From Candidatus Poseidoniaceae archaeon (GTDB lineage Archaea > Thermoplasmatota > Poseidoniia > Poseidoniales > Poseidoniaceae): a stretch of 64,000 nucleotides of DNA. The stretch spans positions 157,994-221,993 of the forward strand of contig CBFIJH010000001.1 of assembly GCA_965662895.1 (NCBI GenBank). The letters are read 5' to 3'. Every line of letters starts with the position of its first letter. Within the stretch, counting starts at the first letter, position 1. The notes under the pieces are model-generated. The model did not search any database and had not been told where the DNA came from. It saw nothing but the letters and a program-made list of their open reading frames with translations. Positions 1 through 64,000 of this stretch are shown in pieces. The translations under genes were made by a program, and so were the position numbers.

Positions 1-1
1 T

Positions 2-3000
2 TTGATTATTCCAAAGCGGGTCGGTGCTGAAGAAATTAGCCCGCAACAATTCCAACAAAAAGCTGAGGCATTGCTCACGCGTCATCGAACAATGGAAGGA
101 TCTTTGCTCATGCGTGAGGCAAAGAATGAGGTTCTGTTTGGCGATATCGATGTTTATGGATTGAACCAATTTTTGGAATCCTGCATCGAGGGTGATGCAC
201 GTATCGTCCACACGAAGGTGACCATACCGTCTCGACTTGGAATGAGCCTCTACATGTCTGCATTTGAGGACCTTATGTCCATGAAGACACGCGCCTTCCT
301 TGTCAAGGACATCGATCCTGAAGTTCTTCGTCGTCTAATGGGAACGCGAAGCCTTGCAACTGAGATGACCAAAGAACAACTCGACAAGTACTACAGCGAT
401 AAAGCACCCGTGCCCAATTCACCCGATTCACTGTTTGAATTGATGCAACACGGTGGTGGCCTTGACCGTCAATTCAACAACCCTTTGTATCGTGATAAAT
501 TGGATGGAATTGAACTTGAAGTCATACGTTCGTGGGTTGAAAACTTGTGCCAACGTGGCAAAATTACCAAGGTTGATGGTACTGGAGAAGCAGAAATCGA
601 TGGCAAATGGTTTAATCCATTCATGGCTGAAATCCATGGTACGCTAGCATGTCTGGCAAGCAGTGATTCGACGTCAATCATCGATCTACGAGATTATGAC
701 ACAAAGGACATGTCGTTTAACATCGCTACAAAATTTGATGGCACAACTCCAATCGAATGGGAAACGATTTCGGTCGGGGACCCGCACGAGGCATTACGGG
801 TAAAAGTTCTCGAAATTTTGGGCTCCGAAGGGCCAAAAACAACCGAAGCGCTTCAACAACGTCTTCCATTCTCTGAAAAATCCGTTGATCGGATTGTTCA
901 CGAATTGGAGACGCGTAACGTAATTTCTGTCGGATTTTTCACGCAAACAGAGGATGCTGAAGTCATTTTGAAGGTCGATGAACATCGAATCACAGGAGGA
1001 GAAGAGGACGTCGTTGAATACCGATGGATTCAGAATCTCGTGCTCGATAAATCGTTCAAAAAATACGACGATGTCTTTGAAGCATTCAATCAACACGTCT
1101 TCGTTCAGAAACAACAGGAACTCCTCTACAGAATTTCGGATTTCCGTTTCAAAGATTGGAAAGATTTGCAATTGGACTCCGATGTGATCAGTGGACGCTT
1201 GCTCCACAATCGAGTAGGATACACGACAAAGAACAACATCCCAATGCTGCTTGGTCTCAAACCCGAACCCTGGATAGGTGCAATGGAAGAAGAAGTGTTG
1301 TCAAAACTTCAACCACATGAAAACATTACACGTCAAGAATTGGTTCAAGACTTCCCGAAAGGAGAGGAACATCGACAACTTGAACGCGACGTCAAGAATG
1401 CGATTTCAAACCTAGAGCGCCAGATGCTTTTCGTCAAACAGTTTGAAGAGGTCATTGGACGAAGACGACGACTGTCGCTGTTCCACAAGGTCCACGGCGT
1501 CTACAGTCCGATGGAGTTCGAAGCTGCTCTGGAGGAGGTTGTTCGGCGGATGGGTCCTGTGAAAGCAAGCACGTTGCGATTCTATGTTTCAAGAAATTAC
1601 GAAGACCTGCTCGTAGCCCTTCACAATCTCGAAACAAGTGGCCGAATTTCAAAAGTAACGGCTCTCGTACCGGACACTGAGGACTTCTATTGCACCCCTG
1701 ATGAAGTCGAATTGTTGCAAGTTCCTCGACGAGAAGACCGTACGATTCGGATTCTAACACAATCCGATCCCTATGTCTCACGGTTCATCTGGGAGGTTCG
1801 CTCTGCTTTGGATCGAGGCTGGTATCTCCCAGTTTTCAAAGGCGTCGATCCTGTCGGCAAGGTTTTGATGTTCAAAGTCAATGATTATTTGGAGATCAAA
1901 GATATGCATGTGCCTACAGCATACTTTGAAGAATTCTGCGATGCTTTCAACGTCTTGCTTGAAAATCATGCCGACCAACTCGTCGATGTTGCAGTGTTAA
2001 GCAACGTCAACAGTGAGCCGATTTCAGAACTCAGCAAGCCTATGCGAATAGGCTTGGAACGAATCGGATTCAAGCAGGTTGGGGAACGAATGATTCGCGG
2101 TGGTGTAGTGGACCCTCAGCCAAGAGAAATTGCTGAACGTGCACTTTTTCACCAGCATCATTTGCACCAGGAAACACGTCATGAAAATGAAACGTTAGCT
2201 CTACGAACCATCAAGGAAATTCGCGACGACTTTGCCTTGCGAGGTCGATGCGAAGTCTTCCGAACGAACCTCAAATCGATGGCAAGTGCAAACCGCCTGC
2301 ATAAAGGTGTCAACATGCGTGGTCACCAGGTTTGGGCACCATACGAATACTTCGAAACATTGTTGACAATACGTGGAATCCCGCCCGAGGAAGATCTCAT
2401 TGACATCATTGAATTTTTTAGCACGCAAACCGATCCAAACATCTTCAAAGAACGACATGCTTTAACACAATCGGAATTTAGAAAACTAGTTCAGCCGCTC
2501 ATTCGAACAGGACACATCGTTGAGGATTTCCGTGGTGGTTTTCGTGCCGTCCATCCGAAAACTGACAAAGATCCTGTCCATCTTCGAAAAGAATATTTGC
2601 GAAATCTGGTCAGTGATTATCCCGTCATTACTATCAAACAGTTGTTGCGACTCTCGGGAACTCCATTCAAACCTGAAGAATTGAAGGCTGTTCTCAATGA
2701 ATTCGAAGAAGATGGTACATTGATCAAAGGATTCCTAATCGAGAATCTTCACGAAGTCTGCTGGGGGAGAAAGGAATTGCTTGAATCTGCGAAGTCCATC
2801 AATCCGATTCGAGATTTTGTCTTACCACCGACGGATCCAATCGCTCCATACTTTGGCGATGTGCTCAAAGAAAAATTCGGATTTGGCAGCGCTTATCTTG
2901 TCTTCCGTAATGCTGAACCGGTTGCTGCGTTCAAGGCGAATACTCGAAACAAGACCATCGATGTAACCGATTATGAAGGTAGCGAAAAGGGTTGGCGGGT

Positions 3001-3076
3001 TGTCAAAGAATTTGCGTGGGAGCATCAAATGCCGCTCAAGACCGAGTTGCGAATTGGTGGAAAAAAGATGAATTGA
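2..3076 (+). CDS. Large conserved protein of unknown function. It is 5'-truncated by the window edge; the visible C-terminal part is 1024 aa.
   Basis: The open frame runs from the window edge to a stop at 3076. It is acidic and has no helicase, kinase or other catalytic motifs I can recognise. Possibly the C-terminal region of a very large multidomain protein. Confidence 0.45.
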   Translation: MIIPKRVGAEEISPQQFQQKAEALLTRHRTMEGSLLMREAKNEVLFGDIDVYGLNQFLESCIEGDARIVHTKVTIPSRLGMSLYMSAFEDLMSMKTRAFLVKDIDPEVLRRLMGTRSLATEMTKEQLDKYYSDKAPVPNSPDSLFELMQHGGGLDRQFNNPLYRDKLDGIELEVIRSWVENLCQRGKITKVDGTGEAEIDGKWFNPFMAEIHGTLACLASSDSTSIIDLRDYDTKDMSFNIATKFDGTTPIEWETISVGDPHEALRVKVLEILGSEGPKTTEALQQRLPFSEKSVDRIVHELETRNVISVGFFTQTEDAEVILKVDEHRITGGEEDVVEYRWIQNLVLDKSFKKYDDVFEAFNQHVFVQKQQELLYRISDFRFKDWKDLQLDSDVISGRLLHNRVGYTTKNNIPMLLGLKPEPWIGAMEEEVLSKLQPHENITRQELVQDFPKGEEHRQLERDVKNAISNLERQMLFVKQFEEVIGRRRRLSLFHKVHGVYSPMEFEAALEEVVRRMGPVKASTLRFYVSRNYEDLLVALHNLETSGRISKVTALVPDTEDFYCTPDEVELLQVPRREDRTIRILTQSDPYVSRFIWEVRSALDRGWYLPVFKGVDPVGKVLMFKVNDYLEIKDMHVPTAYFEEFCDAFNVLLENHADQLVDVAVLSNVNSEPISELSKPMRIGLERIGFKQVGERMIRGGVVDPQPREIAERALFHQHHLHQETRHENETLALRTIKEIRDDFALRGRCEVFRTNLKSMASANRLHKGVNMRGHQVWAPYEYFETLLTIRGIPPEEDLIDIIEFFSTQTDPNIFKERHALTQSEFRKLVQPLIRTGHIVEDFRGGFRAVHPKTDKDPVHLRKEYLRNLVSDYPVITIKQLLRLSGTPFKPEELKAVLNEFEEDGTLIKGFLIENLHEVCWGRKELLESAKSINPIRDFVLPPTDPIAPYFGDVLKEKFGFGSAYLVFRNAEPVAAFKANTRNKTIDVTDYEGSEKGWRVVKEFAWEHQMPLKTELRIGGKKMN

Positions 3077-3196
3077 TTGTCTAATCATTCTACCAATTTT
3101 CCTAAACCATATTCGTCGATAGAACTCAATATGTCTCATGAATATCGATTGACACGCAGGCAATGGAGTTATGAACGTCCACTCGATGAACGAACC

Positions 3197-6100
3197 ATGG
3201 CCAGAGGCTCACCCGCCGTTGCATGTACCTTGATTCTGATGATGATTGCTTCAACCTGCTTGGTTGCACCAACCCAGGCACAATCAAGCGACATTGAAAA
3301 CATCGAAGTACTGCACACAGCAGTCAACCCTGACAACAACAAAACCTACCATCTCCTATCAGCATCATCTTGGGAAAACGCCGCATACAAAGCACGTTCA
3401 CTCGACGGATACCTAACGACCATCGACGACGTTGAAGAAAACACGTGGGTTTACGAGACCTTTGCCAGTTTTGATAATCAAAGTCGTCACCTGTGGATTG
3501 GGTTAAACGATGTCCAAGATGAGGGGATCTATCGTTGGCACGATGGGACACCGTTCTTGTACCGCAACTGGGGCGTTGACCAACCAACCGGAGGAGAAGA
3601 TTCCGACTATGTCCACATCGCTTCAACCAACATGGGCAACATCATGCCACAAACATGGAACGATTTAGAAAACAATCCTGAGTACTTCCCAGTCTACGGC
3701 GTAGTTGAAGTCGGTCGAGGTGCTGATTTCTCCCTGAGATTTGATGGGCATCATGATCACATCATCATCGACCATGATGAAGGACTCACACCAAATGGTT
3801 CCCTTAGCATCGAAGCAACCATCAAAGCAAGCAACATCGATGGCATCCGTTTTGTTACGATGAAAGGTGATTATGGATGGGGAATGTACCTCACCGACGG
3901 CGCCATTGGTTACGCCTCCGAGTACAGCCTCTCAAGACATCCTACGTCCAACATGAGCATTACTGAAAACACGTGGCATACAATCGGTGTCGAAGTCACC
4001 GAAGGCGTTGGCGGAATGTTCACCATCGACGGAATACCTGCAGGAAACATTTCGGCAGAAGATGCCAACATTCCAGAGGGTGATTTCGGTTCCAACGATT
4101 GCTACACCTCTGGTGACTCCTGCGACGAATTGTACATCGCCAGAATGGGTGCCGGTTGCGATTGTTATCATTTCGAAGGCATCATCGATGATGTCTCCAT
4201 TTCATTCTACGAAAACGACATTTGGGAGCCAGCAAGTCATTGGACTTTCTGGGAAGGTGAAGGAAGCGATACCGGCGATGCATTGAACGATGGAGCCGTG
4301 AATCGGATTGGAATTATCGACGGTGCTGACTGGGTCATGCCCGATGGCTCAATTGTCGCACAAGCATTGGAACTGCCGAACGATGAATTCCTTGTTTTGA
4401 ACGATATTCAGCAAGGTGACACACTTCTCTTTTATGCTGAACTTGATGAATACACCTACATGACGGACATCGCAATTTATTCTTGGTCTGAAATGTTTTA
4501 CGATGATTGGGATTATGAAGGGGACATGCTGTTCGATGCCTACGTTGGCTACGACCGGATTCCCGCACCTTGGGATTACGACATGGAACTAACAAGTTAT
4601 TGGGGCTCTGTTTTCAATTCATGGACTTGGCCAGAGTACGACGTTATGTGGTACTCCATCGTTGCCAACGAAGACATTGAAGAGTTGGAAATTCTTGCTT
4701 CCTGGGAAGTCGCCGCCGCCCCACCGAGTCTTGATGAGATGACAGAGTTGTACAATGGGGTGCCAATCCCATCGCAAAACATCCAATCCGATCGAAACAG
4801 TTACGAGGCTTCTCTCGAGTATTATTACGTAAACGTTACAGATTCGCTTACAGAATTGAAAATAGAAACGTATGGAGGTAAAGGGAACATTGACCTCACT
4901 CTCTCCTCTGGCGGGCCAATCGATCCAAATTACTACTACTATTATCCAGAACCTTACTACTACGACGAGTACAGTGAAAACGGTATGCAACAAGACAATG
5001 TCGCGTGGTCCATGAACGATGGAAACGACGAAGAAGTGAACCTCTTCGATGTCGAACCTGGAATTTACTACATCACAGTGTTTAGTTATCGCAAGGCTTC
5101 AGATTTTACCATAGTTGCCGATTTCACATATGCACCGGAAAACGCTGACCCATCAACAGCCATTGAACTCCAACCCGGGATTGCATACGGGCCAATGAGT
5201 GGTTATGATGGTCTTGACCAGTATTTCTTCATCGATGTACCAACCGGAACCGAACGACTTGAGGTAGATCTTGACGATGGTTTCGGGGAAGCAACGTTGC
5301 ACATGCGATATGAAAATACGCCGACCGCGAGTGAAGCCGATCACCATTCAGGTGCACCAGGTGCTGGTGATAAAATCGGTTTCAACAATCCGACACCTGG
5401 CAAGTGGTACATTCTCCTCGACTCTGAGAGCGTGTTTAGTGGCGTTTCTATTACAGCTTCTTTCGAAGACCTCTATGTTTGGGAATACGATGGCACACCG
5501 ATTGAATTGTTCAATGATGAAGACGTTCACGGACTAAGCGCACCAGCCGGAGAGGAACTCTACTTCTATGTCGATCTTGAATCCCGTGCTGAAGAATTGA
5601 TTATCACCACCTACGATGGAGAAGGTTCCCTCTACATCACTGCCGATGGTGAAATTGACTACGAAGATATCTTTGGGTTTGAGGAATTTGATGAGTTCGA
5701 ATTCTTTGAAGAAGACATCTTTGGTGAAGCATTTACTTCGTACGGGCAAGGAACCTCACACGATCTGTACATTTACTCACCTGCTGCAGGACGTTTCGAC
5801 ATCACCGTCGTTGCTGAAGACGACTTTTCTGATGTCTCAATCGTGGCTTATTGGAAAGAAGACACGCGAGAAAAGCCCGAGCCTGAGCCGCCTACCATTC
5901 TCGACCCCGATGACATCTACTCATGCGATTATGAACTCGAGGAGTTCTTTGTTGAAATGGATACAAACGGCAATGGGTTGTTGAATGCCGATGAATTCCG
6001 CCGATCTGGCCCTCCGGAAGGAACAGAGTTTTCGGATATTGATACCACTGGAGACGGCATGATTGAGTTCAATGAAGTCCTTGCCTTCGCCTGCACTTGT

Positions 6101-6820
6101 GAAAATGAGCTCGATATGATGATCGAACAACTTCCATACAAGACATCATTGGAATTCTTTGATTCTCTTGACCTGAAGAACGACTATGATTCAATCGCCA
6201 TGGATTTGAACCAAGACGAGTACATTTCACACGACGAACTTGAAGAGGCAGTTGACAAATGTACGACCACGTTTAGCCCGTTCGATACGGATGGTGATGG
6301 AATTCCAGACATCGATGATCAATTCCCGAACGATCCAAGTGAATCAAAGGATGCAGATGGTGATGGAATTGGCGACAATGCTGACTTTGCACCGAGCGTC
6401 GCAAACGATGTTGTGTACGGTGCTGGTGGTGCAGTGCTCATTGTCCTGATCGGATTACTGGTGCTCTTCTTACGAGGTGGAGGTGGAACCAGTCGACAAC
6501 AGATGGATGATGAATGGAACAAGACGGATGCATTTTCAGAACAGATGTTGAACATGAACAGTCAGATTCCAACCTCCACAACTGCTCCAAATGCGCCTGA
6601 TTTGAATGCACCAATCCTCGTATCACCACCCGCCCAAGATACGAAGATTCCGATCTATGATTTTGGCCAATCAACCATCGAAGATACGGCAAACGAACAA
6701 CCATCAAGCAGTTTGATGGGAATGATGGATGCGAACGGGCGAGAACACATCGAGTATCCGATGAACAGTGGACGCCTTTGGTACCGTGACAATCCAGATT
6801 CGGATTGGATTAAGAATTAG
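3197..6820 (+). CDS. Giant acidic cell-surface mosaic protein: signal peptide, Cys-less C-type-lectin-like domain, LamG/ConA-like domain, three PPC (pre-peptidase C-terminal) domains, EF-hand-like loops, thrombospondin type-3-like Ca repeats, C-terminal TM anchor and cytoplasmic tail.
   Basis: Start moved to the internal ATG at 3197, giving MARGSPAVACTLILMMIASTCLVAPTQA, a typical signal peptide. Other evidence:
- C-type-lectin signature: SWENAAYKARSLDGYLTTIDD..EENTWVYE...LWIGLND..EGIYRWHDGTPFLYRNWGVDQP.
- PPC-like segments ending GIYYITVFSYRKASDFTIVADF, KWYILLDSESVFSGVSITASF and RFDITVVAEDDFSDVSIVAYW.
- DTNGNGLLNADEF, DTTGDGMIEFNEV and DTDGDGIPDIDDQFPNDPSESKDADGDGIGDNADF repeats.
- TM helix GAVLIVLIGLLVLFL near the C-terminus. 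Confidence 0.8.
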   Translation: MARGSPAVACTLILMMIASTCLVAPTQAQSSDIENIEVLHTAVNPDNNKTYHLLSASSWENAAYKARSLDGYLTTIDDVEENTWVYETFASFDNQSRHLWIGLNDVQDEGIYRWHDGTPFLYRNWGVDQPTGGEDSDYVHIASTNMGNIMPQTWNDLENNPEYFPVYGVVEVGRGADFSLRFDGHHDHIIIDHDEGLTPNGSLSIEATIKASNIDGIRFVTMKGDYGWGMYLTDGAIGYASEYSLSRHPTSNMSITENTWHTIGVEVTEGVGGMFTIDGIPAGNISAEDANIPEGDFGSNDCYTSGDSCDELYIARMGAGCDCYHFEGIIDDVSISFYENDIWEPASHWTFWEGEGSDTGDALNDGAVNRIGIIDGADWVMPDGSIVAQALELPNDEFLVLNDIQQGDTLLFYAELDEYTYMTDIAIYSWSEMFYDDWDYEGDMLFDAYVGYDRIPAPWDYDMELTSYWGSVFNSWTWPEYDVMWYSIVANEDIEELEILASWEVAAAPPSLDEMTELYNGVPIPSQNIQSDRNSYEASLEYYYVNVTDSLTELKIETYGGKGNIDLTLSSGGPIDPNYYYYYPEPYYYDEYSENGMQQDNVAWSMNDGNDEEVNLFDVEPGIYYITVFSYRKASDFTIVADFTYAPENADPSTAIELQPGIAYGPMSGYDGLDQYFFIDVPTGTERLEVDLDDGFGEATLHMRYENTPTASEADHHSGAPGAGDKIGFNNPTPGKWYILLDSESVFSGVSITASFEDLYVWEYDGTPIELFNDEDVHGLSAPAGEELYFYVDLESRAEELIITTYDGEGSLYITADGEIDYEDIFGFEEFDEFEFFEEDIFGEAFTSYGQGTSHDLYIYSPAAGRFDITVVAEDDFSDVSIVAYWKEDTREKPEPEPPTILDPDDIYSCDYELEEFFVEMDTNGNGLLNADEFRRSGPPEGTEFSDIDTTGDGMIEFNEVLAFACTCENELDMMIEQLPYKTSLEFFDSLDLKNDYDSIAMDLNQDEYISHDELEEAVDKCTTTFSPFDTDGDGIPDIDDQFPNDPSESKDADGDGIGDNADFAPSVANDVVYGAGGAVLIVLIGLLVLFLRGGGGTSRQQMDDEWNKTDAFSEQMLNMNSQIPTSTTAPNAPDLNAPILVSPPAQDTKIPIYDFGQSTIEDTANEQPSSSLMGMMDANGREHIEYPMNSGRLWYRDNPDSDWIKN

Positions 6821-7760
6821 ACTTGGTTCTTTTCTTTCTCAGTCCTGCTGATTCAAGCAGCCGAAGGATGTGTCGATGCAACTCAGGAAGGAGTTCAAAC
6901 ATGGCGATGGCCATCACAAACATGGCAAACAATGAAACCACCCGTGACGCATACGAATGTCCGAATTCGAACATGGACATGCCGAGGTACTCCCATCCTT
7001 CATAGGAAAGATGCATCCAAATGAGACCAGCGTTTCTGAATAGATTCAGAATATGGATAATTGGAACAGTGAAAAGCAATGCTCGAATTCTTCGTTTTCG
7101 ATCAACGTCCAATACGGAGATTGCCCCAATAAAGACAATCATGGATTGAAGTGCCGTACACGCAAGGACGAAATTGATGCCAATAAATCCACCATCGGCC
7201 ATGACCAATTCGGTTTGGAATGGATGTTCTGCAAATCCATCGGTCATGAACCACTTGTTTCCATCCCACTCGGACCACAGAAATCTGCCTTCATCCGTAT
7301 TCACCCAAGTGTCACCGAGTTTGATGTCAACCGTCCCCGTAAACGAGAGAAAAATCGCTACTTGGGATGCTACAAACCAAATCGCGAGAACCGACAACCA
7401 CGGGATGTGAGCAACGAGCAGGTAAGGGCCACCCGCATATGCAACGCATCCACGAGCCCAATTCAGTGCAGCACGGTCACGTTCGGTAAGTGAACGTGCC
7501 TCTGCAATCACCAAGGCTACCGAGATGGGTAGGGCAAGAGCGGTCATTATGGTCAGAACAAGATCCTCAAGTTCAAAGTAATACATCGAGTCGTTGAAAA
7601 AATAGAATCCAACGAGAATCCACCCTGCCTGAGCTTGCCTCGATACACCGTCATTGTGACGTTTATGCCACGAAATGGCTAACAAAACCATTCCAAGGGC
7701 GCCGGCAATGGTGGCAACATTCTTGGAAAGGAACATGGTTCTTCCAAAACCAATCCTCAT
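6810..7760 (-). CDS. Exosortase/archaeosortase-like polytopic membrane protein (possible ArtA-type).
   Basis: About 8 predicted TM helices. There is a Cys inside a TM segment (VLACTALQSM) followed by R/N-containing helices (DRKRRIRALLFTVPIIHILNLFRNAGLIW), reminiscent of the exosortase/archaeosortase Cys-Arg-Asn arrangement. The real start may be the internal ATG near 7736. It is convergent with, and overlaps by 11 nt, the surface protein gene. Confidence 0.4.
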   Translation of the reverse strand: MRIGFGRTMFLSKNVATIAGALGMVLLAISWHKRHNDGVSRQAQAGWILVGFYFFNDSMYYFELEDLVLTIMTALALPISVALVIAEARSLTERDRAALNWARGCVAYAGGPYLLVAHIPWLSVLAIWFVASQVAIFLSFTGTVDIKLGDTWVNTDEGRFLWSEWDGNKWFMTDGFAEHPFQTELVMADGGFIGINFVLACTALQSMIVFIGAISVLDVDRKRRIRALLFTVPIIHILNLFRNAGLIWMHLSYEGWEYLGMSMFEFGHSYASRVVSLFAMFVMAIAMFELLPELHRHILRLLESAGLRKKRTKSNS

Positions 7761-7809
7761 AGAAACGTTTGCCCATTAAGTCCAACAACCCGTACATTGT
7801 CCAAGTACC

Positions 7810-8424
7810 ATGGAAGGGCCAATCGTTGATGGATTTGGCTCCGCAAACGGGCCAATCGCGTTTATCGACCGGGATGGAGTTCTCAATTATGGACGGAATG
7901 GATACGTCAATTATCCTGAAGAACTGAACATCATACCTGGTAGCGGCGAGGCCATCGCCCGATTGCGTTCAGCAGGGTACGCTGTTTGTGTCGTTACCAA
8001 CCAGTCACCAATTATGCGTGGATTGTGGACCATTGAACGCTTGCAAACAATTCATGATGAATTACGGAAACAATTGCTTGATGAGCATCAGGATGCAATC
8101 ATCGACATCGTTCTAACATGTCCGCACCGAAGTCGTGATCGTTGCGGTTGTCGCAAACCATGGCCGGGGATGCTTGTGAAAGGGAACAACCTTCTGCGAA
8201 ATGAAAAGCGAGCAAACCAACGGATTGATTGGGCTGGAAAGAAACCTGCTGGATGGCATCCATTGGATGCAATGATTGGTGATCGGAAATCCGATATGGG
8301 TGCAGGCTGGGCTGTTGGTGCTCGAACGTTTGAAGTGTTGGACACCCAAGGGTTGCCCCAAGTCATTGACCGTGTTCTCGACGAGAATGATACTGGCGAT
8401 TTCTACGACCCGATGAGGTGGTAG
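7810..8424 (+). CDS. HAD-IIIA phosphatase, GmhB-like (D,D-heptose 1,7-bisphosphate phosphatase family).
   Basis: The FIDRDGVLN motif (DxDG[TV]) and the CGCRKPWPGML motif (the C-x-C-R-K-P-x-P-G-M Zn site of GmhB/HisB-N phosphatases). Confidence 0.65.
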   Translation: MEGPIVDGFGSANGPIAFIDRDGVLNYGRNGYVNYPEELNIIPGSGEAIARLRSAGYAVCVVTNQSPIMRGLWTIERLQTIHDELRKQLLDEHQDAIIDIVLTCPHRSRDRCGCRKPWPGMLVKGNNLLRNEKRANQRIDWAGKKPAGWHPLDAMIGDRKSDMGAGWAVGARTFEVLDTQGLPQVIDRVLDENDTGDFYDPMRW

Positions 8425-8440
8425 CATCGGTTGGCTGGGA

Positions 8441-9628
8441 TTGGACGATACGGATTCACTTGGAGGAGGCTGCACAACAGAAGTTCTGTTTAGACTTCTT
8501 CAACAACTCCCTGAACAGGTCACAACAGGTACAAAACGACTCGTTCGATTGTGGCCATTTGCACGAAGAAGAACCCGTGGAAATGCTGCGGTTGCTGTTG
8601 AATTGAACGTTAAGAACGAACAGGTTTTGTTGGAATTCTTGGAACAATTCTGGGACAGAGAAATCCTCCCGCATAAAGGCAACAAGCATGAAAGCAACCA
8701 CAGTGAACGAGAACAGTTTCCTGCGGATCCTGGAATGGTCTGGTTCTCAGAAATCAAAAGGAATGAGCAATTGTACAAATCTGGCTTGAGGCGAGAACTA
8801 ACCCTCAAAGATCTCCCTGTTTCGACAAAAGCATGGGGTGGCTATGGAAAAATTGGGGCGACACTTGCCGTGGTTTGGCCTGCAAATGACGTGACATACG
8901 AAGCGATAGCATGGCGAACAAAGAAGAACGCTGAAATTCGTAAAGTGGACAATCATGCTCGTGAGGTTGTTGAAGCGATGGACGAAACGTTCCTTTGTCG
9001 GGACGAACGTCTTGGAAAATCAATGCTTGCTCCACGAGGGGCATCGCCCGTCTTGTTTGGTATTCGAGCTTGGTCAAAAAAAGCCGCAAAGCAAGCGCTT
9101 CAGGTTCTTGTGGATGCTCCGAACACTGAATCCGTTGCAGGTTCAATGATTTTCGAAACAAATCAAGCAACAAACGATCATTTGGACGATTCCATGACAA
9201 TCGAAGTAGAATCAATCGAGGTTCTTCGAGGCGGTCATACGGTTCTCCAGTCCCAGAATGACCGTTTTCTTGCATTCAAGGAATCAGGAGAGCTCGCTCG
9301 GATTTGTCAATGTCTTCGTCCAGGCGACATCATCGAGTGCAAGGGTCTCCGAGCACCAGACCATTCGATCCACATTGAATTTTTGAAAATCAATCATCTC
9401 GTAGCCGAACGTACCCGCCCAAAATGTCCCCATTGCAACAAAGCATTGTCTTCCATGGGGAGAAACCAAGGATTACGCTGCAAGAAGTGTGGATTGAAGC
9501 AGGAGGATTCTTGGAAACAAAATCAGCGCGACCTACCATTGAACACATGGATTCAACCACCACCGTCGGCTCGCCGTCATCTTGCCAAACCACTGTTGGA
9601 AGATTCAATTCGGCAAAACAATCTTTAG
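8441..9628 (+). CDS. tiaS: tRNA(Ile2) 2-agmatinylcytidine synthetase TiaS.
   Basis: The N-terminal LDDTDSLGGGCTT matches the TiaS kinase-domain start (IGIDDTDS..GMCTT). The C-terminal zinc ribbon is CPHCNKALSSMGRNQGLRCKKCG. It uses a TTG start at 8441, with no in-frame ATG upstream after the stop at 8414-8416. Confidence 0.6.
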   Translation: MDDTDSLGGGCTTEVLFRLLQQLPEQVTTGTKRLVRLWPFARRRTRGNAAVAVELNVKNEQVLLEFLEQFWDREILPHKGNKHESNHSEREQFPADPGMVWFSEIKRNEQLYKSGLRRELTLKDLPVSTKAWGGYGKIGATLAVVWPANDVTYEAIAWRTKKNAEIRKVDNHAREVVEAMDETFLCRDERLGKSMLAPRGASPVLFGIRAWSKKAAKQALQVLVDAPNTESVAGSMIFETNQATNDHLDDSMTIEVESIEVLRGGHTVLQSQNDRFLAFKESGELARICQCLRPGDIIECKGLRAPDHSIHIEFLKINHLVAERTRPKCPHCNKALSSMGRNQGLRCKKCGLKQEDSWKQNQRDLPLNTWIQPPPSARRHLAKPLLEDSIRQNNL

Positions 9629-9649
9629 CAGTCCCAAGAATACAGGTTT

Positions 9650-9904
9650 ATGTCGGAGGAAACGACAAAAAATGTAACGGCTCTAATTCTCATCCTGGCG
9701 TTTTTAGGAATGATGATTTTCGTAGCCCTTCGAGCTCGCCAGAATCGTGAAGAAATGATGAAGAATCACGCACCAAAAGTGGCTGGTGAAGATGAGATGG
9801 AAGGTGGTGCTCGTCATCCACAACGGTTCGATGAGCCCGATGAAGAAGCGTTGGAAGAAATGGCAAAACTTCTCGGTGAAGAATCAGACGAGAATGAAGC
9901 CTGA
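9650..9904 (+). CDS. Small membrane protein: one TM helix and an acidic C-terminal tail.
   Basis: An 84-aa ORF with the TM helix ALILILAFLGMMIFVAL and a D/E-rich tail. The composition matches the rest of the proteome. Confidence 0.35.
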   Translation: MSEETTKNVTALILILAFLGMMIFVALRARQNREEMMKNHAPKVAGEDEMEGGARHPQRFDEPDEEALEEMAKLLGEESDENEA

Positions 9905-10630
9905 TTCTTCAATTTTCAACCTCTTTACATCGTCTTGTAGGTCAAGAATTGTGAAGCCGTTGTCGCCTCCATAAAGAGCCCATGTTGCAAATCCTTGCTC
10001 GCTAAATTTGGTTTCTGAGCGGATTCGGTAAGGATTTACCGAACCTGTTACATCTGTACCTGACTTTGAAATCAATAGAAGCGAGGTATCGGAATTTATC
10101 CGTTGTGCTAGATCGAAGACTGCATCAAGATGCTCCTTCTCAATGCGTCCGGTTGGTGAACACCAATCATCGAGAATAACCAAACCAACCCGGGGTAGAC
10201 TTTGCTCTGCTTCTACAATAGCATCAACGCATCGATCCATTGCACCGATGAGATTCAATGCGTGAAATCGACTGGATTGAACGATGTTTAACGAGGAAAA
10301 GAGCTGCGAAAACCTCGTGGCGTTGGGCATTTCTGGAGATGCCCACAACACACGTCCACCAGATTGTATTTCATCGACTGCAGATTGCAAACCAAATGTT
10401 GTACCTCCACAGCCACCTGCAACGGAAAGGTGAACCCTCTTTCCTTCGAGATCCAGTGAGAAACGCTCCGACATGGTTATGCCTAGGAGTCCTACAATTT
10501 GATTGCGTTTATGCAAAATGCTCATGACCTCTCCCCCACTCCAATGGCCATGAGCGGCGATACCCGAAAAGGGGAGCGTATCCCACGAAGAGATCCGCCA
10601 CCTTACGAAGAAGCAGATGGATTCGGCCAA
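9884..10630 (-). CDS. RecA/KaiC-fold ATPase-like protein with a degenerate P-loop.
   Basis: A Walker-A-like segment reads SVAGGCGGTTFG, where the Lys/Thr of GxxxxGK[ST] is replaced. A Walker-B-like segment reads GLVILDDW. The start is probably an internal Met (MSILHK.. or MSERF..). Confidence 0.4.
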   Translation of the reverse strand: MAESICFFVRWRISSWDTLPFSGIAAHGHWSGGEVMSILHKRNQIVGLLGITMSERFSLDLEGKRVHLSVAGGCGGTTFGLQSAVDEIQSGGRVLWASPEMPNATRFSQLFSSLNIVQSSRFHALNLIGAMDRCVDAIVEAEQSLPRVGLVILDDWCSPTGRIEKEHLDAVFDLAQRINSDTSLLLISKSGTDVTGSVNPYRIRSETKFSEQGFATWALYGGDNGFTILDLQDDVKRLKIEESGFILV

Positions 10631-10844
10631 GCAGTGGCCCGAGACGGCTTCTTCAAGACGGCAATCAATGACACCAATCAGTACGGTCCGATTGGCATGA
10701 TGATTCTGCTCTTCATTGTCGCCACCATTACGGGTGCTGCCATCAAGTTGTTGGAATCTCTTTGATGGAACTGTACCTTGTGCTTGAAAATCACCCTCGG
10801 TTTCAATTTGCGAGCGATATCTTCAAACCATTTTTGGCAAAGTC

Positions 10845-11315
10845 TTGCCTATGAGTGAAGGCTCGGTCAATGTCGAGAGTCGTACATCATCTCAAGACAA
10901 GCGCTGGACGATTATGGCAGCACTGCTTGGAACAAACACTGCAATCATGTTGTTTCAGGGTATCGAACAAGAAGCAAACCCGACACCGATACGAGAACTT
11001 GCATTAACCATCATTGCGGCGACACTGCCCTTTCAGGCAATTTACTTTCTCATCTATACCTTTCTTCTCGAAAACAACGGTTTGCTCAGTTTCCACATGG
11101 AGAAGAAGTTGAAAACTGCATCCAATGTTTGTCAATTGTTTGCTTACTTGTCGTTGATCGGAGTTGCAATGTTGTGGTACAATCTTTCGATTTATGTTGG
11201 TGTTGTCTTCTTTACATCGACTATATTTGCAATGATTCTTGTTCGATATGCCATGATGACAGACGAAGAATCCCGTGATGAGATGAGGGCGAATGCCAGT
11301 GAGCAAGGTTCATGA
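10845..11315 (+). CDS. Integral membrane protein of unknown function (about 4 TM helices).
   Basis: Hydrophobic helices TIMAALLGTNTAIMLF, LTIIAATLPFQAIYFLIYTFLL, LFAYLSLIGVAMLWY and VGVVFFTSTIFAMILV. Confidence 0.4.
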   Translation: MPMSEGSVNVESRTSSQDKRWTIMAALLGTNTAIMLFQGIEQEANPTPIRELALTIIAATLPFQAIYFLIYTFLLENNGLLSFHMEKKLKTASNVCQLFAYLSLIGVAMLWYNLSIYVGVVFFTSTIFAMILVRYAMMTDEESRDEMRANASEQGS

Positions 11316-11337
11316 AGCCTCTTCTTGACCAGATAAT

Positions 11338-12696
11338 ATGGCCTTCTGCCCACTGGATTACCGATACGGCTGTCAAGATTTCAAGCGAATATGGTCCGAA
11401 GTCGGCCGCCATGAGCGTCAATTGGAAGTCGAGCGTGCCCTCATATGGGCGCATTGGCAACTCGGAAGGGTCTCAGAAGAAGATTACAATGCCGTGGCAG
11501 CCATCTCAAATCCAGAATCTGTCCGAAAAGAACGGGTCGCTGAAATCGAAGCAGAAACACGACACGACATCATGGCTTTAACAAAAGCGATGGCGGAAGC
11601 GGCCGGTGATGCAGGATGGTGCATCCACCTTGGCGCAACATCCAATGATATCGTCGACACTGCCGTCGCCCTCCAACTTCGGGACAGCATTGTCCTTCTC
11701 AGGGAGCAATTGTGTCTGCTCATCGGTGTGTGCGCAGACGTTGCTGAACGTGAGCGCGATACGGTCATGCTTGGTCGTACACACGGACAGGCGGCTGTAC
11801 CGATTACATTCGGTCTGAAGGCTGCGGTATGGTTGGATGAAATGCGTCGCCAACTCGTCCGGCTCGATGAGGCTACGCCACGAATTGCCGTCGGCAAGTT
11901 CCTCGGAGCAGTTGGAACAGGCGCAGCCCAAGGGGAACATGCACGTGAACTTCAGCGATTGATTCTCACGCATCTTGGACTCGGTGTTCCACTGGCGACA
12001 ACACAAGTTGTCGGACGGGATCGGTATGTTGAGTACGTGTCATGGTTGGCAAACGTAGCAACAACCTGTGAGAAGATTCTTCAAGAGATACGAAATTTGC
12101 AACGCTCAGAACTTGCTGAGGCTGGTGAAGGATTCGATGTCAAAAAACAAGTGGGTTCCTCAACGATGGCTCACAAGAAAAACCCAATCAAATCTGAAAA
12201 CGCTTCTGGCCTCGCTCGAATTGTTCGTTCGTTCATCATTCCAACGTACGAAAATGCTCTGCTTTGGCATGAGCGAGACCTTGCAAACTCGAGCAGTGAA
12301 CGATTCACATTATCGCACGGTAGCGCACTCTGCGAAGATGTGATATCCAAAACTCGACAAGTGTTAACCAACATGTGGGTTGATGCTGAAAGGTGTCTCG
12401 AGAACATTCGTGCACAACGAGGTTTGGTGATGGCCGAGAAGGTTATGATCGATTTGGTCGAGCGAGGAATTCCAAGAGATGAAGCACATGAGATACTCCG
12501 AGAAGCATCTTTTACCGCTGTTGCGAACAAAGAAGAATTGATCGATGTCTGCAGTCGAACGCCTGCTATTTCGGCAGCATTCAGCGCAGAAGAATTGGAA
12601 GCTATGTTTGAACCAAGCAACCACATCGGGGTATCGGGTGAAATCGTTGATGAAGCTGTTGCGCTTGCTCGTGCAGCCATTCAGGCAACGGAATGA
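11338..12696 (+). CDS. purB: Adenylosuccinate lyase.
   Basis: The N-terminal PLDYRYG motif and the fumarate-lyase signature GSSTMAHKKNP; 452 aa. Confidence 0.9.
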   Translation: MAFCPLDYRYGCQDFKRIWSEVGRHERQLEVERALIWAHWQLGRVSEEDYNAVAAISNPESVRKERVAEIEAETRHDIMALTKAMAEAAGDAGWCIHLGATSNDIVDTAVALQLRDSIVLLREQLCLLIGVCADVAERERDTVMLGRTHGQAAVPITFGLKAAVWLDEMRRQLVRLDEATPRIAVGKFLGAVGTGAAQGEHARELQRLILTHLGLGVPLATTQVVGRDRYVEYVSWLANVATTCEKILQEIRNLQRSELAEAGEGFDVKKQVGSSTMAHKKNPIKSENASGLARIVRSFIIPTYENALLWHERDLANSSSERFTLSHGSALCEDVISKTRQVLTNMWVDAERCLENIRAQRGLVMAEKVMIDLVERGIPRDEAHEILREASFTAVANKEELIDVCSRTPAISAAFSAEELEAMFEPSNHIGVSGEIVDEAVALARAAIQATE

Positions 12697-13337
12697 ATGT
12701 GGTACACACCTCGGCTTGCAGTATATTCTTTCTCGCCAGTGACTTGCAAAGAGCGAAACCATATCGGTCCACCCAAAACGAACGTCTCGTACTCGCCTCC
12801 TTCACCGTCAACATTGAAACGATGTTGAATTGAGAGGTTGTGAAGTTCGTCAAGCGTTTCCGGTGTGAGAACCCTGCCCAACCAGGCATGGTCCAAACCA
12901 TCGCAAGAAATTGAGGTGAACATAATCTCAAATCCTGATTCGACCATGCCTCGAAGGTGCTCGATTGGAGTTTGGTGCCACAAGGGCGAGAATGAATGGA
13001 TTCCCAGACGCTCACTCATGCATTCAAGTCGCTGTTTTTGATAATCGGACCGCAAGGCTCCGCTGACGATGGCATCAATGTCGAGTTGTTCAAGTGCGGC
13101 CTCAAGGGTTTGAATTTCATCTTCAACCGTTCCTGAAACCGGGACGTTTATCCAAGGTATGTCGGCAAGTTTAGCTTGTTGTTCAACCCATGTTGTTGTT
13201 GGTACTTGGAACATGTGCGAATCGCCATCCTCTACCACGACAGTTACGATTCCAACAACATCCCAGCCACGACACATCGCCCACCACCATGCAGCAGAGG
13301 AATCTTTTCCCCCAGAACTGAGCACAGCGATTCGCAT
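12681..13337 (-). CDS. PP-loop ATPase of the MJ0570/diphthine--ammonia ligase (Dph6) family.
   Basis: The SGGKDS PP-loop at the N-terminus and the EGGEYETFVL motif; about 218 aa. Confidence 0.7.
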   Translation of the reverse strand: MRIAVLSSGGKDSSAAWWWAMCRGWDVVGIVTVVVEDGDSHMFQVPTTTWVEQQAKLADIPWINVPVSGTVEDEIQTLEAALEQLDIDAIVSGALRSDYQKQRLECMSERLGIHSFSPLWHQTPIEHLRGMVESGFEIMFTSISCDGLDHAWLGRVLTPETLDELHNLSIQHRFNVDGEGGEYETFVLGGPIWFRSLQVTGEKEYTASRGVYHIHSVA

Positions 13338-13438
13338 AGTTTCGCCAAGAACTTCAACTTCATGAGATTAAGGGAAAACAAGCCAAGTGTTCAAATGGGT
13401 CCTTCAATTGGATAGGATAGAGTGGTGAAGCATCACCC

Positions 13439-13446
13439 TCATAAAG
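13439..13446 (+). promoter_or_regulatory. TATA-like box TCATAAAG ending exactly 32 nt upstream of the psmA start codon.
   Basis: An A/T-rich octamer at the position expected for an archaeal TATA box with a short leader. The identical octamer sits at the identical spacing upstream of the actin-like gene (34246-34253). Confidence 0.3.
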
Positions 13447-13477
13447 CGTCGAGGACGAGAAGGAATTGGTGAGATAA

Positions 13478-14200
13478 GTGCAACCGAGTGGAAGAGGATA
13501 CGATCATGGAATTACGACATTTAGCCCAGACGGACGACTATTCCAAGTCGAATATGCTCGAGAATCCGTAAAGCGTGGTACAACAACGGCTGGTTTGAAA
13601 TTCAAAGAAGGCGTCGTTCTTGTCTGTGACAAGCGCATCGCATCCCGATTGATTATTCCTGAATCCATTGAAAAGATGTTCAAAATTGATGAACACGTTG
13701 GCGTGGCAACATCAGGTCTCGTAGCAGACGCCCGACAACTCGTTGCACGTGCCCGAGTCGAATCACAAATCAACCGGATCACCTATGCAGACACTGTGCC
13801 AGTCGATGTATTGGTCAAGAAAATTTGCGACTTCAAGCAATCCTTTACTCAATACGGAGGTTCTCGTCCATTCGGTACAGCACTGTTGATTGGTGGTGTT
13901 GACGATGAAGGCATTCATCTCTATGAGACGGACCCATCAGGAGCATACCAATCCTATCACGCAGGAGCAATCGGTAGCAACCGAAATACAGTTATCGAAT
14001 ACTTCGAAAAGAATTGGAAGGCTGGAATGACCCTGAATGCAGCAATGAAAATGGGACTTGAAGCCCTACGTTCTGCAAATGATGCCGAATTAAATCGCGA
14101 AGCGGTTGAAGTTGTCGTTGTTGATGGCAACGGATATCGAATCCTTGACCGTGGTGAAGTCAACAAGCAACTTGATCGTCTCAAACCTCTTGAAGACTGA
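13478..14200 (+). CDS. psmA: Proteasome subunit alpha.
   Basis: GTG start giving MQPSGRGYDHGITTFSPDGRLFQVEYA, the canonical alpha-subunit N-terminus; 240 aa. Confidence 0.9.
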   Translation: MQPSGRGYDHGITTFSPDGRLFQVEYARESVKRGTTTAGLKFKEGVVLVCDKRIASRLIIPESIEKMFKIDEHVGVATSGLVADARQLVARARVESQINRITYADTVPVDVLVKKICDFKQSFTQYGGSRPFGTALLIGGVDDEGIHLYETDPSGAYQSYHAGAIGSNRNTVIEYFEKNWKAGMTLNAAMKMGLEALRSANDAELNREAVEVVVVDGNGYRILDRGEVNKQLDRLKPLED

Positions 14201-14235
14201 ACAAGTTCTTGTGTACCCTCAAACAAGGTGACCAC

Positions 14236-14928
14236 ATGGTCAGTCTCGATGATGCCGTGCTTGCTCGTCTGGAAAAGGGCGGTAAACGCTACGAAGCGCT
14301 CGTTGATCCAGATCTTGTTGAACAGTGGAAAGAAGATTCTTCCAGCATTGAACTGGATGAGTTCATGGCAATGGATGAAATCTTTCACGATGCACGGGCG
14401 GGTGAACGACCAACTGAAGATGCACTGATGAAAACCTTCCAATCGCTCGATGTTGCGACCATCCTCAACATCATTCTTGATAAAGGGTCAATTCAACTCA
14501 CAACCGCACAAAGAAAAGCACGCGTTGAAAACATTCGGCAACAAATTATTCATCACATTCACAGCCAAGCCATCGACCCGAAGAGTAAGTCTCCACACCC
14601 ACGAACACGCATTGAGTTGGCGCTTGATGAATCGAAGTACTCTGTCGACCCATTCAAGCGACTTGAAGATCAAGTCAAAGATGCAATTGCGAAACTGAAA
14701 CCACTTATCCCTCTTAGTTTCGAATCGGTTCGGCTCGCATTCCGAATTCCAGGAAGTGCCTATGGAAGCGTGAGTCAATTGCTTCGGCCTTACCAAAAGA
14801 AAGAGCAATGGCTTGAGAACGGAGATTGGGCGTGTGTTGTTGAGTTTCCTGCAGGGATGAAAGGCGACATGATCGGTCAAGTTCTCAAACGAGCAAACGA
14901 TGCGGAAGTCAAAGAATTGTCCTCATGA
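14236..14928 (+). CDS. sdo1: Ribosome maturation protein SDO1/SBDS homolog.
   Basis: MVSLDDAVLARLEKGGKRYEALVDP matches the SBDS N-terminal domain. Its position after psmA and before rrp4 is the conserved archaeal superoperon order. Start moved to the internal ATG at 14236. Confidence 0.8.
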   Translation: MVSLDDAVLARLEKGGKRYEALVDPDLVEQWKEDSSSIELDEFMAMDEIFHDARAGERPTEDALMKTFQSLDVATILNIILDKGSIQLTTAQRKARVENIRQQIIHHIHSQAIDPKSKSPHPRTRIELALDESKYSVDPFKRLEDQVKDAIAKLKPLIPLSFESVRLAFRIPGSAYGSVSQLLRPYQKKEQWLENGDWACVVEFPAGMKGDMIGQVLKRANDAEVKELSS

Positions 14929-14952
14929 CAAAAGGGTGCCCTTTATCATGGG

Positions 14953-15669
14953 ATGTCGAGTGGGCGGAATGGAGAGAAAAGAATGTCCAAAGGTCAAGTT
15001 GGCGCCGAGCAGCGCCTCGTGACCCCGGGAATGGTCATCGGACCATCATCCGGGAAGCGAGCAGGTTCTGGTACGATTGCTGAAAACAATGAATTCATTG
15101 CCACCCGATTGGGATGGCTCAATGAACAGAACGATGTCGTTTCTGTTTCGCCAATTAACAGCGCATACATGCCACGTTCAGGTGACCTTATCATCGGATT
15201 TGTGGCTGAAGTTCGCAACAATCTCTGGTTCTTCGATGTCAACGGACCGTTCCAAGCATTGCTTCCAATGTCCCTCGCACCTTGGAAGGTTGAATTTGGT
15301 TCGACCCGACAACACCTCGGAATCGGTGACGCTGCGCTAGCTCGCATTCAGGAAGTTGATGAAACGCACAACATGGTTCTCACCATGAAGGGCGTTGGAC
15401 TTCGACGCCTCAACGAAGGCGCCGTTGTCTCAATTCCAGTCAATTTAATCGATACCATTCGGGGCCAAAACAACACCATGCTTAGCCGAATTCGTGATGC
15501 TACCAATTGTCGCATCATCGTCGGTGACAATGGTCGTGTATGGATTCACGGAGATGCAGCAGACATGCATGTTGCACGACATTTGGTTCAAACTCTCAAC
15601 GAAGAGGGACACAAAAACACATTCGAAGGTGCGGTCGAAGCACTTGAAAACGAACGAGGTGAACACTGA
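14953..15669 (+). CDS. rrp4: Exosome complex RNA-binding subunit Rrp4 (S1 + KH).
   Basis: Conserved position between SBDS and rrp41, with S1 and KH-like segments. The stop overlaps the rrp41 start (ATGA). Confidence 0.8.
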   Translation: MSSGRNGEKRMSKGQVGAEQRLVTPGMVIGPSSGKRAGSGTIAENNEFIATRLGWLNEQNDVVSVSPINSAYMPRSGDLIIGFVAEVRNNLWFFDVNGPFQALLPMSLAPWKVEFGSTRQHLGIGDAALARIQEVDETHNMVLTMKGVGLRRLNEGAVVSIPVNLIDTIRGQNNTMLSRIRDATNCRIIVGDNGRVWIHGDAADMHVARHLVQTLNEEGHKNTFEGAVEALENERGEH

Positions 15670-16397
15670 TGGGTGGATATGGAGACGTAAAATTACTACG
15701 AGAAGATGGAAAACGACTTGATGGTCGAGCAATCGATGAGATGCGACCGGTAACGATTGAAGCAGGGGTCCTCCCTGCTGCTGATGGTTCGGCCATGGTT
15801 ACACATGGACTGAACGTTGCAGTTGCAGCGGTTTATGGACCGATGGAAGCGCACCCTCGAAAGATTCAGCGACAAGATCGTGCTGTCATTGACGTACGTT
15901 ACAATATGGCACCGTTTTCAACCGGCGACCGAATTCGACCAGGATTCAATCGACGAAGCCGTGAAATCTCAAAGGTCACCGCTGAATCACTGGAATCCGT
16001 TGTTCTCGTTGAGCGCTACCCACGTTCAAAGATTCGTGTTGAAATCGAAATCCTCGCTGCAGAGGCAGGAACGCGATGCGCAGGAATCACTGCAGCATCT
16101 GTTGCTCTTGCTGACGCTGGAATTCCTATGCGAGACATGATTGTCGGTGTCGCCTCTGGTAAGATTGAGGACACGGTTGTTCTTGACCTTGACAAGGCAG
16201 AAGACAACTATGGTCAAGCCGACCTACCCGTTGGCATTCTTCCGAACACTGGCGAGATTGCTTTCCTACAAATGGATGGTGACCTTTCCATCGATGAGTA
16301 CAATCTCGCAATGGAGTACAACTACAAAGCAGCCAAAGAAATCCATGAAATCATGGTTGATGCTCTCAAGCGACGATACGAAGGAGGTGAAGCCTGA
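15669..16397 (+). CDS. rrp41: Exosome complex exonuclease Rrp41 (RNase PH-like).
   Basis: LLREDGKRLDGRAIDEMRP, the typical Rrp41 N-terminus, within an RNase PH fold. Confidence 0.9.
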   Translation: MGGYGDVKLLREDGKRLDGRAIDEMRPVTIEAGVLPAADGSAMVTHGLNVAVAAVYGPMEAHPRKIQRQDRAVIDVRYNMAPFSTGDRIRPGFNRRSREISKVTAESLESVVLVERYPRSKIRVEIEILAAEAGTRCAGITAASVALADAGIPMRDMIVGVASGKIEDTVVLDLDKAEDNYGQADLPVGILPNTGEIAFLQMDGDLSIDEYNLAMEYNYKAAKEIHEIMVDALKRRYEGGEA

Positions 16398-17182
16398 TGG
16401 TTGAACTCGTTCCTTCCCTCTTGCGACAAGAGCTTAACCGTCTCGCTGCCGATGGCCAGCGAATTGATGGACGTGGTCAATTCGATGGACGTGAAGTTCA
16501 TCTTGAAGTCGATTGTTTGTACAATGCTGAAGGATCTGCAAAAGTTGTTTGGGGAGACACCATCATTTATGCTGGTGTCAAGTTCGAAATTCGAACTCCG
16601 TGGCCAGACCGACCCACACAAGGTTCACTCATGTGTGGTGCAGAACTTCGTCCTGTCGCTCACCGAAAGTACGAACCAGGCCCACCATCGCCACAATCCA
16701 TCGAACTCGGTCGAGTTGTTGATCGTGGAATCCGTGAATCCGGATGCATCGACATGGAAGAACTGTGCATTGTACCTGGAGAGAAAGTCTGGGGTGTTAT
16801 GATCGACATCCACGTTCTCTCCGATGGAGGCAACATCTTCGATGCAGCGGGGCTCGCAGCCATTGCTGCTCTCCGAACAGCTGTTGTTCCTGCCGAGCGC
16901 TTTGATGTTGGTGAAGACCACGTCTTGAAGGTCAATGGAACACCAATTATGGCATCGTTCAAACGTGCAGGAGGACGCTTTGTTTACGACCCCAGCGAAG
17001 ATGAAGAACTTGGTGGAGACGAGCGAATTCATATCACATTGGGTGATGAAGGTCACCTCCACTCACTACAGAAGGGGCTAAAAGGAGTCTTCACTCCGGA
17101 CGAATTTGCCGAGATTCTAGCGGTCGCCGAACAAAAGTGCAGTGAACTGAGAGAAATGGTGGCAGAAAAGGAGGGGAACTGA
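16397..17182 (+). CDS. rrp42: Exosome complex subunit Rrp42 (inactive RNase PH-like).
   Basis: LRQELNRLAADGQRIDGRGQFDGREV, translationally coupled to rrp41 (ATGA overlap). Confidence 0.85.
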   Translation: MVELVPSLLRQELNRLAADGQRIDGRGQFDGREVHLEVDCLYNAEGSAKVVWGDTIIYAGVKFEIRTPWPDRPTQGSLMCGAELRPVAHRKYEPGPPSPQSIELGRVVDRGIRESGCIDMEELCIVPGEKVWGVMIDIHVLSDGGNIFDAAGLAAIAALRTAVVPAERFDVGEDHVLKVNGTPIMASFKRAGGRFVYDPSEDEELGGDERIHITLGDEGHLHSLQKGLKGVFTPDEFAEILAVAEQKCSELREMVAEKEGN

Positions 17183-17539
17183 TTGGCTAAGCGAACCCAG
17201 AAAGCAAAAGCAACAGCTCGATTTGGAGCACGATACGGTGTAAGCGTACGACGAAACGCCGGTAGTGCACTCGCAAAGAAGAATGCAAAGTACACCTGCC
17301 CTGTATGCCATTACCGTAAAGTTTCACGCCAGTCCGTTGGTATCTGGTCCTGCGGTAAATGTGGGCACACCTTCGCAGGCGGAGCATGGGAACCATTCAC
17401 ACGTGCAAGTGATGCAAACTCTCGAATTCTTCGCCGATCCATCGAAGGTGCAACAACCGCTGATATGGCATTCATTGCGCAACAAGCCGCACTTGATTTC
17501 GAGCGCAAGGCTGCTGAAGATACTTCTGAAGAAGAGTGA
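17183..17539 (+). CDS. rpl37ae: 50S ribosomal protein L37Ae with an acidic C-terminal extension.
   Basis: RFGARYG plus the zinc ribbon CPVCHYRKVSRQSVGIWSCGKCGHTFAGGA. TTG start overlapping the rrp42 stop. The last ~25 residues are an unusual extension. Confidence 0.85.
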   Translation: MAKRTQKAKATARFGARYGVSVRRNAGSALAKKNAKYTCPVCHYRKVSRQSVGIWSCGKCGHTFAGGAWEPFTRASDANSRILRRSIEGATTADMAFIAQQAALDFERKAAEDTSEEE

Positions 17540-17811
17540 TGGCAATGGCGGAGACGCCTTTCACACTTGTCTGTACAATTGGACGAGCGAATGCTTTAGA
17601 CATCCAAGCGATGCGTGATTCCCTCATATCAGAAACGACGAGTGAATTGATTGACGAAAACACATTTGCATTTCGATTGGATGAAGCAAATGCCAAAGAT
17701 TTGCGGGCCATGTGGAACACACGAATACGCGGCCTGATCGCTGCGGATGAAATCTTACAGGCGATTGAATCCGCAGGTTCATCAACCAACGATGATTCGA
17801 GGGAAGCATGA
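17539..17811 (+). CDS. pcc1: KEOPS complex subunit Pcc1-like.
   Basis: The C-terminal EANAKDLRAMWNTRIRGLIAADEIL matches the Pcc1 helix pattern A.D..ALRa..NS.LR.i.AA.dv. No Cys residues, so it is not RpoP. It overlaps the L37Ae stop and the pfdB start. Confidence 0.6.
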   Translation: MAMAETPFTLVCTIGRANALDIQAMRDSLISETTSELIDENTFAFRLDEANAKDLRAMWNTRIRGLIAADEILQAIESAGSSTNDDSREA

Positions 17812-18122
17812 GCACCGTTGAACAACTCCAAGTCGTTGTCTCAGAAGTTCAAAACGCTCGACATCAAGTCGCGACCGTTCGAGCCCAACTTCAAGAACTT
17901 GAAACCACAATTACCGCTGTTGAGAAGCATCCAGAAGGTATGGCTCTGCATCGACAACTTGGTGGAGTATTGGTTGAAGTTGACAAGAAGGATGAGTTGA
18001 TTGAGGAGTTGAAAAAAACACACGCTACACTCTCCGAACATGCGGAGCGACTTTCAGAACATGAAGCAAAATTGGTCGCTGCATACGAAGAACTCAAGAA
18101 ATCGCTTGAGGGAGAAGCTTGA
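17808..18122 (+). CDS. pfdB: Prefoldin subunit beta.
   Basis: A 104-aa coiled-coil protein (QLQELETTITAVEKHPEG...) at the conserved superoperon position. Confidence 0.8.
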   Translation: MSTVEQLQVVVSEVQNARHQVATVRAQLQELETTITAVEKHPEGMALHRQLGGVLVEVDKKDELIEELKKTHATLSEHAERLSEHEAKLVAAYEELKKSLEGEA

Positions 18123-19111
18123 GCGACATTGCAAACGACATCGATTCGATGAAAGAGTGGCTCGATGCTGCCATTGAGCGTGGAGCAGTACCAGTTTTAA
18201 CAGGTCAAAATGGTGACATGGATACGATCGGATCGGCTGTAGCTCTCGCATCGATACACCCCTCCCTTCTTGCCTGTGGGCTTCATTTGGGTCGAATTGC
18301 GAAACGCATGGTTGATGAACTCAAAGCACCCTTTCGAAAACTCTCGGAAATAGGAACCATTTTTCCTGAACAATTGGGCGGCATTATCATTGTTGATGCT
18401 GCTGCACCAGATCAAGTAGGAATTCACTTACCCGAGGTGCCAAAACTTATTCTTGACCATCATGCAACGAACGGTTGGGTTCTCAACGACGGCGATTGTA
18501 TGCTGAACTGGGACGTTCGCGCTACAACAGAAATGGTTGCAACCTACATGTTCAAACATGCTAAAGGCGCATTGAGCGAACCCGTAAGGAAGATGCTGCT
18601 CGCAGGGATGATTACAGATACGGGTCGTTATCGACATGCAAACGCAAGTTCGTTCGAAATTACATCACAACTTCTTAGCGATTCAAACATTGATTATGCA
18701 GAGTTTTGCGAGGACATTGAACGTGAACAGACCTCTCCATCGGAACGTGGTAGCCTCCTGCGGGGATTGAGTAGGACAAAGCATCACGATGCGGGAGCGT
18801 GGAGTCTTGTGACAACATACGCTGGAACGCTCGAAGGGCGTCTCGCATCCTTACTCCTCGGGACCGGTTGTGATGTCTCCTTGGTTTCTCGTCATCGTGA
18901 TGGTGAATCCAGATTGACGGCAAGGGCGACCAGAAAAGCAACATTGAGCGGGGTTCATTTGGGAAAAATCATGCAAGAAATTGCTCATCAACACGGAGGC
19001 GATGGTGGTGGGCATGATGGCGCTGCAGGTTGGTCGGGAAAGGTTGATCGCATCCGTGCAGAGTCAGCATTTATCGCTCAACTTATACTACAAGAAAAGG
19101 TGAAACAATGA
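18119..19111 (+). CDS. DHH-family phosphoesterase (NrnA-like).
   Basis: The DHH motif (LILDHHATN), the DHHA1 motif (GGDGGGHDGAAG) and aspartates IIIVDAAAPD. TTG start overlapping the pfdB stop. Confidence 0.75.
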   Translation: MSDIANDIDSMKEWLDAAIERGAVPVLTGQNGDMDTIGSAVALASIHPSLLACGLHLGRIAKRMVDELKAPFRKLSEIGTIFPEQLGGIIIVDAAAPDQVGIHLPEVPKLILDHHATNGWVLNDGDCMLNWDVRATTEMVATYMFKHAKGALSEPVRKMLLAGMITDTGRYRHANASSFEITSQLLSDSNIDYAEFCEDIEREQTSPSERGSLLRGLSRTKHHDAGAWSLVTTYAGTLEGRLASLLLGTGCDVSLVSRHRDGESRLTARATRKATLSGVHLGKIMQEIAHQHGGDGGGHDGAAGWSGKVDRIRAESAFIAQLILQEKVKQ

Positions 19112-20157
19112 GACCGAAAGCACCAGGGCTGTACATTTCGAAGTGGAGAGAAGAGGGGCCGGTGTCCCTTGAATCAGCACGAAGGTGGAGAGATGAATTT
19201 GGTTGGAACGATTGGATGGCAATCATTGAAGCAGCCCTGTATCTCGATGCTGCTGAATTGGTTGAATTGATTTTACCGGAACTCTCACCTGCACAACGAG
19301 CAACATTCGATTTAGTGCGGCGACGAATGTTAGGTGATCAACGTCTCGAGGAAGCCATCGATAAAGCACTCGAAATCTGTCGAACGCCAGAAACTCGAGA
19401 CCTCGCACTTGAAGGTCGACTTCGAATGGAGCGGGGGCTTCAACGGTTTGAAAAAGGAGATTCTGAAGGAGCTGAAGAAGATTTCACATGGGCAGAAACG
19501 CGATTAAAATCAGTAGCGAAAGCGAGTCGTGACCACGACCTTTCACTCCTCAACAAAGCTGCTTTTCACATGGCCTCTGGAGAAGATCTGATGGCGCTTC
19601 AAGTCTATGGCGACATTTCTCGACAAGAAAAGCACGCGCATGAAACCATCGCCATTTCTCGTATCGGAGCATCGAGAATTCATGCTCGATATGGACGGAT
19701 GTTCGATGCGGCTCGAAATGCTTGGAATGGGCACGCACACGCCATTCTTGCTGGTCAAATTGCGATGGCGATTGAAGCAGGATCCCTATTTTTGGATTTG
19801 TCAATCGATGCACAAGATGCATCTGCCACACGTTTTCAACAACAAGTCGATGAATCGAAGCCACGAGATGTGGGAGAAAAAGCACCTGAATTGAACGTCC
19901 ACCCAGATGATGTTTCAGGTGTCTTTGAGTGGTGTGTCAAGCATTTGGAGAAACAGCCAACTGGTCACGATCGACCCGATTTACGAGCCATGATCATGAT
20001 GGCTCATCGTCTCGACAGACTCGATGAGTTCAGTTGGCTCATCGATCAACCTGAAGCCGTTGAAGATTCGATGTTGGTTGCCGTAGTCCTCGGTTGCTCA
20101 ATCGATGAAGAACAAAATCTTGCTTGGACTGAGCGCATGCAATCATTGATGCCCTAG
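19108..20157 (+). CDS. Conserved hypothetical protein translationally coupled to the superoperon.
   Basis: Its ATG overlaps the DHH gene stop (ATGA). 349 aa, acidic, no recognisable motifs. Confidence 0.5.
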   Translation: MRPKAPGLYISKWREEGPVSLESARRWRDEFGWNDWMAIIEAALYLDAAELVELILPELSPAQRATFDLVRRRMLGDQRLEEAIDKALEICRTPETRDLALEGRLRMERGLQRFEKGDSEGAEEDFTWAETRLKSVAKASRDHDLSLLNKAAFHMASGEDLMALQVYGDISRQEKHAHETIAISRIGASRIHARYGRMFDAARNAWNGHAHAILAGQIAMAIEAGSLFLDLSIDAQDASATRFQQQVDESKPRDVGEKAPELNVHPDDVSGVFEWCVKHLEKQPTGHDRPDLRAMIMMAHRLDRLDEFSWLIDQPEAVEDSMLVAVVLGCSIDEEQNLAWTERMQSLMP

Positions 20158-20586
20158 TTCTATAGAATCGGCCCATTCGCTCAAATCATGGACCTCTTTG
20201 ATGTCCCAATGCGTAAATTCTGGCAATTCTGTAAACCACTTGACAGTTCGGACGTGCTGGTCGTCAACGTTCCATGATGTTTTTGAAAACGGATGACGTT
20301 GATCATCCACGATGATGAGCCCGACCCATCCATCTGGGTAATACGTGGTATTCCAGGCAACCAATTGACCAGAACCACCTACTTCTTCAGTAAGTTCCCG
20401 TTGAAGTGCCTGTTCAGGCGTCTCATTTTTTTCGATGTGACCACCGGGAAATTCCCAACCTCGTTCGGGGTGGTTGACCAATAAGATTTGACCTGAATTC
20501 TGAATTGATCGAGCATTGCTTTGCGGCACGACGTACGCTAAAACAAAGGATGGAGGCATACGATCACCTACATCCTTTCCCGACAC
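20143..20586 (-). CDS. Nudix hydrolase.
   Basis: Nudix box GGHIEKNETPEQALQRELTEEVG (Gx5Ex7REUxEExGU). Confidence 0.8.
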   Translation of the reverse strand: MSGKDVGDRMPPSFVLAYVVPQSNARSIQNSGQILLVNHPERGWEFPGGHIEKNETPEQALQRELTEEVGGSGQLVAWNTTYYPDGWVGLIIVDDQRHPFSKTSWNVDDQHVRTVKWFTELPEFTHWDIKEVHDLSEWADSIELGHQ

Positions 20587-21602
20587 TGGTCAAGATATGT
20601 AACAGCCCAGTCTTCGCCTGAAGCGACAAGACGTCGGGCTAAGAAAAATGCCTCCGATACGTTATCTGATTCAAGAAGCATAAGCAATCGCCTCTCATCT
20701 TTGTCAAGTTCTTGAGGTTCCTCCACTTCTTCTTGATTTATTCGAGCGTCGGTAGAATCAACCCGCACACGCTCGTTCAGTTGTTCCATTTGTTCAAGGA
20801 ATGCCGTTCTATGTTCCAGTTTAGGACCGCTCCATGGAGTTTGTTCTTCACCTTCCATTCGTTCAGTTAATCGATTCAAAAATTCATCTCGCACACGCAA
20901 ATGGGGCATCAGCGTTTGGACATGGTCGTAACATGACCAAGCTGAATCGATCTCTTGTCGGCGCTCATGAAGTCGCCCCAATTGCATCCAAAGTTCATGA
21001 TTGGAGGGGCGATGCGCGAGAAGATGTCGGCTCAATTCGATGAATAAATCTTCAAAACCTTGCAATCGCAGGATTTCGATACGGCGAGCATAAACGATAT
21101 TTGCCCGTTGATCCCTGAAATCCAAATCTCTGCATCGATCGGCAAACTCTGCAATTTCGATGAGAACTGCATCACTTTCCTCATCCCCGCCTCCGCGTTC
21201 AATCAAAGCGTCCCACCATGCCTCAGGAGTAAGAGGATCACGAACGAATGCAGCCTCAAGCAGTTCCAGACCAAATTCAAGATAATTGAGATTTTTTAGT
21301 TTCTCGAATTGTTCTGTATCCCTGCCAAGAACCGTGAAAACATCCTCTAAGACAATGCCAAGTCCATCATTGTCCTTGAGTTGAAGTTTGATATCCGCAA
21401 GACATCGCCAGTTCCTCTCGTCCGTAAAGTCATGCAACAGAGCCTGACGCGCATTCTGCTCTGCCCATTGCATGTTGGCCGCTTTTCGTTCGGGGTCGAT
21501 TTTTGCAAGGCGAACGAATTTTTGCGCCTGTGAGCGATATCGATTGCCTAAATTCCTTCGAGGATGTTGCAAATCATCGTGAGAAGATTGACGCATGACC
21601 AT
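20568..21602 (-). CDS. Hypothetical acidic protein co-operonic with the UbiD-like gene and Nudix.
   Basis: A 344-aa ORF, 3 nt downstream of the UbiD-like gene and overlapping the Nudix gene. Helical and acidic, with no known motif. Confidence 0.5.
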   Translation of the reverse strand: MVMRQSSHDDLQHPRRNLGNRYRSQAQKFVRLAKIDPERKAANMQWAEQNARQALLHDFTDERNWRCLADIKLQLKDNDGLGIVLEDVFTVLGRDTEQFEKLKNLNYLEFGLELLEAAFVRDPLTPEAWWDALIERGGGDEESDAVLIEIAEFADRCRDLDFRDQRANIVYARRIEILRLQGFEDLFIELSRHLLAHRPSNHELWMQLGRLHERRQEIDSAWSCYDHVQTLMPHLRVRDEFLNRLTERMEGEEQTPWSGPKLEHRTAFLEQMEQLNERVRVDSTDARINQEEVEEPQELDKDERRLLMLLESDNVSEAFFLARRLVASGEDWAVTYLDQCRERM

Positions 21603-21604
21603 CC

Positions 21605-22876
21605 CTACTGGACGCTCATGTACCCATCTGGGTTATCTGAATGATGGATGGTTGCATCAAATCCGACTTTCGACGTTTGCCCGTCTTGATACCGTGACGG
21701 ATCAAGGCTCGAACCTTTTTGATTTTCAAAGATGTGCGTGTCCCGATCAGGTTGCCAACGAGTTACCATCGCCCATTCTACTCGCACAGGATTCGTTATG
21801 TCGATGTCTTCATCAACAATTGTAACCATTTTCATCGAGCGATGACCTGCTAAAGCTGCCTCGATGGCTTTTCGACCATCGTCTTCGGAAGTTTTCCGAA
21901 TTTTTACGACTGCAGCAAGCCATCCACAACCTCCTTCTGTCATATGGACATCAATGCAATCGACAACTTTGGCAACTGCCTCTTTGATGGTTGGAGAACG
22001 AGGCAAGCCCATGAGCGTCTTGTGTTCTGCCTCACCGGGAATGAGCGCATGGAAAATTGGATTGTTACGATGGAGAACGCCATCAACTTCGATAACAGGT
22101 TCTTGACGAACATCATCAACCGTTCCTGTAATATCGACATATGGACCTTCATCATCATCTTCCAGCGTGATGTGGCCCCACATAGCGTACTCAGCATCCG
22201 CAGGTACCTCAATTCCATTTGGTAGTTGAACCAATTGAAGTGGTTTATCGTACAATTTTTCATGAAGCGCCGCCGCTATTGTCAATTCATCGATTGGTTC
22301 ATCAAAGGACATCGCACCTGCAAGGAGTACAACAGGATCTGGAGCATTGACGATAGCGATTCGAACCTCTTCTCCACGTTCCCTCGCCTCGTCGACCATC
22401 GTTCGTAAGTGCCGGGGTACGAGACGAACGACCAGGTGATTCTTGTCACGCAAGAACTGCCGATGAAAACTCATGTTCCGGCGACCGTTCACCTCAGCGA
22501 TGATAACACTCGCTGACATGTATCGGCCCCGATCTTGTGGCCAGTGGTGCGGGATGGGTAAGTTTCGCAAGTCGACGTTTTCCTGCATTTGATCATAAAC
22601 AGGAGCTTCTGAGGCAGAAATAACTTCAGGAGTCGATGGATTTTTCATCGCCCAGGCAAGAGTGTCAATGTAGACCTCAGGTTGAATGCCAATGGCCTCG
22701 CAAAGCCTATCCCGTGTTAGCATGTTGACGGATATGCGCTGACCGGGAACCTCCTCGATGTTTTCGAACAACAGGTTTGGATGGCCTTGTTTTGTGCTTT
22801 GCTCCCAAATTCCGTGGACGAGACTAACTTGCTCATCGATTCGATGAGCATGTGACAGGTGATCTCGGAATGCCAA
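21605..22876 (-). CDS. UbiD-family (prenyl-FMN dependent) decarboxylase; candidate anhydromevalonate-phosphate decarboxylase of the archaeal mevalonate pathway.
   Basis: About 423 aa with UbiD-like overall similarity (split beta-barrel FMN-binding-like N-terminal part, RLVPRHLRTM and ITGTVDD regions). The size fits the archaeal AMPD-type UbiD homologs rather than the 490-aa bacterial UbiD. Confidence 0.55.
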   Translation of the reverse strand: MAFRDHLSHAHRIDEQVSLVHGIWEQSTKQGHPNLLFENIEEVPGQRISVNMLTRDRLCEAIGIQPEVYIDTLAWAMKNPSTPEVISASEAPVYDQMQENVDLRNLPIPHHWPQDRGRYMSASVIIAEVNGRRNMSFHRQFLRDKNHLVVRLVPRHLRTMVDEARERGEEVRIAIVNAPDPVVLLAGAMSFDEPIDELTIAAALHEKLYDKPLQLVQLPNGIEVPADAEYAMWGHITLEDDDEGPYVDITGTVDDVRQEPVIEVDGVLHRNNPIFHALIPGEAEHKTLMGLPRSPTIKEAVAKVVDCIDVHMTEGGCGWLAAVVKIRKTSEDDGRKAIEAALAGHRSMKMVTIVDEDIDITNPVRVEWAMVTRWQPDRDTHIFENQKGSSLDPSRYQDGQTSKVGFDATIHHSDNPDGYMSVQ

Positions 22877-22888
22877 CGTATCACGCCC

Positions 22889-23119
22889 TCAGAACTTGGT
22901 CTGAGTGTCTTCAAGATACCTTGGCCGTTCTTCTTCCTCCGGTTCGGATGTTGCAGACATCATGTTCAATCCGGAAAACAATCCTATAATGCCCACAGCG
23001 TGAGATGTAAGGATGTCGACGTTGGTGTCAACAAGCTCAATCCAATAATTGACAATGACCAAAAGGCCGAGAAGGATGGTTAGCAACGCCACGATTGGTC
23101 GCATGCCTTGCGGAATCAT
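22889..23119 (-). CDS. Small membrane protein (2 TM helices).
   Basis: A 76-aa ORF, hydrophobic, with an acidic tail. Weak support. Confidence 0.3.
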   Translation of the reverse strand: MIPQGMRPIVALLTILLGLLVIVNYWIELVDTNVDILTSHAVGIIGLFSGLNMMSATSEPEEEERPRYLEDTQTKF

Positions 23120-23246
23120 GAATGAACTAACAGGAACTTGTTTATGATGTTATTCTTCCAATCAGGCGGTGCAATCATCACGCCGATGAAACGGCGACTT
23201 GATATATGAAAGCAAAGTCGGGAGAACGCTCGAATGAGGTTTTAAC

Positions 23247-23675
23247 ATGGGTAGAGGACTCTTTGCAGGTGCAAAAATGGCCAAGGACCGACAAAAGTTT
23301 CGTTGGTCCGACCGACGTTACAAGAAGCGCATGCTCAAATCTCGCGCCAAGCACGACCCGCTTGCCGGATCCACGCAAGCCAAGGGTATCGTTGTAGAAA
23401 AAGTTGGTATTGAAGCCAAACAACCAAATTCAGGAATCCGCAAAGCAGTCAAGATTTCGCTCATCAAAAACGGAAATAAATTGACGGCGTTCGCACCTGG
23501 AGACGGTGCAATCAACTTTATCGACGAGCACGACGAAGTCATGGTCGAAGGTATCGGTGGACGCATGGGTCGTTCATACGGAGATATTCCCGGCGTTCGA
23601 TACAAGGTCATCCAAGTCAACGGCGTATCTCTCGACGAAATGGTTCGAGGTCGAAAGGAGAAGCCAGTCCGCTGA
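23247..23675 (+). CDS. rps12: 30S ribosomal protein S12 (uS12).
   Basis: The [25 protein letters not shown] signature. Confidence 0.9.
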
Positions 23676-23685
23676 GGTGTTTACG

Positions 23686-24300
23686 ATGTCAGAAGAACAA
23701 GAAGAAGTCGTCGTCGACAACCGCCCAATTGCCGGTATCGGAACACTTGTTTTCGGCAAGTGGGATGCCGCTGAAGTCGTGTGCAACGACCCGGGTCTTG
23801 CACCTTACGTCAATCTCACAACCGTCGGTGTGCCTCACACTGGCGGCCGACATGCCAACATGTGGTTCGGAAAATCCAAGCTCAGCGTCGTCGAGCGTTA
23901 CATCAACAAGTTGATGCGAACCGGTGCTTACACAGGAAAGAAGCAATCCGCAATGAAAGCGTTCGAAAACGCACTCGATGTTCTTGCTGAGCGCCGTAAG
24001 ATGAACCCTCTACAGGTCTTTGTGGACGCGATTTGCAATGCTGCTCCAATGGAAGAGATTACCAGGATCAAATTCGGTGCTGTTTCACAACCAAAGGCAG
24101 TCGATTCATCACCCTCGCGACGTCTCGATGTTGCACTAAAGCACCTCGCCAAAGGTGCTCAGCAAGGCACACACAAGTCCAAACGAACACTGCAACAGTG
24201 CATCGTGAACGAACTCAACAAGGCTTCTGAAGGAGATGCGACATCGTTCGCTGTCGCCAAGAAAGAAGAGGTTGAGCGCATCGCAGCATCCGCTCGATGA
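23686..24300 (+). CDS. rps7: 30S ribosomal protein S7 (uS7).
   Basis: Start moved to the ATG at 23686 (MSEEQEE..). It lies in the conserved S12-S7-EF2 order. The long upstream frame overlaps the S12 gene. Confidence 0.9.
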   Translation: MSEEQEEVVVDNRPIAGIGTLVFGKWDAAEVVCNDPGLAPYVNLTTVGVPHTGGRHANMWFGKSKLSVVERYINKLMRTGAYTGKKQSAMKAFENALDVLAERRKMNPLQVFVDAICNAAPMEEITRIKFGAVSQPKAVDSSPSRRLDVALKHLAKGAQQGTHKSKRTLQQCIVNELNKASEGDATSFAVAKKEEVERIAASAR

Positions 24301-24391
24301 AAGCGCTTACGGCGTCGAATTTCGTCAATCTTTTGCGACTTGCTTAAGAACCCCATTCAAGTGGGCAAATTGAACCAGACAGGTGGATACC

Positions 24392-26599
24392 ATGGGACGT
24401 AAAGAAGACAACATCAAAAAGGCTACAGAAGTCATGCACATTCTTCCACAGATTCGAAATCTGTGCATCGCTGCGCACATTGATCACGGAAAAACAACAC
24501 TTTCAGACAACTTGATCGCTGGAGCCGGAATGATGTCCAGCGATTTGGCTGGTGCTGCACGAGTTTTGGATTTTGACGAGCAAGAATCCGCACGTGGTAT
24601 TACCATCAACGCTGCATCTGCATCAATGGTCCACGCTGTTGATGAAACCGACTATCTGATCAACCTCATCGACACACCCGGTCACGTTGACTTCGGTGGT
24701 GACGTAACACGTGCTATGCGTGCGGTCGATGGTTGTTTCATCCTTGCATGTGCTGTTGAGGGTCCAATGCCGCAGACTGAAACTGTTGTTCGTCAAGCAT
24801 TGAAAGAGAAGGTAAAGCCTGTTCTCTTCATCAACAAAGTCGACCGATTGATCAACGAATTGCAAGTTACACCTGAGGACATGATGAGTCGATTCCAAGA
24901 GACCATCACCAAGGTCAACAAACTCATCAAGCAATTCGCTCCTGAAGAATTCAAGAAGGAATGGCAAGTCAGTGTTATCGACGGTACAGTAGCATTTGGT
25001 AGCGCATACCACAATTGGGGAATTACCATCCCATACATGAAGAAGTCCGGAGTAAGCATGACGGATATCTTCCAATACTGCAACGATGAGAAGCAAAAGG
25101 AACTAGCGCAAGCTGCTCCTGTTCACGAAGTTCTTCTCGACATGGCGGTAACAAAACTACCGAGCCCAGTCGATGCTCAGCCATATCGTATTCCGAACAT
25201 TTGGACTGGCGACCTCGACTCTGCAATTGGAAAATCCATGATGGCTTGTGACCCAGAAGCAGAACTTGCTATGATGATTACAAAAATTTGGATGGACCCT
25301 CACGCTGGAGAAGTTGCAGTCGGCCGTATCTATTCCGGCGCTATTTCGCAAGGTGAATCGGTTTTCGCTATCGGTGCTGCAAAACCTGAACGTGTTCAGC
25401 AAGTTAGCATGATGGTTGGTGGTGACCGAATCACTGTACCGAAAGTCGTTGCAGGAAACATCGCTGCAATTACAGGTATCCGAAGTGCTGCTGCTGGTGT
25501 TACTCTATCACGAGACAAGGACTTCACACCGTTTGAAGCAATACGCCATTACTCTGATCCGGTCGTTACGGTCGCCGTTGAGCCAAAGAGCATGAAAGAT
25601 CTTCCAAAGTTCATCGATGCACTTCGCTCACTCGCTAAGGCGGACGCATCCTTGCAAGTTACAACCAACCAAGAAACTGGTGAAGCGTTGTTGGCTGGAA
25701 TGGGAGAACTTCACCTTGAGATTACTGTTTACCGAATTGAGGAAGAGCAAAACATCAAGGTCAGTGTCAGCCCACCGATCGTCGTTTATCGTGAAGGTAT
25801 TCAAGGTAGTAACCGTGGACATGCTTTCGAAGGAAAGTCTCCGAACCGACACAACCGTTTCTTCTTTGAGATTGAGGCACTATCGGACGAAGTTGTCGGC
25901 GCTCTGCGCAATGGTGACCTCGGTGACGGTCCAGTGCGAAGCAGTGATGCAAAGGAAACCGGTAACAAGTTCGGTGAACTCGGAATGGACAAGGATTTGA
26001 TGCGAAAGATCTATGCCATCAACGGAACCAATGTATTGGTCAACGATACAAAGGGTATCCAAGGACTTCACGAGACTCGTGAGTTGATTATTGAAGCATT
26101 TAACGAAGTTTGCAAGAAAGGACCCATCGCCGATGAGCCTGTCCAAGGTATGTTTGTGCGACTCACAGATGCGAAACTCCACGAGGACGCGATTCACCGT
26201 GGACCTGCTCAAACTATCCCTGCAGTTCGAAACGGAATCAAGGGTGCAATGATGCGAGCCAAGACTGTAATTCTTGAGCCGATGCAGAAGGCATTCGTAT
26301 CCGTACCAAACGACTGGCTCGGTCAAGTTACGCGTGAGGTCACCAACCGACGTGGAATCATCGAAGACATGCCGAGTGAAGGCGATGTCACAACAGTCGT
26401 TGGTGTTCTACCAATCGCTGAAACCTTCGGTTTCTCAAACGACATTCGTGCAGCATCGCAAGGACGTGCAGTTTGGAACACAGAAAACCTCGGATTTGAA
26501 ATGCTTCCACCACAGTTGTTCGACAAGGTTGTTGGAGAAATTCGAACCCGAAAGGGATTGAAACCCGATCCAAACCCCGAATCCTATTATGCAGATTGA
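24392..26599 (+). CDS. fusA: Elongation factor 2 (aEF-2).
   Basis: The G-domain AHIDHGKTTL, DTPGHVDF and NKVDR motifs, and the diphthamide-region HRGPAQ. Confidence 0.95.
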   Translation: MGRKEDNIKKATEVMHILPQIRNLCIAAHIDHGKTTLSDNLIAGAGMMSSDLAGAARVLDFDEQESARGITINAASASMVHAVDETDYLINLIDTPGHVDFGGDVTRAMRAVDGCFILACAVEGPMPQTETVVRQALKEKVKPVLFINKVDRLINELQVTPEDMMSRFQETITKVNKLIKQFAPEEFKKEWQVSVIDGTVAFGSAYHNWGITIPYMKKSGVSMTDIFQYCNDEKQKELAQAAPVHEVLLDMAVTKLPSPVDAQPYRIPNIWTGDLDSAIGKSMMACDPEAELAMMITKIWMDPHAGEVAVGRIYSGAISQGESVFAIGAAKPERVQQVSMMVGGDRITVPKVVAGNIAAITGIRSAAAGVTLSRDKDFTPFEAIRHYSDPVVTVAVEPKSMKDLPKFIDALRSLAKADASLQVTTNQETGEALLAGMGELHLEITVYRIEEEQNIKVSVSPPIVVYREGIQGSNRGHAFEGKSPNRHNRFFFEIEALSDEVVGALRNGDLGDGPVRSSDAKETGNKFGELGMDKDLMRKIYAINGTNVLVNDTKGIQGLHETRELIIEAFNEVCKKGPIADEPVQGMFVRLTDAKLHEDAIHRGPAQTIPAVRNGIKGAMMRAKTVILEPMQKAFVSVPNDWLGQVTREVTNRRGIIEDMPSEGDVTTVVGVLPIAETFGFSNDIRAASQGRAVWNTENLGFEMLPPQLFDKVVGEIRTRKGLKPDPNPESYYAD

Positions 26600-27072
26600 G
26601 CATGATAACTGGGAACATTTCTGGTCTCTTTGCAACCACAGTAGGTGGTGTACCAAAGCCAGAAGTTGATTCAATCATCGTTGGAAAACTTGGTGTAAAA
26701 GACGAGATTATTCGAGATACAAAACATCACGGTGGAGAACAAAAAGCCGTGTGTATCCTCGCTGAGGAAATCGTTCAGGATTTGCGAGAACGTGGACACC
26801 CGATTGCTGGTGGGACGACGGGTGAGAACATCCTGTTGAGTGTTCCATTCGAAGTTCTTCAACCAGGTGTTGTTCTTGAATTCGATGAAGCAGTCCTCGA
26901 GATCACCATGGCAGCTACACCTTGCAAAACCATCGCTGAATCATTTTTGAATCAGGAGTTCACGCTCCTCTCCGACAAACGACATCCTGGAAGAACGCGT
27001 TGGTATGCACGAGTGCAAGTTGAAGGAATTATCAAAAATGGAGAAAATGTTGCAATCAACTCAAACGCTTGA
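26596..27072 (+). CDS. MOSC-domain protein (YiiM-like).
   Basis: KHHGGEQKAVC and GENILL motifs typical of the MOSC beta-barrel. It begins within 3 nt of the EF-2 stop. Confidence 0.55.
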   Translation: MSMITGNISGLFATTVGGVPKPEVDSIIVGKLGVKDEIIRDTKHHGGEQKAVCILAEEIVQDLRERGHPIAGGTTGENILLSVPFEVLQPGVVLEFDEAVLEITMAATPCKTIAESFLNQEFTLLSDKRHPGRTRWYARVQVEGIIKNGENVAINSNA

Positions 27073-28810
27073 GTTGAAGGTCTGTCAGTTCTCGTAATGC
27101 AAGCATTGCTGGACCATCTGGCAGACGATCCAAACAAGCATGCGCATGTTGATGATACTCATTTGCTTTGACACGAGCATATTCGATGGAGCCAAGTTCC
27201 TCCAATGCAGCGATTCCGTCTTGAATCATCTCCTCTGTTGCTTCTTCACCCTTTCCTAACACGGACAGGAGTCGTGACTTGGTTTCTGAAGTGGGTTGCT
27301 TGAGAGCATGAATGACCATCAGCGTCTGCTTACCTTGGGCAACATCCGAACCCGTTGGTTTCCCAAGCGTTGCTGAATCTGAAAGAACGTCAATTAAGTC
27401 GTCCATCAATTGGAAACAAAGACCTACGGAAAGACCCCAATCTGCAAGGCATTTGATGACGTCTTCATCGGCTCCCGCCACTCGTGCCCCAATTTCAGCA
27501 CAGATGAGAAACATGACGGCAGTTTTTCCTTCGATCATCTCAAGATATTCCTCTTCTGTGACTCGCTCGCGTGTTTCAAACTCAATGTCCATTTGTTGGC
27601 CTTCGGAAACTCGTCGAACCATCCAAGCGATTCGATTTACCAATGAAGGTATATCTTGCAAGTCAATATTTGCTGACATAACAAGTCGCTCAAATGCAAT
27701 GGCGAGCATAGCATCCCCTGCATTGATCGCTGTCGGCATATCGTACTCGATATGCACAGCATTCCGGCCTCGCCGAATTTCATCATTGTCCATGATGTCA
27801 TCGTGAACGAGTGTGAAGTTGTGAATGGTTTCAATCGCAGCACCAATATCGAGAAGACCAGAATGCGTATCGCCTACAGCCCGTCCAACCAGCCATGGAA
27901 GCGTTGCACGCATTCGTTTTCCTCCACCATGAATGAGATGCATCATTGCACCAGCCAGACGTTCATGACGAGAAGCAGTCAAACTCTCAACAATTCGCTG
28001 TTCAATGAACGGACGGACTTCTTTGATACTCGTCAAGAGATCTGCACCTTCAGCACTTGGCAGCATGTGCGTGACATCACCCATGTCGTGAATCTTGCCA
28101 TCTCGGAGTGCCTCACACGCATCCTTGTCACCTGCAGCGCTCCACCATTCAGGCGTCATAATTCTTGCCGCAATGCAACGGAACCAAGGTGCAATAACTT
28201 CGTCTGAATTATCAGCAACCAACATCGCGTCCAATTCCTCGAAGTTCACCCACCTTACTGCTGAGACTTCATTCGCATTCGGATGAAGTTCAACGTCGGC
28301 TTGAATCATGAGAATGTGATCAATTTCTCGTTCAATCCAGTCAGCATTCATTCTGGAACAATAGCGCATTTTCGTTATGAAATGAAAATCATCAATGCTG
28401 AGCGATGAAGCTGGAATCCCTAACTCCTGATCGAGTTTGCGAATTGCAGCAAGTTTTACGCCTCTTGCATCTGTTTCATCCATCTCATCCTCACTTGCAA
28501 GAGGATGTGAGCAACAAGAGTTTGCCCAAACGCTTGGGAACGTAATCTTGTCATGTGCACGTTGCTGAAGCAGCAATTTTCCTTCCATATTGAACAATAA
28601 AACACTGAACGCCCGATGAAGTGCACCGGACTTGAAGTGGCTGTCTGCTTTGCTTATTGGGCCAATGACCACATCGTTTTCGTCGACCTGTAGGACAGCT
28701 TCCGCCATCATGCTCACTTGTGTTGAATCGGGTGACTGGGCTGCCATCAATTTTGAAACAGTATTGTCAATATCCGCTTCTGGAACATCTCCGCTTGCGT
28801 AGTTCGACAT
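27056..28810 (-). CDS. Fusion protein: type-1 isopentenyl-diphosphate delta-isomerase (Nudix-fold) fused to geranylgeranyl/polyprenyl diphosphate synthase.
   Basis: The N-terminal half matches E. coli-type IDI: HRAFSVLLFNMEGKLLLQQRA and FPSVWANSCCSHP, with the catalytic Cys. The C-terminal half has GKRMRA, the FARM motif LVHDDIMDNDEIRRGRNAVH and the SARM motif FQLMDDLIDV. Start set at the ATG at 28810 (MSNYASG..). The upstream in-frame extension to 29011 overlaps a neighbouring ORF and looks non-coding. Confidence 0.8.
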   Translation of the reverse strand: MSNYASGDVPEADIDNTVSKLMAAQSPDSTQVSMMAEAVLQVDENDVVIGPISKADSHFKSGALHRAFSVLLFNMEGKLLLQQRAHDKITFPSVWANSCCSHPLASEDEMDETDARGVKLAAIRKLDQELGIPASSLSIDDFHFITKMRYCSRMNADWIEREIDHILMIQADVELHPNANEVSAVRWVNFEELDAMLVADNSDEVIAPWFRCIAARIMTPEWWSAAGDKDACEALRDGKIHDMGDVTHMLPSAEGADLLTSIKEVRPFIEQRIVESLTASRHERLAGAMMHLIHGGGKRMRATLPWLVGRAVGDTHSGLLDIGAAIETIHNFTLVHDDIMDNDEIRRGRNAVHIEYDMPTAINAGDAMLAIAFERLVMSANIDLQDIPSLVNRIAWMVRRVSEGQQMDIEFETRERVTEEEYLEMIEGKTAVMFLICAEIGARVAGADEDVIKCLADWGLSVGLCFQLMDDLIDVLSDSATLGKPTGSDVAQGKQTLMVIHALKQPTSETKSRLLSVLGKGEEATEEMIQDGIAALEELGSIEYARVKANEYHQHAHACLDRLPDGPAMLALRELTDLQLKRLS

Positions 28811-28878
28811 ATGAGCCCCAACCTTTCTTTTGAGAGGCGCTACATAGAGAGTTCGCCTCAGGTCGCAGAAAACGACGC

Positions 28879-29121
28879 CTACTTTCGCCGAATGGACCAA
28901 TTTTTTCGACCAAGCCCTTCGAGGGCTACGCCTGTCATTGCCCCCCATGCGAGAGGAGAATCGATGGCGAAGTAAAACATTGGAACCATGACAAGGAATG
29001 CTAGGATCCAATGATGGAGCCAGAATGTCTTTGTTCGGATATGAAATTTTATGTTCTCAGTTGTCCAACGAACAATGGCGTAACTTGCGACGAGACCAAG
29101 TGCGTACAAACCAAAGTCCAT
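28879..29121 (-). CDS. Small 2-TM membrane protein between IPK and the IDI-GGPPS fusion.
   Basis: An 80-aa ORF with two clear hydrophobic helices. Its position suggests co-transcription with the isoprenoid genes. Confidence 0.35.
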   Translation of the reverse strand: MDFGLYALGLVASYAIVRWTTENIKFHIRTKTFWLHHWILAFLVMVPMFYFAIDSPLAWGAMTGVALEGLGRKNWSIRRK

Positions 29122-29130
29122 AGCATCAAC

Positions 29131-29946
29131 TCAGGGTAAAATCGTCGTACCTCTCCACGGTTCACCACGAAGAAGTGCAAGGAGACGCTCAGGCTTCTCT
29201 CCATTGAAAAGATGAACACCGATTCCGGATTTGGCAACCAAATGCCCACGTGCCATTTTCAATCCAATTCCTCCAGTCACATCAATATCGGTTTGATGGA
29301 GTCCTTCGTACTCAATATTAGGCGACCATTCACGAATCAAATCATTCTCAGTTGCAACATGTGGTGGCACGCGTAGCAAACCATCAACCCCTCCCATTGC
29401 AAAAAGAAGGGATTCAATATTCCTCAATTCCAGTGACAGTCTCACAACGATATCATCTCCTGAAAGGATTCCAAACTTTCGTTCATCATCAACATCAACG
29501 ACATCGCCGAATGTAATGTGAACCGTCTTCGGATCTGTCTCAGAAAATCTCGTGAGTGAACCAGAGAATTCTGGTCCAAGATTGCGGGCCCAACGATGTG
29601 GTGGATGAGAGCAAACCTTCAATTTGAATCGTTCCAGTTCAGAGGCAACAATTTTGTTCAAATTCAGCATATCACCCCGAACGCTCTCAACTGCCTCAAA
29701 TTGCGATTGACAGAAATCATCACTCAGTTCGAGGTCGGGAAGGTAACCTTCATTCAGACGCCATCGTTTTGCTTTCAAATGACCAAAAGAACCCGCTCCA
29801 TGTACAAGGATGACTTGTATGCCGTCGTTCGTAATCGAGTGGACTGCTTCGCATAAGTCTCGAATGATTTCAAGATGTGCTACACATTCTTCGTCCTTTT
29901 TTGTGATGAGGGCACCTCCAAATTTAATGACGATGCGTCTCACCAT
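29131..29946 (-). CDS. ipk: Isopentenyl phosphate kinase.
   Basis: Amino-acid-kinase fold with IKFGGALITKK and the IPK His motif LVHGAGSFGH. Start moved to the internal ATG at 29946 (MVRRIVIKFGG). Confidence 0.8.
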   Translation of the reverse strand: MVRRIVIKFGGALITKKDEECVAHLEIIRDLCEAVHSITNDGIQVILVHGAGSFGHLKAKRWRLNEGYLPDLELSDDFCQSQFEAVESVRGDMLNLNKIVASELERFKLKVCSHPPHRWARNLGPEFSGSLTRFSETDPKTVHITFGDVVDVDDERKFGILSGDDIVVRLSLELRNIESLLFAMGGVDGLLRVPPHVATENDLIREWSPNIEYEGLHQTDIDVTGGIGLKMARGHLVAKSGIGVHLFNGEKPERLLALLRGEPWRGTTILP

Positions 29947-30024
29947 GGGATGGGCACGAATCTGACCTTCATGAGTATGCCTACAAAACACAGGATTCAA
30001 TAGTCTGCGTGGTTTGACAGCACT

Positions 30025-30366
30025 ATGACCGATGAGGGCCCAAGTCTCGATTCCTTCCTTCGCCACCTTCAGACAGAGGTCGAAGCGGCAAATGAGATTA
30101 CAGACAAAGCGGAGCGAAACAATCGATTGTTGCAACTCGAGTCATCCATTCAAGAAGCCATCATTTTTGCGAATCGATACAAGGAACTCAAAAATCAAGG
30201 TGTTGATCCGCTTCTTCTTGTCGACCCTAAAATACAGCAGGAACGTCCAGCTCCGCCAGCAACAAAAGGCCAATCAATCCTCTTGGGATCATCAACATGC
30301 GAAGCATGTGGCAAACTGCTTGAAAACGACTTGGACTTCTGTCCAGCCTGCGGTGCAACGAAGTAA
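30025..30366 (+). CDS. Small protein with a C-terminal zinc ribbon.
   Basis: The CEACGKLLENDLDFCPACG zinc ribbon at the C-terminus; 113 aa. Confidence 0.4.
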   Translation: MTDEGPSLDSFLRHLQTEVEAANEITDKAERNNRLLQLESSIQEAIIFANRYKELKNQGVDPLLLVDPKIQQERPAPPATKGQSILLGSSTCEACGKLLENDLDFCPACGATK

Positions 30367-31074
30367 TTACTCTTCTTCTTCGCGTTCCCAACGTGCAACC
30401 GTATCAACAATCATCGGATCGTCTTCACCAACCCGATAGAGGTATTCAGGAGGGACCTCATCGGTGAGAAATACAGTCTTTCCAGCCCGATAGATCGTGT
30501 GCCCATCCGCTACAGCACGAACCGTGTCGACCTCGATGATTGCAGGTCGATCGATACGGACATGACCTGCTTCAAGTGCATTCACGATGGTCTTGGAAAG
30601 GTGGATATGGTTTCGAGTTCCTGAAGTGATGCCAAATTGAACGATGGCTTCTGCTTCTTCTGGTTCACATGGCCAGTACAATGCTTCTGGAATTTCATCG
30701 GTAGGTAGGTCGAGCTCAATTTCAATGGAATGGCCGTATGTGGCTCGAATCATCTCACCCTCGACTTGGTATCGTCCTTTCTCATCAGCATTGGCAATTG
30801 CTTCAAAGTGCCAACCTCGCAACCAGTGATAGTGACGACGCTGTCCGGAAATTGAATCCGCAAGTTCTCGGGTACTCACCCATCCATTGATGTCCATTTC
30901 TACATTAAATTTCTCAGGTGCGTGTCGAAGGACAAGCGCTAGCATCCGGCCGAGACTGCCCGCCTCTCGGTCACTCATGATGAATTTCCCTTCTTCATTG
31001 CATACAGGACAGTTCGTGCCACTGAAGTGACCGTGCTTTCTACATTGGCGCAGCATGAACGAGGCTATCGCCAC
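30367..31074 (-). CDS. RNA 2'-phosphotransferase Tpt1/KptA-like with an N-terminal zinc-ribbon extension.
   Basis: SLGRMLALVLRHAPEKFNVEMDINGWV matches the KptA LRH..PE...D..GW motif, and ATYGHSIE is also present. The N-terminal extension reads CRKHGHFSGTNCPVC. Confidence 0.6.
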   Translation of the reverse strand: MAIASFMLRQCRKHGHFSGTNCPVCNEEGKFIMSDREAGSLGRMLALVLRHAPEKFNVEMDINGWVSTRELADSISGQRRHYHWLRGWHFEAIANADEKGRYQVEGEMIRATYGHSIEIELDLPTDEIPEALYWPCEPEEAEAIVQFGITSGTRNHIHLSKTIVNALEAGHVRIDRPAIIEVDTVRAVADGHTIYRAGKTVFLTDEVPPEYLYRVGEDDPMIVDTVARWEREEEE

Positions 31075-31139
31075 CCATTCATGAACCCTGCGGGTGAACG
31101 AACCGACTCAATCAAATGCTTGTTTCGTTTGGAAGCGAC

Positions 31140-32309
31140 ATGGTCGATGTTGCAATGGTCGGTGCTAGCCAAACAAAATTTGGCAACCATCCTCTTGGAC
31201 TCAAAGGGATGTGGTCTGAAGCAATGGAAAAAGCGATGCAAAGTGTTGATTTCGACTTTCATCCAACTCAAGTTGATGAAGCCTTCATTGGAAGCATCGC
31301 GTTTGGAGGATCACAATTAGGCAACACTGCCGCCCTTCTCACTGAGCATTCAGGAATGGAAGGCGTGAGCGTTCGGCGCGTTGAAAATGCATGTGCATCA
31401 TCAGGCTTTGCTCTCCGAGATGCATGGATGGCTATCAAAAGCGGACAAGCAGATGTTGTTGTGGCTGGTGGAATCGAGAAAATGAACGATTTATCAGCAT
31501 CAAGAAAACGGTATTGGCTCGGCGTTTCTGGCGACACTGAATGGGAACGCCTCGCAGGTCTAACATTTCCTGGAACCTATGCACTCACAGCACGACGCTA
31601 TTTTCATGAATTTGATTCCACACACGATGACTTGGTTCACGTTTCGGTCAAAAACCACATGCATGGGTTCGACAATGAAGTCGCTCACCTACGGAAACAG
31701 GTGTCATTCGAAAAGGCAAATTCCGGATTTATGGTCGCAGATCCTCTCACGCTCTACGATTGTTGTCCAACATCCGATGGTGCATCTGCCGTGATTTTGG
31801 TGGCAGATCATCTCGCTCACAACTTCACGGATACACCTGTCTGGGTCAAAGGCTCTGGCGCTGGTTCGGATCACCTCGCTTTGCATGATCGCCCAAGTAT
31901 CACAGAACTCCGGGCGACGCAGGCCGCTGCATCCAAGGCATACAAAACCGCAGGTGTCAATGCATCTGACATCGATTTGGCAGAAGTGCATGATTGTTTT
32001 ACCATCGCTGAAGTCCTCGCCACTGAAGATCTTGGCTTTGCATCTCGTGGGCAAGGTGGACGATTTGCTCGTGACGGAGAAGGACGGAGAAACGAAGGTC
32101 GTGTTGCCATTAATGCCAGCGGAGGTCTCAAGTCAAAAGGACACCCGCTTGGTGCAACAGGCACGGGTCAAGCTGTTGAAATCTTCAAACAACTGAGGCA
32201 TGAGGTTGAACCAAATCGCCAAATCAGAGATGCTGAGTTGGGTCTGACACACAACGTCGGTGGTTCGGGTGCAACCTGTGCGGTGCACATTTTTGGGAGG
32301 GAGCGCTGA
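31140..32309 (+). CDS. Archaeal thiolase (acetyl-CoA C-acetyltransferase, SCP-x type).
   Basis: MVDVAMVGASQTKFG, an active-site Cys region (ACASSG) and a C-terminal GHPLGATG motif. Start moved to 31140. Confidence 0.8.
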   Translation: MVDVAMVGASQTKFGNHPLGLKGMWSEAMEKAMQSVDFDFHPTQVDEAFIGSIAFGGSQLGNTAALLTEHSGMEGVSVRRVENACASSGFALRDAWMAIKSGQADVVVAGGIEKMNDLSASRKRYWLGVSGDTEWERLAGLTFPGTYALTARRYFHEFDSTHDDLVHVSVKNHMHGFDNEVAHLRKQVSFEKANSGFMVADPLTLYDCCPTSDGASAVILVADHLAHNFTDTPVWVKGSGAGSDHLALHDRPSITELRATQAAASKAYKTAGVNASDIDLAEVHDCFTIAEVLATEDLGFASRGQGGRFARDGEGRRNEGRVAINASGGLKSKGHPLGATGTGQAVEIFKQLRHEVEPNRQIRDAELGLTHNVGGSGATCAVHIFGRER

Positions 32310-33112
32310 TGACAATTCAACACATTTCCAATGCCGACGGTGACTTTGCATGCAGCATGTACGGACCAGAATGGGCGGGACCGGATGGGGACAGGCTCAC
32401 CTTGGCTCTCGCACTGCTGAAGCATTTAGGTTCAGGAAAGGTCCAATTGCATTCCTTCGAAAATCACCTTGTGTTCCAGCCAAGCGTTGGCATTTCAGAA
32501 ATTATAGAGTCAGCAACAGATTGGAACATTGCTGAGGATTCTGGCATGTATCTCCACGCCCATGCTGATTTGTTTCTCGTGGCGATGAGTACATCGAGCG
32601 AGGAACCGGTTTGGCCTCAATTTGATTCGATTGAATATTCGAAAGAATTGAAAAATGAGTTGGAAGTTCAATGGAAAAAAGAAATTTCTGGAGTGAGTCA
32701 GGGCGCATATGTATCACAGTCACAACACATGATTTCAACACCTTCACGACTCGGACTATTGGCTCAGCGGCATCAAGAACACCTCGTTTGGCCACCTCGC
32801 CAACTCAATGAAGATGGAGAACGTATTGAAACTGCAACGACGAAGTTGTCCGAGTCAGCTACAATCTTGACTTGGACGCGACTGAGTCCCGCTGGAGCAC
32901 CTTCTGAGTTCTCTGAACGAGCACCAATTCTGGATGGTGTTGCAACCGTTTTGGTCGCTTTTGATCAAGGACCGAAAGGGGTTTTTATGTTAGCAGACGA
33001 TGAAAAAGGGACACCGAGCATCGGATCTCGAGTATGTTTCGAAATCCGTCGATTGTATGGACAGGATGAAATGATTCATTATGGCTTGAAAGCGCGACTC
33101 TTAAATTCCTAA
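32309..33112 (+). CDS. DUF35-like OB-fold protein with a long N-terminal extension (thiolase partner).
   Basis: Start overlaps the thiolase stop (TGATG). The C-terminal ATILTWTRLSPAGAPSEF...GVATVLVAFDQGPKGVFMLADDEKGTPSIGSRVCFEIRR resembles the DUF35 OB fold. Confidence 0.5.
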   Translation: MTIQHISNADGDFACSMYGPEWAGPDGDRLTLALALLKHLGSGKVQLHSFENHLVFQPSVGISEIIESATDWNIAEDSGMYLHAHADLFLVAMSTSSEEPVWPQFDSIEYSKELKNELEVQWKKEISGVSQGAYVSQSQHMISTPSRLGLLAQRHQEHLVWPPRQLNEDGERIETATTKLSESATILTWTRLSPAGAPSEFSERAPILDGVATVLVAFDQGPKGVFMLADDEKGTPSIGSRVCFEIRRLYGQDEMIHYGLKARLLNS

Positions 33113-33159
33113 ACGAGAGGATAGAAGCCTTCATAGAAAGTCTGAGGAGTGGGTGGCGT

Positions 33160-34176
33160 ATGGCTGGTTTTGGGGGTATCCGGAAAGGAAAAAAAGAAGC
33201 GGCAGATAATCTGAGCATCCAAGAAGATGGAGATTGTGCTCGCTGTGGAGGAGAAAGCCAACCATCAACGATGGAAGGCTATCTCGCCTGTACCCGCTGT
33301 TCATACGAGTGGGCAGATCCAAATCATGTGTCAAAGAAGGTGCGTGGACCGCCTCCGAATCACCGTCGCGATTCTGAATTAATCAATGAATTCAAGGCTG
33401 AAATGGAACGCGGCGACCTCAAAGGTGTACTCGGCGTCGATTCCAATCTCTCTGCTGAGCAAGAACAATCTCTGAAACGTCTCGAAGACAAATGGATGAG
33501 CGGCATGCAGGGTCATTACAATGCTGCATCTGAAGATCGGAAACCTCTGATGATTAGTTTTGATGATGATGACAATCTTGTTTCGACCGAGGTTGCTGCT
33601 TTGACAATCGTTTCAAATGGATTCGATGGAGGTGAAGAAATTCGACTCGAGTATCCTGGAATTGGAACCGAATTTTATGCCTACAACGAGCGGAGCCCCA
33701 CAGGTTGGAAACGTGGACGAAGCAGTGAAGAAACCGCCCGCTCGATCACCAACGTGATCAACAGATCCTCTCGGTTGGTCTATGCCAATCTTGAGGGAAG
33801 TCGAATTTCCTTTGAGTTACGCGACGACAAACTCAAACCCGAGTCGCTTGTACTGTTCGTTGACGACCCAGGCGGTCAGGACATCGTCGCAGAAAAAGGA
33901 GGAGTCATCCTCGATTTCCGCGACGTCAACGTCCTTGATGATTACAGGAATGTAATCGCTCTTGTTCTTGAAGATGGCATCATCTCTCCAAGCGAGGATC
34001 AAATGATGTGGGTTATGCGTCAGCAATTAGGAATTACGGAAGAACAACACGTTACGTTGGTGCAAGAAATCTTTGGGGCAAACGCTCTCAAAGAATGTCC
34101 AAATTGCAACAAGATGGCAGAATTGTATCCAGAATACTCTGCATGGTACTGTCAGCCTTGCGAAAGTTGGCTTTGA
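33160..34176 (+). CDS. Acidic protein with N- and C-terminal zinc ribbons; first gene of the actin-like module.
   Basis: N-terminal CARCGG...CTRCSYEW and C-terminal CPNCNKMAELYPEYSAWYCQPCESW ribbons, with an acidic middle region. 338 aa. Confidence 0.5.
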   Translation: MAGFGGIRKGKKEAADNLSIQEDGDCARCGGESQPSTMEGYLACTRCSYEWADPNHVSKKVRGPPPNHRRDSELINEFKAEMERGDLKGVLGVDSNLSAEQEQSLKRLEDKWMSGMQGHYNAASEDRKPLMISFDDDDNLVSTEVAALTIVSNGFDGGEEIRLEYPGIGTEFYAYNERSPTGWKRGRSSEETARSITNVINRSSRLVYANLEGSRISFELRDDKLKPESLVLFVDDPGGQDIVAEKGGVILDFRDVNVLDDYRNVIALVLEDGIISPSEDQMMWVMRQQLGITEEQHVTLVQEIFGANALKECPNCNKMAELYPEYSAWYCQPCESWL

Positions 34177-34245
34177 TTCTTGTTCTATAGAATATTTCGG
34201 ACTATTGTTTTCCGATGAATTTGGCGAACTTTAGCGAGGGATGCT

Positions 34246-34253
34246 TCATAAAG
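34246..34253 (+). promoter_or_regulatory. TATA-like box TCATAAAG ending 32 nt upstream of the actin-like gene ATG.
   Basis: Same octamer and same spacing as upstream of psmA (13439-13446). Confidence 0.3.
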
Positions 34254-34284
34254 TGGACGGTATTCCCATAAATTGGCGAACGCT

Positions 34285-35310
34285 ATGGCAGAAGACGTAT
34301 TGTATATTGGAATTGATTTGGGAACCTTTCGTTCAGTCATGGTCTCCTCTGGTAACCACGAAGTAGAGGAACTCACAGTAATTGGAACACCAAAAGATCA
34401 GATCGCACGCAATTTCCTGAAGAGAGATGTTCTTTTTGGAGAAGAGGCATTGAAAAACCGACTTGCGTTGAATCTCTTCCGACCATTGGAACTCGGTGTC
34501 ATCAAAGACACACCAGAGGACCGTCAATTCATTGCCCACTTCATCACCCACTTGATTGGACTCTCTGACCCTGAAGAGCACGATCGAGTGGTTGCAGTCA
34601 TTGGTGCGCCAGCTGAAGCAAGTCACGTTGACAAAACGGCGATTTTTGATGCCGCTGCCGGCAGTGTCAACGCAGCCATGATTATTTCTGAGCCATTCGC
34701 TGTCGCCTACGCACTCGACATGATTGAGCACACGCTTGTCATCGATATCGGTGCTGGAACAACAGACCTTTGCCGTGTCTACGGAACGATTCCAGGTCCA
34801 GGCGACCAAATGCACACTGGCTATGCTGGCGACTACGTCGACGCTCAAATCATCAAGGAGGTTCAATCAAAGTACAACGGTGCTCAGATTACAAAAGACA
34901 TGGCACGACGCTGGAAGGAACAGTATTCCTTTGTGTCCACATCAACTCCGGATGATCCAATCATGGTCGACTTCTCCATCGAAGGGAAGGCCATGAATCT
35001 CGACATCACGGATTGCATACAGAGGGCTTGCGAGTCCATTGTCGACCCCATTGTCGAAAATGTGAAGCAACTGATCGCTGACTCCAACCCTGAATATCAC
35101 GACCAATTCCGCCGAAATATGGTTCTTGCCGGTGGCGGATCTGGTATCCGTGGTCTCGGTGCACTCATCGAGCGCCGACTCTCCGACATGGGCGATGTCA
35201 GCGTTCACGTTGTTGATGACCCAGTTCGACTCGGTGCAATGGGTGGTCTCCGATTGGCTATGGAAGTTCCAGAAGACATGTGGAAGAACCTCACCCTCGC
35301 ATCGCGTTGA
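34285..35310 (+). CDS. Actin-fold ATPase of the MreB / Ta0583-like family (archaeal actin homolog).
   Basis: Phosphate-1 motif LYIGIDLGTFRSV, phosphate-2 motif LVIDIGAGTTDL and adenosine motif VLAGGGSGIRGLGALIE (compare MreB LTGGGALLRGL). About 340 aa. Start set at the ATG at 34285 rather than the upstream TTG. Confidence 0.75.
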   Translation: MAEDVLYIGIDLGTFRSVMVSSGNHEVEELTVIGTPKDQIARNFLKRDVLFGEEALKNRLALNLFRPLELGVIKDTPEDRQFIAHFITHLIGLSDPEEHDRVVAVIGAPAEASHVDKTAIFDAAAGSVNAAMIISEPFAVAYALDMIEHTLVIDIGAGTTDLCRVYGTIPGPGDQMHTGYAGDYVDAQIIKEVQSKYNGAQITKDMARRWKEQYSFVSTSTPDDPIMVDFSIEGKAMNLDITDCIQRACESIVDPIVENVKQLIADSNPEYHDQFRRNMVLAGGGSGIRGLGALIERRLSDMGDVSVHVVDDPVRLGAMGGLRLAMEVPEDMWKNLTLASR

Positions 35311-35319
35311 GTTGTTAGC

Positions 35320-36000
35320 ATGAACAAGGGACTTGCCATTACTGGTGGAGCCTTCTTGTTTGTTTCGCTGTTCGTCATCGTGGTCTCCTTCTTCAGCGTC
35401 CTCGATTATCGTCCAACAACTGAAAACATCCTTCATGATACGTCCAAAGATGGAACATCGTTCGAATACGATGGATCGAGCATTCCAATGGAAGTGTATG
35501 CAATAGGAAATCTAGTCAATTGTGACAATTTCAATCTGACCATCACGGGGTATATGGGCGATATCTTTCTCCAAGACTGTGTTTCTGGTACAGATTACCC
35601 AGGCTACACGTATCTCGGGGATATCGTGGATACTGCGGCTGCTGGCAATTACACGATTACTGCTGAGGAAAACATTGTCATCGTTGATGCAAGTGAGATT
35701 ATCGTACCCGCCTTTGGTATGTGCGGAGGAAGTGTTTGCTGCTTGCTTGGTCTTCTTCTCCTCCTTGTCAGCCTTGTCACTGGAAAGAAGACGCCTCAAG
35801 TCGTGCTTTACCAACAACCAGGTGCACAGATGTATCAACCGAACCAAACCACTGTACAGCAATACGTTCCTGCTGCTCCATCTGGCCAACAGCAACAGAT
35901 ACAACCTGTCATTCCCAGCCAACAGCCATCTCAAGGTTTCGTGCCGATCCATCAAACCGAGTTTGAAGGATTTTCCTTTGAACACAAAAAAGACGATTGA
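35320..36000 (+). CDS. Bitopic membrane protein: N-terminal TM helix, Cys-containing extracellular domain, second TM helix and a cytoplasmic Gln/Pro-rich tail.
   Basis: TM1 GGAFLFVSLFVIVVSFF, TM2 CCLLGLLLLLVSLV and the tail QQPGAQMYQPNQTTVQQYVPAAPSGQQQQIQPVIPSQQPSQ. It starts 10 nt after the actin-like gene. Confidence 0.5.
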   Translation: MNKGLAITGGAFLFVSLFVIVVSFFSVLDYRPTTENILHDTSKDGTSFEYDGSSIPMEVYAIGNLVNCDNFNLTITGYMGDIFLQDCVSGTDYPGYTYLGDIVDTAAAGNYTITAEENIVIVDASEIIVPAFGMCGGSVCCLLGLLLLLVSLVTGKKTPQVVLYQQPGAQMYQPNQTTVQQYVPAAPSGQQQQIQPVIPSQQPSQGFVPIHQTEFEGFSFEHKKDD

Positions 36001-36006
36001 GAAATC

Positions 36007-36714
36007 ATGATTACAAAAGAAAGCAACGTAGTAATCTTGACAGGTGCTGGCGTTAGCGCAGAATCGGGAATTCAAACGTTTCGGGCTTCGGATGGGCTTT
36101 GGGAAAACCACCGCATCGAAGAGGTAGCAACACCTGAGGGGTGGGAAGCCAACCCCAAACTTGTGTGGAATTTTTACCAACAACGGCGAAGACAATTGTT
36201 GGAAGTTGAGCCAAACCCTGGACACTTCGCTCTTGCTGATCTGGAAAATCATATCGAGCATTTTCTTCTTGTTACGCAAAATGTTGACAACTTGCATGAA
36301 CGTGCTGGGTCGAAGAATCTTATCCATATGCACGGTGAACTGGAAAAACTTCGATGCGAGCATTGTGGGCGAGTTGAAACAATGATGCAAGAGGACCATT
36401 TTGGGGATGAGCTTGTTGCGTGCAATGGGTGCGGAAATCATGTTCGGCCACACATCGTTTGGTTCAATGAAATGCCTTTTGAATTGGCAAGAATCTACGA
36501 GGCAATAGCAGAGTGTGACATCTTCATCGCAATCGGAACAAGCGGACACGTTTATCCTGCAAGTGGATTCTTACAAAGAGCGCGTCTTGCTGGAGCTCAC
36601 ACAATCGGGATCAACCTGGACCCTCCTGAAAACGTGTTTTTCTTTGATGAATTTATCCAAGGAAAAGCGGGTGAAATCTTGCCTATGCTCGTTAAAAAAT
36701 GGTTTGGCAATTAA
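36007..36714 (+). CDS. cobB: NAD-dependent protein deacylase, Sir2 family.
   Basis: GAGVSAESGIQTFR, VTQNVDNLHERAG and the Zn site CEHCG...CNGCG. Confidence 0.85.
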   Translation: MITKESNVVILTGAGVSAESGIQTFRASDGLWENHRIEEVATPEGWEANPKLVWNFYQQRRRQLLEVEPNPGHFALADLENHIEHFLLVTQNVDNLHERAGSKNLIHMHGELEKLRCEHCGRVETMMQEDHFGDELVACNGCGNHVRPHIVWFNEMPFELARIYEAIAECDIFIAIGTSGHVYPASGFLQRARLAGAHTIGINLDPPENVFFFDEFIQGKAGEILPMLVKKWFGN

Positions 36715-36781
36715 TTGTTGGTCAGCGATTGGAGTGTTGAGGTTGAGCAATGTTTTTTCTTCTCGGCTTACAGGTGAACCC

Positions 36782-38974
36782 ATGGCAGTTCGACCGTTGT
36801 TTGTGTTCGTATCAATTGGCCTGCTGATTGCTTTGTCAGGAACGACGCTCGTTGAAGCGCAAGAACAGGACCAGTCTGATGAAATCGTACGAATCGTGAT
36901 GCTGCCTCCTGAAGCAGAAGCCACGGGAATGTTTGTCGACGAGCAAGGTCGATTTTTTGTCAACGCCATGCATCCTGACCCAGACGACTACAAGGCAACC
37001 ATCGGCGTCATCAACGGTATTGATTGGAACAGCCTCTCTAATACGATTCCTTCACTCGATTCATCGAGTCAACCGAGTGATGTTTGGCATGGAATTCGAA
37101 CGAGTAGTGGGGAGTATCAAGTTCTTCTCCAATCAGGTGATTTGATGACGGATGGTACGCTTGCTGGCGGAATTTATTCTGTCGATGACGGTCAACAAAT
37201 TCTCCTAAGTGAAAAACCAGATTTCAATGCATTCGTTCCAACTGAAGATAATGGGAGCAGAGGGTTCCTCTACACTGCATGGGAAGATCGACCGGCCGGA
37301 CTGAGTCAAATCCAAATCGAGTGGAACATGTCGTCCAATCAATGGGATGTTCTCGATAGTCAGATGCTCAATCTCTCTAAAATAAATGGGGCTTGGGTTC
37401 TGTGTTTCGGGAGTGTGAGCCCATGGGGTACACCGTTGTTCTCAGAAGAATTGTATTTTGACGATACTGAAAACTGGAACAATCCGAATTTCCGGTACCA
37501 TTCCGATCAATTGCGACTCGAGCGTTACCTTGGTTACTATCCAAATCCGTACGATTATGGATTTATCATCGAAATGAACGAAGCGACCACAACAACGCCA
37601 GAACTTGTTCGACATCTTGCTATGGGCCGATTTTCACACGAAAATGCCCTCGTTATGCCGGACCACAAAACGGTTTACTTGACCGATGATGGATACGAGA
37701 CGGTGTTGTTCAAATTTGTTGCAGATGTTCCGGGGGACTTGACGGAGGGAACACTGTTCGCTGCGAAACTCATTCAAGATGGTTCATGGGACGCATCGAT
37801 CACAGGCTTCGATACCGAATGGATTGAGTTGGCTTCAGCTTCAAATGCGGACGTCCAATCTTGGATTGACGAATACGATGGAATTTCCACAACCGACTAT
37901 GTGGAAGGAGAAAATGCATACATTACGGACGAGGAGATCAACAATTGGGCTGAGGGACGTTTGAACCAAGACCTGAACAACGATGGAATCGTCGGATACG
38001 CTCTCGATGACCGTGTCGCATTTCTCGAATCACGAAAGGCTGCTGCGGCGATCGGGGCGACCGATGAATGGAACAAAATGGAAGGTGTTGCATTCAACGA
38101 GAATGCTCCCGAGCACATGTATCTGGCCATGTCCAATATTGGCAATGCTATGACAGATGGTCAAGGCGATATCGACGTCTCGCTTAACTCCTGTGGAATC
38201 GTTTACAGAATGGCTACTGACAACCAATGGGATGTTCACCGAATAGAACCGGCCATTGTTGGTGGACCGTATCTCTCTTCAGCGGAATACAAGTGCAGCA
38301 TCGACAATCTCGCAGGACCTGATAACATCCTTGTCCTCGACGATGGAAGCGTATTGGTTGGTGAGGACACCAGATATCATAAGCACAATATGGTTTGGCT
38401 TTGGCGAGAATTCATCAATCCTGTCGTTGAAGTCGATGAACAAATTCGAATCACAACGTTAAATCTTTCAGACAATCCTTCCTCCTTGGTTTCTCCATGG
38501 ACATACTCATACCAAGCTGTAGTTGATGATCTGGCCTTTGATACCACCTACACAGCAATCGTTGTTGCAAAGAACATCAGCAGTGGGGAATGGAGTGGTG
38601 TTTGGTGGTGGAACGATATTTCTGAAACCGGTCAACAATACAATCTTCAAATTTCTTTGAACAGAGGATGCTATATGATCGAAACTACCCTTTACGAGAA
38701 AGACGACTTGGATGTAGATGCTGGGAATGCGACAGTTCTCTCAAGTGTTCAAAGAAACCTCACGGTAGGCAATGGGGATTGTGTCGATGGAACCTATACT
38801 GAAGCGGTTGAAGTCGAATCAGTTCCTAAAGACACAATCGAATCAAACAACGCTCCAGGCTTTGCTTTTACTCTTCTCAGTGCTTCCATTTGTTTGGGAT
38901 TGTTCTTCGCAAATCAGGAAAGAGAACATACTTGCAACAACAACCAAGTTCAAGAGCAACCACCAATTGAGTGA
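36782..38974 (+). CDS. Secreted beta-propeller-like protein (possibly DUF839/PhoX-like) with a PGF-CTERM-like C-terminal anchor.
   Basis: Signal peptide MAVRPLFVFVSIGLLIALSGTTLVEA; start set at 36782 because the upstream frame overlaps cobB. The C-terminus reads NNAPGFAFTLLSASICLGLFFANQEREHTCNNNQVQEQPPIE, i.e. PGF + TM helix + a 20-aa acidic tail. Confidence 0.55.
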   Translation: MAVRPLFVFVSIGLLIALSGTTLVEAQEQDQSDEIVRIVMLPPEAEATGMFVDEQGRFFVNAMHPDPDDYKATIGVINGIDWNSLSNTIPSLDSSSQPSDVWHGIRTSSGEYQVLLQSGDLMTDGTLAGGIYSVDDGQQILLSEKPDFNAFVPTEDNGSRGFLYTAWEDRPAGLSQIQIEWNMSSNQWDVLDSQMLNLSKINGAWVLCFGSVSPWGTPLFSEELYFDDTENWNNPNFRYHSDQLRLERYLGYYPNPYDYGFIIEMNEATTTTPELVRHLAMGRFSHENALVMPDHKTVYLTDDGYETVLFKFVADVPGDLTEGTLFAAKLIQDGSWDASITGFDTEWIELASASNADVQSWIDEYDGISTTDYVEGENAYITDEEINNWAEGRLNQDLNNDGIVGYALDDRVAFLESRKAAAAIGATDEWNKMEGVAFNENAPEHMYLAMSNIGNAMTDGQGDIDVSLNSCGIVYRMATDNQWDVHRIEPAIVGGPYLSSAEYKCSIDNLAGPDNILVLDDGSVLVGEDTRYHKHNMVWLWREFINPVVEVDEQIRITTLNLSDNPSSLVSPWTYSYQAVVDDLAFDTTYTAIVVAKNISSGEWSGVWWWNDISETGQQYNLQISLNRGCYMIETTLYEKDDLDVDAGNATVLSSVQRNLTVGNGDCVDGTYTEAVEVESVPKDTIESNNAPGFAFTLLSASICLGLFFANQEREHTCNNNQVQEQPPIE

Positions 38975-38977
38975 ATT

Positions 38978-40507
38978 GTGGGTCAGAAATCGCTCTCAGA
39001 ATTGCGGTGGCAATCTCGTTTTCTTGATGAGACTCCTGGAGATACGGAGGTGGGTGGTCAACCTCGACAAGTTCCAGGCGTATGCTGGTCAAGGGTTGAG
39101 CCAACCCACGTTCCAAAACCAGTGTTGCGTTTGTGGTCGAATGAAATGGCTCAATCCCTCAACCTGAAGAAAGGAGAACCTACAGTTCTTGGAGGAAACC
39201 AAGTGGTAGAAGGCATGGATCCATACGCACAAAGGTATGGAGGACACCAATTTGGGAATTGGGCAAATCAGCTCGGAGACGGTCGAGCCATCACACTCGG
39301 TGAAGTGGATACGGGAACGGAGGTGCTCGAACTGCAATTGAAAGGGCCAGGGAAAACACCGTATTCTCGTTTTGCAGATGGTAAGGCGGTCTTGCGCTCC
39401 TCAATTCGTGAATTTCTTTGCAGTGAAGCCATGCATCACCTTGGTATTCCCACAACACGAGCCCTTTCGTTGGTCACAACAGGAGAACATGTTGTTCGTG
39501 ATGTCATGTATGATGGAAACCCTGCCCCTGAACCCGGAGCCATTGTTTGTCGCGTTGCTCCAAGCTTCATTCGTTTTGGTTCCTTTCAGATTCATTCCAT
39601 GAACGGTGACAAGGAAACGTTGCAAAAACTAGTTGATTACACCATTAAGCATCATTTTCCTCAACATAGTTCATCGGATGAAGAAGGAATCGTCAAGTGG
39701 TTGAACCAAGTTGCTCAGGAAACAGCCAACATGATAGCGCATTGGATGCGTGTTGGATTTGTCCATGGTGTCATGAATACCGACAATATGTCCATCCATG
39801 GCCTAACCATCGATTATGGACCGTATGGATGGATAGAAGATTACAATCCAAATTGGACACCAAACACCACAGATGCACGCACGGGCCGTTACCGATTTGG
39901 TCAACAAGCACAAATTGGGGCGTGGAATCTTGCCCGACTGCTTGAATCGATAAGTCCACTTCTTGAACACCCTGAACGATTGTATGAATGCTTGGAGACG
40001 TACTACAATGCATACGAAGAGCAGAACAATTTGATGTGGATGCAAAAACTTGGACTTCGAGAATTCAAGGAAGATGATGCTGAATTGGTACGAAGCCTCA
40101 CATCCAATCTTCAACTGGTCGAAACGGATATGACGATTTTCTTTCGCCTGTTATCATCCATTGATGAACCAGAAATCACCTCCATCCATTCGGCGTTTTA
40201 TGATGTTGATTCCATACCAACGGCCGAATGGAATCAATGGCTAGAGGCTTGGTGGACGCGTGTCGAGGGTCAGCCAGATCGCAATGCAATGAAATCAGCC
40301 AACCCAAAATACGTCCTTCGAAACTGGATGGCCCAACTCGCTATCGATGCTGCGGAAAAGGATGATTACTCGGTTGCAGAAGAATTGCATGAACTACTAA
40401 AATCTCCATACGATGAACACGAAAAGCATGAAGAGAAATGGTTCCAAAAACGGCCAGAATGGGCACGCCATCGGGTTGGATGTTCGATGTTATCGTGCTC
40501 GAGTTAG
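38978..40507 (+). CDS. selO: Protein adenylyltransferase SelO (YdiU/UPF0061).
   Basis: YAQRYGGHQFGNWANQLGDGRAITLGE and LKGPGKTPYSRFADGKAVLRSSIREFLCSEAMHHLGIPTTRAL are near-invariant SelO motifs. GTG start. Confidence 0.85.
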   Translation: MGQKSLSELRWQSRFLDETPGDTEVGGQPRQVPGVCWSRVEPTHVPKPVLRLWSNEMAQSLNLKKGEPTVLGGNQVVEGMDPYAQRYGGHQFGNWANQLGDGRAITLGEVDTGTEVLELQLKGPGKTPYSRFADGKAVLRSSIREFLCSEAMHHLGIPTTRALSLVTTGEHVVRDVMYDGNPAPEPGAIVCRVAPSFIRFGSFQIHSMNGDKETLQKLVDYTIKHHFPQHSSSDEEGIVKWLNQVAQETANMIAHWMRVGFVHGVMNTDNMSIHGLTIDYGPYGWIEDYNPNWTPNTTDARTGRYRFGQQAQIGAWNLARLLESISPLLEHPERLYECLETYYNAYEEQNNLMWMQKLGLREFKEDDAELVRSLTSNLQLVETDMTIFFRLLSSIDEPEITSIHSAFYDVDSIPTAEWNQWLEAWWTRVEGQPDRNAMKSANPKYVLRNWMAQLAIDAAEKDDYSVAEELHELLKSPYDEHEKHEEKWFQKRPEWARHRVGCSMLSCSS

Positions 40508-40510
40508 AAT

Positions 40511-41209
40511 CTATTCTTCTTCCCATCCATGACGTTGGGCAAGGTCACGACTTACCAGCGGATTGTTGCAATGCGGACATGTATCCTTTGGGGACAACAA
40601 GTCTGGGCGGATAGCCAAGACCGCCATGCATGTTGGACATGCGGCGAGCATTTCACCATCCTCTAAGTCAGCCTCCGGCGTTGGTACAAACGTCGTATAT
40701 CCTTGTCGATAGAGAGGGGAGAAGTGATAACGGACGCGCTGAAAGGAACTGTACGATGCATAACCCATGATGAGCATAAACAACAAACCTCCGACCGCCC
40801 CAGCAAGAACCGAATACAAATTTATCAAAAACAACAAGAAGAATATCACAGATGCGCAAGCAATAATCAGTGCTGCAGGCCAATATGCCCAACCGTTCCT
40901 AGAGCGATACGAAAACCACGTTGAAGTTGTGATAAACAAAGGAACTGCCCAAATCAGTAGCGCACCTCGTCCGATGTATGTTTGTGCGATACTTGCAAAG
41001 TCCCAAGCGATGAGGACAATGATGAGACTATCAATCGCTAGGATAAGTGAAGTGCTTCGATGGGTTTGATCAAACAAAGCAGACAACGTTGCGGAAGCAC
41101 GTTGACCTCCGGAACCTGCCAAGACGATGTCATCGCCTCTGTTGCCTGCCATGCACCCACCAATCAGCCACCTCACATGAAGGCTTGTGAACAGCGAAGA
41201 AGTCTTCAT
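40511..41209 (-). CDS. Polytopic membrane protein with a C-terminal cytoplasmic zinc ribbon.
   Basis: Five or six TM helices, then CPTCMAVLAIRPDLLSPKDTCPHCNNPL. Start set at the internal ATG at 41209, because the longer upstream frame is Cys-rich junk antisense to coaBC. Confidence 0.45.
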   Translation of the reverse strand: MKTSSLFTSLHVRWLIGGCMAGNRGDDIVLAGSGGQRASATLSALFDQTHRSTSLILAIDSLIIVLIAWDFASIAQTYIGRGALLIWAVPLFITTSTWFSYRSRNGWAYWPAALIIACASVIFFLLFLINLYSVLAGAVGGLLFMLIMGYASYSSFQRVRYHFSPLYRQGYTTFVPTPEADLEDGEMLAACPTCMAVLAIRPDLLSPKDTCPHCNNPLVSRDLAQRHGWEEE

Positions 41210-41230
41210 GGTCCATGCACTCGGAATGGT

Positions 41231-42427
41231 ATGAGCGTCCGTGATACCGACGTTGAGAGGAAGGGTTCCAGTCTCTCTGGTAAGCGCATCCTCGTTGGTG
41301 TCACGGGGGGAATCGCTGCAGTCGACACGGTCCGTTTGCTTCGCGAAATGCGAAGACATGGAGCCGAGATGCTTGTAATTATGACAGAAAGTGCACAACG
41401 AGTTATCACGCCTCTTGCTGTTGAATGGGCAAGCCAATGCCAGGTCATTACAGACTGGGATGGCGATATGAAGCAATTGGAAGATGTGGATGCGATTCTT
41501 GTTGCACCTGCAACACGCAACACCATTGCTGCACATTTGCATGGTATGCAACAAGGGCCTTTGCTCATGGCATTAAGCGCAGCAAGATCGAGAAACACAC
41601 ACGTCTTGATGGTCCCGAGCATGCATGCGGACCTTGCAGAAGACCCTGTGACCGACGACATCGTTGATCGTCTGCGAGACGATGGTATCGACGTGATGTG
41701 GGGAGACCTTGAGGAAGGAAAACGAAAAACTCCGAATCATGAACATATTGTAGCACGTTTCGCCCATGGAATCCACTTAAGTTCAAAATCGCGAAAGAAT
41801 GTCGTCATCACCTTAGGCGGTACATATTCACCCATCGATGATGTCCGAGGCATCCAGAACACAAGTTCTGGGGCCACAGGTTATGCTATTGCTGATGAAT
41901 TGTATCGATATGGCCACGATGTGACCTGTGTTGTTGGAAAAACAAGCGTCCGGGAACCATCGTGGTTACCGCTTTGCATTCGAGCTGAACAACCGGAGCA
42001 AATGCTTGCTGAGCTCTTTGCACTATCGAACGATGACATCGACGCTTGGGTTCACACTGCTGCAGTCCTTGATTACGTTGTAGAAAAGCCTGCACAAGGA
42101 AAACTTGCGAGCCAACAAGGACCTCTTCAAGTTCATTTGGTTGAAGGTTCGAAACACATTCAAGAATTGAAGGAAAAAGTGCGTGGTTCGACACGTATTG
42201 GTTTCAAACTTGAAACTGGGATTAAGCAACGGGATCTCATTCATCGAGCGACGGCGCAAATCGAACACTCCGGAATGACAGCTGTCGTTGCCAACCGATT
42301 GGAAGATCTCGGTGACCCTTCAAAACCTCGGGGCTATCTTGTCGACAAGCAAGGCAGTCATTTCGTCCTCGAATCAGAATTCGACCTCTGTGATGCCCTT
42401 CGAACCATTATCGAACGAGGGGATTGA
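41231..42427 (+). CDS. coaBC: Bifunctional phosphopantothenoylcysteine decarboxylase / phosphopantothenate-cysteine ligase.
   Basis: A flavoprotein domain (GKRILVGVTGGIAAVDT, PATRNTIAA) and a CoaB domain (ITLGGTYSPIDDVRGIQNTSSG). Start at the internal ATG at 41231. Confidence 0.85.
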   Translation: MSVRDTDVERKGSSLSGKRILVGVTGGIAAVDTVRLLREMRRHGAEMLVIMTESAQRVITPLAVEWASQCQVITDWDGDMKQLEDVDAILVAPATRNTIAAHLHGMQQGPLLMALSAARSRNTHVLMVPSMHADLAEDPVTDDIVDRLRDDGIDVMWGDLEEGKRKTPNHEHIVARFAHGIHLSSKSRKNVVITLGGTYSPIDDVRGIQNTSSGATGYAIADELYRYGHDVTCVVGKTSVREPSWLPLCIRAEQPEQMLAELFALSNDDIDAWVHTAAVLDYVVEKPAQGKLASQQGPLQVHLVEGSKHIQELKEKVRGSTRIGFKLETGIKQRDLIHRATAQIEHSGMTAVVANRLEDLGDPSKPRGYLVDKQGSHFVLESEFDLCDALRTIIERGD

Positions 42428-42428
42428 T

Positions 42429-43034
42429 GTGCGCCGTTTTGCAATCATTGGACATCGAGCCATGAGCAAGGGAAAACTTCCACTCAACGACCTCGCAGGT
42501 GGTGCTGGAAGAATGGATGTCCTGATTCGTGCAGTGATGTCCGCATTGCTTACATCGCACGGTTTACGTCCTGATGTTGAAGTCATTTTGCATCTTCAAG
42601 GTGGCCCAGGCCCACATCGTAGGTTGAAATTTGTAGGATCTGAACTACGAGGTTTTCATGCTGAAGAACGAAGCGTTGCGGGTCTGATTGCAAAGGTCCT
42701 ACGCGAACCTCTACCTGCGATTGGTCAATGGGTTGAGCGAACTCCTGGACTCTACGATGGAGGAGGTCAATTATCGCAAACACTTCGAGACTGGAGCGAT
42801 TCGACACTCATACGTCTTGATGCTGATGCCGAGCGACTGTGGAAAGAGGAGAGTGTGATTCCAACACAGTCCGAAAGAAACCAACAGTCGATTGCGTTTT
42901 TACTGTCGGACGACCAACCCTTGAAGTCTCAAGATGGGGTTGCACGTTCCCTCGGAACAACATGGTTGCAGGGCCATCATGCCATTGCAATCTGCCATTT
43001 CTTACTTGACGAGGGTGTTGAACTCAACCTTTGA
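42429..43034 (+). CDS. trmY: tRNA (pseudouridine54-N1)-methyltransferase TrmY (SPOUT, DUF358).
   Basis: A GTG start gives MRRFAIIGHRAMSKGKLPLNDLAGGAGRMDVLIRAV, matching the TrmY N-terminus (MREFIF....DLPG..GRLDLLCR). It begins 2 nt after the coaBC stop. Confidence 0.7.
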   Translation: MRRFAIIGHRAMSKGKLPLNDLAGGAGRMDVLIRAVMSALLTSHGLRPDVEVILHLQGGPGPHRRLKFVGSELRGFHAEERSVAGLIAKVLREPLPAIGQWVERTPGLYDGGGQLSQTLRDWSDSTLIRLDADAERLWKEESVIPTQSERNQQSIAFLLSDDQPLKSQDGVARSLGTTWLQGHHAIAICHFLLDEGVELNL

Positions 43035-44001
43035 ACCAGGCAGGGTAACCTTTCCCGTCTTGGTCAAGTGCGTGTGAGAGTAATTCATCATCCAATGTAA
43101 GCGGGTGAGTTCGTGGCCAATTTGGAAGTGAGGAAATGCTTGCATAACCCGCAGTAACTGCATCACAATCTCCTTGTTCAACAACATCCGTATCGATGTA
43201 GGCGGCTCCAATCGTGAAAGTGGTTTCAACAGAACCCATTTCATTCTCAGAGAATTGAACTGCATTGCGATACCAGCGCATTCCCAATCGAGTCGTCTTG
43301 TACTTTCCATTCCACTCGGGGGGAACATTCAGATTGAGCATCAACTCGCCATGATGAAATGCATCGAGTAATTGCTTTCCGGCTTCTTGTTTCGTTCGCG
43401 CTGTTGAAGCATGAGGCCATGATGAAACATGAGGTGCATTCGCATCGATGTGCGGTCGACAAAGATTCTTTGGAATCTTAGGAACAAGGGTTAAGACATG
43501 TTGGACAAATTCGACCGTTGCATCGATACCAACCTGCATGCCAGATGGATCGAATGATGTGTAGGAACTTGCTACGGCTGGCATCCCATACAACCCTGCT
43601 TCTCGAGCAGCACCCATCGTACCACTATGATAGGAATCCTGGGAAAGATTTGGTCCAAGATTGACACCTGAAACAACAAGCGAAGGTTCGATATGTGGCA
43701 AAATGTGCTTCACTCCACCATCCAATGCGACAATCATCGTGTCGCAAGGAGTTCCATCGAGACTGTACAAGTGTACGCCTACAGCGTCATCAAGACCCCA
43801 CTCTTGAATCAAGTCGTTTCTGTTGTGAAGGTTGATTGGTATACCGAGATTCAATTGCATACTACACGCTGATTTGTTGGTTGAAGGAGCAAAGGCGACC
43901 AGTGGTATTCCAGCCTTGTTTAAGGCTTTGACGAGACCCTCAAAACCCGGAGCTTCAATACCGTCGTCGTTGGTTAACAGGACCCATTTCTCTTCCGTCA
44001 T
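43024..44001 (-). CDS. surE: 5'/3'-nucleotidase SurE.
   Basis: LLTNDDGIEAPGFEGLVKAL...VAFAPSTNKSA, the canonical SurE N-terminus. Confidence 0.85.
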   Translation of the reverse strand: MTEEKWVLLTNDDGIEAPGFEGLVKALNKAGIPLVAFAPSTNKSACSMQLNLGIPINLHNRNDLIQEWGLDDAVGVHLYSLDGTPCDTMIVALDGGVKHILPHIEPSLVVSGVNLGPNLSQDSYHSGTMGAAREAGLYGMPAVASSYTSFDPSGMQVGIDATVEFVQHVLTLVPKIPKNLCRPHIDANAPHVSSWPHASTARTKQEAGKQLLDAFHHGELMLNLNVPPEWNGKYKTTRLGMRWYRNAVQFSENEMGSVETTFTIGAAYIDTDVVEQGDCDAVTAGYASISSLPNWPRTHPLTLDDELLSHALDQDGKGYPAWFKG

Positions 44002-44978
44002 TCTATCTCCACCAATCCATTGACATTATCAAGTGATGTTTGGTTCATAACGTGTTCTCCATAGACGATTGAAAGGATACCGAGGAGAAGAATAGGTCCA
44101 CCAATCCACGTCCAAAATCCCGGTATTCCCGTTGAGAAAAACATCCAACCAATGATTGAACCGAGAACGGGTTCGAGAGTGACACTGATCGAAATGAGCA
44201 GTGGTGAGACGTATTTTAGACAATAATTGAGACCGGTATGACCTAAAATCCCTGCAATCAATGCGAGAAGAACGAACCACAGAAGCGTATCGTGGGAGAA
44301 ATATCCAAATGCGCCATACTGTGAATAGTCCCATTCCAAGAACCAGGAGGCTGGGATGAGAAGCAGACCTCCGAGAAGTGTTACTGGAAACGCATAGAGG
44401 AACAATGGCATCCATTCACGCAGAATACGGCCACAAACAATGTAGCCGACCACGAAAACTGCACCGAGGAATGCAAGTTGATCACCAAAGAACGTTACCG
44501 ATCGATCTCCCTGAACGTCACCTGCATCAAGCATTGAAATAGCAGCTCCTACAAATGCAGCAATCCCTCCAATCAGTTCCAAGCGGTTTGGTTTTCTCAC
44601 AAAAAAGAACATCCCAATGAGAATCACGAGGGGATGAGCCGTTACAAACAGCAAGGAATGGGTCAAAGATGTATAATCCAGTGATGTGACCCAGAAACCG
44701 AAATGGAGGGCGAGAAATGCCCCACTACCAGCGATAATCTTCAGTGTCGTTGGTTGGAACAACTTAGACTTCACCTCCTGTTCGATGGAGGTATACTGAA
44801 GAAAGGCGAGAGGAGCAAGAATGAGGGCTGTTAATTGCAACCGCCATGATGCTCGCAAAAGTGGAGGGATTTCGTCAACATGTGTGAAAATCGCTCCAGC
44901 GCTTGACACACCGCATATCGCCACACCGAGGACCAACCACACGTGTGCTGGGACTGAGCCATTTGGCATGTCGGTCAC
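43998..44978 (-). CDS. DMT-superfamily (EamA-like) permease.
   Basis: About 10 TM helices with duplicated EamA-like halves. It overlaps surE by 4 nt. Confidence 0.55.
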   Translation of the reverse strand: MTDMPNGSVPAHVWLVLGVAICGVSSAGAIFTHVDEIPPLLRASWRLQLTALILAPLAFLQYTSIEQEVKSKLFQPTTLKIIAGSGAFLALHFGFWVTSLDYTSLTHSLLFVTAHPLVILIGMFFFVRKPNRLELIGGIAAFVGAAISMLDAGDVQGDRSVTFFGDQLAFLGAVFVVGYIVCGRILREWMPLFLYAFPVTLLGGLLLIPASWFLEWDYSQYGAFGYFSHDTLLWFVLLALIAGILGHTGLNYCLKYVSPLLISISVTLEPVLGSIIGWMFFSTGIPGFWTWIGGPILLLGILSIVYGEHVMNQTSLDNVNGLVEIE

Positions 44979-47341
44979 GACTCATTGACCAATTCAGCAT
45001 CCAAAACTGGTTGCGCACCGATGACGCCCGCTCGCTTGAACAGGGCATAGATGATCCACCCAATTCCGACATTGAGGCCAATGAATCCTGCCATACGACC
45101 AATGTACCAACTCGTGCCGTTTGGGTCGGGAACAAGTGTATCAATAAACGAGAGGATACTTGATTCCGTACCAAAGAACGCCTCTCCGGTTAACAGCCCT
45201 GCAGCAACCATGAATGTGCTTAGCAAAATGAGTGCTCGCTTCTTTTCAGCTGCACTTGCACCTTCTTCTTGCTTGATCGCCTCAATCTTTGGCTTGAGTT
45301 TCTTTTCTTCCCACTTGTCTCTGCTGTACCCACCGATAAGCATAGGAAGTGTGTGCGGAACATCGAGGTACATACCAAGGCCAAATGAAGTACCCATTCC
45401 CGTCACCCACTCAACAAACATACCAAGAAGGAAACCGAGACCAAGGAGATACAGGTCGCCTTGACCCTCTGCAAAAATAACCGAGAAGGTTGCGAACGCA
45501 TTGGCTTGTGGAGCAATCAAGTCGATTCTTCCTTCCGCCAATTGAATGGAAAGGAAGATGGCGACTGCAGCACCAATAATCGCTCCTGGGACAACACCCA
45601 TGATGTTTCCTTTCGAAATGTGGTAAGGACGATTACCGATGTACAAGCTGTTCTTGTAATCACCAATGACCGTTCCTGACATCGAAATCGCAGAACCAAA
45701 GACCGTGGTTCCAACGAGTCCGAGAAGGACCGCATCTTGCTTGTTCAAGCCAAGGGCAGCATCAAAGTTGAGGAAGATACCTAACAGCATGAGCAGAACG
45801 ATGAATGAAGTCCCTGAGACAGGCTCGATGCCTGTTTCACCCATAACACGGACGGCGATTGCACCCAGCAAGAAAGTGGTCATGATGAGGACGGTTGCGA
45901 AAATGAATGCGGCTGCAATCGGGAATCCACCGAACCAGAAAATCAGAATCATTGAAAGGAAGGTGAGTCCCATGAAGATAGGAATATGCATCAATGGCCA
46001 CTCGTACCATCCTTTTCCTTCCATGTATTCTTGGGAACCTTCGCCCTTGAACGCGGCACCAATGTCCTTGAAGATGTTCGCAAAGGTTCGCCACATTTTG
46101 GCAAGACCAAACATTCCACCACCAACGATTGAGCCTATGGCGATGGTTCGTACCGTCTTGGAAAAGGCGATCATTTGCAGTGCTTGTCCACCTTCACTTG
46201 CATACGATTGAATCGGAACGTTGGCTTGCATGGTTGCATCATAGACTGGGAAGTTGCTGAAGACAGCCAATGGGACCAGGAAGAACCAACCTACAAGCGT
46301 ACCAAGGTTGACCAAGAAAGCCACTCGCGTCTTCATAAACCAGCCAATCGCGAACATCGACGGTGTCAAAGCAACGCCGACGTAGGTGTAGGCAAAGGGG
46401 TTCCAGGCACTATCTTCCGACCATTGCGTGTATTTCTTTGATGAACCATCTTCGTAGATTCCAGATGGTTGGTGGATTTTTCCAGCACTGTAGAACGATG
46501 CAAGACCAACGTCACCGACATGAAGCGTCTCGGCGAGATAATCCATGACAGACAGTTTCTTGTCCGAAAGCCAGATCAGAGGATATTCAATCAAGAACAT
46601 ACCAATCATGGTAATACCCGTCCATAACCCAATGGTTTTCAACGATTCACGCGCATGTTCAACTGCGCCTGTGTTGACGTCAGAAGCGATATCCAGCATC
46701 TTCAGCGTCGCCTCAAATCCGGGGAGTGGTAGTGGATCTTCGACGAGCCAAACACGCCTAAAAATGATGAAGTACATCACCCCAAGGAAACCAGCAAACA
46801 TCGAAGCAACAATTGCGATAAATGCAAGTCTGAACGCTTCACCATCTTCCAACGTAATCAAGGGACCATCGGCCAGTGAATACTGTGCTTTTGATGCCAA
46901 CAGGAAAATAGCAGGGAATGTGAAAATGAATCCTGTTGAAGCGTGCGTTGCACCGGTTGTAGCCGAAGTAGCAATGTTCACTTCAGATGGCGACCACTTC
47001 AATGCCATTCCCAACAGGTATGCGATGTACCATGCTGCTGAGATGGCGAGCCCGAGCTTCAAACCGATGTAAGCGGTTACACCTGAAAAGATAGCACCGA
47101 TAGCAATACCGATCATCACTTTTGATGGAGACCAATGCGATACTTCGAAGGATTCATCGAGATTTTTTTCTTCAAGATATTGTTCCAAAACACCCGTATT
47201 GAGGTTGTTGTACATCTCGTCATCGAGCCACGTGAGCGTACCATCTTCAATGGCCTTGAGACCTTTTGCTGTGACCGGTTGACGGTATGCTGAGCGTTGA
47301 ACGGTTGAGCCCGATGAAGATTTCTCATCCATAGTGTGCAC
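44975..47341 (-). CDS. OPT-family-like oligopeptide transporter (large polytopic permease).
   Basis: 788 aa with at least 16 TM helices and an N-terminal soluble segment. The size and hydropathy pattern are compatible with OPT, but the family call is tentative. It overlaps the DMT gene by 4 nt, so the two are likely one operon. Confidence 0.5.
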   Translation of the reverse strand: MHTMDEKSSSGSTVQRSAYRQPVTAKGLKAIEDGTLTWLDDEMYNNLNTGVLEQYLEEKNLDESFEVSHWSPSKVMIGIAIGAIFSGVTAYIGLKLGLAISAAWYIAYLLGMALKWSPSEVNIATSATTGATHASTGFIFTFPAIFLLASKAQYSLADGPLITLEDGEAFRLAFIAIVASMFAGFLGVMYFIIFRRVWLVEDPLPLPGFEATLKMLDIASDVNTGAVEHARESLKTIGLWTGITMIGMFLIEYPLIWLSDKKLSVMDYLAETLHVGDVGLASFYSAGKIHQPSGIYEDGSSKKYTQWSEDSAWNPFAYTYVGVALTPSMFAIGWFMKTRVAFLVNLGTLVGWFFLVPLAVFSNFPVYDATMQANVPIQSYASEGGQALQMIAFSKTVRTIAIGSIVGGGMFGLAKMWRTFANIFKDIGAAFKGEGSQEYMEGKGWYEWPLMHIPIFMGLTFLSMILIFWFGGFPIAAAFIFATVLIMTTFLLGAIAVRVMGETGIEPVSGTSFIVLLMLLGIFLNFDAALGLNKQDAVLLGLVGTTVFGSAISMSGTVIGDYKNSLYIGNRPYHISKGNIMGVVPGAIIGAAVAIFLSIQLAEGRIDLIAPQANAFATFSVIFAEGQGDLYLLGLGFLLGMFVEWVTGMGTSFGLGMYLDVPHTLPMLIGGYSRDKWEEKKLKPKIEAIKQEEGASAAEKKRALILLSTFMVAAGLLTGEAFFGTESSILSFIDTLVPDPNGTSWYIGRMAGFIGLNVGIGWIIYALFKRAGVIGAQPVLDAELVNES

Positions 47342-47448
47342 TCCCAGATGTTTCTTGCTGTCGCGGGCACTTGAATACAGTTGCCCTCCATAATTTCCAA
47401 TTTCCTCTATCGAGAAGGGTTTATTCCTATCTACAATGATGGCTTCCT

Positions 47449-47907
47449 ATGAGCGAGACACCGGGCGAGGCGAAGTTGACCCGATTAGGGGCACAGGATT
47501 TGAACGATGATGGACGGGTCATCAATCTCGTCATTGCAGGCTCCAGCCGTTTTTACGATTACTCAGTCATCGAAGAAATATTGGATCAATGGATTGAGAT
47601 TGAGGACTATCCAGATCTGATTGTTGTTGGCGGAGCAAGTGGCGTGGATTATCTTGCAGAACGATGGGCTACAAACAACAACATCGAGGTTGTGATGTTC
47701 TCAGAGTTCTGGGATAAACCACGACCAGGCTTGGAAGATTCTGGTCGAAGCGAAGCTCCACTCGAACTGACAGAGAAACTTCTTGAGGCAGCAACACACG
47801 TTCTAGCATTCTTGAGTAAGGAAAGCAAATGGACCAAGGTGGTTGCAGATGAAGCACATCAGCGAGGCATACCGACATACGTCCATCATTTGGACGAATC
47901 AGATTGA
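47449..47907 (+). CDS. SLOG-superfamily Rossmann-fold protein (DUF2493-like).
   Basis: LVIAGSSRFYDY...LIVVGGASGVDYLAERWA resembles the DUF2493/SLOG glycine-rich nucleotide-binding motif. Confidence 0.4.
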   Translation: MSETPGEAKLTRLGAQDLNDDGRVINLVIAGSSRFYDYSVIEEILDQWIEIEDYPDLIVVGGASGVDYLAERWATNNNIEVVMFSEFWDKPRPGLEDSGRSEAPLELTEKLLEAATHVLAFLSKESKWTKVVADEAHQRGIPTYVHHLDESD

Positions 47908-48608
47908 GACTTTTTGAGAAGGCGAGCAGGGATTCCGGCCCAAGTCTCACCGTCTGGAATCACCTTACGTTTCGGCAAAACAGCTCGATAAGCGAGGATG
48001 CAATCTTCGCCGATTCTCGAACCCGGTCCAACCATGGTTGCCCCACCGATCGTTGAATTCTTCCCGATGATGACCTTCTCGAGGACGATGTTGCCGTGTT
48101 CGACGAGATGTCCGTTGATGGTCGCTCCACCTCCAATCACGACGTTATCGCCCAGCTCGACCAATGAAGGGTCGTTGATTGTAACAGTGTTGATGTTGAC
48201 ATTTTTTCCAATTTTACAGCCTGCTAAGCGATAGTAGGCATTCGCAAAAAATGAAGGTACAATATGAGTTAGAAACGGTTGTGTTGCTCGATGGAGTTGG
48301 CCACAAATAGCCCAACGTATTGTTGTCAATGATGCGAGGGGGGCAACAATCCGGTCGTTGAGACGCATCCGAATCACGAATTGCAATGTACCTGACAACA
48401 ACAAAAGAAACATTCCCCAGGTCAAGAACGCAATCGAAGCAGAGAATCCAATCAGAAGCAAGTCTGGCCAACTTTTGTCATTCGGGCCGAATGATGTCAA
48501 CGCATCAAAAACGTAGATTGCTGGTGCAATCGGCAAGCCCCAGACAATACCCATCAAGAGAATCATCAGTACTGAAAGAATTGCTTGAATCTGTGTAAAG
48601 CCACGCAT
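47886..48608 (-). CDS. Membrane-anchored hexapeptide-repeat (left-handed beta-helix) acyltransferase.
   Basis: N-terminal TM helices, then hexapeptide repeats IGKNVNINTVTINDPSLVELGDNVVIGGGATINGHLVEHGNIVLEKVIIGKNSTIGGATMVGPGSRIGEDC. The start is uncertain: Met at 48608 avoids overlap with the MFS gene, and 48632 is the alternative. Confidence 0.55.
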   Translation of the reverse strand: MRGFTQIQAILSVLMILLMGIVWGLPIAPAIYVFDALTSFGPNDKSWPDLLLIGFSASIAFLTWGMFLLLLSGTLQFVIRMRLNDRIVAPLASLTTIRWAICGQLHRATQPFLTHIVPSFFANAYYRLAGCKIGKNVNINTVTINDPSLVELGDNVVIGGGATINGHLVEHGNIVLEKVIIGKNSTIGGATMVGPGSRIGEDCILAYRAVLPKRKVIPDGETWAGIPARLLKKSQSDSSK

Positions 48609-48621
48609 GGCCAAAACCCCA

Positions 48622-50640
48622 TCATGCATCATTCTTTGCTGCGGCTTCAGCACGTGCTCGTGCATCCTCTTCTTCTGCAACACGAATGCCTTCCTCAAGA
48701 TCAACACGACTGGTGAGATAGGTTCCTGCGAGAATGACAATGGTAATCGTCAGAATTGCAACACGACTATCAAAGACTGAACTCGCAATACCGTACAGGA
48801 ACGTTCCAATCATGGCCGCAGACTTTCCAAGGAATCCAAAGAAGCCAAAGAACTCTGAAGTTCGTGTTTCCGGAACGAGTTGTGAGAACATCGAACGAGC
48901 CTGTGCTCCTGCACTGCCCATCGCAACACCAACAAACATGCCGAGAATAATCCATTGCAAGGAAACACTGATGTTCAGTGGATCCCAAACATTGTCTCGC
49001 ATGAACGTAGCCCAGCCATCAGCAGGACCACCTTGATCGACGACGGTTGGATGACGGTCACCGAGTTCGGCCTCTCCCCCGACAGGTCCACCGACAAACA
49101 GAATCGAGAATCGATGGTCGCTGGTGTTGTTAAACGCATTTGCAAGTGAAGCGGCATCGGTTTCACCGATTTGCAAGACCTCATCTTCTGTGGTTTCCTT
49201 CTGTCCTGCGAGATACGTCGACGCGAAGATGGCAATGGCGACCATGGCAATCATGGCGAGTACACCCAACCATCCAAGTTCCTTGCTTTGGATGAACATA
49301 ATCCCTCCACCGAGAATCGCAACGAAGGCAAGTATGACAACACAGACAATTAGCCCAGTGGCAATGGTGCTCTCACCCTTGTCCCCAACGCTGTAGTCAG
49401 GCTCAGGGAAGTATTCTTGGAAATTGTCTCGGAATGCTGCATCACCTTTTGCAGTTTCTCCAATCCATCCTTCGTATCCACGATCGTACAGCGTTGACAT
49501 GTTGTAACTGCTCGATGCCTCATCCCACGTGAAGGTGAAATCATAGCGTTCAGCATCATCCGGCGTTCCATCATTGTCTTCATCTGCCGTTGGGTCCAAC
49601 TCAAGCGGAGCGAAGCCTGCAGCGGTTACAGCGACGAAACAGTAGATGAGCAGCGCAAGCATCAGAGCAAATTTGGTTCCTTTCACGTCAGCAAGCTTTC
49701 CAAACACCAAGGTCATTGGAATCGCAACGACGTTTACAGTGAGCAGAAGAATAACGTTCATACTCGGGTTGAGTCGTAGAACAGATTCTCCAAACGCACT
49801 GGCCATACTTGCAATCGTGTTGACACCGTCATAAAACAGGAGATAAGCAAGAAGGAAGAATGCGAGCACCTTGAATCGCTTCACTTCTCGGAATGTTTGC
49901 AGAACCTGGCCGTACGCCATCTTCGTTGCTTTTCCAAATCCTTCCCATTCCATTTCAGATGGAATCTCAGGTTCCGGCGTCCACTTGAAAATGAGTGCTC
50001 CAAAGCCCCACCACCAAATCGAAGATGTTGCGAAAATAATCGCCATTTGGAAATTTGTATCCCATGATGTGCCCAACAGGACGATGAGGTGGAAAATGAG
50101 CAGCAAAGAACCGCCAATGAACCCATAAGCATAGCCCCATGTCGATACGTGATCTTGACACTTTCGGGGAGCAAGATAGGGCATGAAGGAATAGTAGATG
50201 ACGTTACCACCCGTAAACCCAATCGTACCGATGGTGTACATGAGCGCCAAGATGATGTATCCTTGTGAACCGAAATACGGTGCAGCTCCCATCAATGCTG
50301 TGAACAATATACCCGCCACAGTGTACCATTTGAGCAATTTTTTCTTAATCGGCATTTTGTCAGCGATGACACCCAAGGCAGGTGCAGTAATCACAACGAA
50401 AATCATCGAAAAGGTCAGCACCCAAGCATAGAAAGTGTCACCTGATTGCGTACCTGTTGCCGTGTTGTACAGTGCTGCCATCAATGCTGGAGCGATGACC
50501 GTCATAACGGTGAGCGCATAGGCTTGGTTTGCCCAGTCGAAGAAATACCAGCCTTTGAGAGCCTTTTTGTCATCATCGCTCATTGCCGACATGATTTCTT
50601 TGGTCGTGCGCAATTCTTCTGAAGTTGCCATCTCGCTCAT
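48622..50640 (-). CDS. MFS transporter of the UMF1/Atg22-like family.
   Basis: The FFDWANQAYA motif (DWANSA[FY] of UMF1 proteins), 12 TM helices and a large extracytoplasmic insertion. Start set at the ATG at 50640 (MSEMATSEE..). Confidence 0.6.
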   Translation of the reverse strand: MSEMATSEELRTTKEIMSAMSDDDKKALKGWYFFDWANQAYALTVMTVIAPALMAALYNTATGTQSGDTFYAWVLTFSMIFVVITAPALGVIADKMPIKKKLLKWYTVAGILFTALMGAAPYFGSQGYIILALMYTIGTIGFTGGNVIYYSFMPYLAPRKCQDHVSTWGYAYGFIGGSLLLIFHLIVLLGTSWDTNFQMAIIFATSSIWWWGFGALIFKWTPEPEIPSEMEWEGFGKATKMAYGQVLQTFREVKRFKVLAFFLLAYLLFYDGVNTIASMASAFGESVLRLNPSMNVILLLTVNVVAIPMTLVFGKLADVKGTKFALMLALLIYCFVAVTAAGFAPLELDPTADEDNDGTPDDAERYDFTFTWDEASSSYNMSTLYDRGYEGWIGETAKGDAAFRDNFQEYFPEPDYSVGDKGESTIATGLIVCVVILAFVAILGGGIMFIQSKELGWLGVLAMIAMVAIAIFASTYLAGQKETTEDEVLQIGETDAASLANAFNNTSDHRFSILFVGGPVGGEAELGDRHPTVVDQGGPADGWATFMRDNVWDPLNISVSLQWIILGMFVGVAMGSAGAQARSMFSQLVPETRTSEFFGFFGFLGKSAAMIGTFLYGIASSVFDSRVAILTITIVILAGTYLTSRVDLEEGIRVAEEEDARARAEAAAKNDA

Positions 50641-50761
50641 CGTATCACTATCTACTCCATGTTCAACTTGGTTTATCAAGACAACACCTGCATGGAATTG
50701 ACCACGATGCATTTGGAAGGATACGACAAATGTTCAAACGCATGGTTCTACAGGGTCGTGT

Positions 50762-51757
50762 ATGACCAAAGAATTTCCGAGGATTATGGTAACAGGCTGC
50801 ACTGGTTTCCTTGGACGTCAAGTCACGCAGGAGTTTCTTACCCGTGGCTACAAGGTCCGTGGCACAACACGAACGACCAAGGACAAACACCAATCCATTC
50901 TTGAAGATTTTTCGGCAGGAGATTCTTTCGAATTACGAACGCTTGATCTTACCTCGGATGCTGGATGGGAAGAAGCAATGGATGGGATTGATGCTGTTGT
51001 TCACACAGCATCTCCGTTCTCTGCCTATGAGCCAAAAGATGAGATGGAATTGATTGGACCAGCTCGAGATGGGACGCTGAGAGTTCTTGGTTTTGCGTAC
51101 GATTCTGGAATACGTAAGTTCGTGATTACTTCATCAACGGCAGCAATATCAGGTGCAACACCGACAACAAAAAACCGTACCTACACGGAAGGGGATTGGA
51201 CCGACCTGAGTAAGGATATCTCCGCTTATACAAAGAGCAAAACACTTGCAGAAAAAGCAGCACGAAAATTCGCTTCCGAACACCAAGATGTTGCGTTAAC
51301 GACCGTCAATCCAAACGTGATTTTTGGCCCACTTCACAGCGGTCAATCGGGAACATCGTTGCGAATCATTGAATCGATTGTCAAAAGCTCCTATCCGGGT
51401 TTTCCAAAAATTAGTTTTGCACCTGTTGATGTGCGTGATGTGGCATGGATGCATGCAGAGGCATTGGAGCGAAGCGAATTGGATGGTGAACGCTTGATGA
51501 TGGCAACCACACCGATCACGATGCCGCAAATAGCTCGACACTTGAAATCGAATGGCTACAAAGTTCGAACCCTTGCCCTGCCAAATATCATCGTCAAGGC
51601 CATGGCCATCTTCATCAAAGAGGCTCGATTGGTCACAATGGGGTTGGGGACAACCAATCATTACGATTGTTCAAACATCATCGAAAAAACAGGATGGAAG
51701 TCAAAAAGCCACGAGGAAATGATTGTCTCAGCGGCAAAATCGCTCGGGTTTCAATGA
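50762..51757 (+). CDS. NAD(P)-dependent epimerase/dehydratase-family reductase (extended SDR, cinnamoyl-CoA-reductase-like).
   Basis: IMVTGCTGFLGRQV Rossmann motif, the YxxxK region (YTKSKTLAEK) and 331 aa. Confidence 0.75.
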   Translation: MTKEFPRIMVTGCTGFLGRQVTQEFLTRGYKVRGTTRTTKDKHQSILEDFSAGDSFELRTLDLTSDAGWEEAMDGIDAVVHTASPFSAYEPKDEMELIGPARDGTLRVLGFAYDSGIRKFVITSSTAAISGATPTTKNRTYTEGDWTDLSKDISAYTKSKTLAEKAARKFASEHQDVALTTVNPNVIFGPLHSGQSGTSLRIIESIVKSSYPGFPKISFAPVDVRDVAWMHAEALERSELDGERLMMATTPITMPQIARHLKSNGYKVRTLALPNIIVKAMAIFIKEARLVTMGLGTTNHYDCSNIIEKTGWKSKSHEEMIVSAAKSLGFQ

Positions 51758-52146
51758 TCTCGAATGATGATGTATCGGCCGAGTGCTTCCTGCCACATGA
51801 TTTTCTGGCCAGCATCGATTGACATACCGCTGTCACTGTCTGGCATAGGAAGAATCATCATCGAATAGTCTCGGTCATTCATGGCGTGAACTTCGCTACC
51901 TTCGATGTGTGTGACCGTTGCGGTACCCTTCTCAATCATGGGTACGCTGATTGAATCTGTCACCGTACCAACGTGGGAGATTTTCTTGCCCGTAAAGATG
52001 CTCTCAAGAGCAAGTCGTGCTTTCGCTGAACCGTGCTTGCCTGGCTTTGATTTCGAGATGCTCAAAATCTTGTAGGCTTCATCATCAACAACACAAAATC
52101 GTCCAACTTTTAGCGTTCGAATCTCAACACGGTCGGTTCCTGGCAT
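51751..52146 (-). CDS. eif5a: Translation initiation factor 5A.
   Basis: Hypusine loop SKSKPGKHGSAKARL. Start set at the internal ATG at 52146 (MPGTDRVEIRTLKVG..). Confidence 0.85.
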   Translation of the reverse strand: MPGTDRVEIRTLKVGRFCVVDDEAYKILSISKSKPGKHGSAKARLALESIFTGKKISHVGTVTDSISVPMIEKGTATVTHIEGSEVHAMNDRDYSMMILPMPDSDSGMSIDAGQKIMWQEALGRYIIIRDH

Positions 52147-52199
52147 GAACCTACGCTGAGGTGGTGGCTTATGACAGTTCGGTTCACCGTATTCGGATT

Positions 52200-52943
52200 T
52201 CACAAATCCCTTACATCAAATCGATGTCCTGATTGCTCGAACGTGTGGTGAACAATCAGGTTGTGCAACTGATCAGCAACATCCTCAGGATTGGTCAGTT
52301 GTCCATCCCGATGATATCCCGCAAACGATTCAACCAATGGAAAATCTTCAATGTTTGAGGATCGAATTTCAATTTGCATATCGGTATCGACGATGCCTGG
52401 TGCGATGGCTACGGAGGTAATTCCATGCTTCGCACCTTCCTCTGCAAGGCATCTTGACCACATATCGAGCCCTGCTTTTGAGACGCAGTAGGCCGACCAC
52501 GAGTGAAGCGGGCGTAATGCTGCTCCGCTCGAAATGGTTGTCACACGGCAATGCTTCGAGGCCTTCATCTGCTCATAGATTCCTTGGGTCAAACGTTGTA
52601 CTCCGATGACGTTAACGTACAAACTACGTTCCCATTCGGAATTGTCCGCATCTTGAAGCGGTTGAATCGGTGAAATGATTCCCGCATTGTGGACAACACC
52701 GTCGATTGCACCAACTTGTTGCAAGGATTCAATTGCGGCATCAATCGAATCCGCATGACCCAAATCACAACCGACAAAGAACGATGATGGTGAAATCGAC
52801 TGAACCTCCTCGCATGCAAGCTTCAGAAGAGGTGAGGAACGGGCAAGCAAAATGACCTGAATCCCTTCTTCAGCCAATCGCTTTGCAATCGCTCGTCCAA
52901 TACCCTTTGAAGCACCGGTTACAAGGTAGGTTCTGTTGCCCAT
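52200..52943 (-). CDS. Short-chain dehydrogenase/reductase (classical SDR).
   Basis: YLVTGASKGIGRAIA, the catalytic YCVSKAG and NAG (NAGIISP). Confidence 0.8.
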   Translation of the reverse strand: MGNRTYLVTGASKGIGRAIAKRLAEEGIQVILLARSSPLLKLACEEVQSISPSSFFVGCDLGHADSIDAAIESLQQVGAIDGVVHNAGIISPIQPLQDADNSEWERSLYVNVIGVQRLTQGIYEQMKASKHCRVTTISSGAALRPLHSWSAYCVSKAGLDMWSRCLAEEGAKHGITSVAIAPGIVDTDMQIEIRSSNIEDFPLVESFAGYHRDGQLTNPEDVADQLHNLIVHHTFEQSGHRFDVRDL

Positions 52944-53012
52944 AAATCCAAGAGAGCAAGACGCCTAATCAGTATTGTTGAAAGCACTTTAGAAACAGGA
53001 GTATATTTACCA

Positions 53013-55310
53013 ATGCTCGAAGTTTCCTCTATGTTCGATTTACCTGAACATCTTGCGGAAAGATGTCGTCAGGCCAACACGATTGAACAGATTCTAAGAG
53101 ATGGCCCAATCATCGTTTGGTTGAAGTCGTCCCTTCGAACACACGAAAACCCTGCACTCGATGCTGGTCGACTTCTTGCCAATCAATACAATCTTCCTCT
53201 CCTTGTCTACCAAGCTGTCGATGAACGCTATCCGCATGCGAATGCCCGTCACCACAATATTCTCTTCGATGCAGCCATCGATCTCTCCTCTGGTTGCCAA
53301 AAGTTGGGCATCGATTACGCACTTCACATAGCTCGGAAAGGTCATCGCCCCCCAGTTATGAAAGCGTTTGCAAAAACTGCAAGTGCAATCGTGACGGATC
53401 TGTTTCCTTTGCCCCCATGGAAAGATTGGGTTGATAAAATTGCATCCATAGCAACGTGTCCAGTGATTGAAATCGATTGCCATTGTGTTGTACCATTGCC
53501 AGTATTTGGAAAATCAATGGACCGACCATTCAGATATCGTGATGCAACAAAAAAGTTGAGAAAGCGTCGAGTTGGTCAACCGTGGCCGTCACTCGACCTC
53601 GAGAAACCACTACGGTGGAACGGCCCTTTACCGTTTGAACAGGTCAACATCAGCGAATTGACCTCAATGGAACACCGGTTGGCATTGTTGCAACAGTGCG
53701 ATATTGACATGTCTGTCCATCCGGTTTGGGACCAGCGAGGAGGTGAACGGGCTGCACTTGTGCGATGGCAGGAGTTCCTTGCAAAAGGAATCTCAGGATA
53801 CGCACGTCGTAGGAACAATGCTGCGGACGCACAAGGAGTCTCTCGTCTCTCCATGGCCATCCATTATGGGATGATTTCAGTCATGAAAATCGTTCGAGAG
53901 GCGCACGAAGTCGGTACGAAAAGCGCGGAAAAGTTTCTCGATGAATTGCTCATTTTTCGAGAACATGCGTGGCACCATGTTTACGCGAGAGATGAACCAT
54001 ATGGTTCTCACAATTTACCGAATTGGGCCCTCGAATCGTGGCAAGATACTGCAGATGACGTCCGAACCACGCTCCTCGAAAAAGACGACTTTGAACTCGG
54101 AGCGTCCCCAAACAAATTGTGGAATTTGTGTCAAACCTCATTGTATCGTCATGGTGAATTGCACAACAATCTTCGTATGACGTGGGGGAAGGCAACACCG
54201 CACTGGACCACCTCCCTTGAAGCATCTTTGAAAATGGGTCAGCACTTGAACGACAGATTCGCACTTGATGGAAGAGATCCGTCTTCCATTGCTGGCATTC
54301 ATTGGTGTCACGGTTTGTTTGATCGGCCCTTTTTACCGCCCTTACCTGTCATGGGCGTTGTTCGGAAACGTGAACTAGCAACCCACCAGTCACGACTTGA
54401 CATGGATGCCTACGAACGACATGTCATGCGAACTGCGTACAATCAACAACGACCCTTTGTCATCGTAGGTGCTGGATATGCTGGCGCACGCTCTGCTCAA
54501 ATTCTGAGCAATTATGGATACGATGTGCTCGTTCTCGACAAAGGGACAATTCCTGGAGGTCGCTCATCAACAAAACGACGTGAAGAAGGACTCTACAATC
54601 ACGGATCGGATGTTCTTGGCGATGATGAAAACCTGTTCGCCGATGCTGCGATTAACACGATGCTCGAAGGCATCGATGTTTGCTGCGAGACAACAATCAC
54701 CTCCATCGAATCGCATCAGGACTGTGTTGTTCTTGAAGACGAGAGAGGATTCACGTGGGAAGCTGAAGCTGTGATTCTTACATGTCCAATACCGCAATTG
54801 CAACCAATTCTAGCAAACACCGTTCCACAAGAATGGAACGACCATCCTTACATTTCAAATTGGACACTTATTTGCACGGGGAAAGAACACGTTCCTGAAC
54901 AAATCATCAACTATGCAAGTGATTCTATAGAAGAAATCAGGAAGGGAGTACAAAAACCGGATTCGAATGTTCTGATCGTTCATATGACCAACGAATGGAG
55001 CAAGAGACATCTCGAACGTTCTAGAGACGAGGTTGTGGAATTGATTTTGAACGAACTCCAACCCATCCAATCGGATTGGTTTGAAAACGCTGGATTTCAC
55101 GCTCATCGCTGGCGCTATTCACGACCGCTTACTCAGCCTGAGCGTATCCATCACGAACGAATCACATTTGCGGGAGATGCTTGGGCAGAACCCTTGGGAA
55201 CCGTTGAGGGTGCGCTAAATTCCGCAGAATTCGCTGCTCTCGAATTGGTATGGAAAATCAATTATGCTCAGAATCGTCCATCAATATCAATGCAAACAAC
55301 GTTGTTTTAG
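53013..55310 (+). CDS. Class II CPD photolyase fused to a C-terminal FAD/NAD(P)-binding oxidoreductase (renalase/amine-oxidase-like) domain.
   Basis: The N-terminal ~450 aa show the photolyase alpha/beta domain (IVWLKSSLRTHENPALD) and the class II signature LRMTWGKATPHWT (compare RMYWAKKILEW). The C-terminal ~300 aa begin with the dinucleotide fold PFVIVGAGYAGARSA and end HRWRYSRP...FAGDAW. It is a single uninterrupted frame of 765 aa. The true start may be the ATG at 53031, which sits about 25 nt after a TATATTTA box. Confidence 0.7.
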   Translation: MLEVSSMFDLPEHLAERCRQANTIEQILRDGPIIVWLKSSLRTHENPALDAGRLLANQYNLPLLVYQAVDERYPHANARHHNILFDAAIDLSSGCQKLGIDYALHIARKGHRPPVMKAFAKTASAIVTDLFPLPPWKDWVDKIASIATCPVIEIDCHCVVPLPVFGKSMDRPFRYRDATKKLRKRRVGQPWPSLDLEKPLRWNGPLPFEQVNISELTSMEHRLALLQQCDIDMSVHPVWDQRGGERAALVRWQEFLAKGISGYARRRNNAADAQGVSRLSMAIHYGMISVMKIVREAHEVGTKSAEKFLDELLIFREHAWHHVYARDEPYGSHNLPNWALESWQDTADDVRTTLLEKDDFELGASPNKLWNLCQTSLYRHGELHNNLRMTWGKATPHWTTSLEASLKMGQHLNDRFALDGRDPSSIAGIHWCHGLFDRPFLPPLPVMGVVRKRELATHQSRLDMDAYERHVMRTAYNQQRPFVIVGAGYAGARSAQILSNYGYDVLVLDKGTIPGGRSSTKRREEGLYNHGSDVLGDDENLFADAAINTMLEGIDVCCETTITSIESHQDCVVLEDERGFTWEAEAVILTCPIPQLQPILANTVPQEWNDHPYISNWTLICTGKEHVPEQIINYASDSIEEIRKGVQKPDSNVLIVHMTNEWSKRHLERSRDEVVELILNELQPIQSDWFENAGFHAHRWRYSRPLTQPERIHHERITFAGDAWAEPLGTVEGALNSAEFAALELVWKINYAQNRPSISMQTTLF

Positions 55311-56353
55311 AATGGATTTTTCCGATACACATCCCAAGGCTTGCTGCCACGCTTACGAAACATCGAAGTTCGCATGGATTTGAGAATGGTCCAGGCAAAT
55401 TTGAACGTACGTTTGATCGATTGGATGGGATGAAGCATGTACCAAAGAGGATTTTTCCATTCTCGTAGAGGATACCTCAGTTGACGAAGCATACCCGCAG
55501 GAATCTCTTCACTGACACCGTATTTCATTGGTCTTCGATTCTTTGGCATAAAGTACGTTCCAAACAATTGATCCCACACAGGAAGAAAAGTCGAGTAATT
55601 TGTCCATATGGCATCTCGCTCGTTTGTATGATGCCAGTGATGGAATTCAGGAGTAATGATGAGTCGATGCAACCACTTCAAGCGCCATCGAACATTGGCA
55701 TGGAGGAACAGTCCAAGAATCAGTTGTGCAGCAGCCAGCGCACCAGTTAATTCAAAGGAAAATCCTGCTGCTACCAAAAAGACAAATGCTGGTGCAAGAA
55801 TGGTTCCGTCCAATGGATGGCCACGGAATCCACTGGCCCAGTCCAAATGCTCAGTTGAGTGGTGAATGGCATGGAACTTCCAAAGGACCGGAATTTCATG
55901 ATAAAATCGATGCGTCCAGTACACGAGCATATCGAAGAGGAGAATGCCCAGTAGAGGCATGTACTGTTCAGGAATTTGCGCAACATACGGTCGAAGAAGA
56001 AGGCCTGGAATCCATGCCAAGCTGAGAACACCAACCACGATGGCAACAATTCCAGTAAGCAAACCAAGCAATGGTGAAGCCAAAGCGTAGCCTACATCGG
56101 TATCGAGATGAGGTCGTCGAATTTTTTGTCCTTTGTGGCGAGGGAACATCTTTTCGAACGGTACAACAAGGACAAAAAGCAACAACACAACGAAGATCCC
56201 TTCAACGGAGATGTATAATGCAACAGCGATTAAGGCGAGGGTAAGCAGTCGAAGAATCATCGAGACAAGGCGGGTTTTGAAACCAACTGTCTCTTCCATG
56301 GATGATTCATAGAATGAGCGATTAATAGAGATGTTTGGTTCATGAATCATCAC
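55307..56353 (-). CDS. Fatty-acid hydroxylase superfamily membrane protein (sterol desaturase/C-4 methyl oxidase-like).
   Basis: Histidine boxes HRFYHE, HAIHHS and HHWHH, with N-terminal TM helices. Confidence 0.65.
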   Translation of the reverse strand: MMIHEPNISINRSFYESSMEETVGFKTRLVSMILRLLTLALIAVALYISVEGIFVVLLLFVLVVPFEKMFPRHKGQKIRRPHLDTDVGYALASPLLGLLTGIVAIVVGVLSLAWIPGLLLRPYVAQIPEQYMPLLGILLFDMLVYWTHRFYHEIPVLWKFHAIHHSTEHLDWASGFRGHPLDGTILAPAFVFLVAAGFSFELTGALAAAQLILGLFLHANVRWRLKWLHRLIITPEFHHWHHTNERDAIWTNYSTFLPVWDQLFGTYFMPKNRRPMKYGVSEEIPAGMLRQLRYPLREWKNPLWYMLHPIQSIKRTFKFAWTILKSMRTSMFRKRGSKPWDVYRKNPF

Positions 56354-56387
56354 GAGAGGTGATATACCTCAATGGGCTAGTGGGAAC

Positions 56388-56570
56388 ATGGCATTCATGG
56401 CATGCTCAACCTGTCTCAGCATCCGCATCTACCCGTATATGGGTTTCATGACCGGACAACAGTATCAATGCCAAGATTGTGAAACCATTTCACCCATCGT
56501 GATTGAGTTTGACACAGAAGAGGATTTCAACGCGTTTCTCGAGGCTCGGCTCTCCGATCAGGAAGAGTGA
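56388..56570 (+). CDS. Small Cys-pair protein (possible zinc-binding).
   Basis: A 60-aa ORF with CSTC....CQDC. Weak support. Confidence 0.3.
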   Translation: MAFMACSTCLSIRIYPYMGFMTGQQYQCQDCETISPIVIEFDTEEDFNAFLEARLSDQEE

Positions 56571-57043
56571 AACCGGCCTGTAGAGGGTCATTATTGTCCC
56601 AATCTTCATATGTGAAGAGACCGAATTTTACAATGGATGGGATGCATATGATTGAGCGTAAGCAGGATGCACTACAAGGAGCAATGCTCCGAGCACTTAT
56701 GGCCGAACACCTTCGAGAAGAGCGAGAAAAGGTTCAGAATAAACCTGTCAAAGACGCGTCTTTTTCAGCGCTCGCAACACGTATTGTTGAAGATGTAAGA
56801 AACGCTACAACGCACAAATCTGCAGCTTCAAATGTCCTCTCCGAAATTGGTCTTGAAGCACCGAAAAAGTCCGTTGAGAATACACCTCTGCGTTATGTTG
56901 GACAACGCGCCAAGAAAATACCACTGAAGAAGCGAAGAGTTCGGAAAGTCAAGCGCACATCGCAAGTTCCTGCTGCGACTCGTTCACGACCTCCGGTCGG
57001 TCACGAACGAGCCAAAAGAAACCTTCGAGTCCCCCGCACCTAA
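56567..57043 (+). CDS. Basic hypothetical protein with a Lys/Arg-rich C-terminus.
   Basis: C-terminal KKIPLKKRRVRKVKRTS...RAKRNLRVPRT. The start is probably an internal Met (MDGMHMIERK..). Confidence 0.35.
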   Translation: MKPACRGSLLSQSSYVKRPNFTMDGMHMIERKQDALQGAMLRALMAEHLREEREKVQNKPVKDASFSALATRIVEDVRNATTHKSAASNVLSEIGLEAPKKSVENTPLRYVGQRAKKIPLKKRRVRKVKRTSQVPAATRSRPPVGHERAKRNLRVPRT

Positions 57044-57090
57044 GACCAACGGTCAAAAAGGGACAACCCTGCGCTCTGCTAGGTGCGACC

Positions 57091-58287
57091 ATGAATGACC
57101 TTGCCAATCCGAGCGAAGAGCATCAAATGCTTCGAGAAATGATTCGTGACTTTGTACAGGAGTTCGTCGAACCACAAGCCCATGAGTACGATAAGAAAGA
57201 ACAATTCAACATTGAATTGTTTCGAGAACTCGGAGATCTTGGACTGCTTGGAATTACGGTTCCAGAAGAATATGGTGGTGCTGGCCTTGATGCGGTTGCC
57301 GCGACCATAGCACACGAGGAACTCTCGTATTCAGACGTTGGGTTCGCACTTGCTTACTTAGCCCACTCAATGCTCTTTGTCAACAATTTAGCATACAATG
57401 GGTCCGAAGAACAAAAGCGTCGTATCCTCCCAAAGGTTTGCTCGGGTGAGTGGATTGGAGCCATGGCCATGTCGGAACCCGATGCAGGGACGGATGTTCT
57501 CGGATTGTCAACAACTGCAGAAAGGAACGGTGATGGTGATTGGGTTCTCAACGGACGAAAGATGTGGATTACCAACGGATGCATCGATGACCAAGGCACA
57601 CCTGCAGACATTGTTTGGGTCTATGCTAGAACAGGTCATGATGAACATGGGCGCGTCAAACTCTCGACCTTCCTCGTTGAGAAAGGCATGCCTGGATTCA
57701 GCGTAGGCCAGAAGATCTTCGATAAGACTGGAATGCGGGCCTCAAACACGGCCGAACTCGTTTTTGATGACTGCATTGTTCCTGCTGGAAACCTTGTTGG
57801 TGAAGAAGGAGGCTCCTTGCTTCACATGATGGGTAACCTCGAAATTGAGCGTCTTACACTTGCTGGCATGTCGGTTGGCATTGCACGACGTTGTCTCCAT
57901 GAAATGAACAAATACGCTACGGAAAGAGAAGCATTCGGTGTCCAAATTCGATCCTTTGGACAGATGCAACGTCACATCGGAGAATCATGGGCAAAGTACC
58001 GAGCTATGCGTGCTTATGTCTACGATACAGCCAACAACATTCAACTCGGAAAATCAGGTCAACGCCTCGATTCCGATGGAGTCAAGTTGTTTGCGACAAC
58101 GGCTGCAAAGGAAATTGCCGATGCTGCAATCCAGGTCATGGGCGGCTACGGATATGTTGCAGAATACCACGTTGAGCGACTGTGGCGTGACTCCAAACTC
58201 CTCGAAATCGGTGGAGGAACACTCGAATCGCATCAAAAGAACATCACTCGTGATCTTGCAAAAGATTCTGAAGCAATCAATCGATGA
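57091..58287 (+). CDS. Acyl-CoA dehydrogenase (isovaleryl/short-branched-chain type).
   Basis: GAMAMSEPDAGTDV, WITNG and the C-terminal YVAEYHVERLWRDSKLLEIGGGT, a typical ACAD catalytic-Glu region. Confidence 0.9.
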   Translation: MNDLANPSEEHQMLREMIRDFVQEFVEPQAHEYDKKEQFNIELFRELGDLGLLGITVPEEYGGAGLDAVAATIAHEELSYSDVGFALAYLAHSMLFVNNLAYNGSEEQKRRILPKVCSGEWIGAMAMSEPDAGTDVLGLSTTAERNGDGDWVLNGRKMWITNGCIDDQGTPADIVWVYARTGHDEHGRVKLSTFLVEKGMPGFSVGQKIFDKTGMRASNTAELVFDDCIVPAGNLVGEEGGSLLHMMGNLEIERLTLAGMSVGIARRCLHEMNKYATEREAFGVQIRSFGQMQRHIGESWAKYRAMRAYVYDTANNIQLGKSGQRLDSDGVKLFATTAAKEIADAAIQVMGGYGYVAEYHVERLWRDSKLLEIGGGTLESHQKNITRDLAKDSEAINR

Positions 58288-59194
58288 CTTCGTTGGTCTC
58301 TTTGATACCAACCATTTGCTTCGTCATACGCCATGCGGATGTTATCATACTCACACCAATGATGGCCGCTGAGGCGAGAACTGTTGTCCAGACCCAAGCG
58401 CTTGAGATGGTTGACAGAGATTCTTCAGAAAGAAGCATTCCCATCATTGCTGCCATAGCAATCGCCAATGCGATTTGAATTCTGTAAAGAATTGGTACAG
58501 TTAGTACCGTCCCCACACGAGCCATTCTAAAGAAGAGAAACATCGACCACGAAAATACACCGACTGTCCACAACAATATGCTCGGATCATATTTGTTCAA
58601 CAAAAGAATATCATTGTCTCGTAGATAACCATCTGCAGAAAACAATGAGACCAGCAAGAGAAGCGATGCTCCCATTATGTTGAGAACCTCAATCAGTACA
58701 TTCCCACTTCTGACCTCTCTTCGTTCCGGTTTTTCAATTGGTTCTAAATTTTCAATCGTTGTTATTGGAGCGTCTTTGGTCACTGCAGTTCCCAACTTGG
58801 TTAGGCGCCTCTCAAGCATATCAAGTCGTTCACTTAGACGGACCATCTCCTCAACAATCTGGATTTGTGCTTCATTTTGGGAATTTAATAATTCAAATTG
58901 TTGTGCATCGACTTCAGGTAAAATCATCATAGGAGGGGTCGAATCAATGTAACCATCATCTTTAATTTCCGATTTAATTGATTCAAGTTTGGCTTCCTTT
59001 TTGTTTTTTGATCGTTCTTTGGACTCAATGACTTTGCTCTGAATCGCACTGGTCGTGTTCTCAATTCCTGATTTCGTTGCACTCGCAGCCCGTTTTGAGA
59101 GGTCTGCGATTTGGACTTTGGTCTTCTGAAGGAAATCCATGATTGAACTCTGTTTCTGAGCGTCTTCCTCCATGTTTAGGGCAGGTTGCTGCAT
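58277..59194 (-). CDS. Coiled-coil protein with a C-terminal 4-TM membrane domain; hypothetical.
   Basis: The N-terminal 170 aa are helical and acidic with heptad-like spacing, followed by four hydrophobic helices. Confidence 0.45.
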   Translation of the reverse strand: MQQPALNMEEDAQKQSSIMDFLQKTKVQIADLSKRAASATKSGIENTTSAIQSKVIESKERSKNKKEAKLESIKSEIKDDGYIDSTPPMMILPEVDAQQFELLNSQNEAQIQIVEEMVRLSERLDMLERRLTKLGTAVTKDAPITTIENLEPIEKPERREVRSGNVLIEVLNIMGASLLLLVSLFSADGYLRDNDILLLNKYDPSILLWTVGVFSWSMFLFFRMARVGTVLTVPILYRIQIALAIAMAAMMGMLLSEESLSTISSAWVWTTVLASAAIIGVSMITSAWRMTKQMVGIKETNEVID

Positions 59195-59211
59195 CTATTA
59201 GGAGATTCTGA

Positions 59212-59823
59212 TTAATACTCAACAGGAATCGGGTCAAGCGTTCTCCAGAGATACCACGATGCCATGGTTCGATAGGGCGCCCAGCGTTTTGCAACTTCTT
59301 CTGCTTCATCCATGGTTTCAACCTCAGGAAACAATCGCTTGATTCCATTCACCAAACCGATGTCTTTTGGACTGTAAATGTCGGGAAGAAGCAATGCGAA
59401 AATCATCACCATTTCCGCTGTCCATGGTCCCACCCCCTTGAATTGGATGAGATGTTTCCGTATCTCTTGTTCCGTCGATTCTGAAAACGGAAATTGAAGA
59501 AGTTCTTCAGAATCATTGGCCAAACCAAGAATGTAACCGCTCTTTGGACGAGTTATGCCGCATGATGCAATCTCTTCTTTGGTGAATTGACGGACGTTTT
59601 CTGGAGTGACCTTTTCGACCATCACCTCAAATCGATTCCAAATGCTTTCAGCTGCAACGACGCTGATTTGTTGGCCGATGATGGAGCGTACAATCGTGTA
59701 GAACAAATCGCCACGCCCCTCCAGACCTTTTTTCCCGTATGTTGCAATACAATCGCCCATAATTGGATCATCGGAAAAATGTTCGAGAGCATCGTTCCAC
59801 CAATCCGGTTCTCCCTTCAGCAT
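59212..59823 (-). CDS. HhH-GPD DNA glycosylase (AlkA/3-methyladenine glycosylase II-like).
   Basis: Helix-hairpin-helix followed by a Gly/Pro-rich loop: LIQFKGVGPWTAEMV with a conserved Asp in LLPDIYSPKD. Confidence 0.7.
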   Translation of the reverse strand: MLKGEPDWWNDALEHFSDDPIMGDCIATYGKKGLEGRGDLFYTIVRSIIGQQISVVAAESIWNRFEVMVEKVTPENVRQFTKEEIASCGITRPKSGYILGLANDSEELLQFPFSESTEQEIRKHLIQFKGVGPWTAEMVMIFALLLPDIYSPKDIGLVNGIKRLFPEVETMDEAEEVAKRWAPYRTMASWYLWRTLDPIPVEY

Positions 59824-59873
59824 GAATCAACCAAAGACAGAGAGGTTTTGAGTTCTCGTCAACTGCCACAACC

Positions 59874-60350
59874 ATGCGAGAAGAACTTCTTACGCTTCTA
59901 CAACTGAAAGATCTTCCACGAACAGGTTGGGTTCGTGCAGGTGTTGGCAATCCAGAATCCGTTGCTGCACATTCATGGGGAATGGCTGTCCTCGCTCTGC
60001 GTTTATGCCCCGAGCATCTCGATCTTTCGAAGGTTCTCTCGATGTGTCTTGTTCATGATGTAGCCGAGGTTGTTGTTGGCGACCTTACGCCACACGATGC
60101 CATCAAAGGGCAAGAGAAGCATGAACTTGAACGAGCAGCAATGCTCAAAATCGCGCCTCAATGGATTGACCTATTCGATGAATACGAACAAGGGGTGAGT
60201 CAAGAGGCGCAATTTGTCAAAACCATGGACAAACTCGACATGGGCTTGCAAGCCGTAAACTACCAACAACAAGGCCTTGATTTGAGCGAATTCATCGCCA
60301 GTGCACGCTCAAGAACAGACGAAACGGAATTCGCATCTCTGCTTGATTGA
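59874..60350 (+). CDS. HD-domain 5'-deoxynucleotidase, YfbR-like.
   Basis: LKDLPRTGWVRAGVGNPESVAAHSWGMAVLA and LVHDVAEVVVGDLTPHD (HD motif). Confidence 0.7.
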   Translation: MREELLTLLQLKDLPRTGWVRAGVGNPESVAAHSWGMAVLALRLCPEHLDLSKVLSMCLVHDVAEVVVGDLTPHDAIKGQEKHELERAAMLKIAPQWIDLFDEYEQGVSQEAQFVKTMDKLDMGLQAVNYQQQGLDLSEFIASARSRTDETEFASLLD

Positions 60351-60400
60351 GGCCTACAAGCCGACAAGGACAAAAACAAGAACATCCGCCCACGGACTAC

Positions 60401-60473
60401 AGCCCGATGGTGTAGTGGTCCATCATGGTGGGTTTTGGTCCCGCCGACCTCGGTTCGAATCCGAGTCGGGCTA
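60401..60473 (+). tRNA. tRNA-Gln (anticodon UUG).
   Basis: Manually folded. Acceptor AGCCCGA/UCGGGCU, with an A1-U72 base pair. Anticodon stem GUGGG/CCCGC with loop UU-UUG-GU. T-arm CUCGG-UUCGAAU-CCGAG. 4-nt variable loop, discriminator A, no encoded CCA. D-stem pairing is imperfect. Confidence 0.7.
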
Positions 60474-60521
60474 CTTTCCCACATACGCAACTTCATCAAT
60501 CGCTTGCGTTTCGACCTTTAC

Positions 60522-61370
60522 ATGGCAATTCAGAACATCGCCGTTCTTGGCGCAGGACAAATGGGGAATGGAATCACACAAGTTGCAGCAGCAGCTGGTT
60601 ACAACGTGACCATGATCGATATTGAACAAGAATACGTTGACAAGGGTCTTGCAACCATCGAACGATCACTCAGCAAGCTTGTCGCGAAAGAACGCATGTC
60701 CCAAGAGGATGCGGATGCAACACTCGCTCGAATCTCACTCTCAACCGACCGTGCGGATTGCGCTGACTGTGACCTTGTGGTCGAAGCAGTTCCAGAGATT
60801 GTAGACTTGAAGACATCCATCTTTGCGGAACTCGATTCGATTTGCAAACCTGAAACCATTCTTGCTTCGAATACCTCATCGATTTCCATCAGCACCATTG
60901 CAGAGGCAACCAATCGTCCCGACAAGGTCATCGGTATGCACTTCATGAATCCCGTTCCAATCATGAAGTTGGTTGAAGTCATCAATGGCAACAAGACCAG
61001 TACAGAAACCAACGCTGCTGTCATCGAAGCATCCGAAAAGATGGGCAAGATTGCTCTTTCTTGCAACGACTCACCAGGATTTGTATCGAACAGAATCCTT
61101 TGCCCAATGCTTAACGAAGCCATTCTCACCTTGCAAGAAGGCGTTGCAGAACCTGAAGCCATTGATGGTATCATGAAGTTGGGAATGAACCATCCTATCG
61201 GTCCACTCGCTCTCTCAGATTTGATCGGGCTCGATACCGTCCTTCACATCATGAACGTTCTTTATGAAGGACTCAAGCAAGAGAAGTACGCACCTGCACC
61301 TCTTCTCATCCAAATGGTTGAGGAAGGCAAACTCGGTCGCAAGACCGGTGAAGGCTTCTACACGTACTGA
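60522..61370 (+). CDS. hbd: 3-hydroxyacyl-CoA (3-hydroxybutyryl-CoA) dehydrogenase.
   Basis: [14 protein letters not shown] Rossmann motif and C-terminal [15 protein letters not shown]. Start at the ATG at 60522; the upstream extension overlaps the tRNA. Confidence 0.9.
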
Positions 61371-61372
61371 AC

Positions 61373-61729
61373 TCAATCTTGTCCAACAAGCTTGTAGTCA
61401 TCAGACAGAGGTGTTGCACCTGTTTCCATCGAAATGATTTTTCCGTCCTTGAAACGAATGAAGGAAAGAACAGCTTCTGAATCTGAATCGTTGGCAAAGT
61501 GAACAATGGAATGCGCAACAGCGACTTCTTCATTTTCAAACAAAACTCGGTCGTTCTCAGAGGAGGTGTGTCCAGATCCTGCAAATTGCATCATATCGGA
61601 CTTCCCCATGGTCACGCCACCGACGTGCGGGTTGAACACGAAATCTTCGTGAACAAGTGCATCCAGTGCTTCTTTGTCTCCAGTTTTCCAGGCTTCGTTG
61701 TATGCAGCAATAATCGACATGAATCTCAC
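61373..61729 (-). CDS. NTF2-like (SnoaL/ketosteroid-isomerase-fold) small protein.
   Basis: 118 aa. The N-terminal IIAAYNEAWKTGDKEALDALVHEDFVF is typical of NTF2-like domains. Confidence 0.5.
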   Translation of the reverse strand: MRFMSIIAAYNEAWKTGDKEALDALVHEDFVFNPHVGGVTMGKSDMMQFAGSGHTSSENDRVLFENEEVAVAHSIVHFANDSDSEAVLSFIRFKDGKIISMETGATPLSDDYKLVGQD

Positions 61730-61845
61730 TCACGCTCCTAGTGTATAAGCAGAACGCTATAATTTGATTAGAATATATTCCAAACGACATGGTTTAGACT
61801 CACAAGGAAATGTGTTCGAAATTACCTAATGAAGCGAATTTGATT

Positions 61846-61888
61846 AAATAAAAAAAGGCCCCTGCACACATCGGAATGTGTGCAGGGG
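61846..61888 (-). terminator. Intrinsic-terminator-like hairpin plus a U-tract downstream of the pilin-like gene.
   Basis: A perfect 12-bp inverted repeat CCCCTGCACACA-tcggaa-TGTGTGCAGGGG at 61859-61888. On the minus strand it is followed by TTTTTTTATTT (61846-61856). Confidence 0.45.
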
Positions 61889-61960
61889 CGGCTTTGCGCA
61901 TGTGTACATGCACAATTTTCCTTGCAGGCAAGGAATCAACGTTTCTTAGCAACACTTGGT

Positions 61961-63400
61961 TCAGTTTTCTGCACCAGGAGTTGGGCCAGTTGTGTATCCC
62001 CAAACTCCTGTGTTGTCCATGACGTAGACATCATCGGAAGTATCTGGAAGTGCACCTGATCCATGGATAAGGTCACCCGATGAGGTGTACAAAGAAGCAG
62101 AATCATCGCCTCCAATGCCGAAGGCAAATTGCGCATCTCCACTTGTCGAATCATCATTGCACAGGAGCATGTATTCTCCCGCAGCAAGTGAGGTGCCAGA
62201 TGCAAACGTGTACTGGTCTTCATCTCCGAATCCTTTGGAGTCAACAACGACCATGCCAGACAAATCCATAGAGGATGCTCCGTAGTTCCAGATTTCGATC
62301 CAGTCTTCGGTGTCTCCACTGCCATCAGAGTTCAAGCAAGTTCCAGCACTTCCCTTGTTTGCAACTTCGTTGATTACGAGGGTGGTTGCATAACAGTTGT
62401 TTGCAGCACCTGGTGTTGAACCGTGTGGTCCCGAAGTTTGGACGCCGTTTGAACAATCAAATTCAGTTGAACCTGCTTCGTCTCCAAGTGTGTCGTAGTC
62501 CGTTTCAGTGCCATCAGGAGCCCTTAGGTGAACAGTGTCGCCACTGCCCTTGATACCAAATCCAAAGACTTGGGAATCAGCACCACTGCATACGCCTTCA
62601 CAGAACCACATGTAACCGTTCGCGGAAATTGTATCTCCACTCACGAAAACGATGCGCTCATCGCACTTGGATGTCCCTACTCCGCCAATGGCGTCACAGT
62701 CTTCCTTGACGCCCTTGTCGTAAATTTGGAAACCGTCAAGATCGCACTCAGCACCTGAGTTGTGGATTTCAATCCAGTCCTCTGGAGCACCGCCACCATG
62801 CATCTCTGAGATGGTGATTGCAGATGCAGTACATGCTGGCGTGCCTGATGTTGAGCCTCCAGTTGTTCCGCCAGTGTTGCCACCTGTGTTTCCTCCAAGT
62901 CCAGCAAGGGTTATTTCTGTGCTTTCATAGATGAGTTTGTTTGATGCTCGGTCGAGGACCTTCACTTGAATTAAACAGACTCCTCCACCATCGCAAAGGT
63001 TGTCTGTTCCTTCGCTAATGGTTACTTCTTCGCCAAAAGTCCACTTGCCATCGTTGTTGTCCGTTACTGCACAAACTGTTTCAACAGATTTGCCTGGGTT
63101 TGTACACTCCGTGTAGGAACTATCTTCAGCAGAGAGTTGGACGACGACAGTCGACCATGAGAGATCTTCACCTGCCTCCATCGATACGTAGGCAAGTGCT
63201 TCGCCTGAATCGCTTGACAACGACGTTCCAGAATCCCTGACTTCGAAGTCATACATCGAGAAGTCACCGTCTGTGTTTCCTTCTGCTAGCTGCGATGCCC
63301 AGACGTAGAGTACGCCAGACAACACAACAGTGATTGCAACCATCAAAATCGTTGCAATAACTGGGCTAACCGCTTTTTCATTCATTTTCATTTCTTTCAT
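61961..63400 (-). CDS. Archaeal type IV pilin-like surface protein: class III signal peptide, pilin N-terminal helix and two lamin-tail (LTD) domains.
   Basis: The N-terminal MKEMKMNEKAVSPVIATILMVAITVVLSGVLYVW matches the archaeal pilin N-terminal domain with a prepilin peptidase site before VSPVIAT. The LTD-like motifs are GGAPEDWIEIHNSGAECDLDGFQIYDKG and GDTEDWIEIWNYGASSMDLSGMVVVDSKG. Confidence 0.65.
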   Translation of the reverse strand: MKEMKMNEKAVSPVIATILMVAITVVLSGVLYVWASQLAEGNTDGDFSMYDFEVRDSGTSLSSDSGEALAYVSMEAGEDLSWSTVVVQLSAEDSSYTECTNPGKSVETVCAVTDNNDGKWTFGEEVTISEGTDNLCDGGGVCLIQVKVLDRASNKLIYESTEITLAGLGGNTGGNTGGTTGGSTSGTPACTASAITISEMHGGGAPEDWIEIHNSGAECDLDGFQIYDKGVKEDCDAIGGVGTSKCDERIVFVSGDTISANGYMWFCEGVCSGADSQVFGFGIKGSGDTVHLRAPDGTETDYDTLGDEAGSTEFDCSNGVQTSGPHGSTPGAANNCYATTLVINEVANKGSAGTCLNSDGSGDTEDWIEIWNYGASSMDLSGMVVVDSKGFGDEDQYTFASGTSLAAGEYMLLCNDDSTSGDAQFAFGIGGDDSASLYTSSGDLIHGSGALPDTSDDVYVMDNTGVWGYTTGPTPGAEN

Positions 63401-63545
63401 TTTTGTTCACCTGAGAACTATTTCTCCAAGTCGTCTAAAGATTCCTCACATGTTTGGTCTAGAACCATTTATTTTACATATACATATATTGTAGTAATGA
63501 GAATAAATAGAATACCATGGCCTAGTAGTAGATTATAGAGACAAC

Positions 63546-64000
63546 ATGCCGCAAAATTTGGCCATCACCTCGTGTATGTGCATGATGTTTCTTCTTGCTC
63601 CACTTGCAGGTTGCGTCAGTGAAAGCGAAGATAGCGATGCAGGTGCACGAACCCTTATTGGAGGACAAAATACAGACAGTGCATCCATCAAAATCGCCGG
63701 CTCATCCACGGTCTATCCACTCGCCACAGGTTGGATTGAGGATTTTACAGAACGAAACCCTGACGTATCAGCGAGTGTTGCACTTGGAGGGTCAGGTGCG
63801 GGCGCAGCTGCCGTTTGCAGTACAGGAAACGATCATGTTGAGATTGGCTCAATGTCACGCACCTTCAAACCAATCGAGGCAACTCTTGTTGATGGTGAGC
63901 GTTTCTTCAATTGCAAATCCTCCGATATCGAGTTAACTCAGGTTCCCATTGCAATGGATGGAATCACCATTGTCCTCAAACGTGGCGGTGGTGCACAGCA
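63546..64000 (+). CDS. pstS: Phosphate ABC transporter substrate-binding lipoprotein PstS, 3'-truncated at the window edge.
   Basis: A frame not in the ORF track, because it has no stop inside the window. It reads MPQNLAITSCMCMMFLLAPLAGC (lipobox) then IKIAGSSTVYPLATGWIEDF...VALGGSGAGAAA...IGSMSRTFKPIE, the PstS signature. Confidence 0.7.
   Translation, partial: MPQNLAITSCMCMMFLLAPLAGCVSESEDSDAGARTLIGGQNTDSASIKIAGSSTVYPLATGWIEDFTERNPDVSASVALGGSGAGAAAVCSTGNDHVEIGSMSRTFKPIEATLVDGERFFNCKSSDIELTQVPIAMDGITIVLKRGGGAQ

Follow-up and report, generated by a model that had tools for sequence, protein, structure and literature searches.

A conserved, very acidic Poseidoniales membrane protein with a cysteine-free C-type lectin domain is a candidate calcium-stiffened surface adhesin

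The gene at 3197-6820 of the window (the whole 64,000-nucleotide stretch of Poseidoniaceae DNA that was analysed) encodes a membrane protein that we consider, with roughly even confidence, to be a selectin-like type-I membrane lectin or adhesin, stiffened by Ca2+, whose tail docks to a common cytoplasmic partner. New here is a conserved cytoplasmic terminal motif common to several Poseidoniales surface proteins, which the first-pass annotation of this DNA had missed. The features are as follows.

3197-6820, forward strand: whole gene for a 1207-aa type-I membrane protein, stop codon included; full-length orthologues
3197-3280, forward strand: signal peptide, aa 1-28, with R3 in the n-region, a hydrophobic core and the ending APTQA|Q; from hydropathy, cleavage site inferred
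3281-3721, forward strand: Cys-free C-type lectin domain (CTLD), aa 29-175, with LWIGL at 99-103, QPT at 129-131 and WND at 154-156; Pfam Lectin_C, PDB CTLD matches
3722-4384, forward strand: LamG/pentraxin-like (concanavalin-A-like) jelly roll, aa 176-396, with invariant Cys 302, 309, 321 and 323; Laminin_G_3, Foldseek
4385-4732, forward strand: fourth, divergent PPC-like beta-sandwich, W/Y-rich and acidic, aa 397-512; hhalign to PPC3
4754-5146, forward strand: PPC domain 1, aa 520-650, with a YYYYYPEPYYYDEY insertion at 579-592; Pfam PPC 35.3 bits, AF2 beta-sandwich
5159-5476, forward strand: PPC domain 2, aa 655-760; Pfam PPC 41.7 bits
5489-5872, forward strand: PPC domain 3, aa 765-892, with an acidic F/E-rich insertion at 828-840; hhalign, AF2 beta-sandwich
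5909-6274, forward strand: EF-hand module, aa 905-1026, with Ca loops at 922-933, 949-960 and 1003-1014; Pfam, AF2, PDB
6278-6388, forward strand: two thrombospondin-type-3-like DxDxDG calcium loops, aa 1028-1064 (DTDGDG at 1030, DADGDG at 1052)
6389-6475, forward strand: juxtamembrane motif APSVANDxxY and TM helix (about 1075-1093), then an invariant Arg; hydropathy, AF2, alignment
6476-6712, forward strand: cytoplasmic linker, aa 1094-1172; disordered, pLDDT 32-44 (AF2)
6713-6817, forward strand: C-terminal cytoplasmic motif, aa 1173-1207, LMGMxDxxGxExIEYPxxSGxxWxRxxPxxxWxK; alignment, AF2, HMM
6810-7760, reverse strand: archaeosortase A gene, convergent, with an 11-nt overlap at the 3′ end of the lectin gene

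The ORF is a single unbroken frame from the ATG at 3197, within a stop-to-stop frame of 3077-6820. A database search found 330 clusters matching the query, and the best 120 of these 330 are 1192-1343 aa long and 46-98% identical to it. Because nearly all of these best 120 match over at least 97% of the query length, hidden frameshifts, which the first-pass annotation had raised as a possibility, are excluded and the ORF is intact. Across Poseidoniales (Marine Group II archaea) the gene has full-length orthologues of ∼1200 aa at 43-98% identity, full-length loci were found on Poseidoniales-type contigs only, and the gene is present in every sampled genome of both named Poseidoniales families where the contig covers the locus. 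Since architecture and locus are fixed across the order, the earlier term "mosaic" should not be taken to mean a recent or variable assembly. The extreme acidity noted earlier was confirmed (predicted pI 4.05; D+E 19.8% versus a window median of 13.7%), and K+R amounts to 3.6% versus a window median of 10.3%. The literature searched held no description of this lectin family.

The proposed Cys-less lectin-like head is well supported: Lectin_C scores 37-42 bits (best 41.9) against a Pfam cut-off of 22.6, PDB CTLD entries are matched, and the domain has no Cys in any of 33 aligned family members (query plus 32 orthologues). Q129, P130, W154, N155 and D156 are invariant, with QP[TS] and WND kept in all aligned members, and in the ligand-loop half of the domain (residues 125-171) 25 of 47 positions are invariant. 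The presumed Ca2+/sugar site (QP[T/S] ... WND and the intervening loop) is the domain's most invariant stretch; the long-loop region has pLDDT <50 in the structure model. However, the sugar-site triplet ends in Thr/Ser rather than Asn/Asp, and canonical Ca2+-dependent sugar binding is therefore not assured. Mean identity of the CTLD to distant orthologues is 68%, which places it among the three best-conserved segments, with PPC2 (68%) and the TSP3 segment (70%); the contrast with the tail linker (16%) favours the adhesin reading.

Two suggestions attached to this head did not hold. In the prokaryotic CTLD class, being Cys-less is the norm: of 121 bacterial domains, 89 are without Cys and none contains four or more. 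Nor does the organism impose it, since eight Cys, invariant in 33 sequences, lie elsewhere in this ectodomain, in its LamG and EF-hand parts. An animal-extracellular-matrix-like origin does not hold either, since the Poseidoniales CTLD profile scores 65-136 bits against Cys-free bacterial CTLDs, whereas most Cys-rich animal-type CTLDs reach 20-40 bits per domain. Judged by these scores, the domain falls within a very large bacterial class of CTLDs without Cys and is not animal-like. At the triplet position the 121 bacterial relatives carry EPN or QPD in 67 cases (the commonest triplets being EPN, 57; EPV, 33; and QPD, 10), with W[NS]D in 118, and one PVC-type bacterial protein has the same Lectin_C and Laminin_G_3 pairing. 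Bacterial CTLD relatives that are surface-anchored, often small and in some cases annotated as lectin-like or PEP-CTERM proteins also speak for an adhesin, and because the head is of this common bacterial kind, the protein is plausibly an adhesin but an ordinary one.

Behind the head, the LamG segment of the query has no Pfam match; the domain is nevertheless upheld by Laminin_G_3 matches in 11 of 33 orthologues and by Foldseek matches of its model (pLDDT mostly 80-94) to 4dqa, PTX3, laminin LG4-5 and neurexin LNS2 (E 1e-8 to 1e-6). Of three PPC domains proposed earlier, two exceed the Pfam cut-off of 25.9 bits. The third, without a Pfam match, is homologous by hhalign to PPC1 (97.4%, E 1e-11) and PPC2 (88%) and is modelled as a beta-sandwich with pLDDT 84-94. 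The total, however, is four: segment 397-512, also without a Pfam match, aligns to PPC3 with 92.4% probability (E 5e-7), and a Foldseek match to collagenase PPC domain 5sv5 (TM 0.75 on target) probably maps to it. The YYYYYPEPYYYDEY insertion of PPC1 has pLDDT <50 (AF2). Four PPC-type domains, and the NCBI name of several orthologues, "pre-peptidase C-terminal domain-containing protein", could point to a secreted-protease precursor or accessory. We find this hardly credible: Pfam and NCBIfam scans of the query and 33 orthologues gave no peptidase domain, and the PPC domains are internal rather than C-terminal to a catalytic domain.

The EF-hand loops were verified, with EF-hand_1 at 46 bits over three stretches and EF-hand_7 at 39 bits (Pfam). 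The module is helical (AF2 pLDDT 84-91), has invariant Cys 910, 966, 968 and 1022, and matches calmodulin, polcalcin and SCaMC in the PDB. The thrombospondin type-3 assignment survives as the two DxDxDG loops at 1030 and 1052, but TSP_3 (21.1 bits, E 2.5e-4) falls under its Pfam cut-off of 25. Matches to this repeat also came from many marine bacteria and from paralogues within Poseidoniales, and "thrombospondin genes" were noted in Poseidoniales (Rinke et al., PMC6461757). In the HMM scan that the first-pass annotation had proposed, Lectin_C, PPC and EF-hand thus came out above cut-off, Laminin_G_3 in orthologues only, and TSP_3 below threshold.

The protein has only two hydrophobic segments, the N-terminal signal, whose hydrophobic character but not sequence is kept across orthologues, and residues 1076-1093, which lie within a helix in the AF2 model (1065-1093). 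No PGF-CTERM was found in the query and no lipobox Cys is conserved in the aligned orthologues, in agreement with the anchoring by one TM helix with a ∼110-aa cytoplasmic tail described earlier. The linker is poorly conserved except for a juxtamembrane W...SExML patch, in which W1107 and M1117 are invariant. The terminal motif (∼35 aa, beta-hairpin-type, with invariant G, E, P, G, W, R and W) forms short strands in the AF2 model (pLDDT 75-89) and has no Pfam or PDB match. By HMM, it also occurs on at least seven non-orthologous large surface proteins with TSP3 repeats or Ig-like domains (ORFs of 739-1692 aa, two of which are truncated at a contig end); in the orthologues and these seven ORFs alike, its distance from the C-terminus is always 0-2 residues. 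One Poseidoniaceae subclade has ...VPPALDLGPP...DMKVSDLYD and ...LPGxPLEWR in its place, so that tail function is not uniform. Other Poseidoniales surface proteins (L051, L056, L060, L065) have a classical PGF-CTERM at the C-terminus, and within the same window a PhoX-like protein terminates in PGF plus a TM segment.

A conserved tail motif and juxtamembrane patch, together with membrane-adjacent EF-hands that could act as a Ca2+ switch, would also suit a protein that is primarily a sensor, passing a ligand signal through the TM helix to the tail motif and recruiting a signalling protein, with outside-in signalling rather than mechanical adhesion as its role. However, the same motif sits on proteins with unrelated ectodomains and so looks more like a general-purpose tag for docking or positioning than a signal tied to one ligand. 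The linker is neither ordered nor conserved, domain scans of the query detected no signalling domain (kinase, HAMP, PAS or other), and some orthologues have a different tail ending. We therefore rate a primary sensory role as improbable.

The overlap of the 3′ end with the convergent archaeosortase A gene (TIGR04125 95.4 bits, cut-off 75; exo_archaeo signature 54.7 bits; NCBIfam) was not recorded by the first-pass annotation. The order Lhr helicase - lectin gene - archaeosortase A (convergent) - HAD - TiaS is a fixed block across Poseidoniales; of the 35 loci that continue beyond the lectin gene, 34 have archaeosortase A next to it, and an FMN oxidoreductase gene is inserted between the two in 7 loci. 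This adjacency, and the conservation of juxtamembrane motif, TM helix and subsequent Arg, raise the possibility that the neighbouring enzyme (ArtA) takes the protein as a substrate by way of APSVANDxxY[GS]AGG + TM + Arg, a non-canonical signal; in that case the ectodomain would be cleaved and lipid-anchored, and the TM helix and tail released. We think this quite improbable. A PGF motif is lacking, the protein's NCBIfam matches include no sorting-signal model even at E≤1, and about 110 residues with a conserved terminal motif follow the TM helix, whereas sorting signals are C-terminal. Moreover, ordinary PGF-CTERM proteins are available in the order (the four above and the window's PhoX-like protein), and the Lhr...TiaS block is syntenic as a whole, with an unrelated gene between the pair in those 7 loci.

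All sampled clades, some of them reported to be largely free-living, keep the gene at one locus, which suits a housekeeping role in the envelope at least as well as adhesion in a particular niche. The protein could be structural, an S-layer-like canopy or stalk or a glycocalyx organiser, with foreign adhesion secondary; its head would then recognise glycans of the cell's own surface or adjacent copies of the protein, and Ca2+ would hold the array together. Consistent with this, it is very acidic and Lys/Arg-poor like this genome's other exported proteins, has many predicted Ca2+ sites, an invariant N-glycosylation sequon (N48-x-T50) and, as in archaeal S-layer glycoproteins, a signal peptide and C-terminal membrane anchor, and its gene adjoins that of archaeosortase A, which in Haloferax matures the S-layer glycoprotein. 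A Marine Group II S-layer protein is not described in the literature searched. On the other hand, lectin head, stalk and conserved cytoplasmic tail form the architecture of a receptor, not a lattice former; conservation is strongest in the ligand-type loop; only 6 sequons occur per about 1050 ectodomain residues; and the ArtA adjacency, which belongs to a larger housekeeping block, is broken in 7 loci. We regard an envelope role as unlikely, but as the strongest of the alternatives.

We favour a membrane-anchored lectin, and from its sequence a carbohydrate- or particle-binding adhesin is the most plausible function. The protein would be exported via a Sec-type signal peptide and display the CTLD at its distal N-terminal tip, followed by the LamG jelly roll, the four-PPC stalk, the EF-hand/TSP3 block and the TM helix. 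Seawater Ca2+ would saturate the EF-hand/TSP3 block and so yield a rigid stalk, and the head may recognise a conserved glycan carried by particles, algal exudates or glycoproteins, thereby tethering the cell or holding high-molecular-weight substrate at its surface. Inside the cell, the C-terminal motif would connect the receptor with a shared partner, so as to anchor it, position it or provide outside-in coupling.

The closest known relatives of the head are Cys-free CTLD proteins of Verrucomicrobiota, Planctomycetota and Acidobacteriota, which share its subclass pattern (NPxN[GN]HxY.LL ... LWIGL ... W..G[EQ]P. ... WND ... YGVVEV) and are annotated as "C-type lectin domain-containing protein", "lectin-like protein" or "PEP-CTERM sorting domain-containing protein". 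Like the lectin gene product they are surface-anchored, some by PEP-CTERM, but many are single-domain proteins of 170-260 aa, their triplet is mostly EPN/EPV/QPD rather than QPT/QPS, and none has the PPC/EF-hand/TSP3 stalk, TM helix or tail motif. We know of no functional study of this class. For the stalk, Pfam PPC and Foldseek matches to 5sv5 and 5iku indicate likeness to the C-terminal PPC/collagen-binding domains of clostridial collagenases (ColG s3a-s3b), also tandem Ca2+-binding PPC-superfamily beta-sandwiches; the collagenases, however, have a peptidase domain, whereas the Poseidoniales protein has none and uses four PPC copies as the internal stalk of a membrane protein. Bacterial TSP3 repeats (MtsC and MtsD of Myxococcus, OmpA-like proteins) have DxDxDGxxDxxD loops like those next to the lectin's membrane anchor, where there are only two, with a sub-threshold Pfam score and without the animal TSP3 Cys.

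The Haloferax volcanii S-layer glycoprotein and other ArtA/PGF-CTERM substrates are, like the Poseidoniales lectin, archaeal, acidic, Sec-exported and C-terminally anchored. The ArtA gene adjoins the lectin gene but, unlike those substrates, the lectin has no PGF-CTERM and keeps a conserved cytoplasmic tail after the TM helix, and genuine PGF-CTERM proteins exist apart from it in Poseidoniales. Animal C-type lectin receptors (mannose-receptor family, PLA2R, DEC-205, DC-SIGN) fall in the same Pfam family, Lectin_C, and share both the WIGL core and the WND element of Ca2+ site 2 with the Poseidoniales CTLD; both canonical disulfides are missing from the archaeal domain, the animal triplet is EPN/QPD rather than QPT/QPS, and there is no homology beyond the CTLD. 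Selectins carry an N-terminal lectin head on a stalk in which a small domain is repeated, and have a single TM helix and a short cytoplasmic tail; the similar layout of the Poseidoniales lectin is convergent.

The lectin gene occupies a single open frame on the forward strand (window 3197-6820; stop to stop, 3077-6820), in which the ATG at 3197 yields a product of 1207 aa. The protein is strongly acidic (pI 4.05), with 19.8% Asp plus Glu and 3.6% Lys plus Arg, against medians of 13.7% and 10.3% for the 45 main ORFs of the window; a similar scarcity of Lys and Arg is seen in the window's other exported proteins. Hydropathy identified only two hydrophobic segments, a signal-like one at the N terminus and residues 1076-1093, and every string quoted in the first-pass annotation was located (WIGL at 100-103, WND at 154-156, YYYYYPEPYYYDEY at 579-592 and an F/E-rich run at 828-840). 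A search of 5.8 billion proteins returned 330 relatives at E ≤ 1e-5. The best 120 of these are 1192-1343 aa long and 46-98% identical to the query, nearly all covering at least 97% of it, and those named by their source come from Candidatus Poseidoniaceae or Thalassarchaeaceae archaea and are each called 'pre-peptidase C-terminal domain-containing protein'. The existence of collinear orthologues, about 1200 aa in length, leads us to reject a pseudogene or a frame broken by hidden frameshifts, a possibility that the annotation had itself raised.

In a scan of one genome per GTDB species, full-length copies were confined to Poseidoniales-type contigs. The order Lhr helicase (+), lectin gene (+), archaeosortase A (ArtA) (-), HAD phosphatase (+) and TiaS (+) is kept in 34 of the 35 loci whose sequence extends past the lectin gene, and we therefore conclude that this is an old, fixed-locus gene of Marine Group II. 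The earlier word 'mosaic', in the sense of a recent assembly, does not survive this shared order and the collinearity of the orthologues. The neighbouring genes in the window are likewise archaeal (the C-terminal part of an Lhr-type helicase, TiaS, diphthamide synthase, proteasome alpha, SBDS and exosome Rrp4/Rrp41/Rrp42). Features of the window other than the lectin gene are as follows.

Features of the window
2-3076 (+): very long Lhr-type helicase (relatives, 1610-1761 aa), its C-terminal 1024 aa, with a DNA glycosylase region of AlkZ-like type (Pfam AlkZ-like, 32 bits)
6810-7760 (-): ArtA gene
13478-17182 (+): proteasome-alpha, SBDS, Rrp4, Rrp41 and Rrp42 cluster, confirming archaeal origin
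36515-38974 (+): PhoX-type alkaline phosphatase (Pfam PhoX, 105 bits)
60401-60474: tRNA-Gln
61961-63400 (-): very acidic 479-aa protein (K+R 3.5%) combining two lamin-tail domains (LTD) with the N-terminal domain of archaeal type IV pilins, a candidate further surface or adhesion protein

Two related contigs carry bacterial labels, L003 (CAXQWT010000099.1, Salipiger bermudensis MAG) and L030 (CALDQY010000164.1, Rhodobiaceae MAG). Their genes for Lhr or the lectin, ArtA, HAD and TiaS are 62-93% identical to those of the window, and because archaeal neighbours surround these genes we judge both contigs to be almost certainly mis-binned, probably reflecting binning contamination in the public records. 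A further Poseidoniaceae copy, on contig L027 (1-2388, 42% identity), is cut by the contig start and, over the 5 kb available downstream, has no ArtA, HAD or TiaS after it; either paralogy or a rearrangement may account for this copy.

The protein was divided into the following segments.

Domain architecture of the 1207-aa lectin gene product, with supporting evidence
aa 1-28: signal peptide (hydropathy; cleavage site inferred)
aa 29-175: C-type lectin domain, CTLD (Lectin_C, 37-42 bits against a cut-off of 22.6)
aa 176-396: LamG/pentraxin-like jelly roll (Laminin_G_3 in 11 of 33 orthologues; Foldseek E 1e-8 to 1e-6)
aa 397-512: divergent PPC-like domain, the fourth of its kind (92% by hhalign to PPC3; collagenase PPC 5sv5, among the Foldseek matches, probably maps here)
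aa 520-650: PPC1 (Pfam PPC, 35.3 bits)
aa 655-760: PPC2 (Pfam PPC, 41.7 bits)
aa 765-892: PPC3 (hhalign 97% to PPC1, E 1e-11, and 88% to PPC2; without a Pfam match)
aa 905-1026: EF-hand module (EF-hand_1, 46 bits; loops at 922, 949 and 1003; helical model)
aa 1028-1064: two DxDxDG loops (TSP_3, 21.1 bits, under the cut-off of 25)
aa 1065-1093: juxtamembrane motif APSVANDxxY and TM helix (hydropathy, orthologue alignment, structure model)
aa 1094-1207: cytoplasmic tail (orthologue alignment, model, tail HMM)

Most of the domains named in the annotation were recovered. The LamG segment of the query had no Pfam match; Laminin_G_3 (PF13385) matched in orthologues with a best E of 1.8e-10, and the modelled jelly roll matched LG, LNS and pentraxin structures at a Foldseek probability of 1.0, among them a Bacteroides carbohydrate-binding protein, PTX3, laminin LG4-5 and neurexin LNS2, which together uphold the LamG call. 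Three PPC domains (PF04151) had been claimed; two exceeded the Pfam threshold and the third was recognized by hhalign, and the count has to be raised by the fourth, PPC-like copy. Collagenase PPC and CBD structures were among the Foldseek matches of the protein's models. The EF-hand claim (PF00036/PF13499) also held, with matches over three stretches and helices modelled at pLDDT 84-91. The TSP_3 (PF02412) match over the two DxDxDG loops was below the cut-off at an E of 2.5e-4, in a stretch that is 70% conserved. Tyr-rich and Phe/Glu-rich runs appeared in the AF2 model as low-confidence insertions in PPC1 and PPC3. Identity to distant orthologues reached 68% in both the CTLD and PPC2 and 70% in TSP3; the remaining ectodomain modules were at 35-56% and the tail linker at 16%. 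For two multi-domain models, the largest or repeated folds (LamG; CUB, PPC and neuropilin arrays) made up the bulk of the Foldseek matches. Judged by these sequence and profile searches, the protein beyond its head consists of domains also met in bacterial surface proteins. Pfam and NCBIfam scans of the query and 33 orthologues detected no catalytic domain, so we reject a protease precursor; that the protein serves as a protease accessory is a proposal to which we give hardly any credence.

The Lectin_C (PF00059) assignment passed its cut-off both for the whole protein (37.1 bits) and for the segment alone (41.9 bits), and Lectin_C was matched in all 33 orthologues. As had been noted from the query, residues 29-175 contain no Cys, and none occurs there in the other 32 orthologues either; the canonical animal disulfides C1-C4 and C2-C3 are thus absent. 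Because invariant Cys residues occur elsewhere in the same ectodomain (four in LamG and four in the EF-hand module), we regard their absence as a trait of the domain and not of the organism. Q129, P130, W154, N155 and D156 are invariant in the family, as are 25 of the 47 residues in 125-171. The third residue of the sugar-site triplet is T or S, not the N or D of EPN/QPD, in a site loop modelled at pLDDT <50. This pattern of invariance argues, at the level of sequence, for one conserved ligand, although sugar binding is not thereby proven. The AF2 model showed the expected helices and strands for residues 29-100 and placed the long-loop half at low confidence, and the 50 matches listed by Foldseek for the three-domain model were almost all LamG/pentraxin-type jelly rolls, with no CTLD among them.

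C-type-lectin-fold variable proteins diversified by DGR occur in some archaea and phages. We reject such diversification here because the CTLD ranks among the best-conserved segments of the protein. No reverse transcriptase was found among the neighbouring genes scanned or looked up, and a phage collection examined for CTLD plus LamG yielded only a Flavobacterium phage lectin (29% identity) and no link to a Poseidoniales virus.

To which CTLDs is this domain closest? With the family CTLD profile, exhaustive HMMER searching over 1.84 billion representatives gave 16,013 proteins at E ≤ 0.001. The best single CTLDs from outside the family scored 80-115 bits, and 38 of 56 had no Cys while none of the 56 had four or more, whereas CTLDs with at least four Cys (animal type) mostly scored 20-40 bits. 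A search seeded with eight non-family CTLDs recovered at least 2,111 clusters at E ≤ 1e-10, those with names coming from Verrucomicrobiota, Limisphaerales, Tepidisphaerales, Pyrinomonadaceae and Candidatus Sulfotelmatobacter. The nearest clusters are 'hypothetical protein' by name, and their taxonomy was taken from gene context and a further named search. The 120 relatives listed from the seeded search are 170-260 aa long, some with a PEP-CTERM domain. Among 121 domains of these relatives, 89 lack Cys and 118 keep W[NS]D, with the site triplet being EPN in 57, EPV in 33 and QPD in 10. Because the closest bacterial CTLDs are mostly without them, the disulfides mark an animal subclass and not the whole Pfam family. 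The Poseidoniales CTLD shares the NPxNNxTYHLL start and VYGVVEV end of the Cys-free bacterial class but differs from it in having QPT or QPS as its triplet.

Two of the best-scoring CTLD proteins were assigned through their gene context. One has 393 aa, two CTLDs and a faint precomputed match to a PEP-CTERM domain. The other, of 1920 aa (contig L083, 6001-11763), has two Cys-free CTLDs at its N terminus and, after them, Laminin_G_3 and Ig domains. The contig is 2.25 Mb long, and the neighbouring genes are DUF1501, DUF1800 and cytochrome-c/HEAT genes, a context that we take to be typical of PVC bacteria, from which we infer a PVC-type bacterial protein. Outside archaea, this protein comes nearest in architecture to the CTLD plus LamG head, a hint that the head module may be of bacterial origin. 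On the evidence of sequence comparison, the head belongs to the prokaryotic Cys-free subclass of Lectin_C domains and not to the disulfide-bonded animal type. The annotation's likening of the domain combination to animal extracellular matrix proteins therefore fails: CTLD, LamG, TSP3 and EF-hand form a bacterial-type repertoire, and finding them in a marine prokaryote is easily misread as animal-like biology.

The ArtA gene (TIGR04125, 95.4 bits against a cut-off of 75; exo_archaeo signature, 54.7 bits) is convergent with the lectin gene and overlaps its 3′ end by 11 nt, an arrangement that raised the idea of an ArtA substrate; the adjacency is retained in 34 of 35 related loci. The anchor itself is as the annotation described it, a TM helix followed by about 110 cytoplasmic residues with no PGF motif, and no sorting-signal model was among the NCBIfam matches of the protein at E ≤ 1. 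In seven loci (L009, L012-L015, L019 and L025), an unrelated gene, for an NADH:flavin oxidoreductase of about 380 aa (Oxidored_FMN, 210 bits in L014), separates the lectin gene from ArtA. Moreover, the order has classical PGF-CTERM proteins, on contigs L051 (2109-5258), L056 (2178-5261), L060 (2118-5258) and L065 (1137-2909), in all four of which PGF-CTERM directly follows TSP3 repeats; the first ends in ...SLPGFSISSVIISIICACMVVRRKL, the others end similarly, and all are likely true ArtA substrates. Given these proteins, the missing PGF, the long tail with its conserved terminal motif, the inserted gene and the APGF ending of the PhoX-like protein in the window, the lectin is unlikely to be an ordinary ArtA substrate, and non-canonical processing by ArtA is very improbable. 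The C terminus of the PhoX-like protein comprises APGF, a hydrophobic helix and a 20-aa acidic tail (ending ...ANQEREHTCNNNQVQEQPPIE), and an NCBIfam scan of this protein did not report the PGF-like anchor as a sorting signal.

The tail of the lectin family ends in a motif conserved among orthologues, LMGMxDxxGxExIEYPxxSGxxWxRxxPxxxWxK, which was modelled as short strands (pLDDT 75-89) after a disordered linker. Across all ORFs in 890 kb of sequence, the tail HMM matched extreme C termini only, 0-2 residues from the end. These belong to the orthologues and to seven further ORFs that are not orthologous (739-1692 aa; a contig end truncates two of the seven).

Large non-orthologous ORFs for Poseidoniales surface proteins carrying the tail motif (tail HMM)
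L038 399-5474
L039 2-2533
L040 3684-6983
L057 2-2218
L066 2-3007
L076 3273-6377
L082 3567-6704

The form common to the seven is G.E..E[YW]P..SG.WW.R......W, one example ending in ...DGYEVVEYPDGSGNWWWRDPNTGNWNEWT, and in most of them TSP3 repeats and a TM helix precede it. In the three ectodomains scanned against Pfam (L038, L040 and L082), TSP3 repeats or Ig-like domains were all that could be annotated. Pfam scans and a PDB profile search gave no match to the motif, and its resemblance to a WW domain is a visual impression only, with nothing significant in either. A search of the 5.8-billion-protein collection found four short fragments, using a word index ill-suited to seeding on a degenerate 40-aa motif. 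The ending also varies within the lectin family. Judging from orthologue 3′ ends, a Poseidoniaceae subclade (L016, L017, L018, L022, L028, L033, L035 and L036) has a shorter tail in which ...VPPALDLGPP..DMKVSDLYD replaces the motif, and the orthologues on L034 and L037 end in ...LPGxPLEWR instead. A second tail type, LPxGWTxEQWxYYG..., occurs on other Poseidoniales surface proteins with TSP3 and a TM helix.

ORFs of related contigs with the LPxGWTxEQWxYYG ending
L042 2079-5471
L043 195-3563
L064 1329-3758
L045 964-3417

One tentative explanation, which we consider rather doubtful, is that there exists a lineage-specific class of 'tail-tagged' type-I surface proteins, in which unrelated ectodomains, those of the lectin and of at least seven other large ORFs, share one C-terminal cassette and dock to one cytoplasmic partner. 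The cassette may comprise TSP3 loops (in most members), the TM helix, a disordered or helical linker and the terminal motif of about 35 aa (...G.E.[IL]E[YW]P..SG..W.R......W..). If so, the tag would serve as a system dedicated to placing surface receptors or to linking contact on the outside with the cell interior, parallel to the ArtA/PGF-CTERM lipid anchoring used by other TSP3-bearing proteins of the same genomes, and as a docking tag it would be something new in how archaea organise their surface proteins.

What our results show is a protein that is exported, crosses the membrane once and carries a lectin-family head, a jelly roll, four beta-sandwiches and a conserved cytoplasmic terminus, with at least five Ca2+-loop motifs near the membrane. 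By a rough estimate, its eight domains in series would make stalks tens of nm in length. In seawater the Ca2+ sites would be filled, holding the stalk extended; the head could then bind a conserved glycan on particles, algal material or glycoproteins, and this binding would tether the cell or concentrate high-molecular-weight substrate at its surface, while the tail motif would dock to a cytoplasmic partner common to the tagged proteins. We hold this reading as a lectin or adhesin, tail docking included, to be evenly poised between right and wrong. A tethering or substrate-concentrating role would fit the photoheterotrophic, polymer-degrading and partly particle-associated lifestyle described for Marine Group II (PMC6461757, PMC6336850, PMC6864105). 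The main rival is a structural role in the envelope, similar to that of an S-layer; the order-wide fixed presence of the gene, the extreme acidity and many Ca2+ sites of its product and the ArtA neighbourhood fit such a role equally well, and we nonetheless think it rather unlikely. That the product is purely a sensor is less probable again.

The searched literature contained no paper linking Poseidoniales to C-type lectins, archaeosortase or an S-layer and no description of either the lectin family or the tail motif; the nearest mention is of 'widespread thrombospondin genes' in Poseidoniales, taken as evidence of adhesion (Rinke et al., PMC6461757). Contact with particles and algae has a concrete candidate in this single, conserved and syntenic surface lectin, and its family offers a defined target for testing glycan binding with recombinant protein, for sorting and enriching cells by means of antibodies or lectins and for quantification in metaproteomes. 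Marine Group II are the most abundant archaea of surface oceans and are uncultured, and the value of the family lies in offering a conserved handle on the surface biology of this order, together with a shared cytoplasmic tag. By analogy, the layout of the lectin protein may work much as that of selectins and type-I lectin receptors does.

Follow-up and report, generated by a model that had tools for sequence, protein, structure and literature searches.

A Type-1 IPP Isomerase Domain Fused to a GGPP Synthase-Type Prenyl Synthase Is Conserved across the Order Poseidoniales

Organization of the Locus

Within the window (the whole stretch of 64,000 nucleotides that was analysed), three genes follow one another on the minus strand, as had been described in a sequence-only reading of this DNA. 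The first gene of this ipk-(small ORF)-idi::ggpps row is isopentenyl phosphate kinase (IPK; 29131–29946, 271 aa), which matches NF040647 (IPPK_Arch; 140.6 bits, cutoff 120) and PF00696 (71 bits) in NCBIfam and Pfam profile searches. After 9 nt comes a small ORF encoding a hydrophobic protein of 80 aa (28879–29121) and, after another 68 nt, the fusion gene (27056–28810), in which a type-1 IPP isomerase (IDI1) continues into a type-I short-chain prenyl synthase of the GGPP type (GGPPS). The fusion gene begins with the ATG at 28810 and encodes 584 aa plus a stop, one residue fewer than the 585 aa given earlier. A TTG start at 29011, which would give 651 aa, was rejected: the longer frame would run into the conserved small ORF, and the relatives all begin with MSNYA.

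The IDI1 half comprises residues 1–249 (28064–28810) and was identified by TIGR02150 and the alignment to E. coli Idi. The prenyl synthase half comprises residues 250–584 with the stop (27056–28063) and was identified by PF00348, the IdsA and GGPP_syn models, and the solved structures 5jfq and 1wy0. The Met249 codon at the domain junction (28064–28066) was recognized by comparison with a lineage in which the two genes are split (see below).

Two context genes may belong to the same pathway. A UbiD-family gene on the minus strand (21605–22876; PF01977 and PF20696; TIGR00148 316.6 bits, cutoff 244.85) is a candidate anhydromevalonate-phosphate decarboxylase, which would supply isopentenyl phosphate to IPK; this neighbour is also present in L082, a locus from a related long-read genome. 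An archaeal-type thiolase on the plus strand (31116–32309; Pfam thiolase domains; NF004720 443 bits, cutoff 420), syntenic in MGIIa loci, scores 403 bits with the archaeal acetyl-CoA acetyltransferase model, below the cutoff of 600, and is a candidate acetoacetyl-CoA thiolase for step one of the mevalonate pathway.

The Isomerase Half

The type-1 IPP isomerase domain spans residues ~28–249 and is preceded by an N-terminal extension (residues 1–27) specific to MGIIa. The NCBIfam model TIGR02150 (IPP_isom_1) gives 154.9 bits, above its curated equivalog cutoff of 105.8, and PRK03759 gives 135.1 against a cutoff of 127. Pfam places its NUDIX domain at residues 64–207. The motifs LHRAFSVLLFN (64–74), QQRA (82–85) and NSCCSHP (97–103) were located in the translated protein; all IDI, FARM and SARM motifs quoted earlier are thus present. 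Alignment to E. coli Idi pairs the catalytic Cys67, Glu116 and Tyr104, together with Trp161, with C100, E162, Y150 and W209, the metal ligands His25, His32, His69, Glu114 and Glu116 with H58, H65, H102, E160 and E162, and the diphosphate-binding Lys21, Arg51, Lys55 and Glu87 with K54, R84, K88 and E129.

The closest solved relative of this half is human IDI1 (2icj, E 1e-50; E. coli Idi, ~1e-12). With human IDI1 the half is ~44% identical over ~200 residues; with E. coli Idi, as with the short Nitrosotenuis IDI1, the identity is only ~30%. The C-terminus carries a eukaryote-like WW...IHDM tail. In a neighbour-joining tree of 24 sequences, a long group (eukaryotes and MGII) and a short group (E. 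coli and Nitrosotenuis) were separated with 74–84% support; MGII was not recovered as a single IDI clade in this tree, where support within the long group was 1–50%. Judged by these residues and profiles, the N-terminal half is predicted to be a true type-1 IPP isomerase of the eukaryote-like long form. The long form of the IDI, the surviving split lineage and the occurrence of IDI1 and GGPPS as separate genes in Thaumarchaeota had been overlooked in the sequence-only reading.

The Prenyl Synthase Half

The C-terminal half contains Pfam polyprenyl_synt (PF00348) at residues 283–528 with 226 bits against a cutoff of 27, and both the FARM (D337-DIM-D341, nt 27788–27802, minus strand) and the SARM (D470-DLI-D474, nt 27389–27403, minus strand). 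The closest solved relatives, aligned over the full length, are the archaeal GGPPS 5jfq (E 4e-63) and 1wy0 (E 2e-56), and the identity to solved archaeal GGPPS is 40–50%. The best NCBIfam models are IdsA and GGPP_syn. None of the chain-length equivalog cutoffs was reached (IdsA 288/468, GGPP_syn 255.8/500, IdsB 178.5/475), and a C25 synthase model scores 240 bits, also under its cutoff; because of this, the assignment of a C20 product rests on the similarity to solved enzymes and on the residue preceding the FARM. In type-I GGPPS, the chain is limited to C20 or shorter when a bulky aromatic residue stands five positions ahead of the FARM. The corresponding residue here is F332, and the stretch HNFTLVHDDIMD in the chain-length region is identical to that of 5jfq. 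The C-terminal half is thus classed as an archaeal short-chain synthase of the type-I GGPPS kind, with GGPP as the presumed product.

Conservation of the Fusion

The fusion is real, not an assembly artefact, and is conserved across the order Poseidoniales. A protein database search returned, among the matches listed, at least 120 near-full-length homologues of 584–601 aa from independent ENA, JGI, NCBI, Tara and Logan assemblies, and a single uninterrupted frame crosses the domain junction in 68 species-representative Poseidoniales loci. The protein is conserved at 50–89% identity across Poseidoniaceae and Thalassarchaeaceae. The junction sequence is invariant within MGIIa and varies among MGIIb clades. 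The earlier reading had set the fusion gene next to IPK; it does lie directly downstream of IPK in the window, and IPK likewise precedes it directly in every Poseidoniales locus long enough to cover this position. The earlier proposal of an in-frame fusion between a true type-1 IDI and a full trans-prenyl synthase was borne out by profiles and catalytic residues, and the recommended search for this architecture in other genomes found it in more than 100 independent assemblies.

The Small Membrane Protein

The 80-aa protein has two to three hydrophobic segments and an invariant C-terminus, ALEGLGRKNWSIRRK. Among the 15 closest species loci, 12 carry an intact ORF (dN/dS ~0.06); the ORF is absent in L006, L007, L009 and all more distant Poseidoniales loci examined; in loci without it, the gap between IPK and the fusion gene is ~60–115 nt. 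No Pfam or NCBIfam family matched. A search among 5.8 billion proteins yielded just 57 clusters of homologues, all of ~80 aa and all from Poseidoniales, and none outside the closest clade. These observations mark the small ORF as a genuine gene that purifying selection maintains and that was inserted, in one lineage, between IPK and the fusion gene. The earlier description of a small hydrophobic ORF between the two genes therefore stands, but not its role as a conserved partner.

Origin of the Fusion

The order IPK-IDI2-GGPPS was found in loci of Thermoplasmata, Methanosuratincola, Bathyarchaeia and Thermoproteota, and the seven other archaeal loci compared carry separate genes as IPK-IDI2-GGPPS or IDI2-GGPPS, in agreement with the earlier view that the fusion is unusual for archaea. 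Because other archaea share this order, the eukaryote-like IDI1 can be placed in the slot of IDI2, joined to GGPPS. No IDI2 or second prenyl synthase was detected by tblastn in the window and in the ~14-kb Poseidoniales loci.

In one Poseidoniales lineage (L067, L069 and L071), idi1 and ggpps are split, with an ATGA stop/start overlap. The split form is represented by clusters of 32 and 10 members with proteins of exactly 235 and 332 aa, including two contigs of ~1.86 Mb, and is sister to all fused forms in a neighbour-joining tree of GGPPS (bootstrap 80). The junction reads ...IHDMGDVTH-M-LPSAEG in the window and ...GVLK* / MSLPES in the split lineage, and the distance from PWF to GGKR is 82–92 aa in fused and 83 aa in split forms. 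Met249 thus appears to be a relic of the GGPPS start codon, and the fusion appears to have occurred without an added linker. It is proposed, on this single-gene tree, that the change ran from split to fused: IDI2 within the conserved archaeal row would have been replaced in place by a eukaryote-like IDI1, and the loss of the ATGA overlap would then have linked the end of one protein straight to the start of the other.

Comparison with Known Systems

Human IDI1 (2icj/2dho) shares with the isomerase half the catalytic Cys/Glu/Tyr, the His/Glu metal site, the insertion after CCSHPL and the C-terminal WW...IH(R/D)(M/L) tail. In contrast to human IDI1, the present domain belongs to an archaeal host, forms one covalent chain with a prenyl synthase and takes the gene position that in other archaea belongs to IDI2, a non-homologous, FMN-dependent enzyme. 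The second half resembles the archaeal type-I GGPPS of Geoglobus acetivorans (5jfq) and Pyrococcus horikoshii (1wy0) in fold family, FARM, SARM, Phe at −5 and the common chain-length stretch; it differs in bearing a 249-residue N-terminal IDI1 and in scoring under the equivalog cutoffs, so that its product length is a prediction. The order and strand of IPK, isomerase and GGPPS are those of the archaeal row (mvk)-ipk-idi2-ggpps, whereas in Poseidoniales the isomerase is of type 1 and fused to GGPPS, and one subclade adds the 80-aa gene after ipk.

IDI1 in Thaumarchaeota was reported previously (PMC3533463). In the Nitrosotenuis row mvk-ipk-idi1-ggpps (L075), IPK is likewise followed by an archaeal IDI1 and GGPPS, whose genes adjoin directly, with a stop at 5236 and a start at 5237. 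Nevertheless, they are separate, and the IDI1, a short, bacterial-like protein of 213 aa, falls into one group with E. coli Idi and not with MGII and the eukaryotes.

The closest natural analogue is the IDI-squalene synthase fusion of diatoms and stramenopiles (PtIDISQS; Cafeteria P0262), which also has an N-terminal long-form IDI1 and a C-terminal isoprenoid-chain enzyme. The partner there is squalene synthase, two steps further down and not a direct consumer of DMAPP, and the protein is eukaryotic and membrane-anchored. The Poseidoniales protein shares the character of a natural IDI fusion, a lineage-conserved long-form IDI1 in frame with a downstream isoprenoid enzyme, and is an analogue, not a member, of the IDI-SQS family. 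The same two activities, leading from C5 units to GGPP, were physically linked with increased flux in engineered Idi-CrtE by means of RIAD-RIDD tags; that linkage is synthetic, non-covalent and of 1:2 stoichiometry in bacterial and yeast hosts (PMC6751169).

Proposed Function and Alternative Explanations

We consider it quite probable that the fusion acts as a bifunctional enzyme in Marine Group II (MGII; Poseidoniales): a single chain would carry out the two final stages of GGPP supply, and its gene follows that of the preceding enzyme. IPK would phosphorylate isopentenyl phosphate to IPP, the N-terminal isomerase would turn part of the IPP into DMAPP by metal-dependent Cys/Glu acid-base chemistry, and the C-terminal synthase would condense DMAPP with three IPP to GGPP (C20). 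From there, GGPP would go into archaeal ether lipids and, possibly, into the synthesis of carotenoids or retinal. What the fusion may offer is a fixed 1:1 stoichiometry and proximity, with DMAPP made where it is consumed. Channelling, as proposed in the sequence-only reading, is plausible but conjectural. An AlphaFold2 model of the fusion, from a 35-sequence alignment with all sequences at least 86% identical, has a mean pLDDT of 43, too low to place the two active sites relative to each other. The use of strict channelling is not obvious, as the pool that IDI brings to equilibrium diffuses freely and GGPPS takes three IPP per DMAPP. Nor is the fusion essential, since the split form works in one lineage.

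The doubts raised in the sequence-only reading, that the read-through could be a sequencing or assembly artefact or that the N-terminal half could be a generic Nudix hydrolase, carry a negligible probability. Although the gene of L082 is broken by a frame change into pieces of 290 and 296 aa, the many full-length homologues from independent assemblies and the 68 loci open across the junction exclude the artefact. The bare NUDIX label of Pfam on the N-terminal domain is outweighed by the TIGR02150 score above cutoff (Nudix hydrolase models of NCBIfam reach 32 of 300), by the complete set of IDI-specific catalytic residues and by the identity to human IDI1. It is also unlikely that the prenyl synthase half is an IdsA-like bifunctional FPP/GGPP synthase or a C25 geranylfarnesyl synthase and not a dedicated GGPPS; the ranking of IdsA as best model, the C25 score and the unreached cutoffs would fit such products, but F332, the stretch shared with 5jfq and the GGPPS position of the gene in the ipk-idi-ggpps row of other archaea argue for GGPP. 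Still less credit is given to a membrane-tethered complex of IPK, the 80-aa protein and the fusion, in which the small protein would anchor GGPP synthesis at the membrane. Its hydrophobicity, strong purifying selection and tight spacing to both genes are in line with a tether, yet three close relatives and all other MGIIa and MGIIb loci retain the IPK-fusion pair without it, and its homologues are confined to the closest subclade; as the rest of the Poseidoniales loci lack it, it does not serve as a tether in general.

A more serious alternative, which we regard as possible though not favoured, is a fusion without kinetic role: two overlapping genes, coupled in translation, would have lost the stop codon between them in a near-neutral event that at most fixes co-expression, while the domains act independently on freely diffusing pools. 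Since the split and fused junctions are colinear, with no added linker and a relic Met, a single small indel that restores the frame where the ATGA overlap lies would be enough to join the genes; moreover, the split lineage persists and is abundant, and MGIIb clades differ in junction sequence. Against this, the fused state is kept in 68 loci over a range of 50–89% identity, the MGIIa junction is invariant, and independent IDI-prenyl synthase and IDI-squalene synthase fusions arose elsewhere. When Idi was artificially linked with CrtE (GGPPS), carotenoid output rose 2.3- to 5.7-fold in E. coli and, in yeast, lycopene output rose by 58% (PMC6751169). Taken together, retention, the invariant MGIIa junction, the independent fusions and the gain from tethering suggest a recurrent advantage.

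A broader reading joins these elements: the IDI half would stem from a marine eukaryote, have displaced IDI2 in place inside an ancient ipk-idi-ggpps row and have become one protein with GGPPS; this self-priming GGPP synthase would need no substrate but IPP and would show real kinetic coupling, and the 80-aa membrane protein would be a new recruit in one genus. As a whole, this reading is rather doubtful. If true, inter-domain transfer, non-orthologous displacement and gene fusion would have taken place at one locus with the split intermediate still living.

Significance

No description of an archaeal IDI-GGPPS fusion was found in the literature searched; the fusion departs from known enzymes by an incremental step, and its small membrane neighbour is a local addition. 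Marine Group II, which is uncultured, is among the most abundant archaea of the surface ocean. The fusion protein would be the entry point of the whole C20 isoprenoid supply of MGII. The membrane lipids of MGII are debated in connection with the "lipid divide", as archaeal isoprenoid lipid genes occur without G1P dehydrogenase (PMC7852524 and PMC6461757). Annotation pipelines label the fusion either "IDI" or "GGPPS" and drop one function, so that reconstructions can call IDI or GGPPS missing. The locus would document, stepwise, how a non-homologous isomerase displaces IDI2 and then fuses, and the natural fused and split versions offer a ready-made comparison of whether fusing IDI with GGPPS improves flux, as metabolic engineers do artificially.

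Gene Organization of the Locus

The IPK–fusion block, at the coordinates given by the sequence-only reading, consists of three co-directional genes on the minus strand: isopentenyl phosphate kinase (IPK; 29131-29946, 271 aa), a small ORF (28879-29121, 80 aa) and the fusion gene (27056-28810, 584 aa), which joins a type-1 IPP isomerase (IDI1) half to a prenyl diphosphate synthase (GGPPS) half. The IPK stop codon is followed after 9 nt by the start of the small ORF, and 68 nt lie between the small ORF and the start of the fusion gene. A TTG start at 29011, which would lengthen the fusion protein, was dismissed as it overlaps the small ORF and is used by no relative. The kinase passes the archaeal IPK equivalog of NCBIfam (140.6 against a cutoff of 120).

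At the 3′ side, a MOSC-domain gene on the plus strand (26596-27072) is convergent with the fusion gene and overlaps its end by 17 nt; this neighbour was found in Marine Group IIa (MGIIa) loci only and is absent in MGIIb. Among the Poseidoniales loci long enough to show the genes concerned, the row of thiolase, Tpt1, zinc-ribbon protein, IPK, fusion gene, MOSC (MGIIa only) and EF-2 is kept. The background of the window is that of an ordinary archaeal chromosome, with genes for EF-2, ribosomal protein S7, exosome, proteasome, SBDS and TiaS. Judged by its named relatives, it belongs to Candidatus Poseidoniaceae (Marine Group IIa).

Reality and Spread of the Fusion

The fusion is real. A search of 5.8 billion proteins returned at least 120 homologues of 584–601 aa, each with both Pfam domains, from independent ENA, JGI, NCBI, Tara and Logan assemblies, with some contigs of more than 1 Mb among the matches listed. 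In a survey of contigs with one genome per species, 71 Poseidoniales loci across Poseidoniaceae and Thalassarchaeaceae matched the fusion gene at 50–89% identity, and in 68 of them the match is covered by one unbroken frame. The homologues from independent assemblies and the open frame in these loci rule out a frameshift or assembly artefact, and the single polypeptide first proposed from the sequence is thereby borne out. The existing names of the protein, "isopentenyl-diphosphate delta-isomerase" at NCBI and "geranylgeranyl diphosphate synthase type I" at JGI, each omit one of its two functions.

A frame change splits the gene into 290-aa and 296-aa products in a related long-read genome (L082, 6001-7760 of the fetched locus, ENA contig of 1.9 Mb). 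The likely cause is an error or a disruption of recent date. The 290-aa product was also found on two further large contigs; systematic homopolymer error, real disruption or a recoding site could each account for it. Two MAGs labelled as Alphaproteobacteria, an uncultured Rhodobiaceae (CALDQY010000021.1) and Salipiger bermudensis (CAXQWT010000099.1), carry the archaeal EF-2/IPK/fusion locus at 87% identity, and these contigs are likely mis-binned.

Identity of the Two Halves

The NUDIX domain spans residues 64–207 (Pfam), and a generic Nudix hydrolase was considered for the N-terminal half. This is ruled out by its scores above the curated type-1 IPP isomerase cutoffs of NCBIfam (TIGR02150, 154.9 against 105.8; PRK03759, 135.1 against 127), by the Nudix-hydrolase models of the same library, which score the protein far under their own cutoffs, and by a complete set of isomerase residues. 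In the alignment to E. coli Idi, whose residue numbering was verified against the aligned sequence, all metal ligands and catalytic residues are present: H25, H32, H69, E114 and E116 correspond to H58, H65, H102, E160 and E162 for the metal, C67, Y104 and W161 to C100, Y150 and W209 for catalysis, and K21, R51, K55 and E87 to K54, R84, K88 and E129 for diphosphate binding, roles that are established for the E. coli enzyme. Assignment of this half to the type-1 isomerase family is thus confirmed.

The IDI1 half is eukaryote-like in sequence. Its identity to eukaryotic IDI1 is 44–49% (human, about 44%, E 1e-50; Albugo, about 48%; the IDI part of the Cafeteria IDI–squalene synthase fusion, about 45%), whereas it is only about 30% to short bacterial-type forms, such as E. 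coli Idi and Nitrosotenuis IDI1 (about 30% each). Two further traits are shared with eukaryotic IDI1, an insertion that follows CCSHPL and a WW...IH(R/D)(M/L) tail at the C-terminus. A neighbour-joining tree separates the long IDI1 group, the fusion's IDI1 included, from the short group with 74–84% support. Because branching inside the long group is without resolution in this tree, gain of IDI1 from a eukaryote by transfer is offered here as a hypothesis.

The polyprenyl_synt domain spans residues 283–528 (Pfam), and both aspartate-rich motifs expected of a trans-prenyltransferase were located, FARM as D337-DIM-D341 and SARM as D470-DLI-D474. The fifth residue before FARM, the chain-length position of type-I GGPPS, is F332. 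Among solved structures the nearest are two archaeal GGPP synthases, those of Geoglobus acetivorans (5jfq, E 4e-63) and Pyrococcus horikoshii (1wy0, E 2e-56), and the stretch HNFTLVHDDIMD is the same in 5jfq. Since the cutoffs of the chain-length-specific NCBIfam equivalogs are not reached (IdsA, 288 against 468; GGPP_syn, 255.8 against 500), we infer on good grounds, rather than take as demonstrated fact, that the synthase half makes a C20 product.

The Small ORF

The small ORF is, judged from its sequence conservation, a real gene. Among the 15 closest species-level loci, 12 carry homologues of about 80 residues, with a median dN/dS of about 0.06 and saturated synonymous sites; the C-terminus ALEGLGRKNWSIRRK is invariant, and the product has two to three hydrophobic segments. 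The ORF is absent in three close relatives, where the spacer between IPK and fusion gene is 79 nt, and in all other MGIIa and MGIIb loci compared; in the whole protein database it forms only 57 clusters, all of about 80 aa and all from the same clade. A local role is conceivable, but the IPK/IDI–GGPPS module does not in general include it. The earlier idea that it may tether the complex to the membrane is unlikely to hold, given its confinement to those 12 loci among Poseidoniales.

Origin of the Fusion

Seven non-Poseidoniales archaeal loci retrieved via the GGPPS half have the FMN-dependent, non-homologous type-2 isomerase (IDI2) directly upstream of GGPPS: three of Thermoplasmata (L072–L074), two of Bathyarchaeia (L076, L078), one of Methanosuratincola (L077) and one of Thermoproteota (L079). 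This agrees with the expectation that a type-2 isomerase and a separate synthase are the usual archaeal state. The isomerases of L072, L077 and L078 are type 2 by TIGR02151 (375–409 bits against a cutoff of 281), while the class of those of L073, L074, L076 and L079 rests on tblastn similarity. IPK stands immediately before IDI2 in five of the seven; in L074 the upstream gene is present only as a 3′ part at the contig end, and the L076 contig starts inside the IDI2 gene. From this order it follows that the ipk-idi-ggpps row is old, and IDI1 fills the IDI2 slot in Poseidoniales; a tblastn search over the window and the Poseidoniales loci, of about 14 kb each, gave no IDI2 and no second prenyl synthase. 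The Nitrosotenuis locus (L075) reads mvk-ipk-idi1-ggpps with the genes separate and abutting, in agreement with the IDI1 already reported in Thaumarchaeota (PMC3533463).

One Poseidoniales lineage retains separate genes (L067 and L069, both 5971-7640; L071, 1807-3509). At these three species-level loci IDI1 has 224–235 aa and GGPPS 332–341 aa in differing frames, and in L069 the idi1 stop and ggpps start overlap as ATGA. Sequencing error as the source of the split is ruled out by a 32-member cluster of the 235-aa IDI1, two contigs of about 1.86 Mb among them, and a 10-member GGPPS cluster in which every protein has 332 aa. The junctions are colinear, split ...GVLK* / MSLPES... corresponding to ...GEVKMSNN... 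in fused MGIIb and ...GDVTH-M249-LPSAEG... in the window, and the PWF and GGKR motifs lie 82–92 aa apart in all fused forms and 83 aa apart where the genes are split. These features indicate that fusion brought no linker and that Met249 (codon 28064-28066, minus strand) was once the start codon of GGPPS. A neighbour-joining tree built on the GGPPS half, with other archaea as the root, places the split lineage as sister to every fused form of the order (bootstrap 80). This tentatively suggests one fusion event, later than the divergence of the split lineage.

Other Genes of the Window

A UbiD-family decarboxylase gene (21605-22876, minus strand), about 6 kb from IPK and a neighbour in L082 too, may encode the anhydromevalonate-phosphate decarboxylase that belongs to the archaeal form of the mevalonate pathway. 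Two successive plus-strand ORFs, of 267 aa (32309-33112, its start falling on the final base of the thiolase stop codon) and 338 aa (33160-34176), gave no hit to a Pfam or NCBIfam family; from where they lie, they may be partners in the archaeal complex of thiolase and HMG-CoA synthase. A 765-aa protein (53013-55310, plus strand) combines a photolyase N-terminal domain with a FAD amine-oxidase or desaturase-like domain, and together with the adjoining fatty-acid-hydroxylase superfamily gene (55307-56353, minus strand) could be tied to carotenoid or lipid modification. A 1247-aa protein (3077-6820, plus strand) has C-type lectin, PPC and EF-hand domains, a combination unusual in an archaeon, and an actin/MreB-like protein (34273-35310, plus strand), syntenic in L082, has matches to the models of archaeal Salactin and Volactin as well.

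Proposed Function and Significance

Observed here are the order of the genes, the identity of the domains, the completeness of both active sites and the conservation of the fused state; in the route that we propose, IPP would be produced by IPK, DMAPP by the IDI1 half, and GGPP would be built by the synthase half from one DMAPP and three IPP. Fusion would provide equal amounts of both activities, with DMAPP made beside its consumer; true channelling between the halves is plausible as a further effect. Engineered Idi–CrtE tethering raised carotenoid flux 2.3–5.7-fold in E. coli and lycopene by 58% in yeast (PMC6751169). Two independent fusions of IDI with a prenyl synthase were seen outside Poseidoniales. 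In P0133 (L080, 1279-2949) the IDI is of eukaryote type and its partner a type-III GGPPS; in P0217 (L081, 1215-2798) the IDI is short, of bacterial type, and its partner is a polyprenyl synthase, the gene being flanked by UbiA prenyltransferase, methyltransferase and SMR genes in a UbiA operon. In stramenopiles IDI was also fused independently, the partner being squalene synthase, as in the known diatom PtIDISQS. The flux gains and the recurrence of IDI fusions suggest, by analogy, that the IDI–GGPPS arrangement can be advantageous.

Both component enzymes are known, and fusions of consecutive pathway enzymes are common. The fusion sequences are already public, under half-correct names, and no description of the Poseidoniales IDI–GGPPS fusion was found in the part of the literature that our search covered. 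We regard the fusion as of moderate interest because it spans a globally abundant uncultured order with debated lipids, because the locus records a displacement and a subsequent fusion whose intermediate still survives, and because the fused and split forms allow an engineering principle to be tested on natural enzymes.

Follow-up and report, generated by a model that had tools for sequence, protein, structure and literature searches.

A MamK-family actin and its constantly linked zinc-ribbon neighbour in Marine Group II archaea

Which kind of actin is carried in the core genome of a planktonic marine archaeon, and which of the genes around it belong to the same system? The locus that raises this question lies in a stretch of 64,000 nucleotides, all of it referred to here as the window, on the chromosome of a member of Poseidoniales, the Marine Group II archaea. 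This group is generally held to outnumber all other planktonic archaea in the surface ocean; to our knowledge its members are uncultured and their cell biology is unexplored, and we are not aware of any report of magnetotaxis in such a host. The initial annotation had read three genes as a self-contained membrane-coupled cytoskeletal module and considered it undescribed, and the literature that we searched indeed gave no description of this module or of any Marine Group II actin. The open reading frames do stand where they had been placed, co-directional on the plus strand, with gene A at 33160-34176 (338 aa), gene B at 34285-35310 and gene C at 35320-36000 (226 aa), and all three are real genes, with intact homologs across many independent assemblies. 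As judged by comparison of related sequences, however, the conserved unit is the pair of A and B and not the three genes together.

Gene B (34285-35310, plus strand) encodes a MamK-family actin-like ATPase of 341 aa, according to NCBIfam, PDB and homolog evidence. Read from the TTG at 34273 it would have 345 aa; its homologs, of 341 aa, begin at the conserved ATG, which here is at 34285. The phosphate-1 (IGIDLGT, aa 8), phosphate-2 (DIGAGTTD, aa 154) and adenosine (LAGGGSGIRGL, aa 281) motifs, by which an actin-fold ATPase had been recognised, were all located and are intact, as is the SEPF catalytic region. By far the top NCBIfam model is MamK (NF040964, 357.7 bits, E 5.3e-107), with an alignment that covers aa 10-341 (query of 345 aa) and positions 1-331 of the 335 in the model, and a score below the curated cut-off of 400 bits. 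The best PDB matches are also MamK structures (5ljw, 5jyg and 5ljv; 252-256 bits in full-length alignments at 38% identity), and the second-best match is BeeR (8r2n, 150 bits), which likewise is the second-best NCBIfam model (215.4 bits, cut-off 530).

A closest relation to MreB and Ta0583, which had been supposed for B, is ruled out by the NCBIfam and PDB scores. Solved MreB structures reach 31-62 bits (62 against 256 for MamK), the MreB models of NCBIfam stay below their cut-offs (NF010539, 99 against 293 bits; TIGR00904, 88.5 against 365.75), and the broad Pfam model MreB_Mbl (PF06723) is passed at 99 bits with a cut-off of 27. The Pfam family of Ta0583-type archaeal actins (PF21522) is missed, at 22 bits against 27.8, and neither Ta0583 nor crenactin is found among the best 60 of 121 PDB matches (E<=10). 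Pfam Salactin is passed at 59.2 bits (cut-off 27.1), more weakly than MreB_Mbl and far more weakly than MamK; NCBIfam salactin (66.1 bits, cut-off 400) and Pfam Volactin (30.7 bits, cut-off 35) fall short, and no match to the ParM family appears in NCBIfam or among the same best 60 PDB matches. We also rejected an Hsp70 or sugar-kinase type, a grouping that would have spoken against a filament: Hsp70 scores about 19-22 bits, MamK 256-358, and B sits instead in a filament-forming actin family. By these matches B is a polymerising-type actin whose nearest family is MamK. Public annotation pipelines name its homologs 'rod shape-determining protein MreB', a label that is misleading.

Relatives of B are encoded in 235 stretches of a species-representative genome collection, and viral carriage was dismissed after a search of IMG/VR gave no match. 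Across Poseidoniales the actin keeps 76-99% identity; in the same loci the values are 57-96% for A, 70-91% for a thiolase and 33-67% for a DUF35-like gene. We inspected 84 loci, the best 80 of the 235 relatives and four others. In every one of the 81 with enough upstream DNA, A stands directly 5' of B on the same strand, at a distance of 51-156 nt, and the pair spans both families of the order, including Thalassarchaeaceae (L081-83) and the lineage whose actin is 76% identical (L084). The flanks of the pair vary, with three types of neighbour upstream and at least 11 downstream, which indicates that it survives rearrangement on either side; every other adjacency around it is broken somewhere. 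Such order-wide synteny (81/81) is what would be expected for a dedicated partner. The syntenic association that was to be looked for thus holds for A with B in every related genome examined, whereas it fails for the trio, since C is confined to one sub-lineage, with about 27 loci. A wider neighbourhood is likewise conserved in both families (IPK, a small zinc-ribbon protein, KptA and thiolase, then CoaBC and a tRNA synthetase), so part of the A-B adjacency is possibly inherited gene order. In the window the genes annotated around the pair encode IPK, KptA, thiolase, Sir2, a PhoX-like protein and SelO, and related loci add CoaBC, a class-II aminoacyl-tRNA synthetase and transketolase; no magnetosome genes (mamJ, mamI, mamL, mamB and others) are among them, and no mreC, mreD or rodZ was found in the neighbourhood.

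Gene A (33160-34176, plus strand), defined by its open reading frame, homologs and synteny, encodes a protein that has zinc ribbons at its two ends, just as had been proposed: it has exactly eight cysteines, arranged in two CxxC...CxxC ribbons (C26/29/44/47 and C313/316/331/334), and all eight are invariant across 37 homologs. Its description as acidic does not set it apart (pI 4.65, against 4.74 for B and 4.18 for C), and we discarded an 'acidic adaptor' character as a MamJ-like trait, which is uninformative because all proteins here are acidic. The protein begins with a basic peptide, MAGFGxIRKGRREAxxNL (aa 1-18, 33160-33213), which by conservation and pLDDT is a predicted disordered segment, R8, G10 and N17 being invariant and pLDDT below 50 over aa 1-23. 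The N-terminal C4 ribbon follows (aa 24-52, 33229-33315), delimited by its invariant cysteines and modelled as three short strands. Next comes a stretch that is strongly conserved and apparently unstructured in a low-confidence model (aa 101-140, 33460-33579), with W112, G115, M116, G118, N121, R127, P129, F134, D135 and D138 among its invariant residues and pLDDT below 50 for aa 114-135. Regions conserved and yet predicted to be disordered show a pattern typical of docking motifs, and we regard aa 1-18 as a candidate docking peptide and aa 101-140 as a candidate region that may fold on binding. The remainder consists of an alpha/beta domain (aa 146-250, 33595-33909) and a mobile module made of an ENT/TerB-like helical hairpin and the C-terminal C4 ribbon (aa 259-338, 33934-34173); this module also occurs in AsnC-type regulators and a kinase, and in three genomic contexts of genes that share it no actin is near.

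The distribution of A is narrow. It has 280 homologs, and at 50% identity all full-length forms fall into one cluster among the 1.84 billion representatives searched, the remaining profile matches being fragments or proteins that have the C-terminal 85 aa in common only; remote relatives beyond Poseidoniales were sought in the same search and dropped on that result. Members with a named source come from Poseidoniales, Thermoplasmatota or 'Euryarchaeota' MAGs, and we have met A nowhere outside MAGs of Poseidoniales or of unclassified marine archaea. It belongs to no Pfam or NCBIfam family (permissive thresholds gave noise-level ENT, TerB and zinc-ribbon matches), and a profile search of the PDB, from which a known family might have emerged, returned nothing beyond a weak likeness of the N-terminal ribbon to ribosomal protein L37Ae (E 0.004, 19 bits). 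We found in A no resemblance to a known actin-binding protein or to a recognised DNA-binding fold. That the proteins flanking the actin have no recognisable homology to RodZ or MreC, as had been stated, agrees with our searches, in which A and C match no characterised family.

The expression signals of the two genes look separate. About 27 nt 5' of the ATG of A lies a TATA-type promoter-like element, TTCATAGAAAG (33130-33140, plus strand), a putative signal that keeps this distance in the Poseidoniaceae loci we looked at; it is a variant of TTCATGAA, an element found 5' of many genes in the window. Repeat search and conservation outline a putative control region between A and B (34218-34281, plus strand), in which a 12-nt direct repeat, AAWTTGGCGAAC, at 34218-34229 and 34270-34281 flanks the promoter-like TTCATAAAGTG (34245-34255); no iteron array or centromere-like repeats were found there beyond this one pair. 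Conserved in the Poseidoniaceae loci inspected are TTCATAAGGTG about 37 nt 5' of the actin ATG and GGCGA(A/G) just 5' of it, and their conservation suggests that B is probably under its own promoter. With apparently separate promoters, co-regulation of A and B is not required. A special promoter common to A and B was considered and rejected, the motif not being enriched in the window; what the two genes share looks like a variant of the general genome element TTCATGAA.

Gene C (35320-36000, plus strand), found in one clade only, encodes a two-TM membrane protein of 226 aa, in which TM1 (aa 3-28) and TM2 (about aa 133-155) enclose a beta-rich outside domain and a disordered tail of 71 aa follows. 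The topology initially assigned to it, with the N-terminus inside, a TM segment, an outside domain, a second TM segment and a cytoplasmic Gln/Pro-rich tail, stands; the outside domain is about 104 aa and not the ~140 aa suggested. This domain is a generic beta-sandwich with two N-x-S/T sequons and few basic residues. The tail (aa 156-226, 35785-35997, plus strand), delineated from composition, pLDDT and conservation, is 37% Gln+Pro with pLDDT below 50 and carries the motifs PQVVxxQQP...YQPNQTTVQQY and, at its C-terminus, F(D/E)(G/P)FSFEHKK; Q165, Q166, P167, T177, T178, Q181, Y182, F218, S219, F220, E221 and K223 are invariant. Whether such a tail might bind actin is speculation. Pfam, NCBIfam and solved structures provide no characterised family for C, and the search for a known family by sequence and structure was closed without a match; its 86 homologs are mutually similar.

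Among the 84 loci C occurs in about 27, all from the window's own sub-lineage. It is missing even from locus L002, where the actin is 98% identical and Sir2 lies directly 3' of it, and among the loci examined it is absent from other genera and from the sister family, though these have both A and B. Between B and D lies a clade-specific insertion (35320-40507: C, Sir2, PhoX-like, SelO), which begins with C. The distance from B to C had been given as 10 nt and taken as a sign of co-translation; it measures 9 nt, and such spacing is ordinary in this compact genome, in which C and Sir2 are 6 nt and PhoX-like and SelO 3 nt apart. No promoter-like element was found between B and C, and in the window's genus C is probably co-transcribed with the actin. 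At most it is a genus-level accessory.

Beyond the insertion, on the minus strand, lies gene D (40511-41152), encoding a multi-pass membrane protein of about 213 aa, for which no Pfam family was found; its C-terminal zinc ribbon is cytoplasmic, and the chain ends in EEE. In 28 loci, among them those of the sister family (L081-L084), D follows the actin immediately, tail-to-tail, and the window's D is 34-42% identical to the Poseidoniaceae members and about 28-29% to those of the sister family. From this arrangement D appears to be the actin's ancestral downstream neighbour, displaced in the window by the insertion.

Compared with known systems, the closest likeness is to MamK, both as a sequence family and in the logic of a non-enzymatic accessory protein dedicated to the actin, as MamK has in MamJ/LimJ and McaA/McaB; the differences are an archaeal host, housekeeping genes as neighbours and the score under the family cut-off. 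McaA is a membrane protein, comparable in this to the possible role of C or D. McaA and McaB change MamK dynamics (PMC13170167). In the searches of family models and solved structures, A, C and D showed no similarity to anything characterised. BeeR, the three-stranded tubular actin of Verrucomicrobiota, is likewise a MamK-related actin whose host is not magnetotactic; with MamK it shares 25-30% identity, and its N-terminus is extended by 30-50 disordered residues (PMC11929497), whereas B starts at the phosphate-1 motif without an extension and scores far below the BeeR cut-off. The haloarchaeal Salactin and Volactin are archaeal actin homologs as well, and Salactin is reported as most closely related to MamK (PMC10746226); B is far more distant from them than from MamK, and the passages on Salactin consulted make no mention of an A-like partner. 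ParM-ParR-parC and crenactin-arcadin resemble the locus in having an actin-like filament gene beside a small lineage-specific partner gene, and in ParR and arcadin-2 a short partner peptide docks on the actin. The actin there is of another family, our locus is chromosomal and of the core genome with no centromere iteron array, and A is unlike any solved sequence or fold, those of ParR and the arcadins included. The likeness to MreB with RodZ, MreC and MreD ends at the MreB_Mbl match, since the MreB models remain below cut-off and the partner genes are not nearby, and we know of no peptidoglycan elongasome in archaea.

From our analysis it would be logical to suggest that Poseidoniales possess an order-wide MamK-family actin filament with A as a dedicated partner of a novel family, C being no part of the general system, and we hold this to be rather probable. 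That all three genes make up one self-contained membrane-coupled module, in which B is the filament, A a soluble adaptor and C a transmembrane linker, now seems improbable. The 9-nt spacing without an intervening promoter-like element, the constant position of C in its ~27 loci, its N-in two-TM topology with two sequons and few basic residues outside, and the invariant terminal FSFEHKK of its disordered tail, a motif that could dock on a filament, all speak for a link to the actin; against this, L002, the other genera and the sister family keep A and B but lack C, the homologs of C are only 86 and all alike, C opens a clade-specific insertion with Sir2, PhoX-like and SelO between actin and D, and equally short gaps separate genes that have no obvious functional link.

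There is also a modest chance that the adjacency of A and B is merely inherited order in a slowly rearranging core, A having an unrelated job, for instance that of a zinc-ribbon regulator or of a protein that binds RNA or DNA, and the actin acting alone or with partners encoded elsewhere. The neighbourhood common to both families, the promoter-like element of each gene, the recurrence of the C-terminal module in AsnC-type regulators and a kinase and the faintly L37Ae-like ribbon would all fit this account, but the other adjacencies do break while that of A and B never does in 81 loci, and A is seen solely in the lineage that has this actin. Salactin has a role in DNA partitioning. The description of this related archaeal actin as close to MamK (PMC10746226), together with the gene pair of actin and adaptor, the two ribbons, basic N-terminus and weak nucleic-acid-binding (L37Ae) likeness of A, and the 12-nt repeat on either side of the actin promoter, may point to chromosomal DNA segregation of the ParMRC type, the actin pushing or pulling DNA and A binding it at a centromere-like site. 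We think this unlikely: a parC-like iteron array was not found, the adaptor gene is upstream and not downstream, B lies outside the ParM family and A has no recognised DNA-binding fold.

For the favoured pair of filament and dedicated partner we propose the following scheme. B, as a MamK-family actin of the Marine Group II core genome, would most likely polymerise with ATP into cytoplasmic filaments, as MamK does, because of its family membership and intact nucleotide-binding motifs. A would serve as the filament's adaptor or assembly regulator, comparable to MamJ for MamK or ParR for ParM, docking on it by way of two conserved stretches that lack predicted structure (aa 1-18; about aa 101-140), and the alpha/beta domain and terminal zinc ribbons of A may hold a cargo or a second filament. 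A magnetosome is an unlikely cargo; our guess would be the chromosome or else a complex associated with the membrane. C was acquired recently within the insertion and may tie the filament to the cell surface in the window's genus. More tentatively, the whole can be pictured as an order-wide MamK-type cytomotive system that, with A as its novel-family partner, positions or segregates a cargo such as the chromosome or a membrane-bound structure, with C and perhaps D as envelope couplers; C would then act in one genus and D perhaps ancestrally.

The actin, kept in the core genome at 76-99% identity across the order, shows that an actin-based system is under strong constraint in Marine Group II. 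It extends the MamK actin lineage to archaea for which no magnetotaxis is reported, and bears on the origin and spread of this lineage, be it through vertical inheritance or through inter-domain transfer. The known accessory proteins of prokaryotic actins are few (MamJ, ParR, AlfB, Alp7R and the arcadins), and A, invariably linked to its actin and restricted to one lineage, is therefore a concrete new candidate, one that would be open to test by heterologous expression.

Three co-directional genes are located on the plus strand of the window: A (33160-34176, 338 aa), which encodes a double zinc-ribbon protein, B (34273-35310 when read from a TTG), which encodes an actin-like ATPase, and C (35320-36000, 226 aa), which encodes a membrane protein. 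Actin homologs are 341 aa long and start with MAEDVLY at a conserved ATG, the equivalent of which lies at 34285. The physical description of these genes in the initial annotation is correct in ORFs, motifs and topology apart from small corrections: the gap between the actin and C is 9 nt rather than 10, the outside domain of C is shorter than stated (about 104 aa, against about 140), and the acidity for which A was singled out (computed pI 4.65) is not unusual beside 4.74 for B and 4.18 for C. Source names of the database and genome-collection relatives of A, B and C alike point to Candidatus Poseidoniales, also known as Marine Group II, and the flanking genes in the window (isopentenyl phosphate kinase-like AA_kinase, KptA, thiolase, Sir2, SelO) are typical archaeal housekeeping ones. 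Beside KptA, a 107-113-aa protein with a C-terminal zinc ribbon and a weak DUF7575 match (window 30025-30366, plus strand; L081 2615-2938; L084 3772-4104) is kept in both Poseidoniales families.

All three motifs of an actin-fold ATPase, phosphate-1, phosphate-2 and adenosine, were found in B by sequence inspection, as had been claimed. The proposed closeness to MreB and Ta0583 has to be given up in favour of MamK, which is the top NCBIfam model (357.7 bits, E 5e-107, full length), with BeeR at 215, MreB at 99 and salactin at 66 bits. Among solved structures, three MamK entries match over the full length with 252-256 bits and 38% identity (128 of 333 aligned positions), against 150 bits for BeeR and 31-62 bits for MreB, and none of the best 60 of 121 structure matches is Ta0583, crenactin or ParM. 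Eukaryotic actins and Hsp70 reach only about 17-23 bits in the same comparison, and a grouping with Hsp70-type non-polymerising ATPases, which the initial annotation had considered as the result that would speak against it, was rejected. On the NCBIfam and structure scores we place B in the MamK branch of filament-forming actins, but use 'MamK-family' or 'MamK-like' for it and not plain 'MamK', since its score stays slightly under the curated NCBIfam cut-off (357.7 vs 400 bits) and no magnetosome genes were found among its annotated neighbours; because the locus is devoid of such genes, the magnetosome is also an unlikely cargo. The protein is strikingly conserved: its best 120 database relatives are 76-97% identical, and of the 235 stretches that encode a relative in a species-representative genome collection the best 80 loci show 90-99% identity. 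Poseidoniales actins at 92-98% identity, with archaeal neighbours, occur also in MAGs labelled Rhodobiaceae, Salipiger bermudensis and Salinimicrobium (L007, L029, L067), and these bacterial labels probably reflect misbinning in public assemblies.

Gene order was compared in the best 80 of the 235 loci (L001-L080), to which three loci of the sister family Thalassarchaeaceae (L081-83, actin identity 81%) and one of a distant lineage (L084, 76%) were added. Of these loci, 81 extend far enough upstream to be judged, and by the automatic criterion 80 of them have A as the immediate 5' neighbour of the actin in the same orientation, at a distance of 51-156 nt (median 108). In the lone exception, L074, the coding sequence of A is broken over two frames (4904-5897), as it is in L068 (4906-5899); we favour assembly frameshifts as the probable cause over pseudogenisation, which brings the adjacency to 81 of 81. 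The neighbour on the 5' side of A is DUF35-like in 58 loci; 16 others have a different thiolase there and two have KptA in opposite orientation, while at least 11 unrelated gene families follow the actin; with the flanks varying on both sides, the A-B pair is the sole adjacency that is never broken. Across the same loci A is 57-96% and the actin 76-99% identical. In the window, the gene upstream of A (32309-33112) shares one base with the thiolase that precedes it and has no Pfam match; judging by its position, it stands at the expected place of the DUF35-type scaffold of the archaeal thiolase/HMG-CoA synthase complex, and it evolves fast (33-67% identity vs 70-91% for the thiolase).

The presence of a zinc ribbon at each end of A is confirmed: its eight cysteines all fall within two CxxC...CxxC ribbons (aa 26-47 and aa 313-334), and 37 homologs keep every one of them. 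Searches of Pfam and NCBIfam assigned the protein to no family, and a profile built from the 37 homologs and searched against 1.84 billion representative proteins returned one full-length cluster at the 50% level, the remaining matches being fragments or proteins which share only the last ~85 aa. In the predicted structure (mean pLDDT 72) a basic, conserved and disordered N-terminal peptide is accompanied by the first ribbon, weakly similar to ribosomal protein L37Ae, then by low-confidence helices, a stretch of strong conservation that is yet unstructured (aa 101-140), a confident alpha/beta domain (aa 146-250), and finally ENT-like helices and the second ribbon. Structure comparison relates the alpha/beta domain to outer decoration domains of flagellin, FliD and phage tail sheath/nozzle proteins, and no known actin-binding protein was found to resemble any part of A. 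The C-terminal 85 aa, a TerB/ENT-like helical hairpin with the zinc ribbon (33934-34173, plus strand), are a mobile module, which recurs in AsnC-type HTH regulators, a Ser/Thr kinase and other proteins (P0377, P0383, P0390, P0395, L087 812-1921), one of its carriers having a Thermoplasmata label; none of the three carriers checked in genomic context has an actin nearby.

The third gene behaves differently. The topology attributed to C is borne out: two transmembrane helices flank a beta-rich outside domain, and a disordered tail of 71 aa with 37% Gln+Pro follows. The ectodomain is modelled with confidence as a beta-sandwich; it has two cysteines that are conserved and carries two N-x-S/T sequons, and the tail motifs, including the C-terminal FSFEHKK, are invariant. 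Only 86 homologs are detectable (42-74% identical). The synteny expected for all three genes in related genomes stands for A and B but not for C, which is found 9-14 nt 3' of the actin only in the window's own sub-lineage (about 27 loci, actin at least 95% identical), and is absent from all other genera and from the sister family among the loci examined. Most loci of these other groups have no co-directional ORF after the actin at all. C is likewise missing from L002 (actin 98% identical), where Sir2 follows the actin at 26 nt. In 28 loci from both Poseidoniales families the actin is followed tail-to-tail by D, a conserved, unannotated membrane protein (~190-210 aa, 4-5 TM, cytoplasmic C-terminal CPxC...CPxC zinc ribbon, acidic EEE end; L027 7029-7601, L081 7024-7650, L084 7069-7704), but in the window D is found at 40511-41152 on the minus strand, 34-42% identical to Poseidoniaceae copies and 28-29% to more distant ones. 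Accordingly, 35320-40507 is an insertion specific to the clade, which separates the actin from D, its ancestral neighbour, and comprises C as its first gene, a deacetylase of the Sir2 family (36007-36714), a secreted PhoX-like protein (longest ORF 36515-38974) and SelO (38978-40507). D could have an ancestral role as membrane partner of the actin, or be no more than an old neighbour. The short actin-C gap, taken initially as a sign of coupling, is no special evidence, since gaps of 3-9 nt are the rule within the insertion (C-Sir2 6 nt, PhoX-like-SelO 3 nt). The longest PhoX-like ORF begins within Sir2 and shares its last 200 nt; judging by a hydrophobic stretch that looks like a signal peptide (MAVRPLFVFVSIGLL...), the true start may lie near 36806.

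In the Poseidoniaceae loci inspected, TTCATAAGGTG is conserved before the actin gene, about 37 nt from the ATG, and TTCATAGAAAG before A, about 27 nt from its ATG. Both resemble TTCATGAA, seen some 20-40 nt upstream of many window genes, where (T)TCATGAA recurs before start codons (e.g. before 11338, 12681-, 29131-, 30367-, 31116) and CATGAA is the commonest hexamer of upstream regions. This motif may serve the genome as its TATA-equivalent promoter element, and we take TTCATAAGGTG and TTCATAGAAAG for ordinary promoter elements and not a special shared signal, A and B probably being under separate promoters. Neither C nor Sir2 has a promoter-like element of its own, and both probably share the transcript of the actin, a reading which for Sir2 in the window's genus is supported by its place directly after the actin in L002. 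A 12-nt direct repeat, AAWTTGGCGAAC, occurs on both sides of the actin promoter; no iteron array was found at the A-B region.

From our analysis, the best-supported reading is an order-wide two-gene system, in which a MamK-family actin filament is accompanied by A, which would serve as its dedicated and novel partner, with the conserved disordered stretches of A as the most plausible docking sites; the logic matches that of MamK-MamJ, ParM-ParR and crenactin-arcadin. The membrane-coupled module of three parts, put forward in the initial annotation, is weakened by the narrow distribution of C and its arrival with the insertion. The ectodomain and the invariant tail motifs of C would suit a surface-to-cytoplasm linker, and a genus-level accessory role of C is possible. 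That A and B stay together merely as inherited gene order is made less plausible by the variable flanks of the pair and by the restriction of both proteins to the same lineage. A DNA segregation machine of the ParMRC kind is possible, although it has neither a centromere array nor a recognisable DNA-binding fold on its side.

An actin system of Marine Group II was not described in the literature searched, whose coverage was incomplete, in agreement with the earlier suggestion that the module is undescribed. MamK-related actins are already known outside magnetotactic bacteria, namely BeeR, which has only 25-30% identity to MamK (PMC11929497), and Salactin, which is reported to have MamK as its nearest relative among actin subfamilies (PMC10746226), and B is therefore a new subfamily within a known kind of actin. 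Apparently new are protein A, with its invariable linkage to the actin, and the occurrence of the system in an abundant, uncultured archaeon of the ocean.
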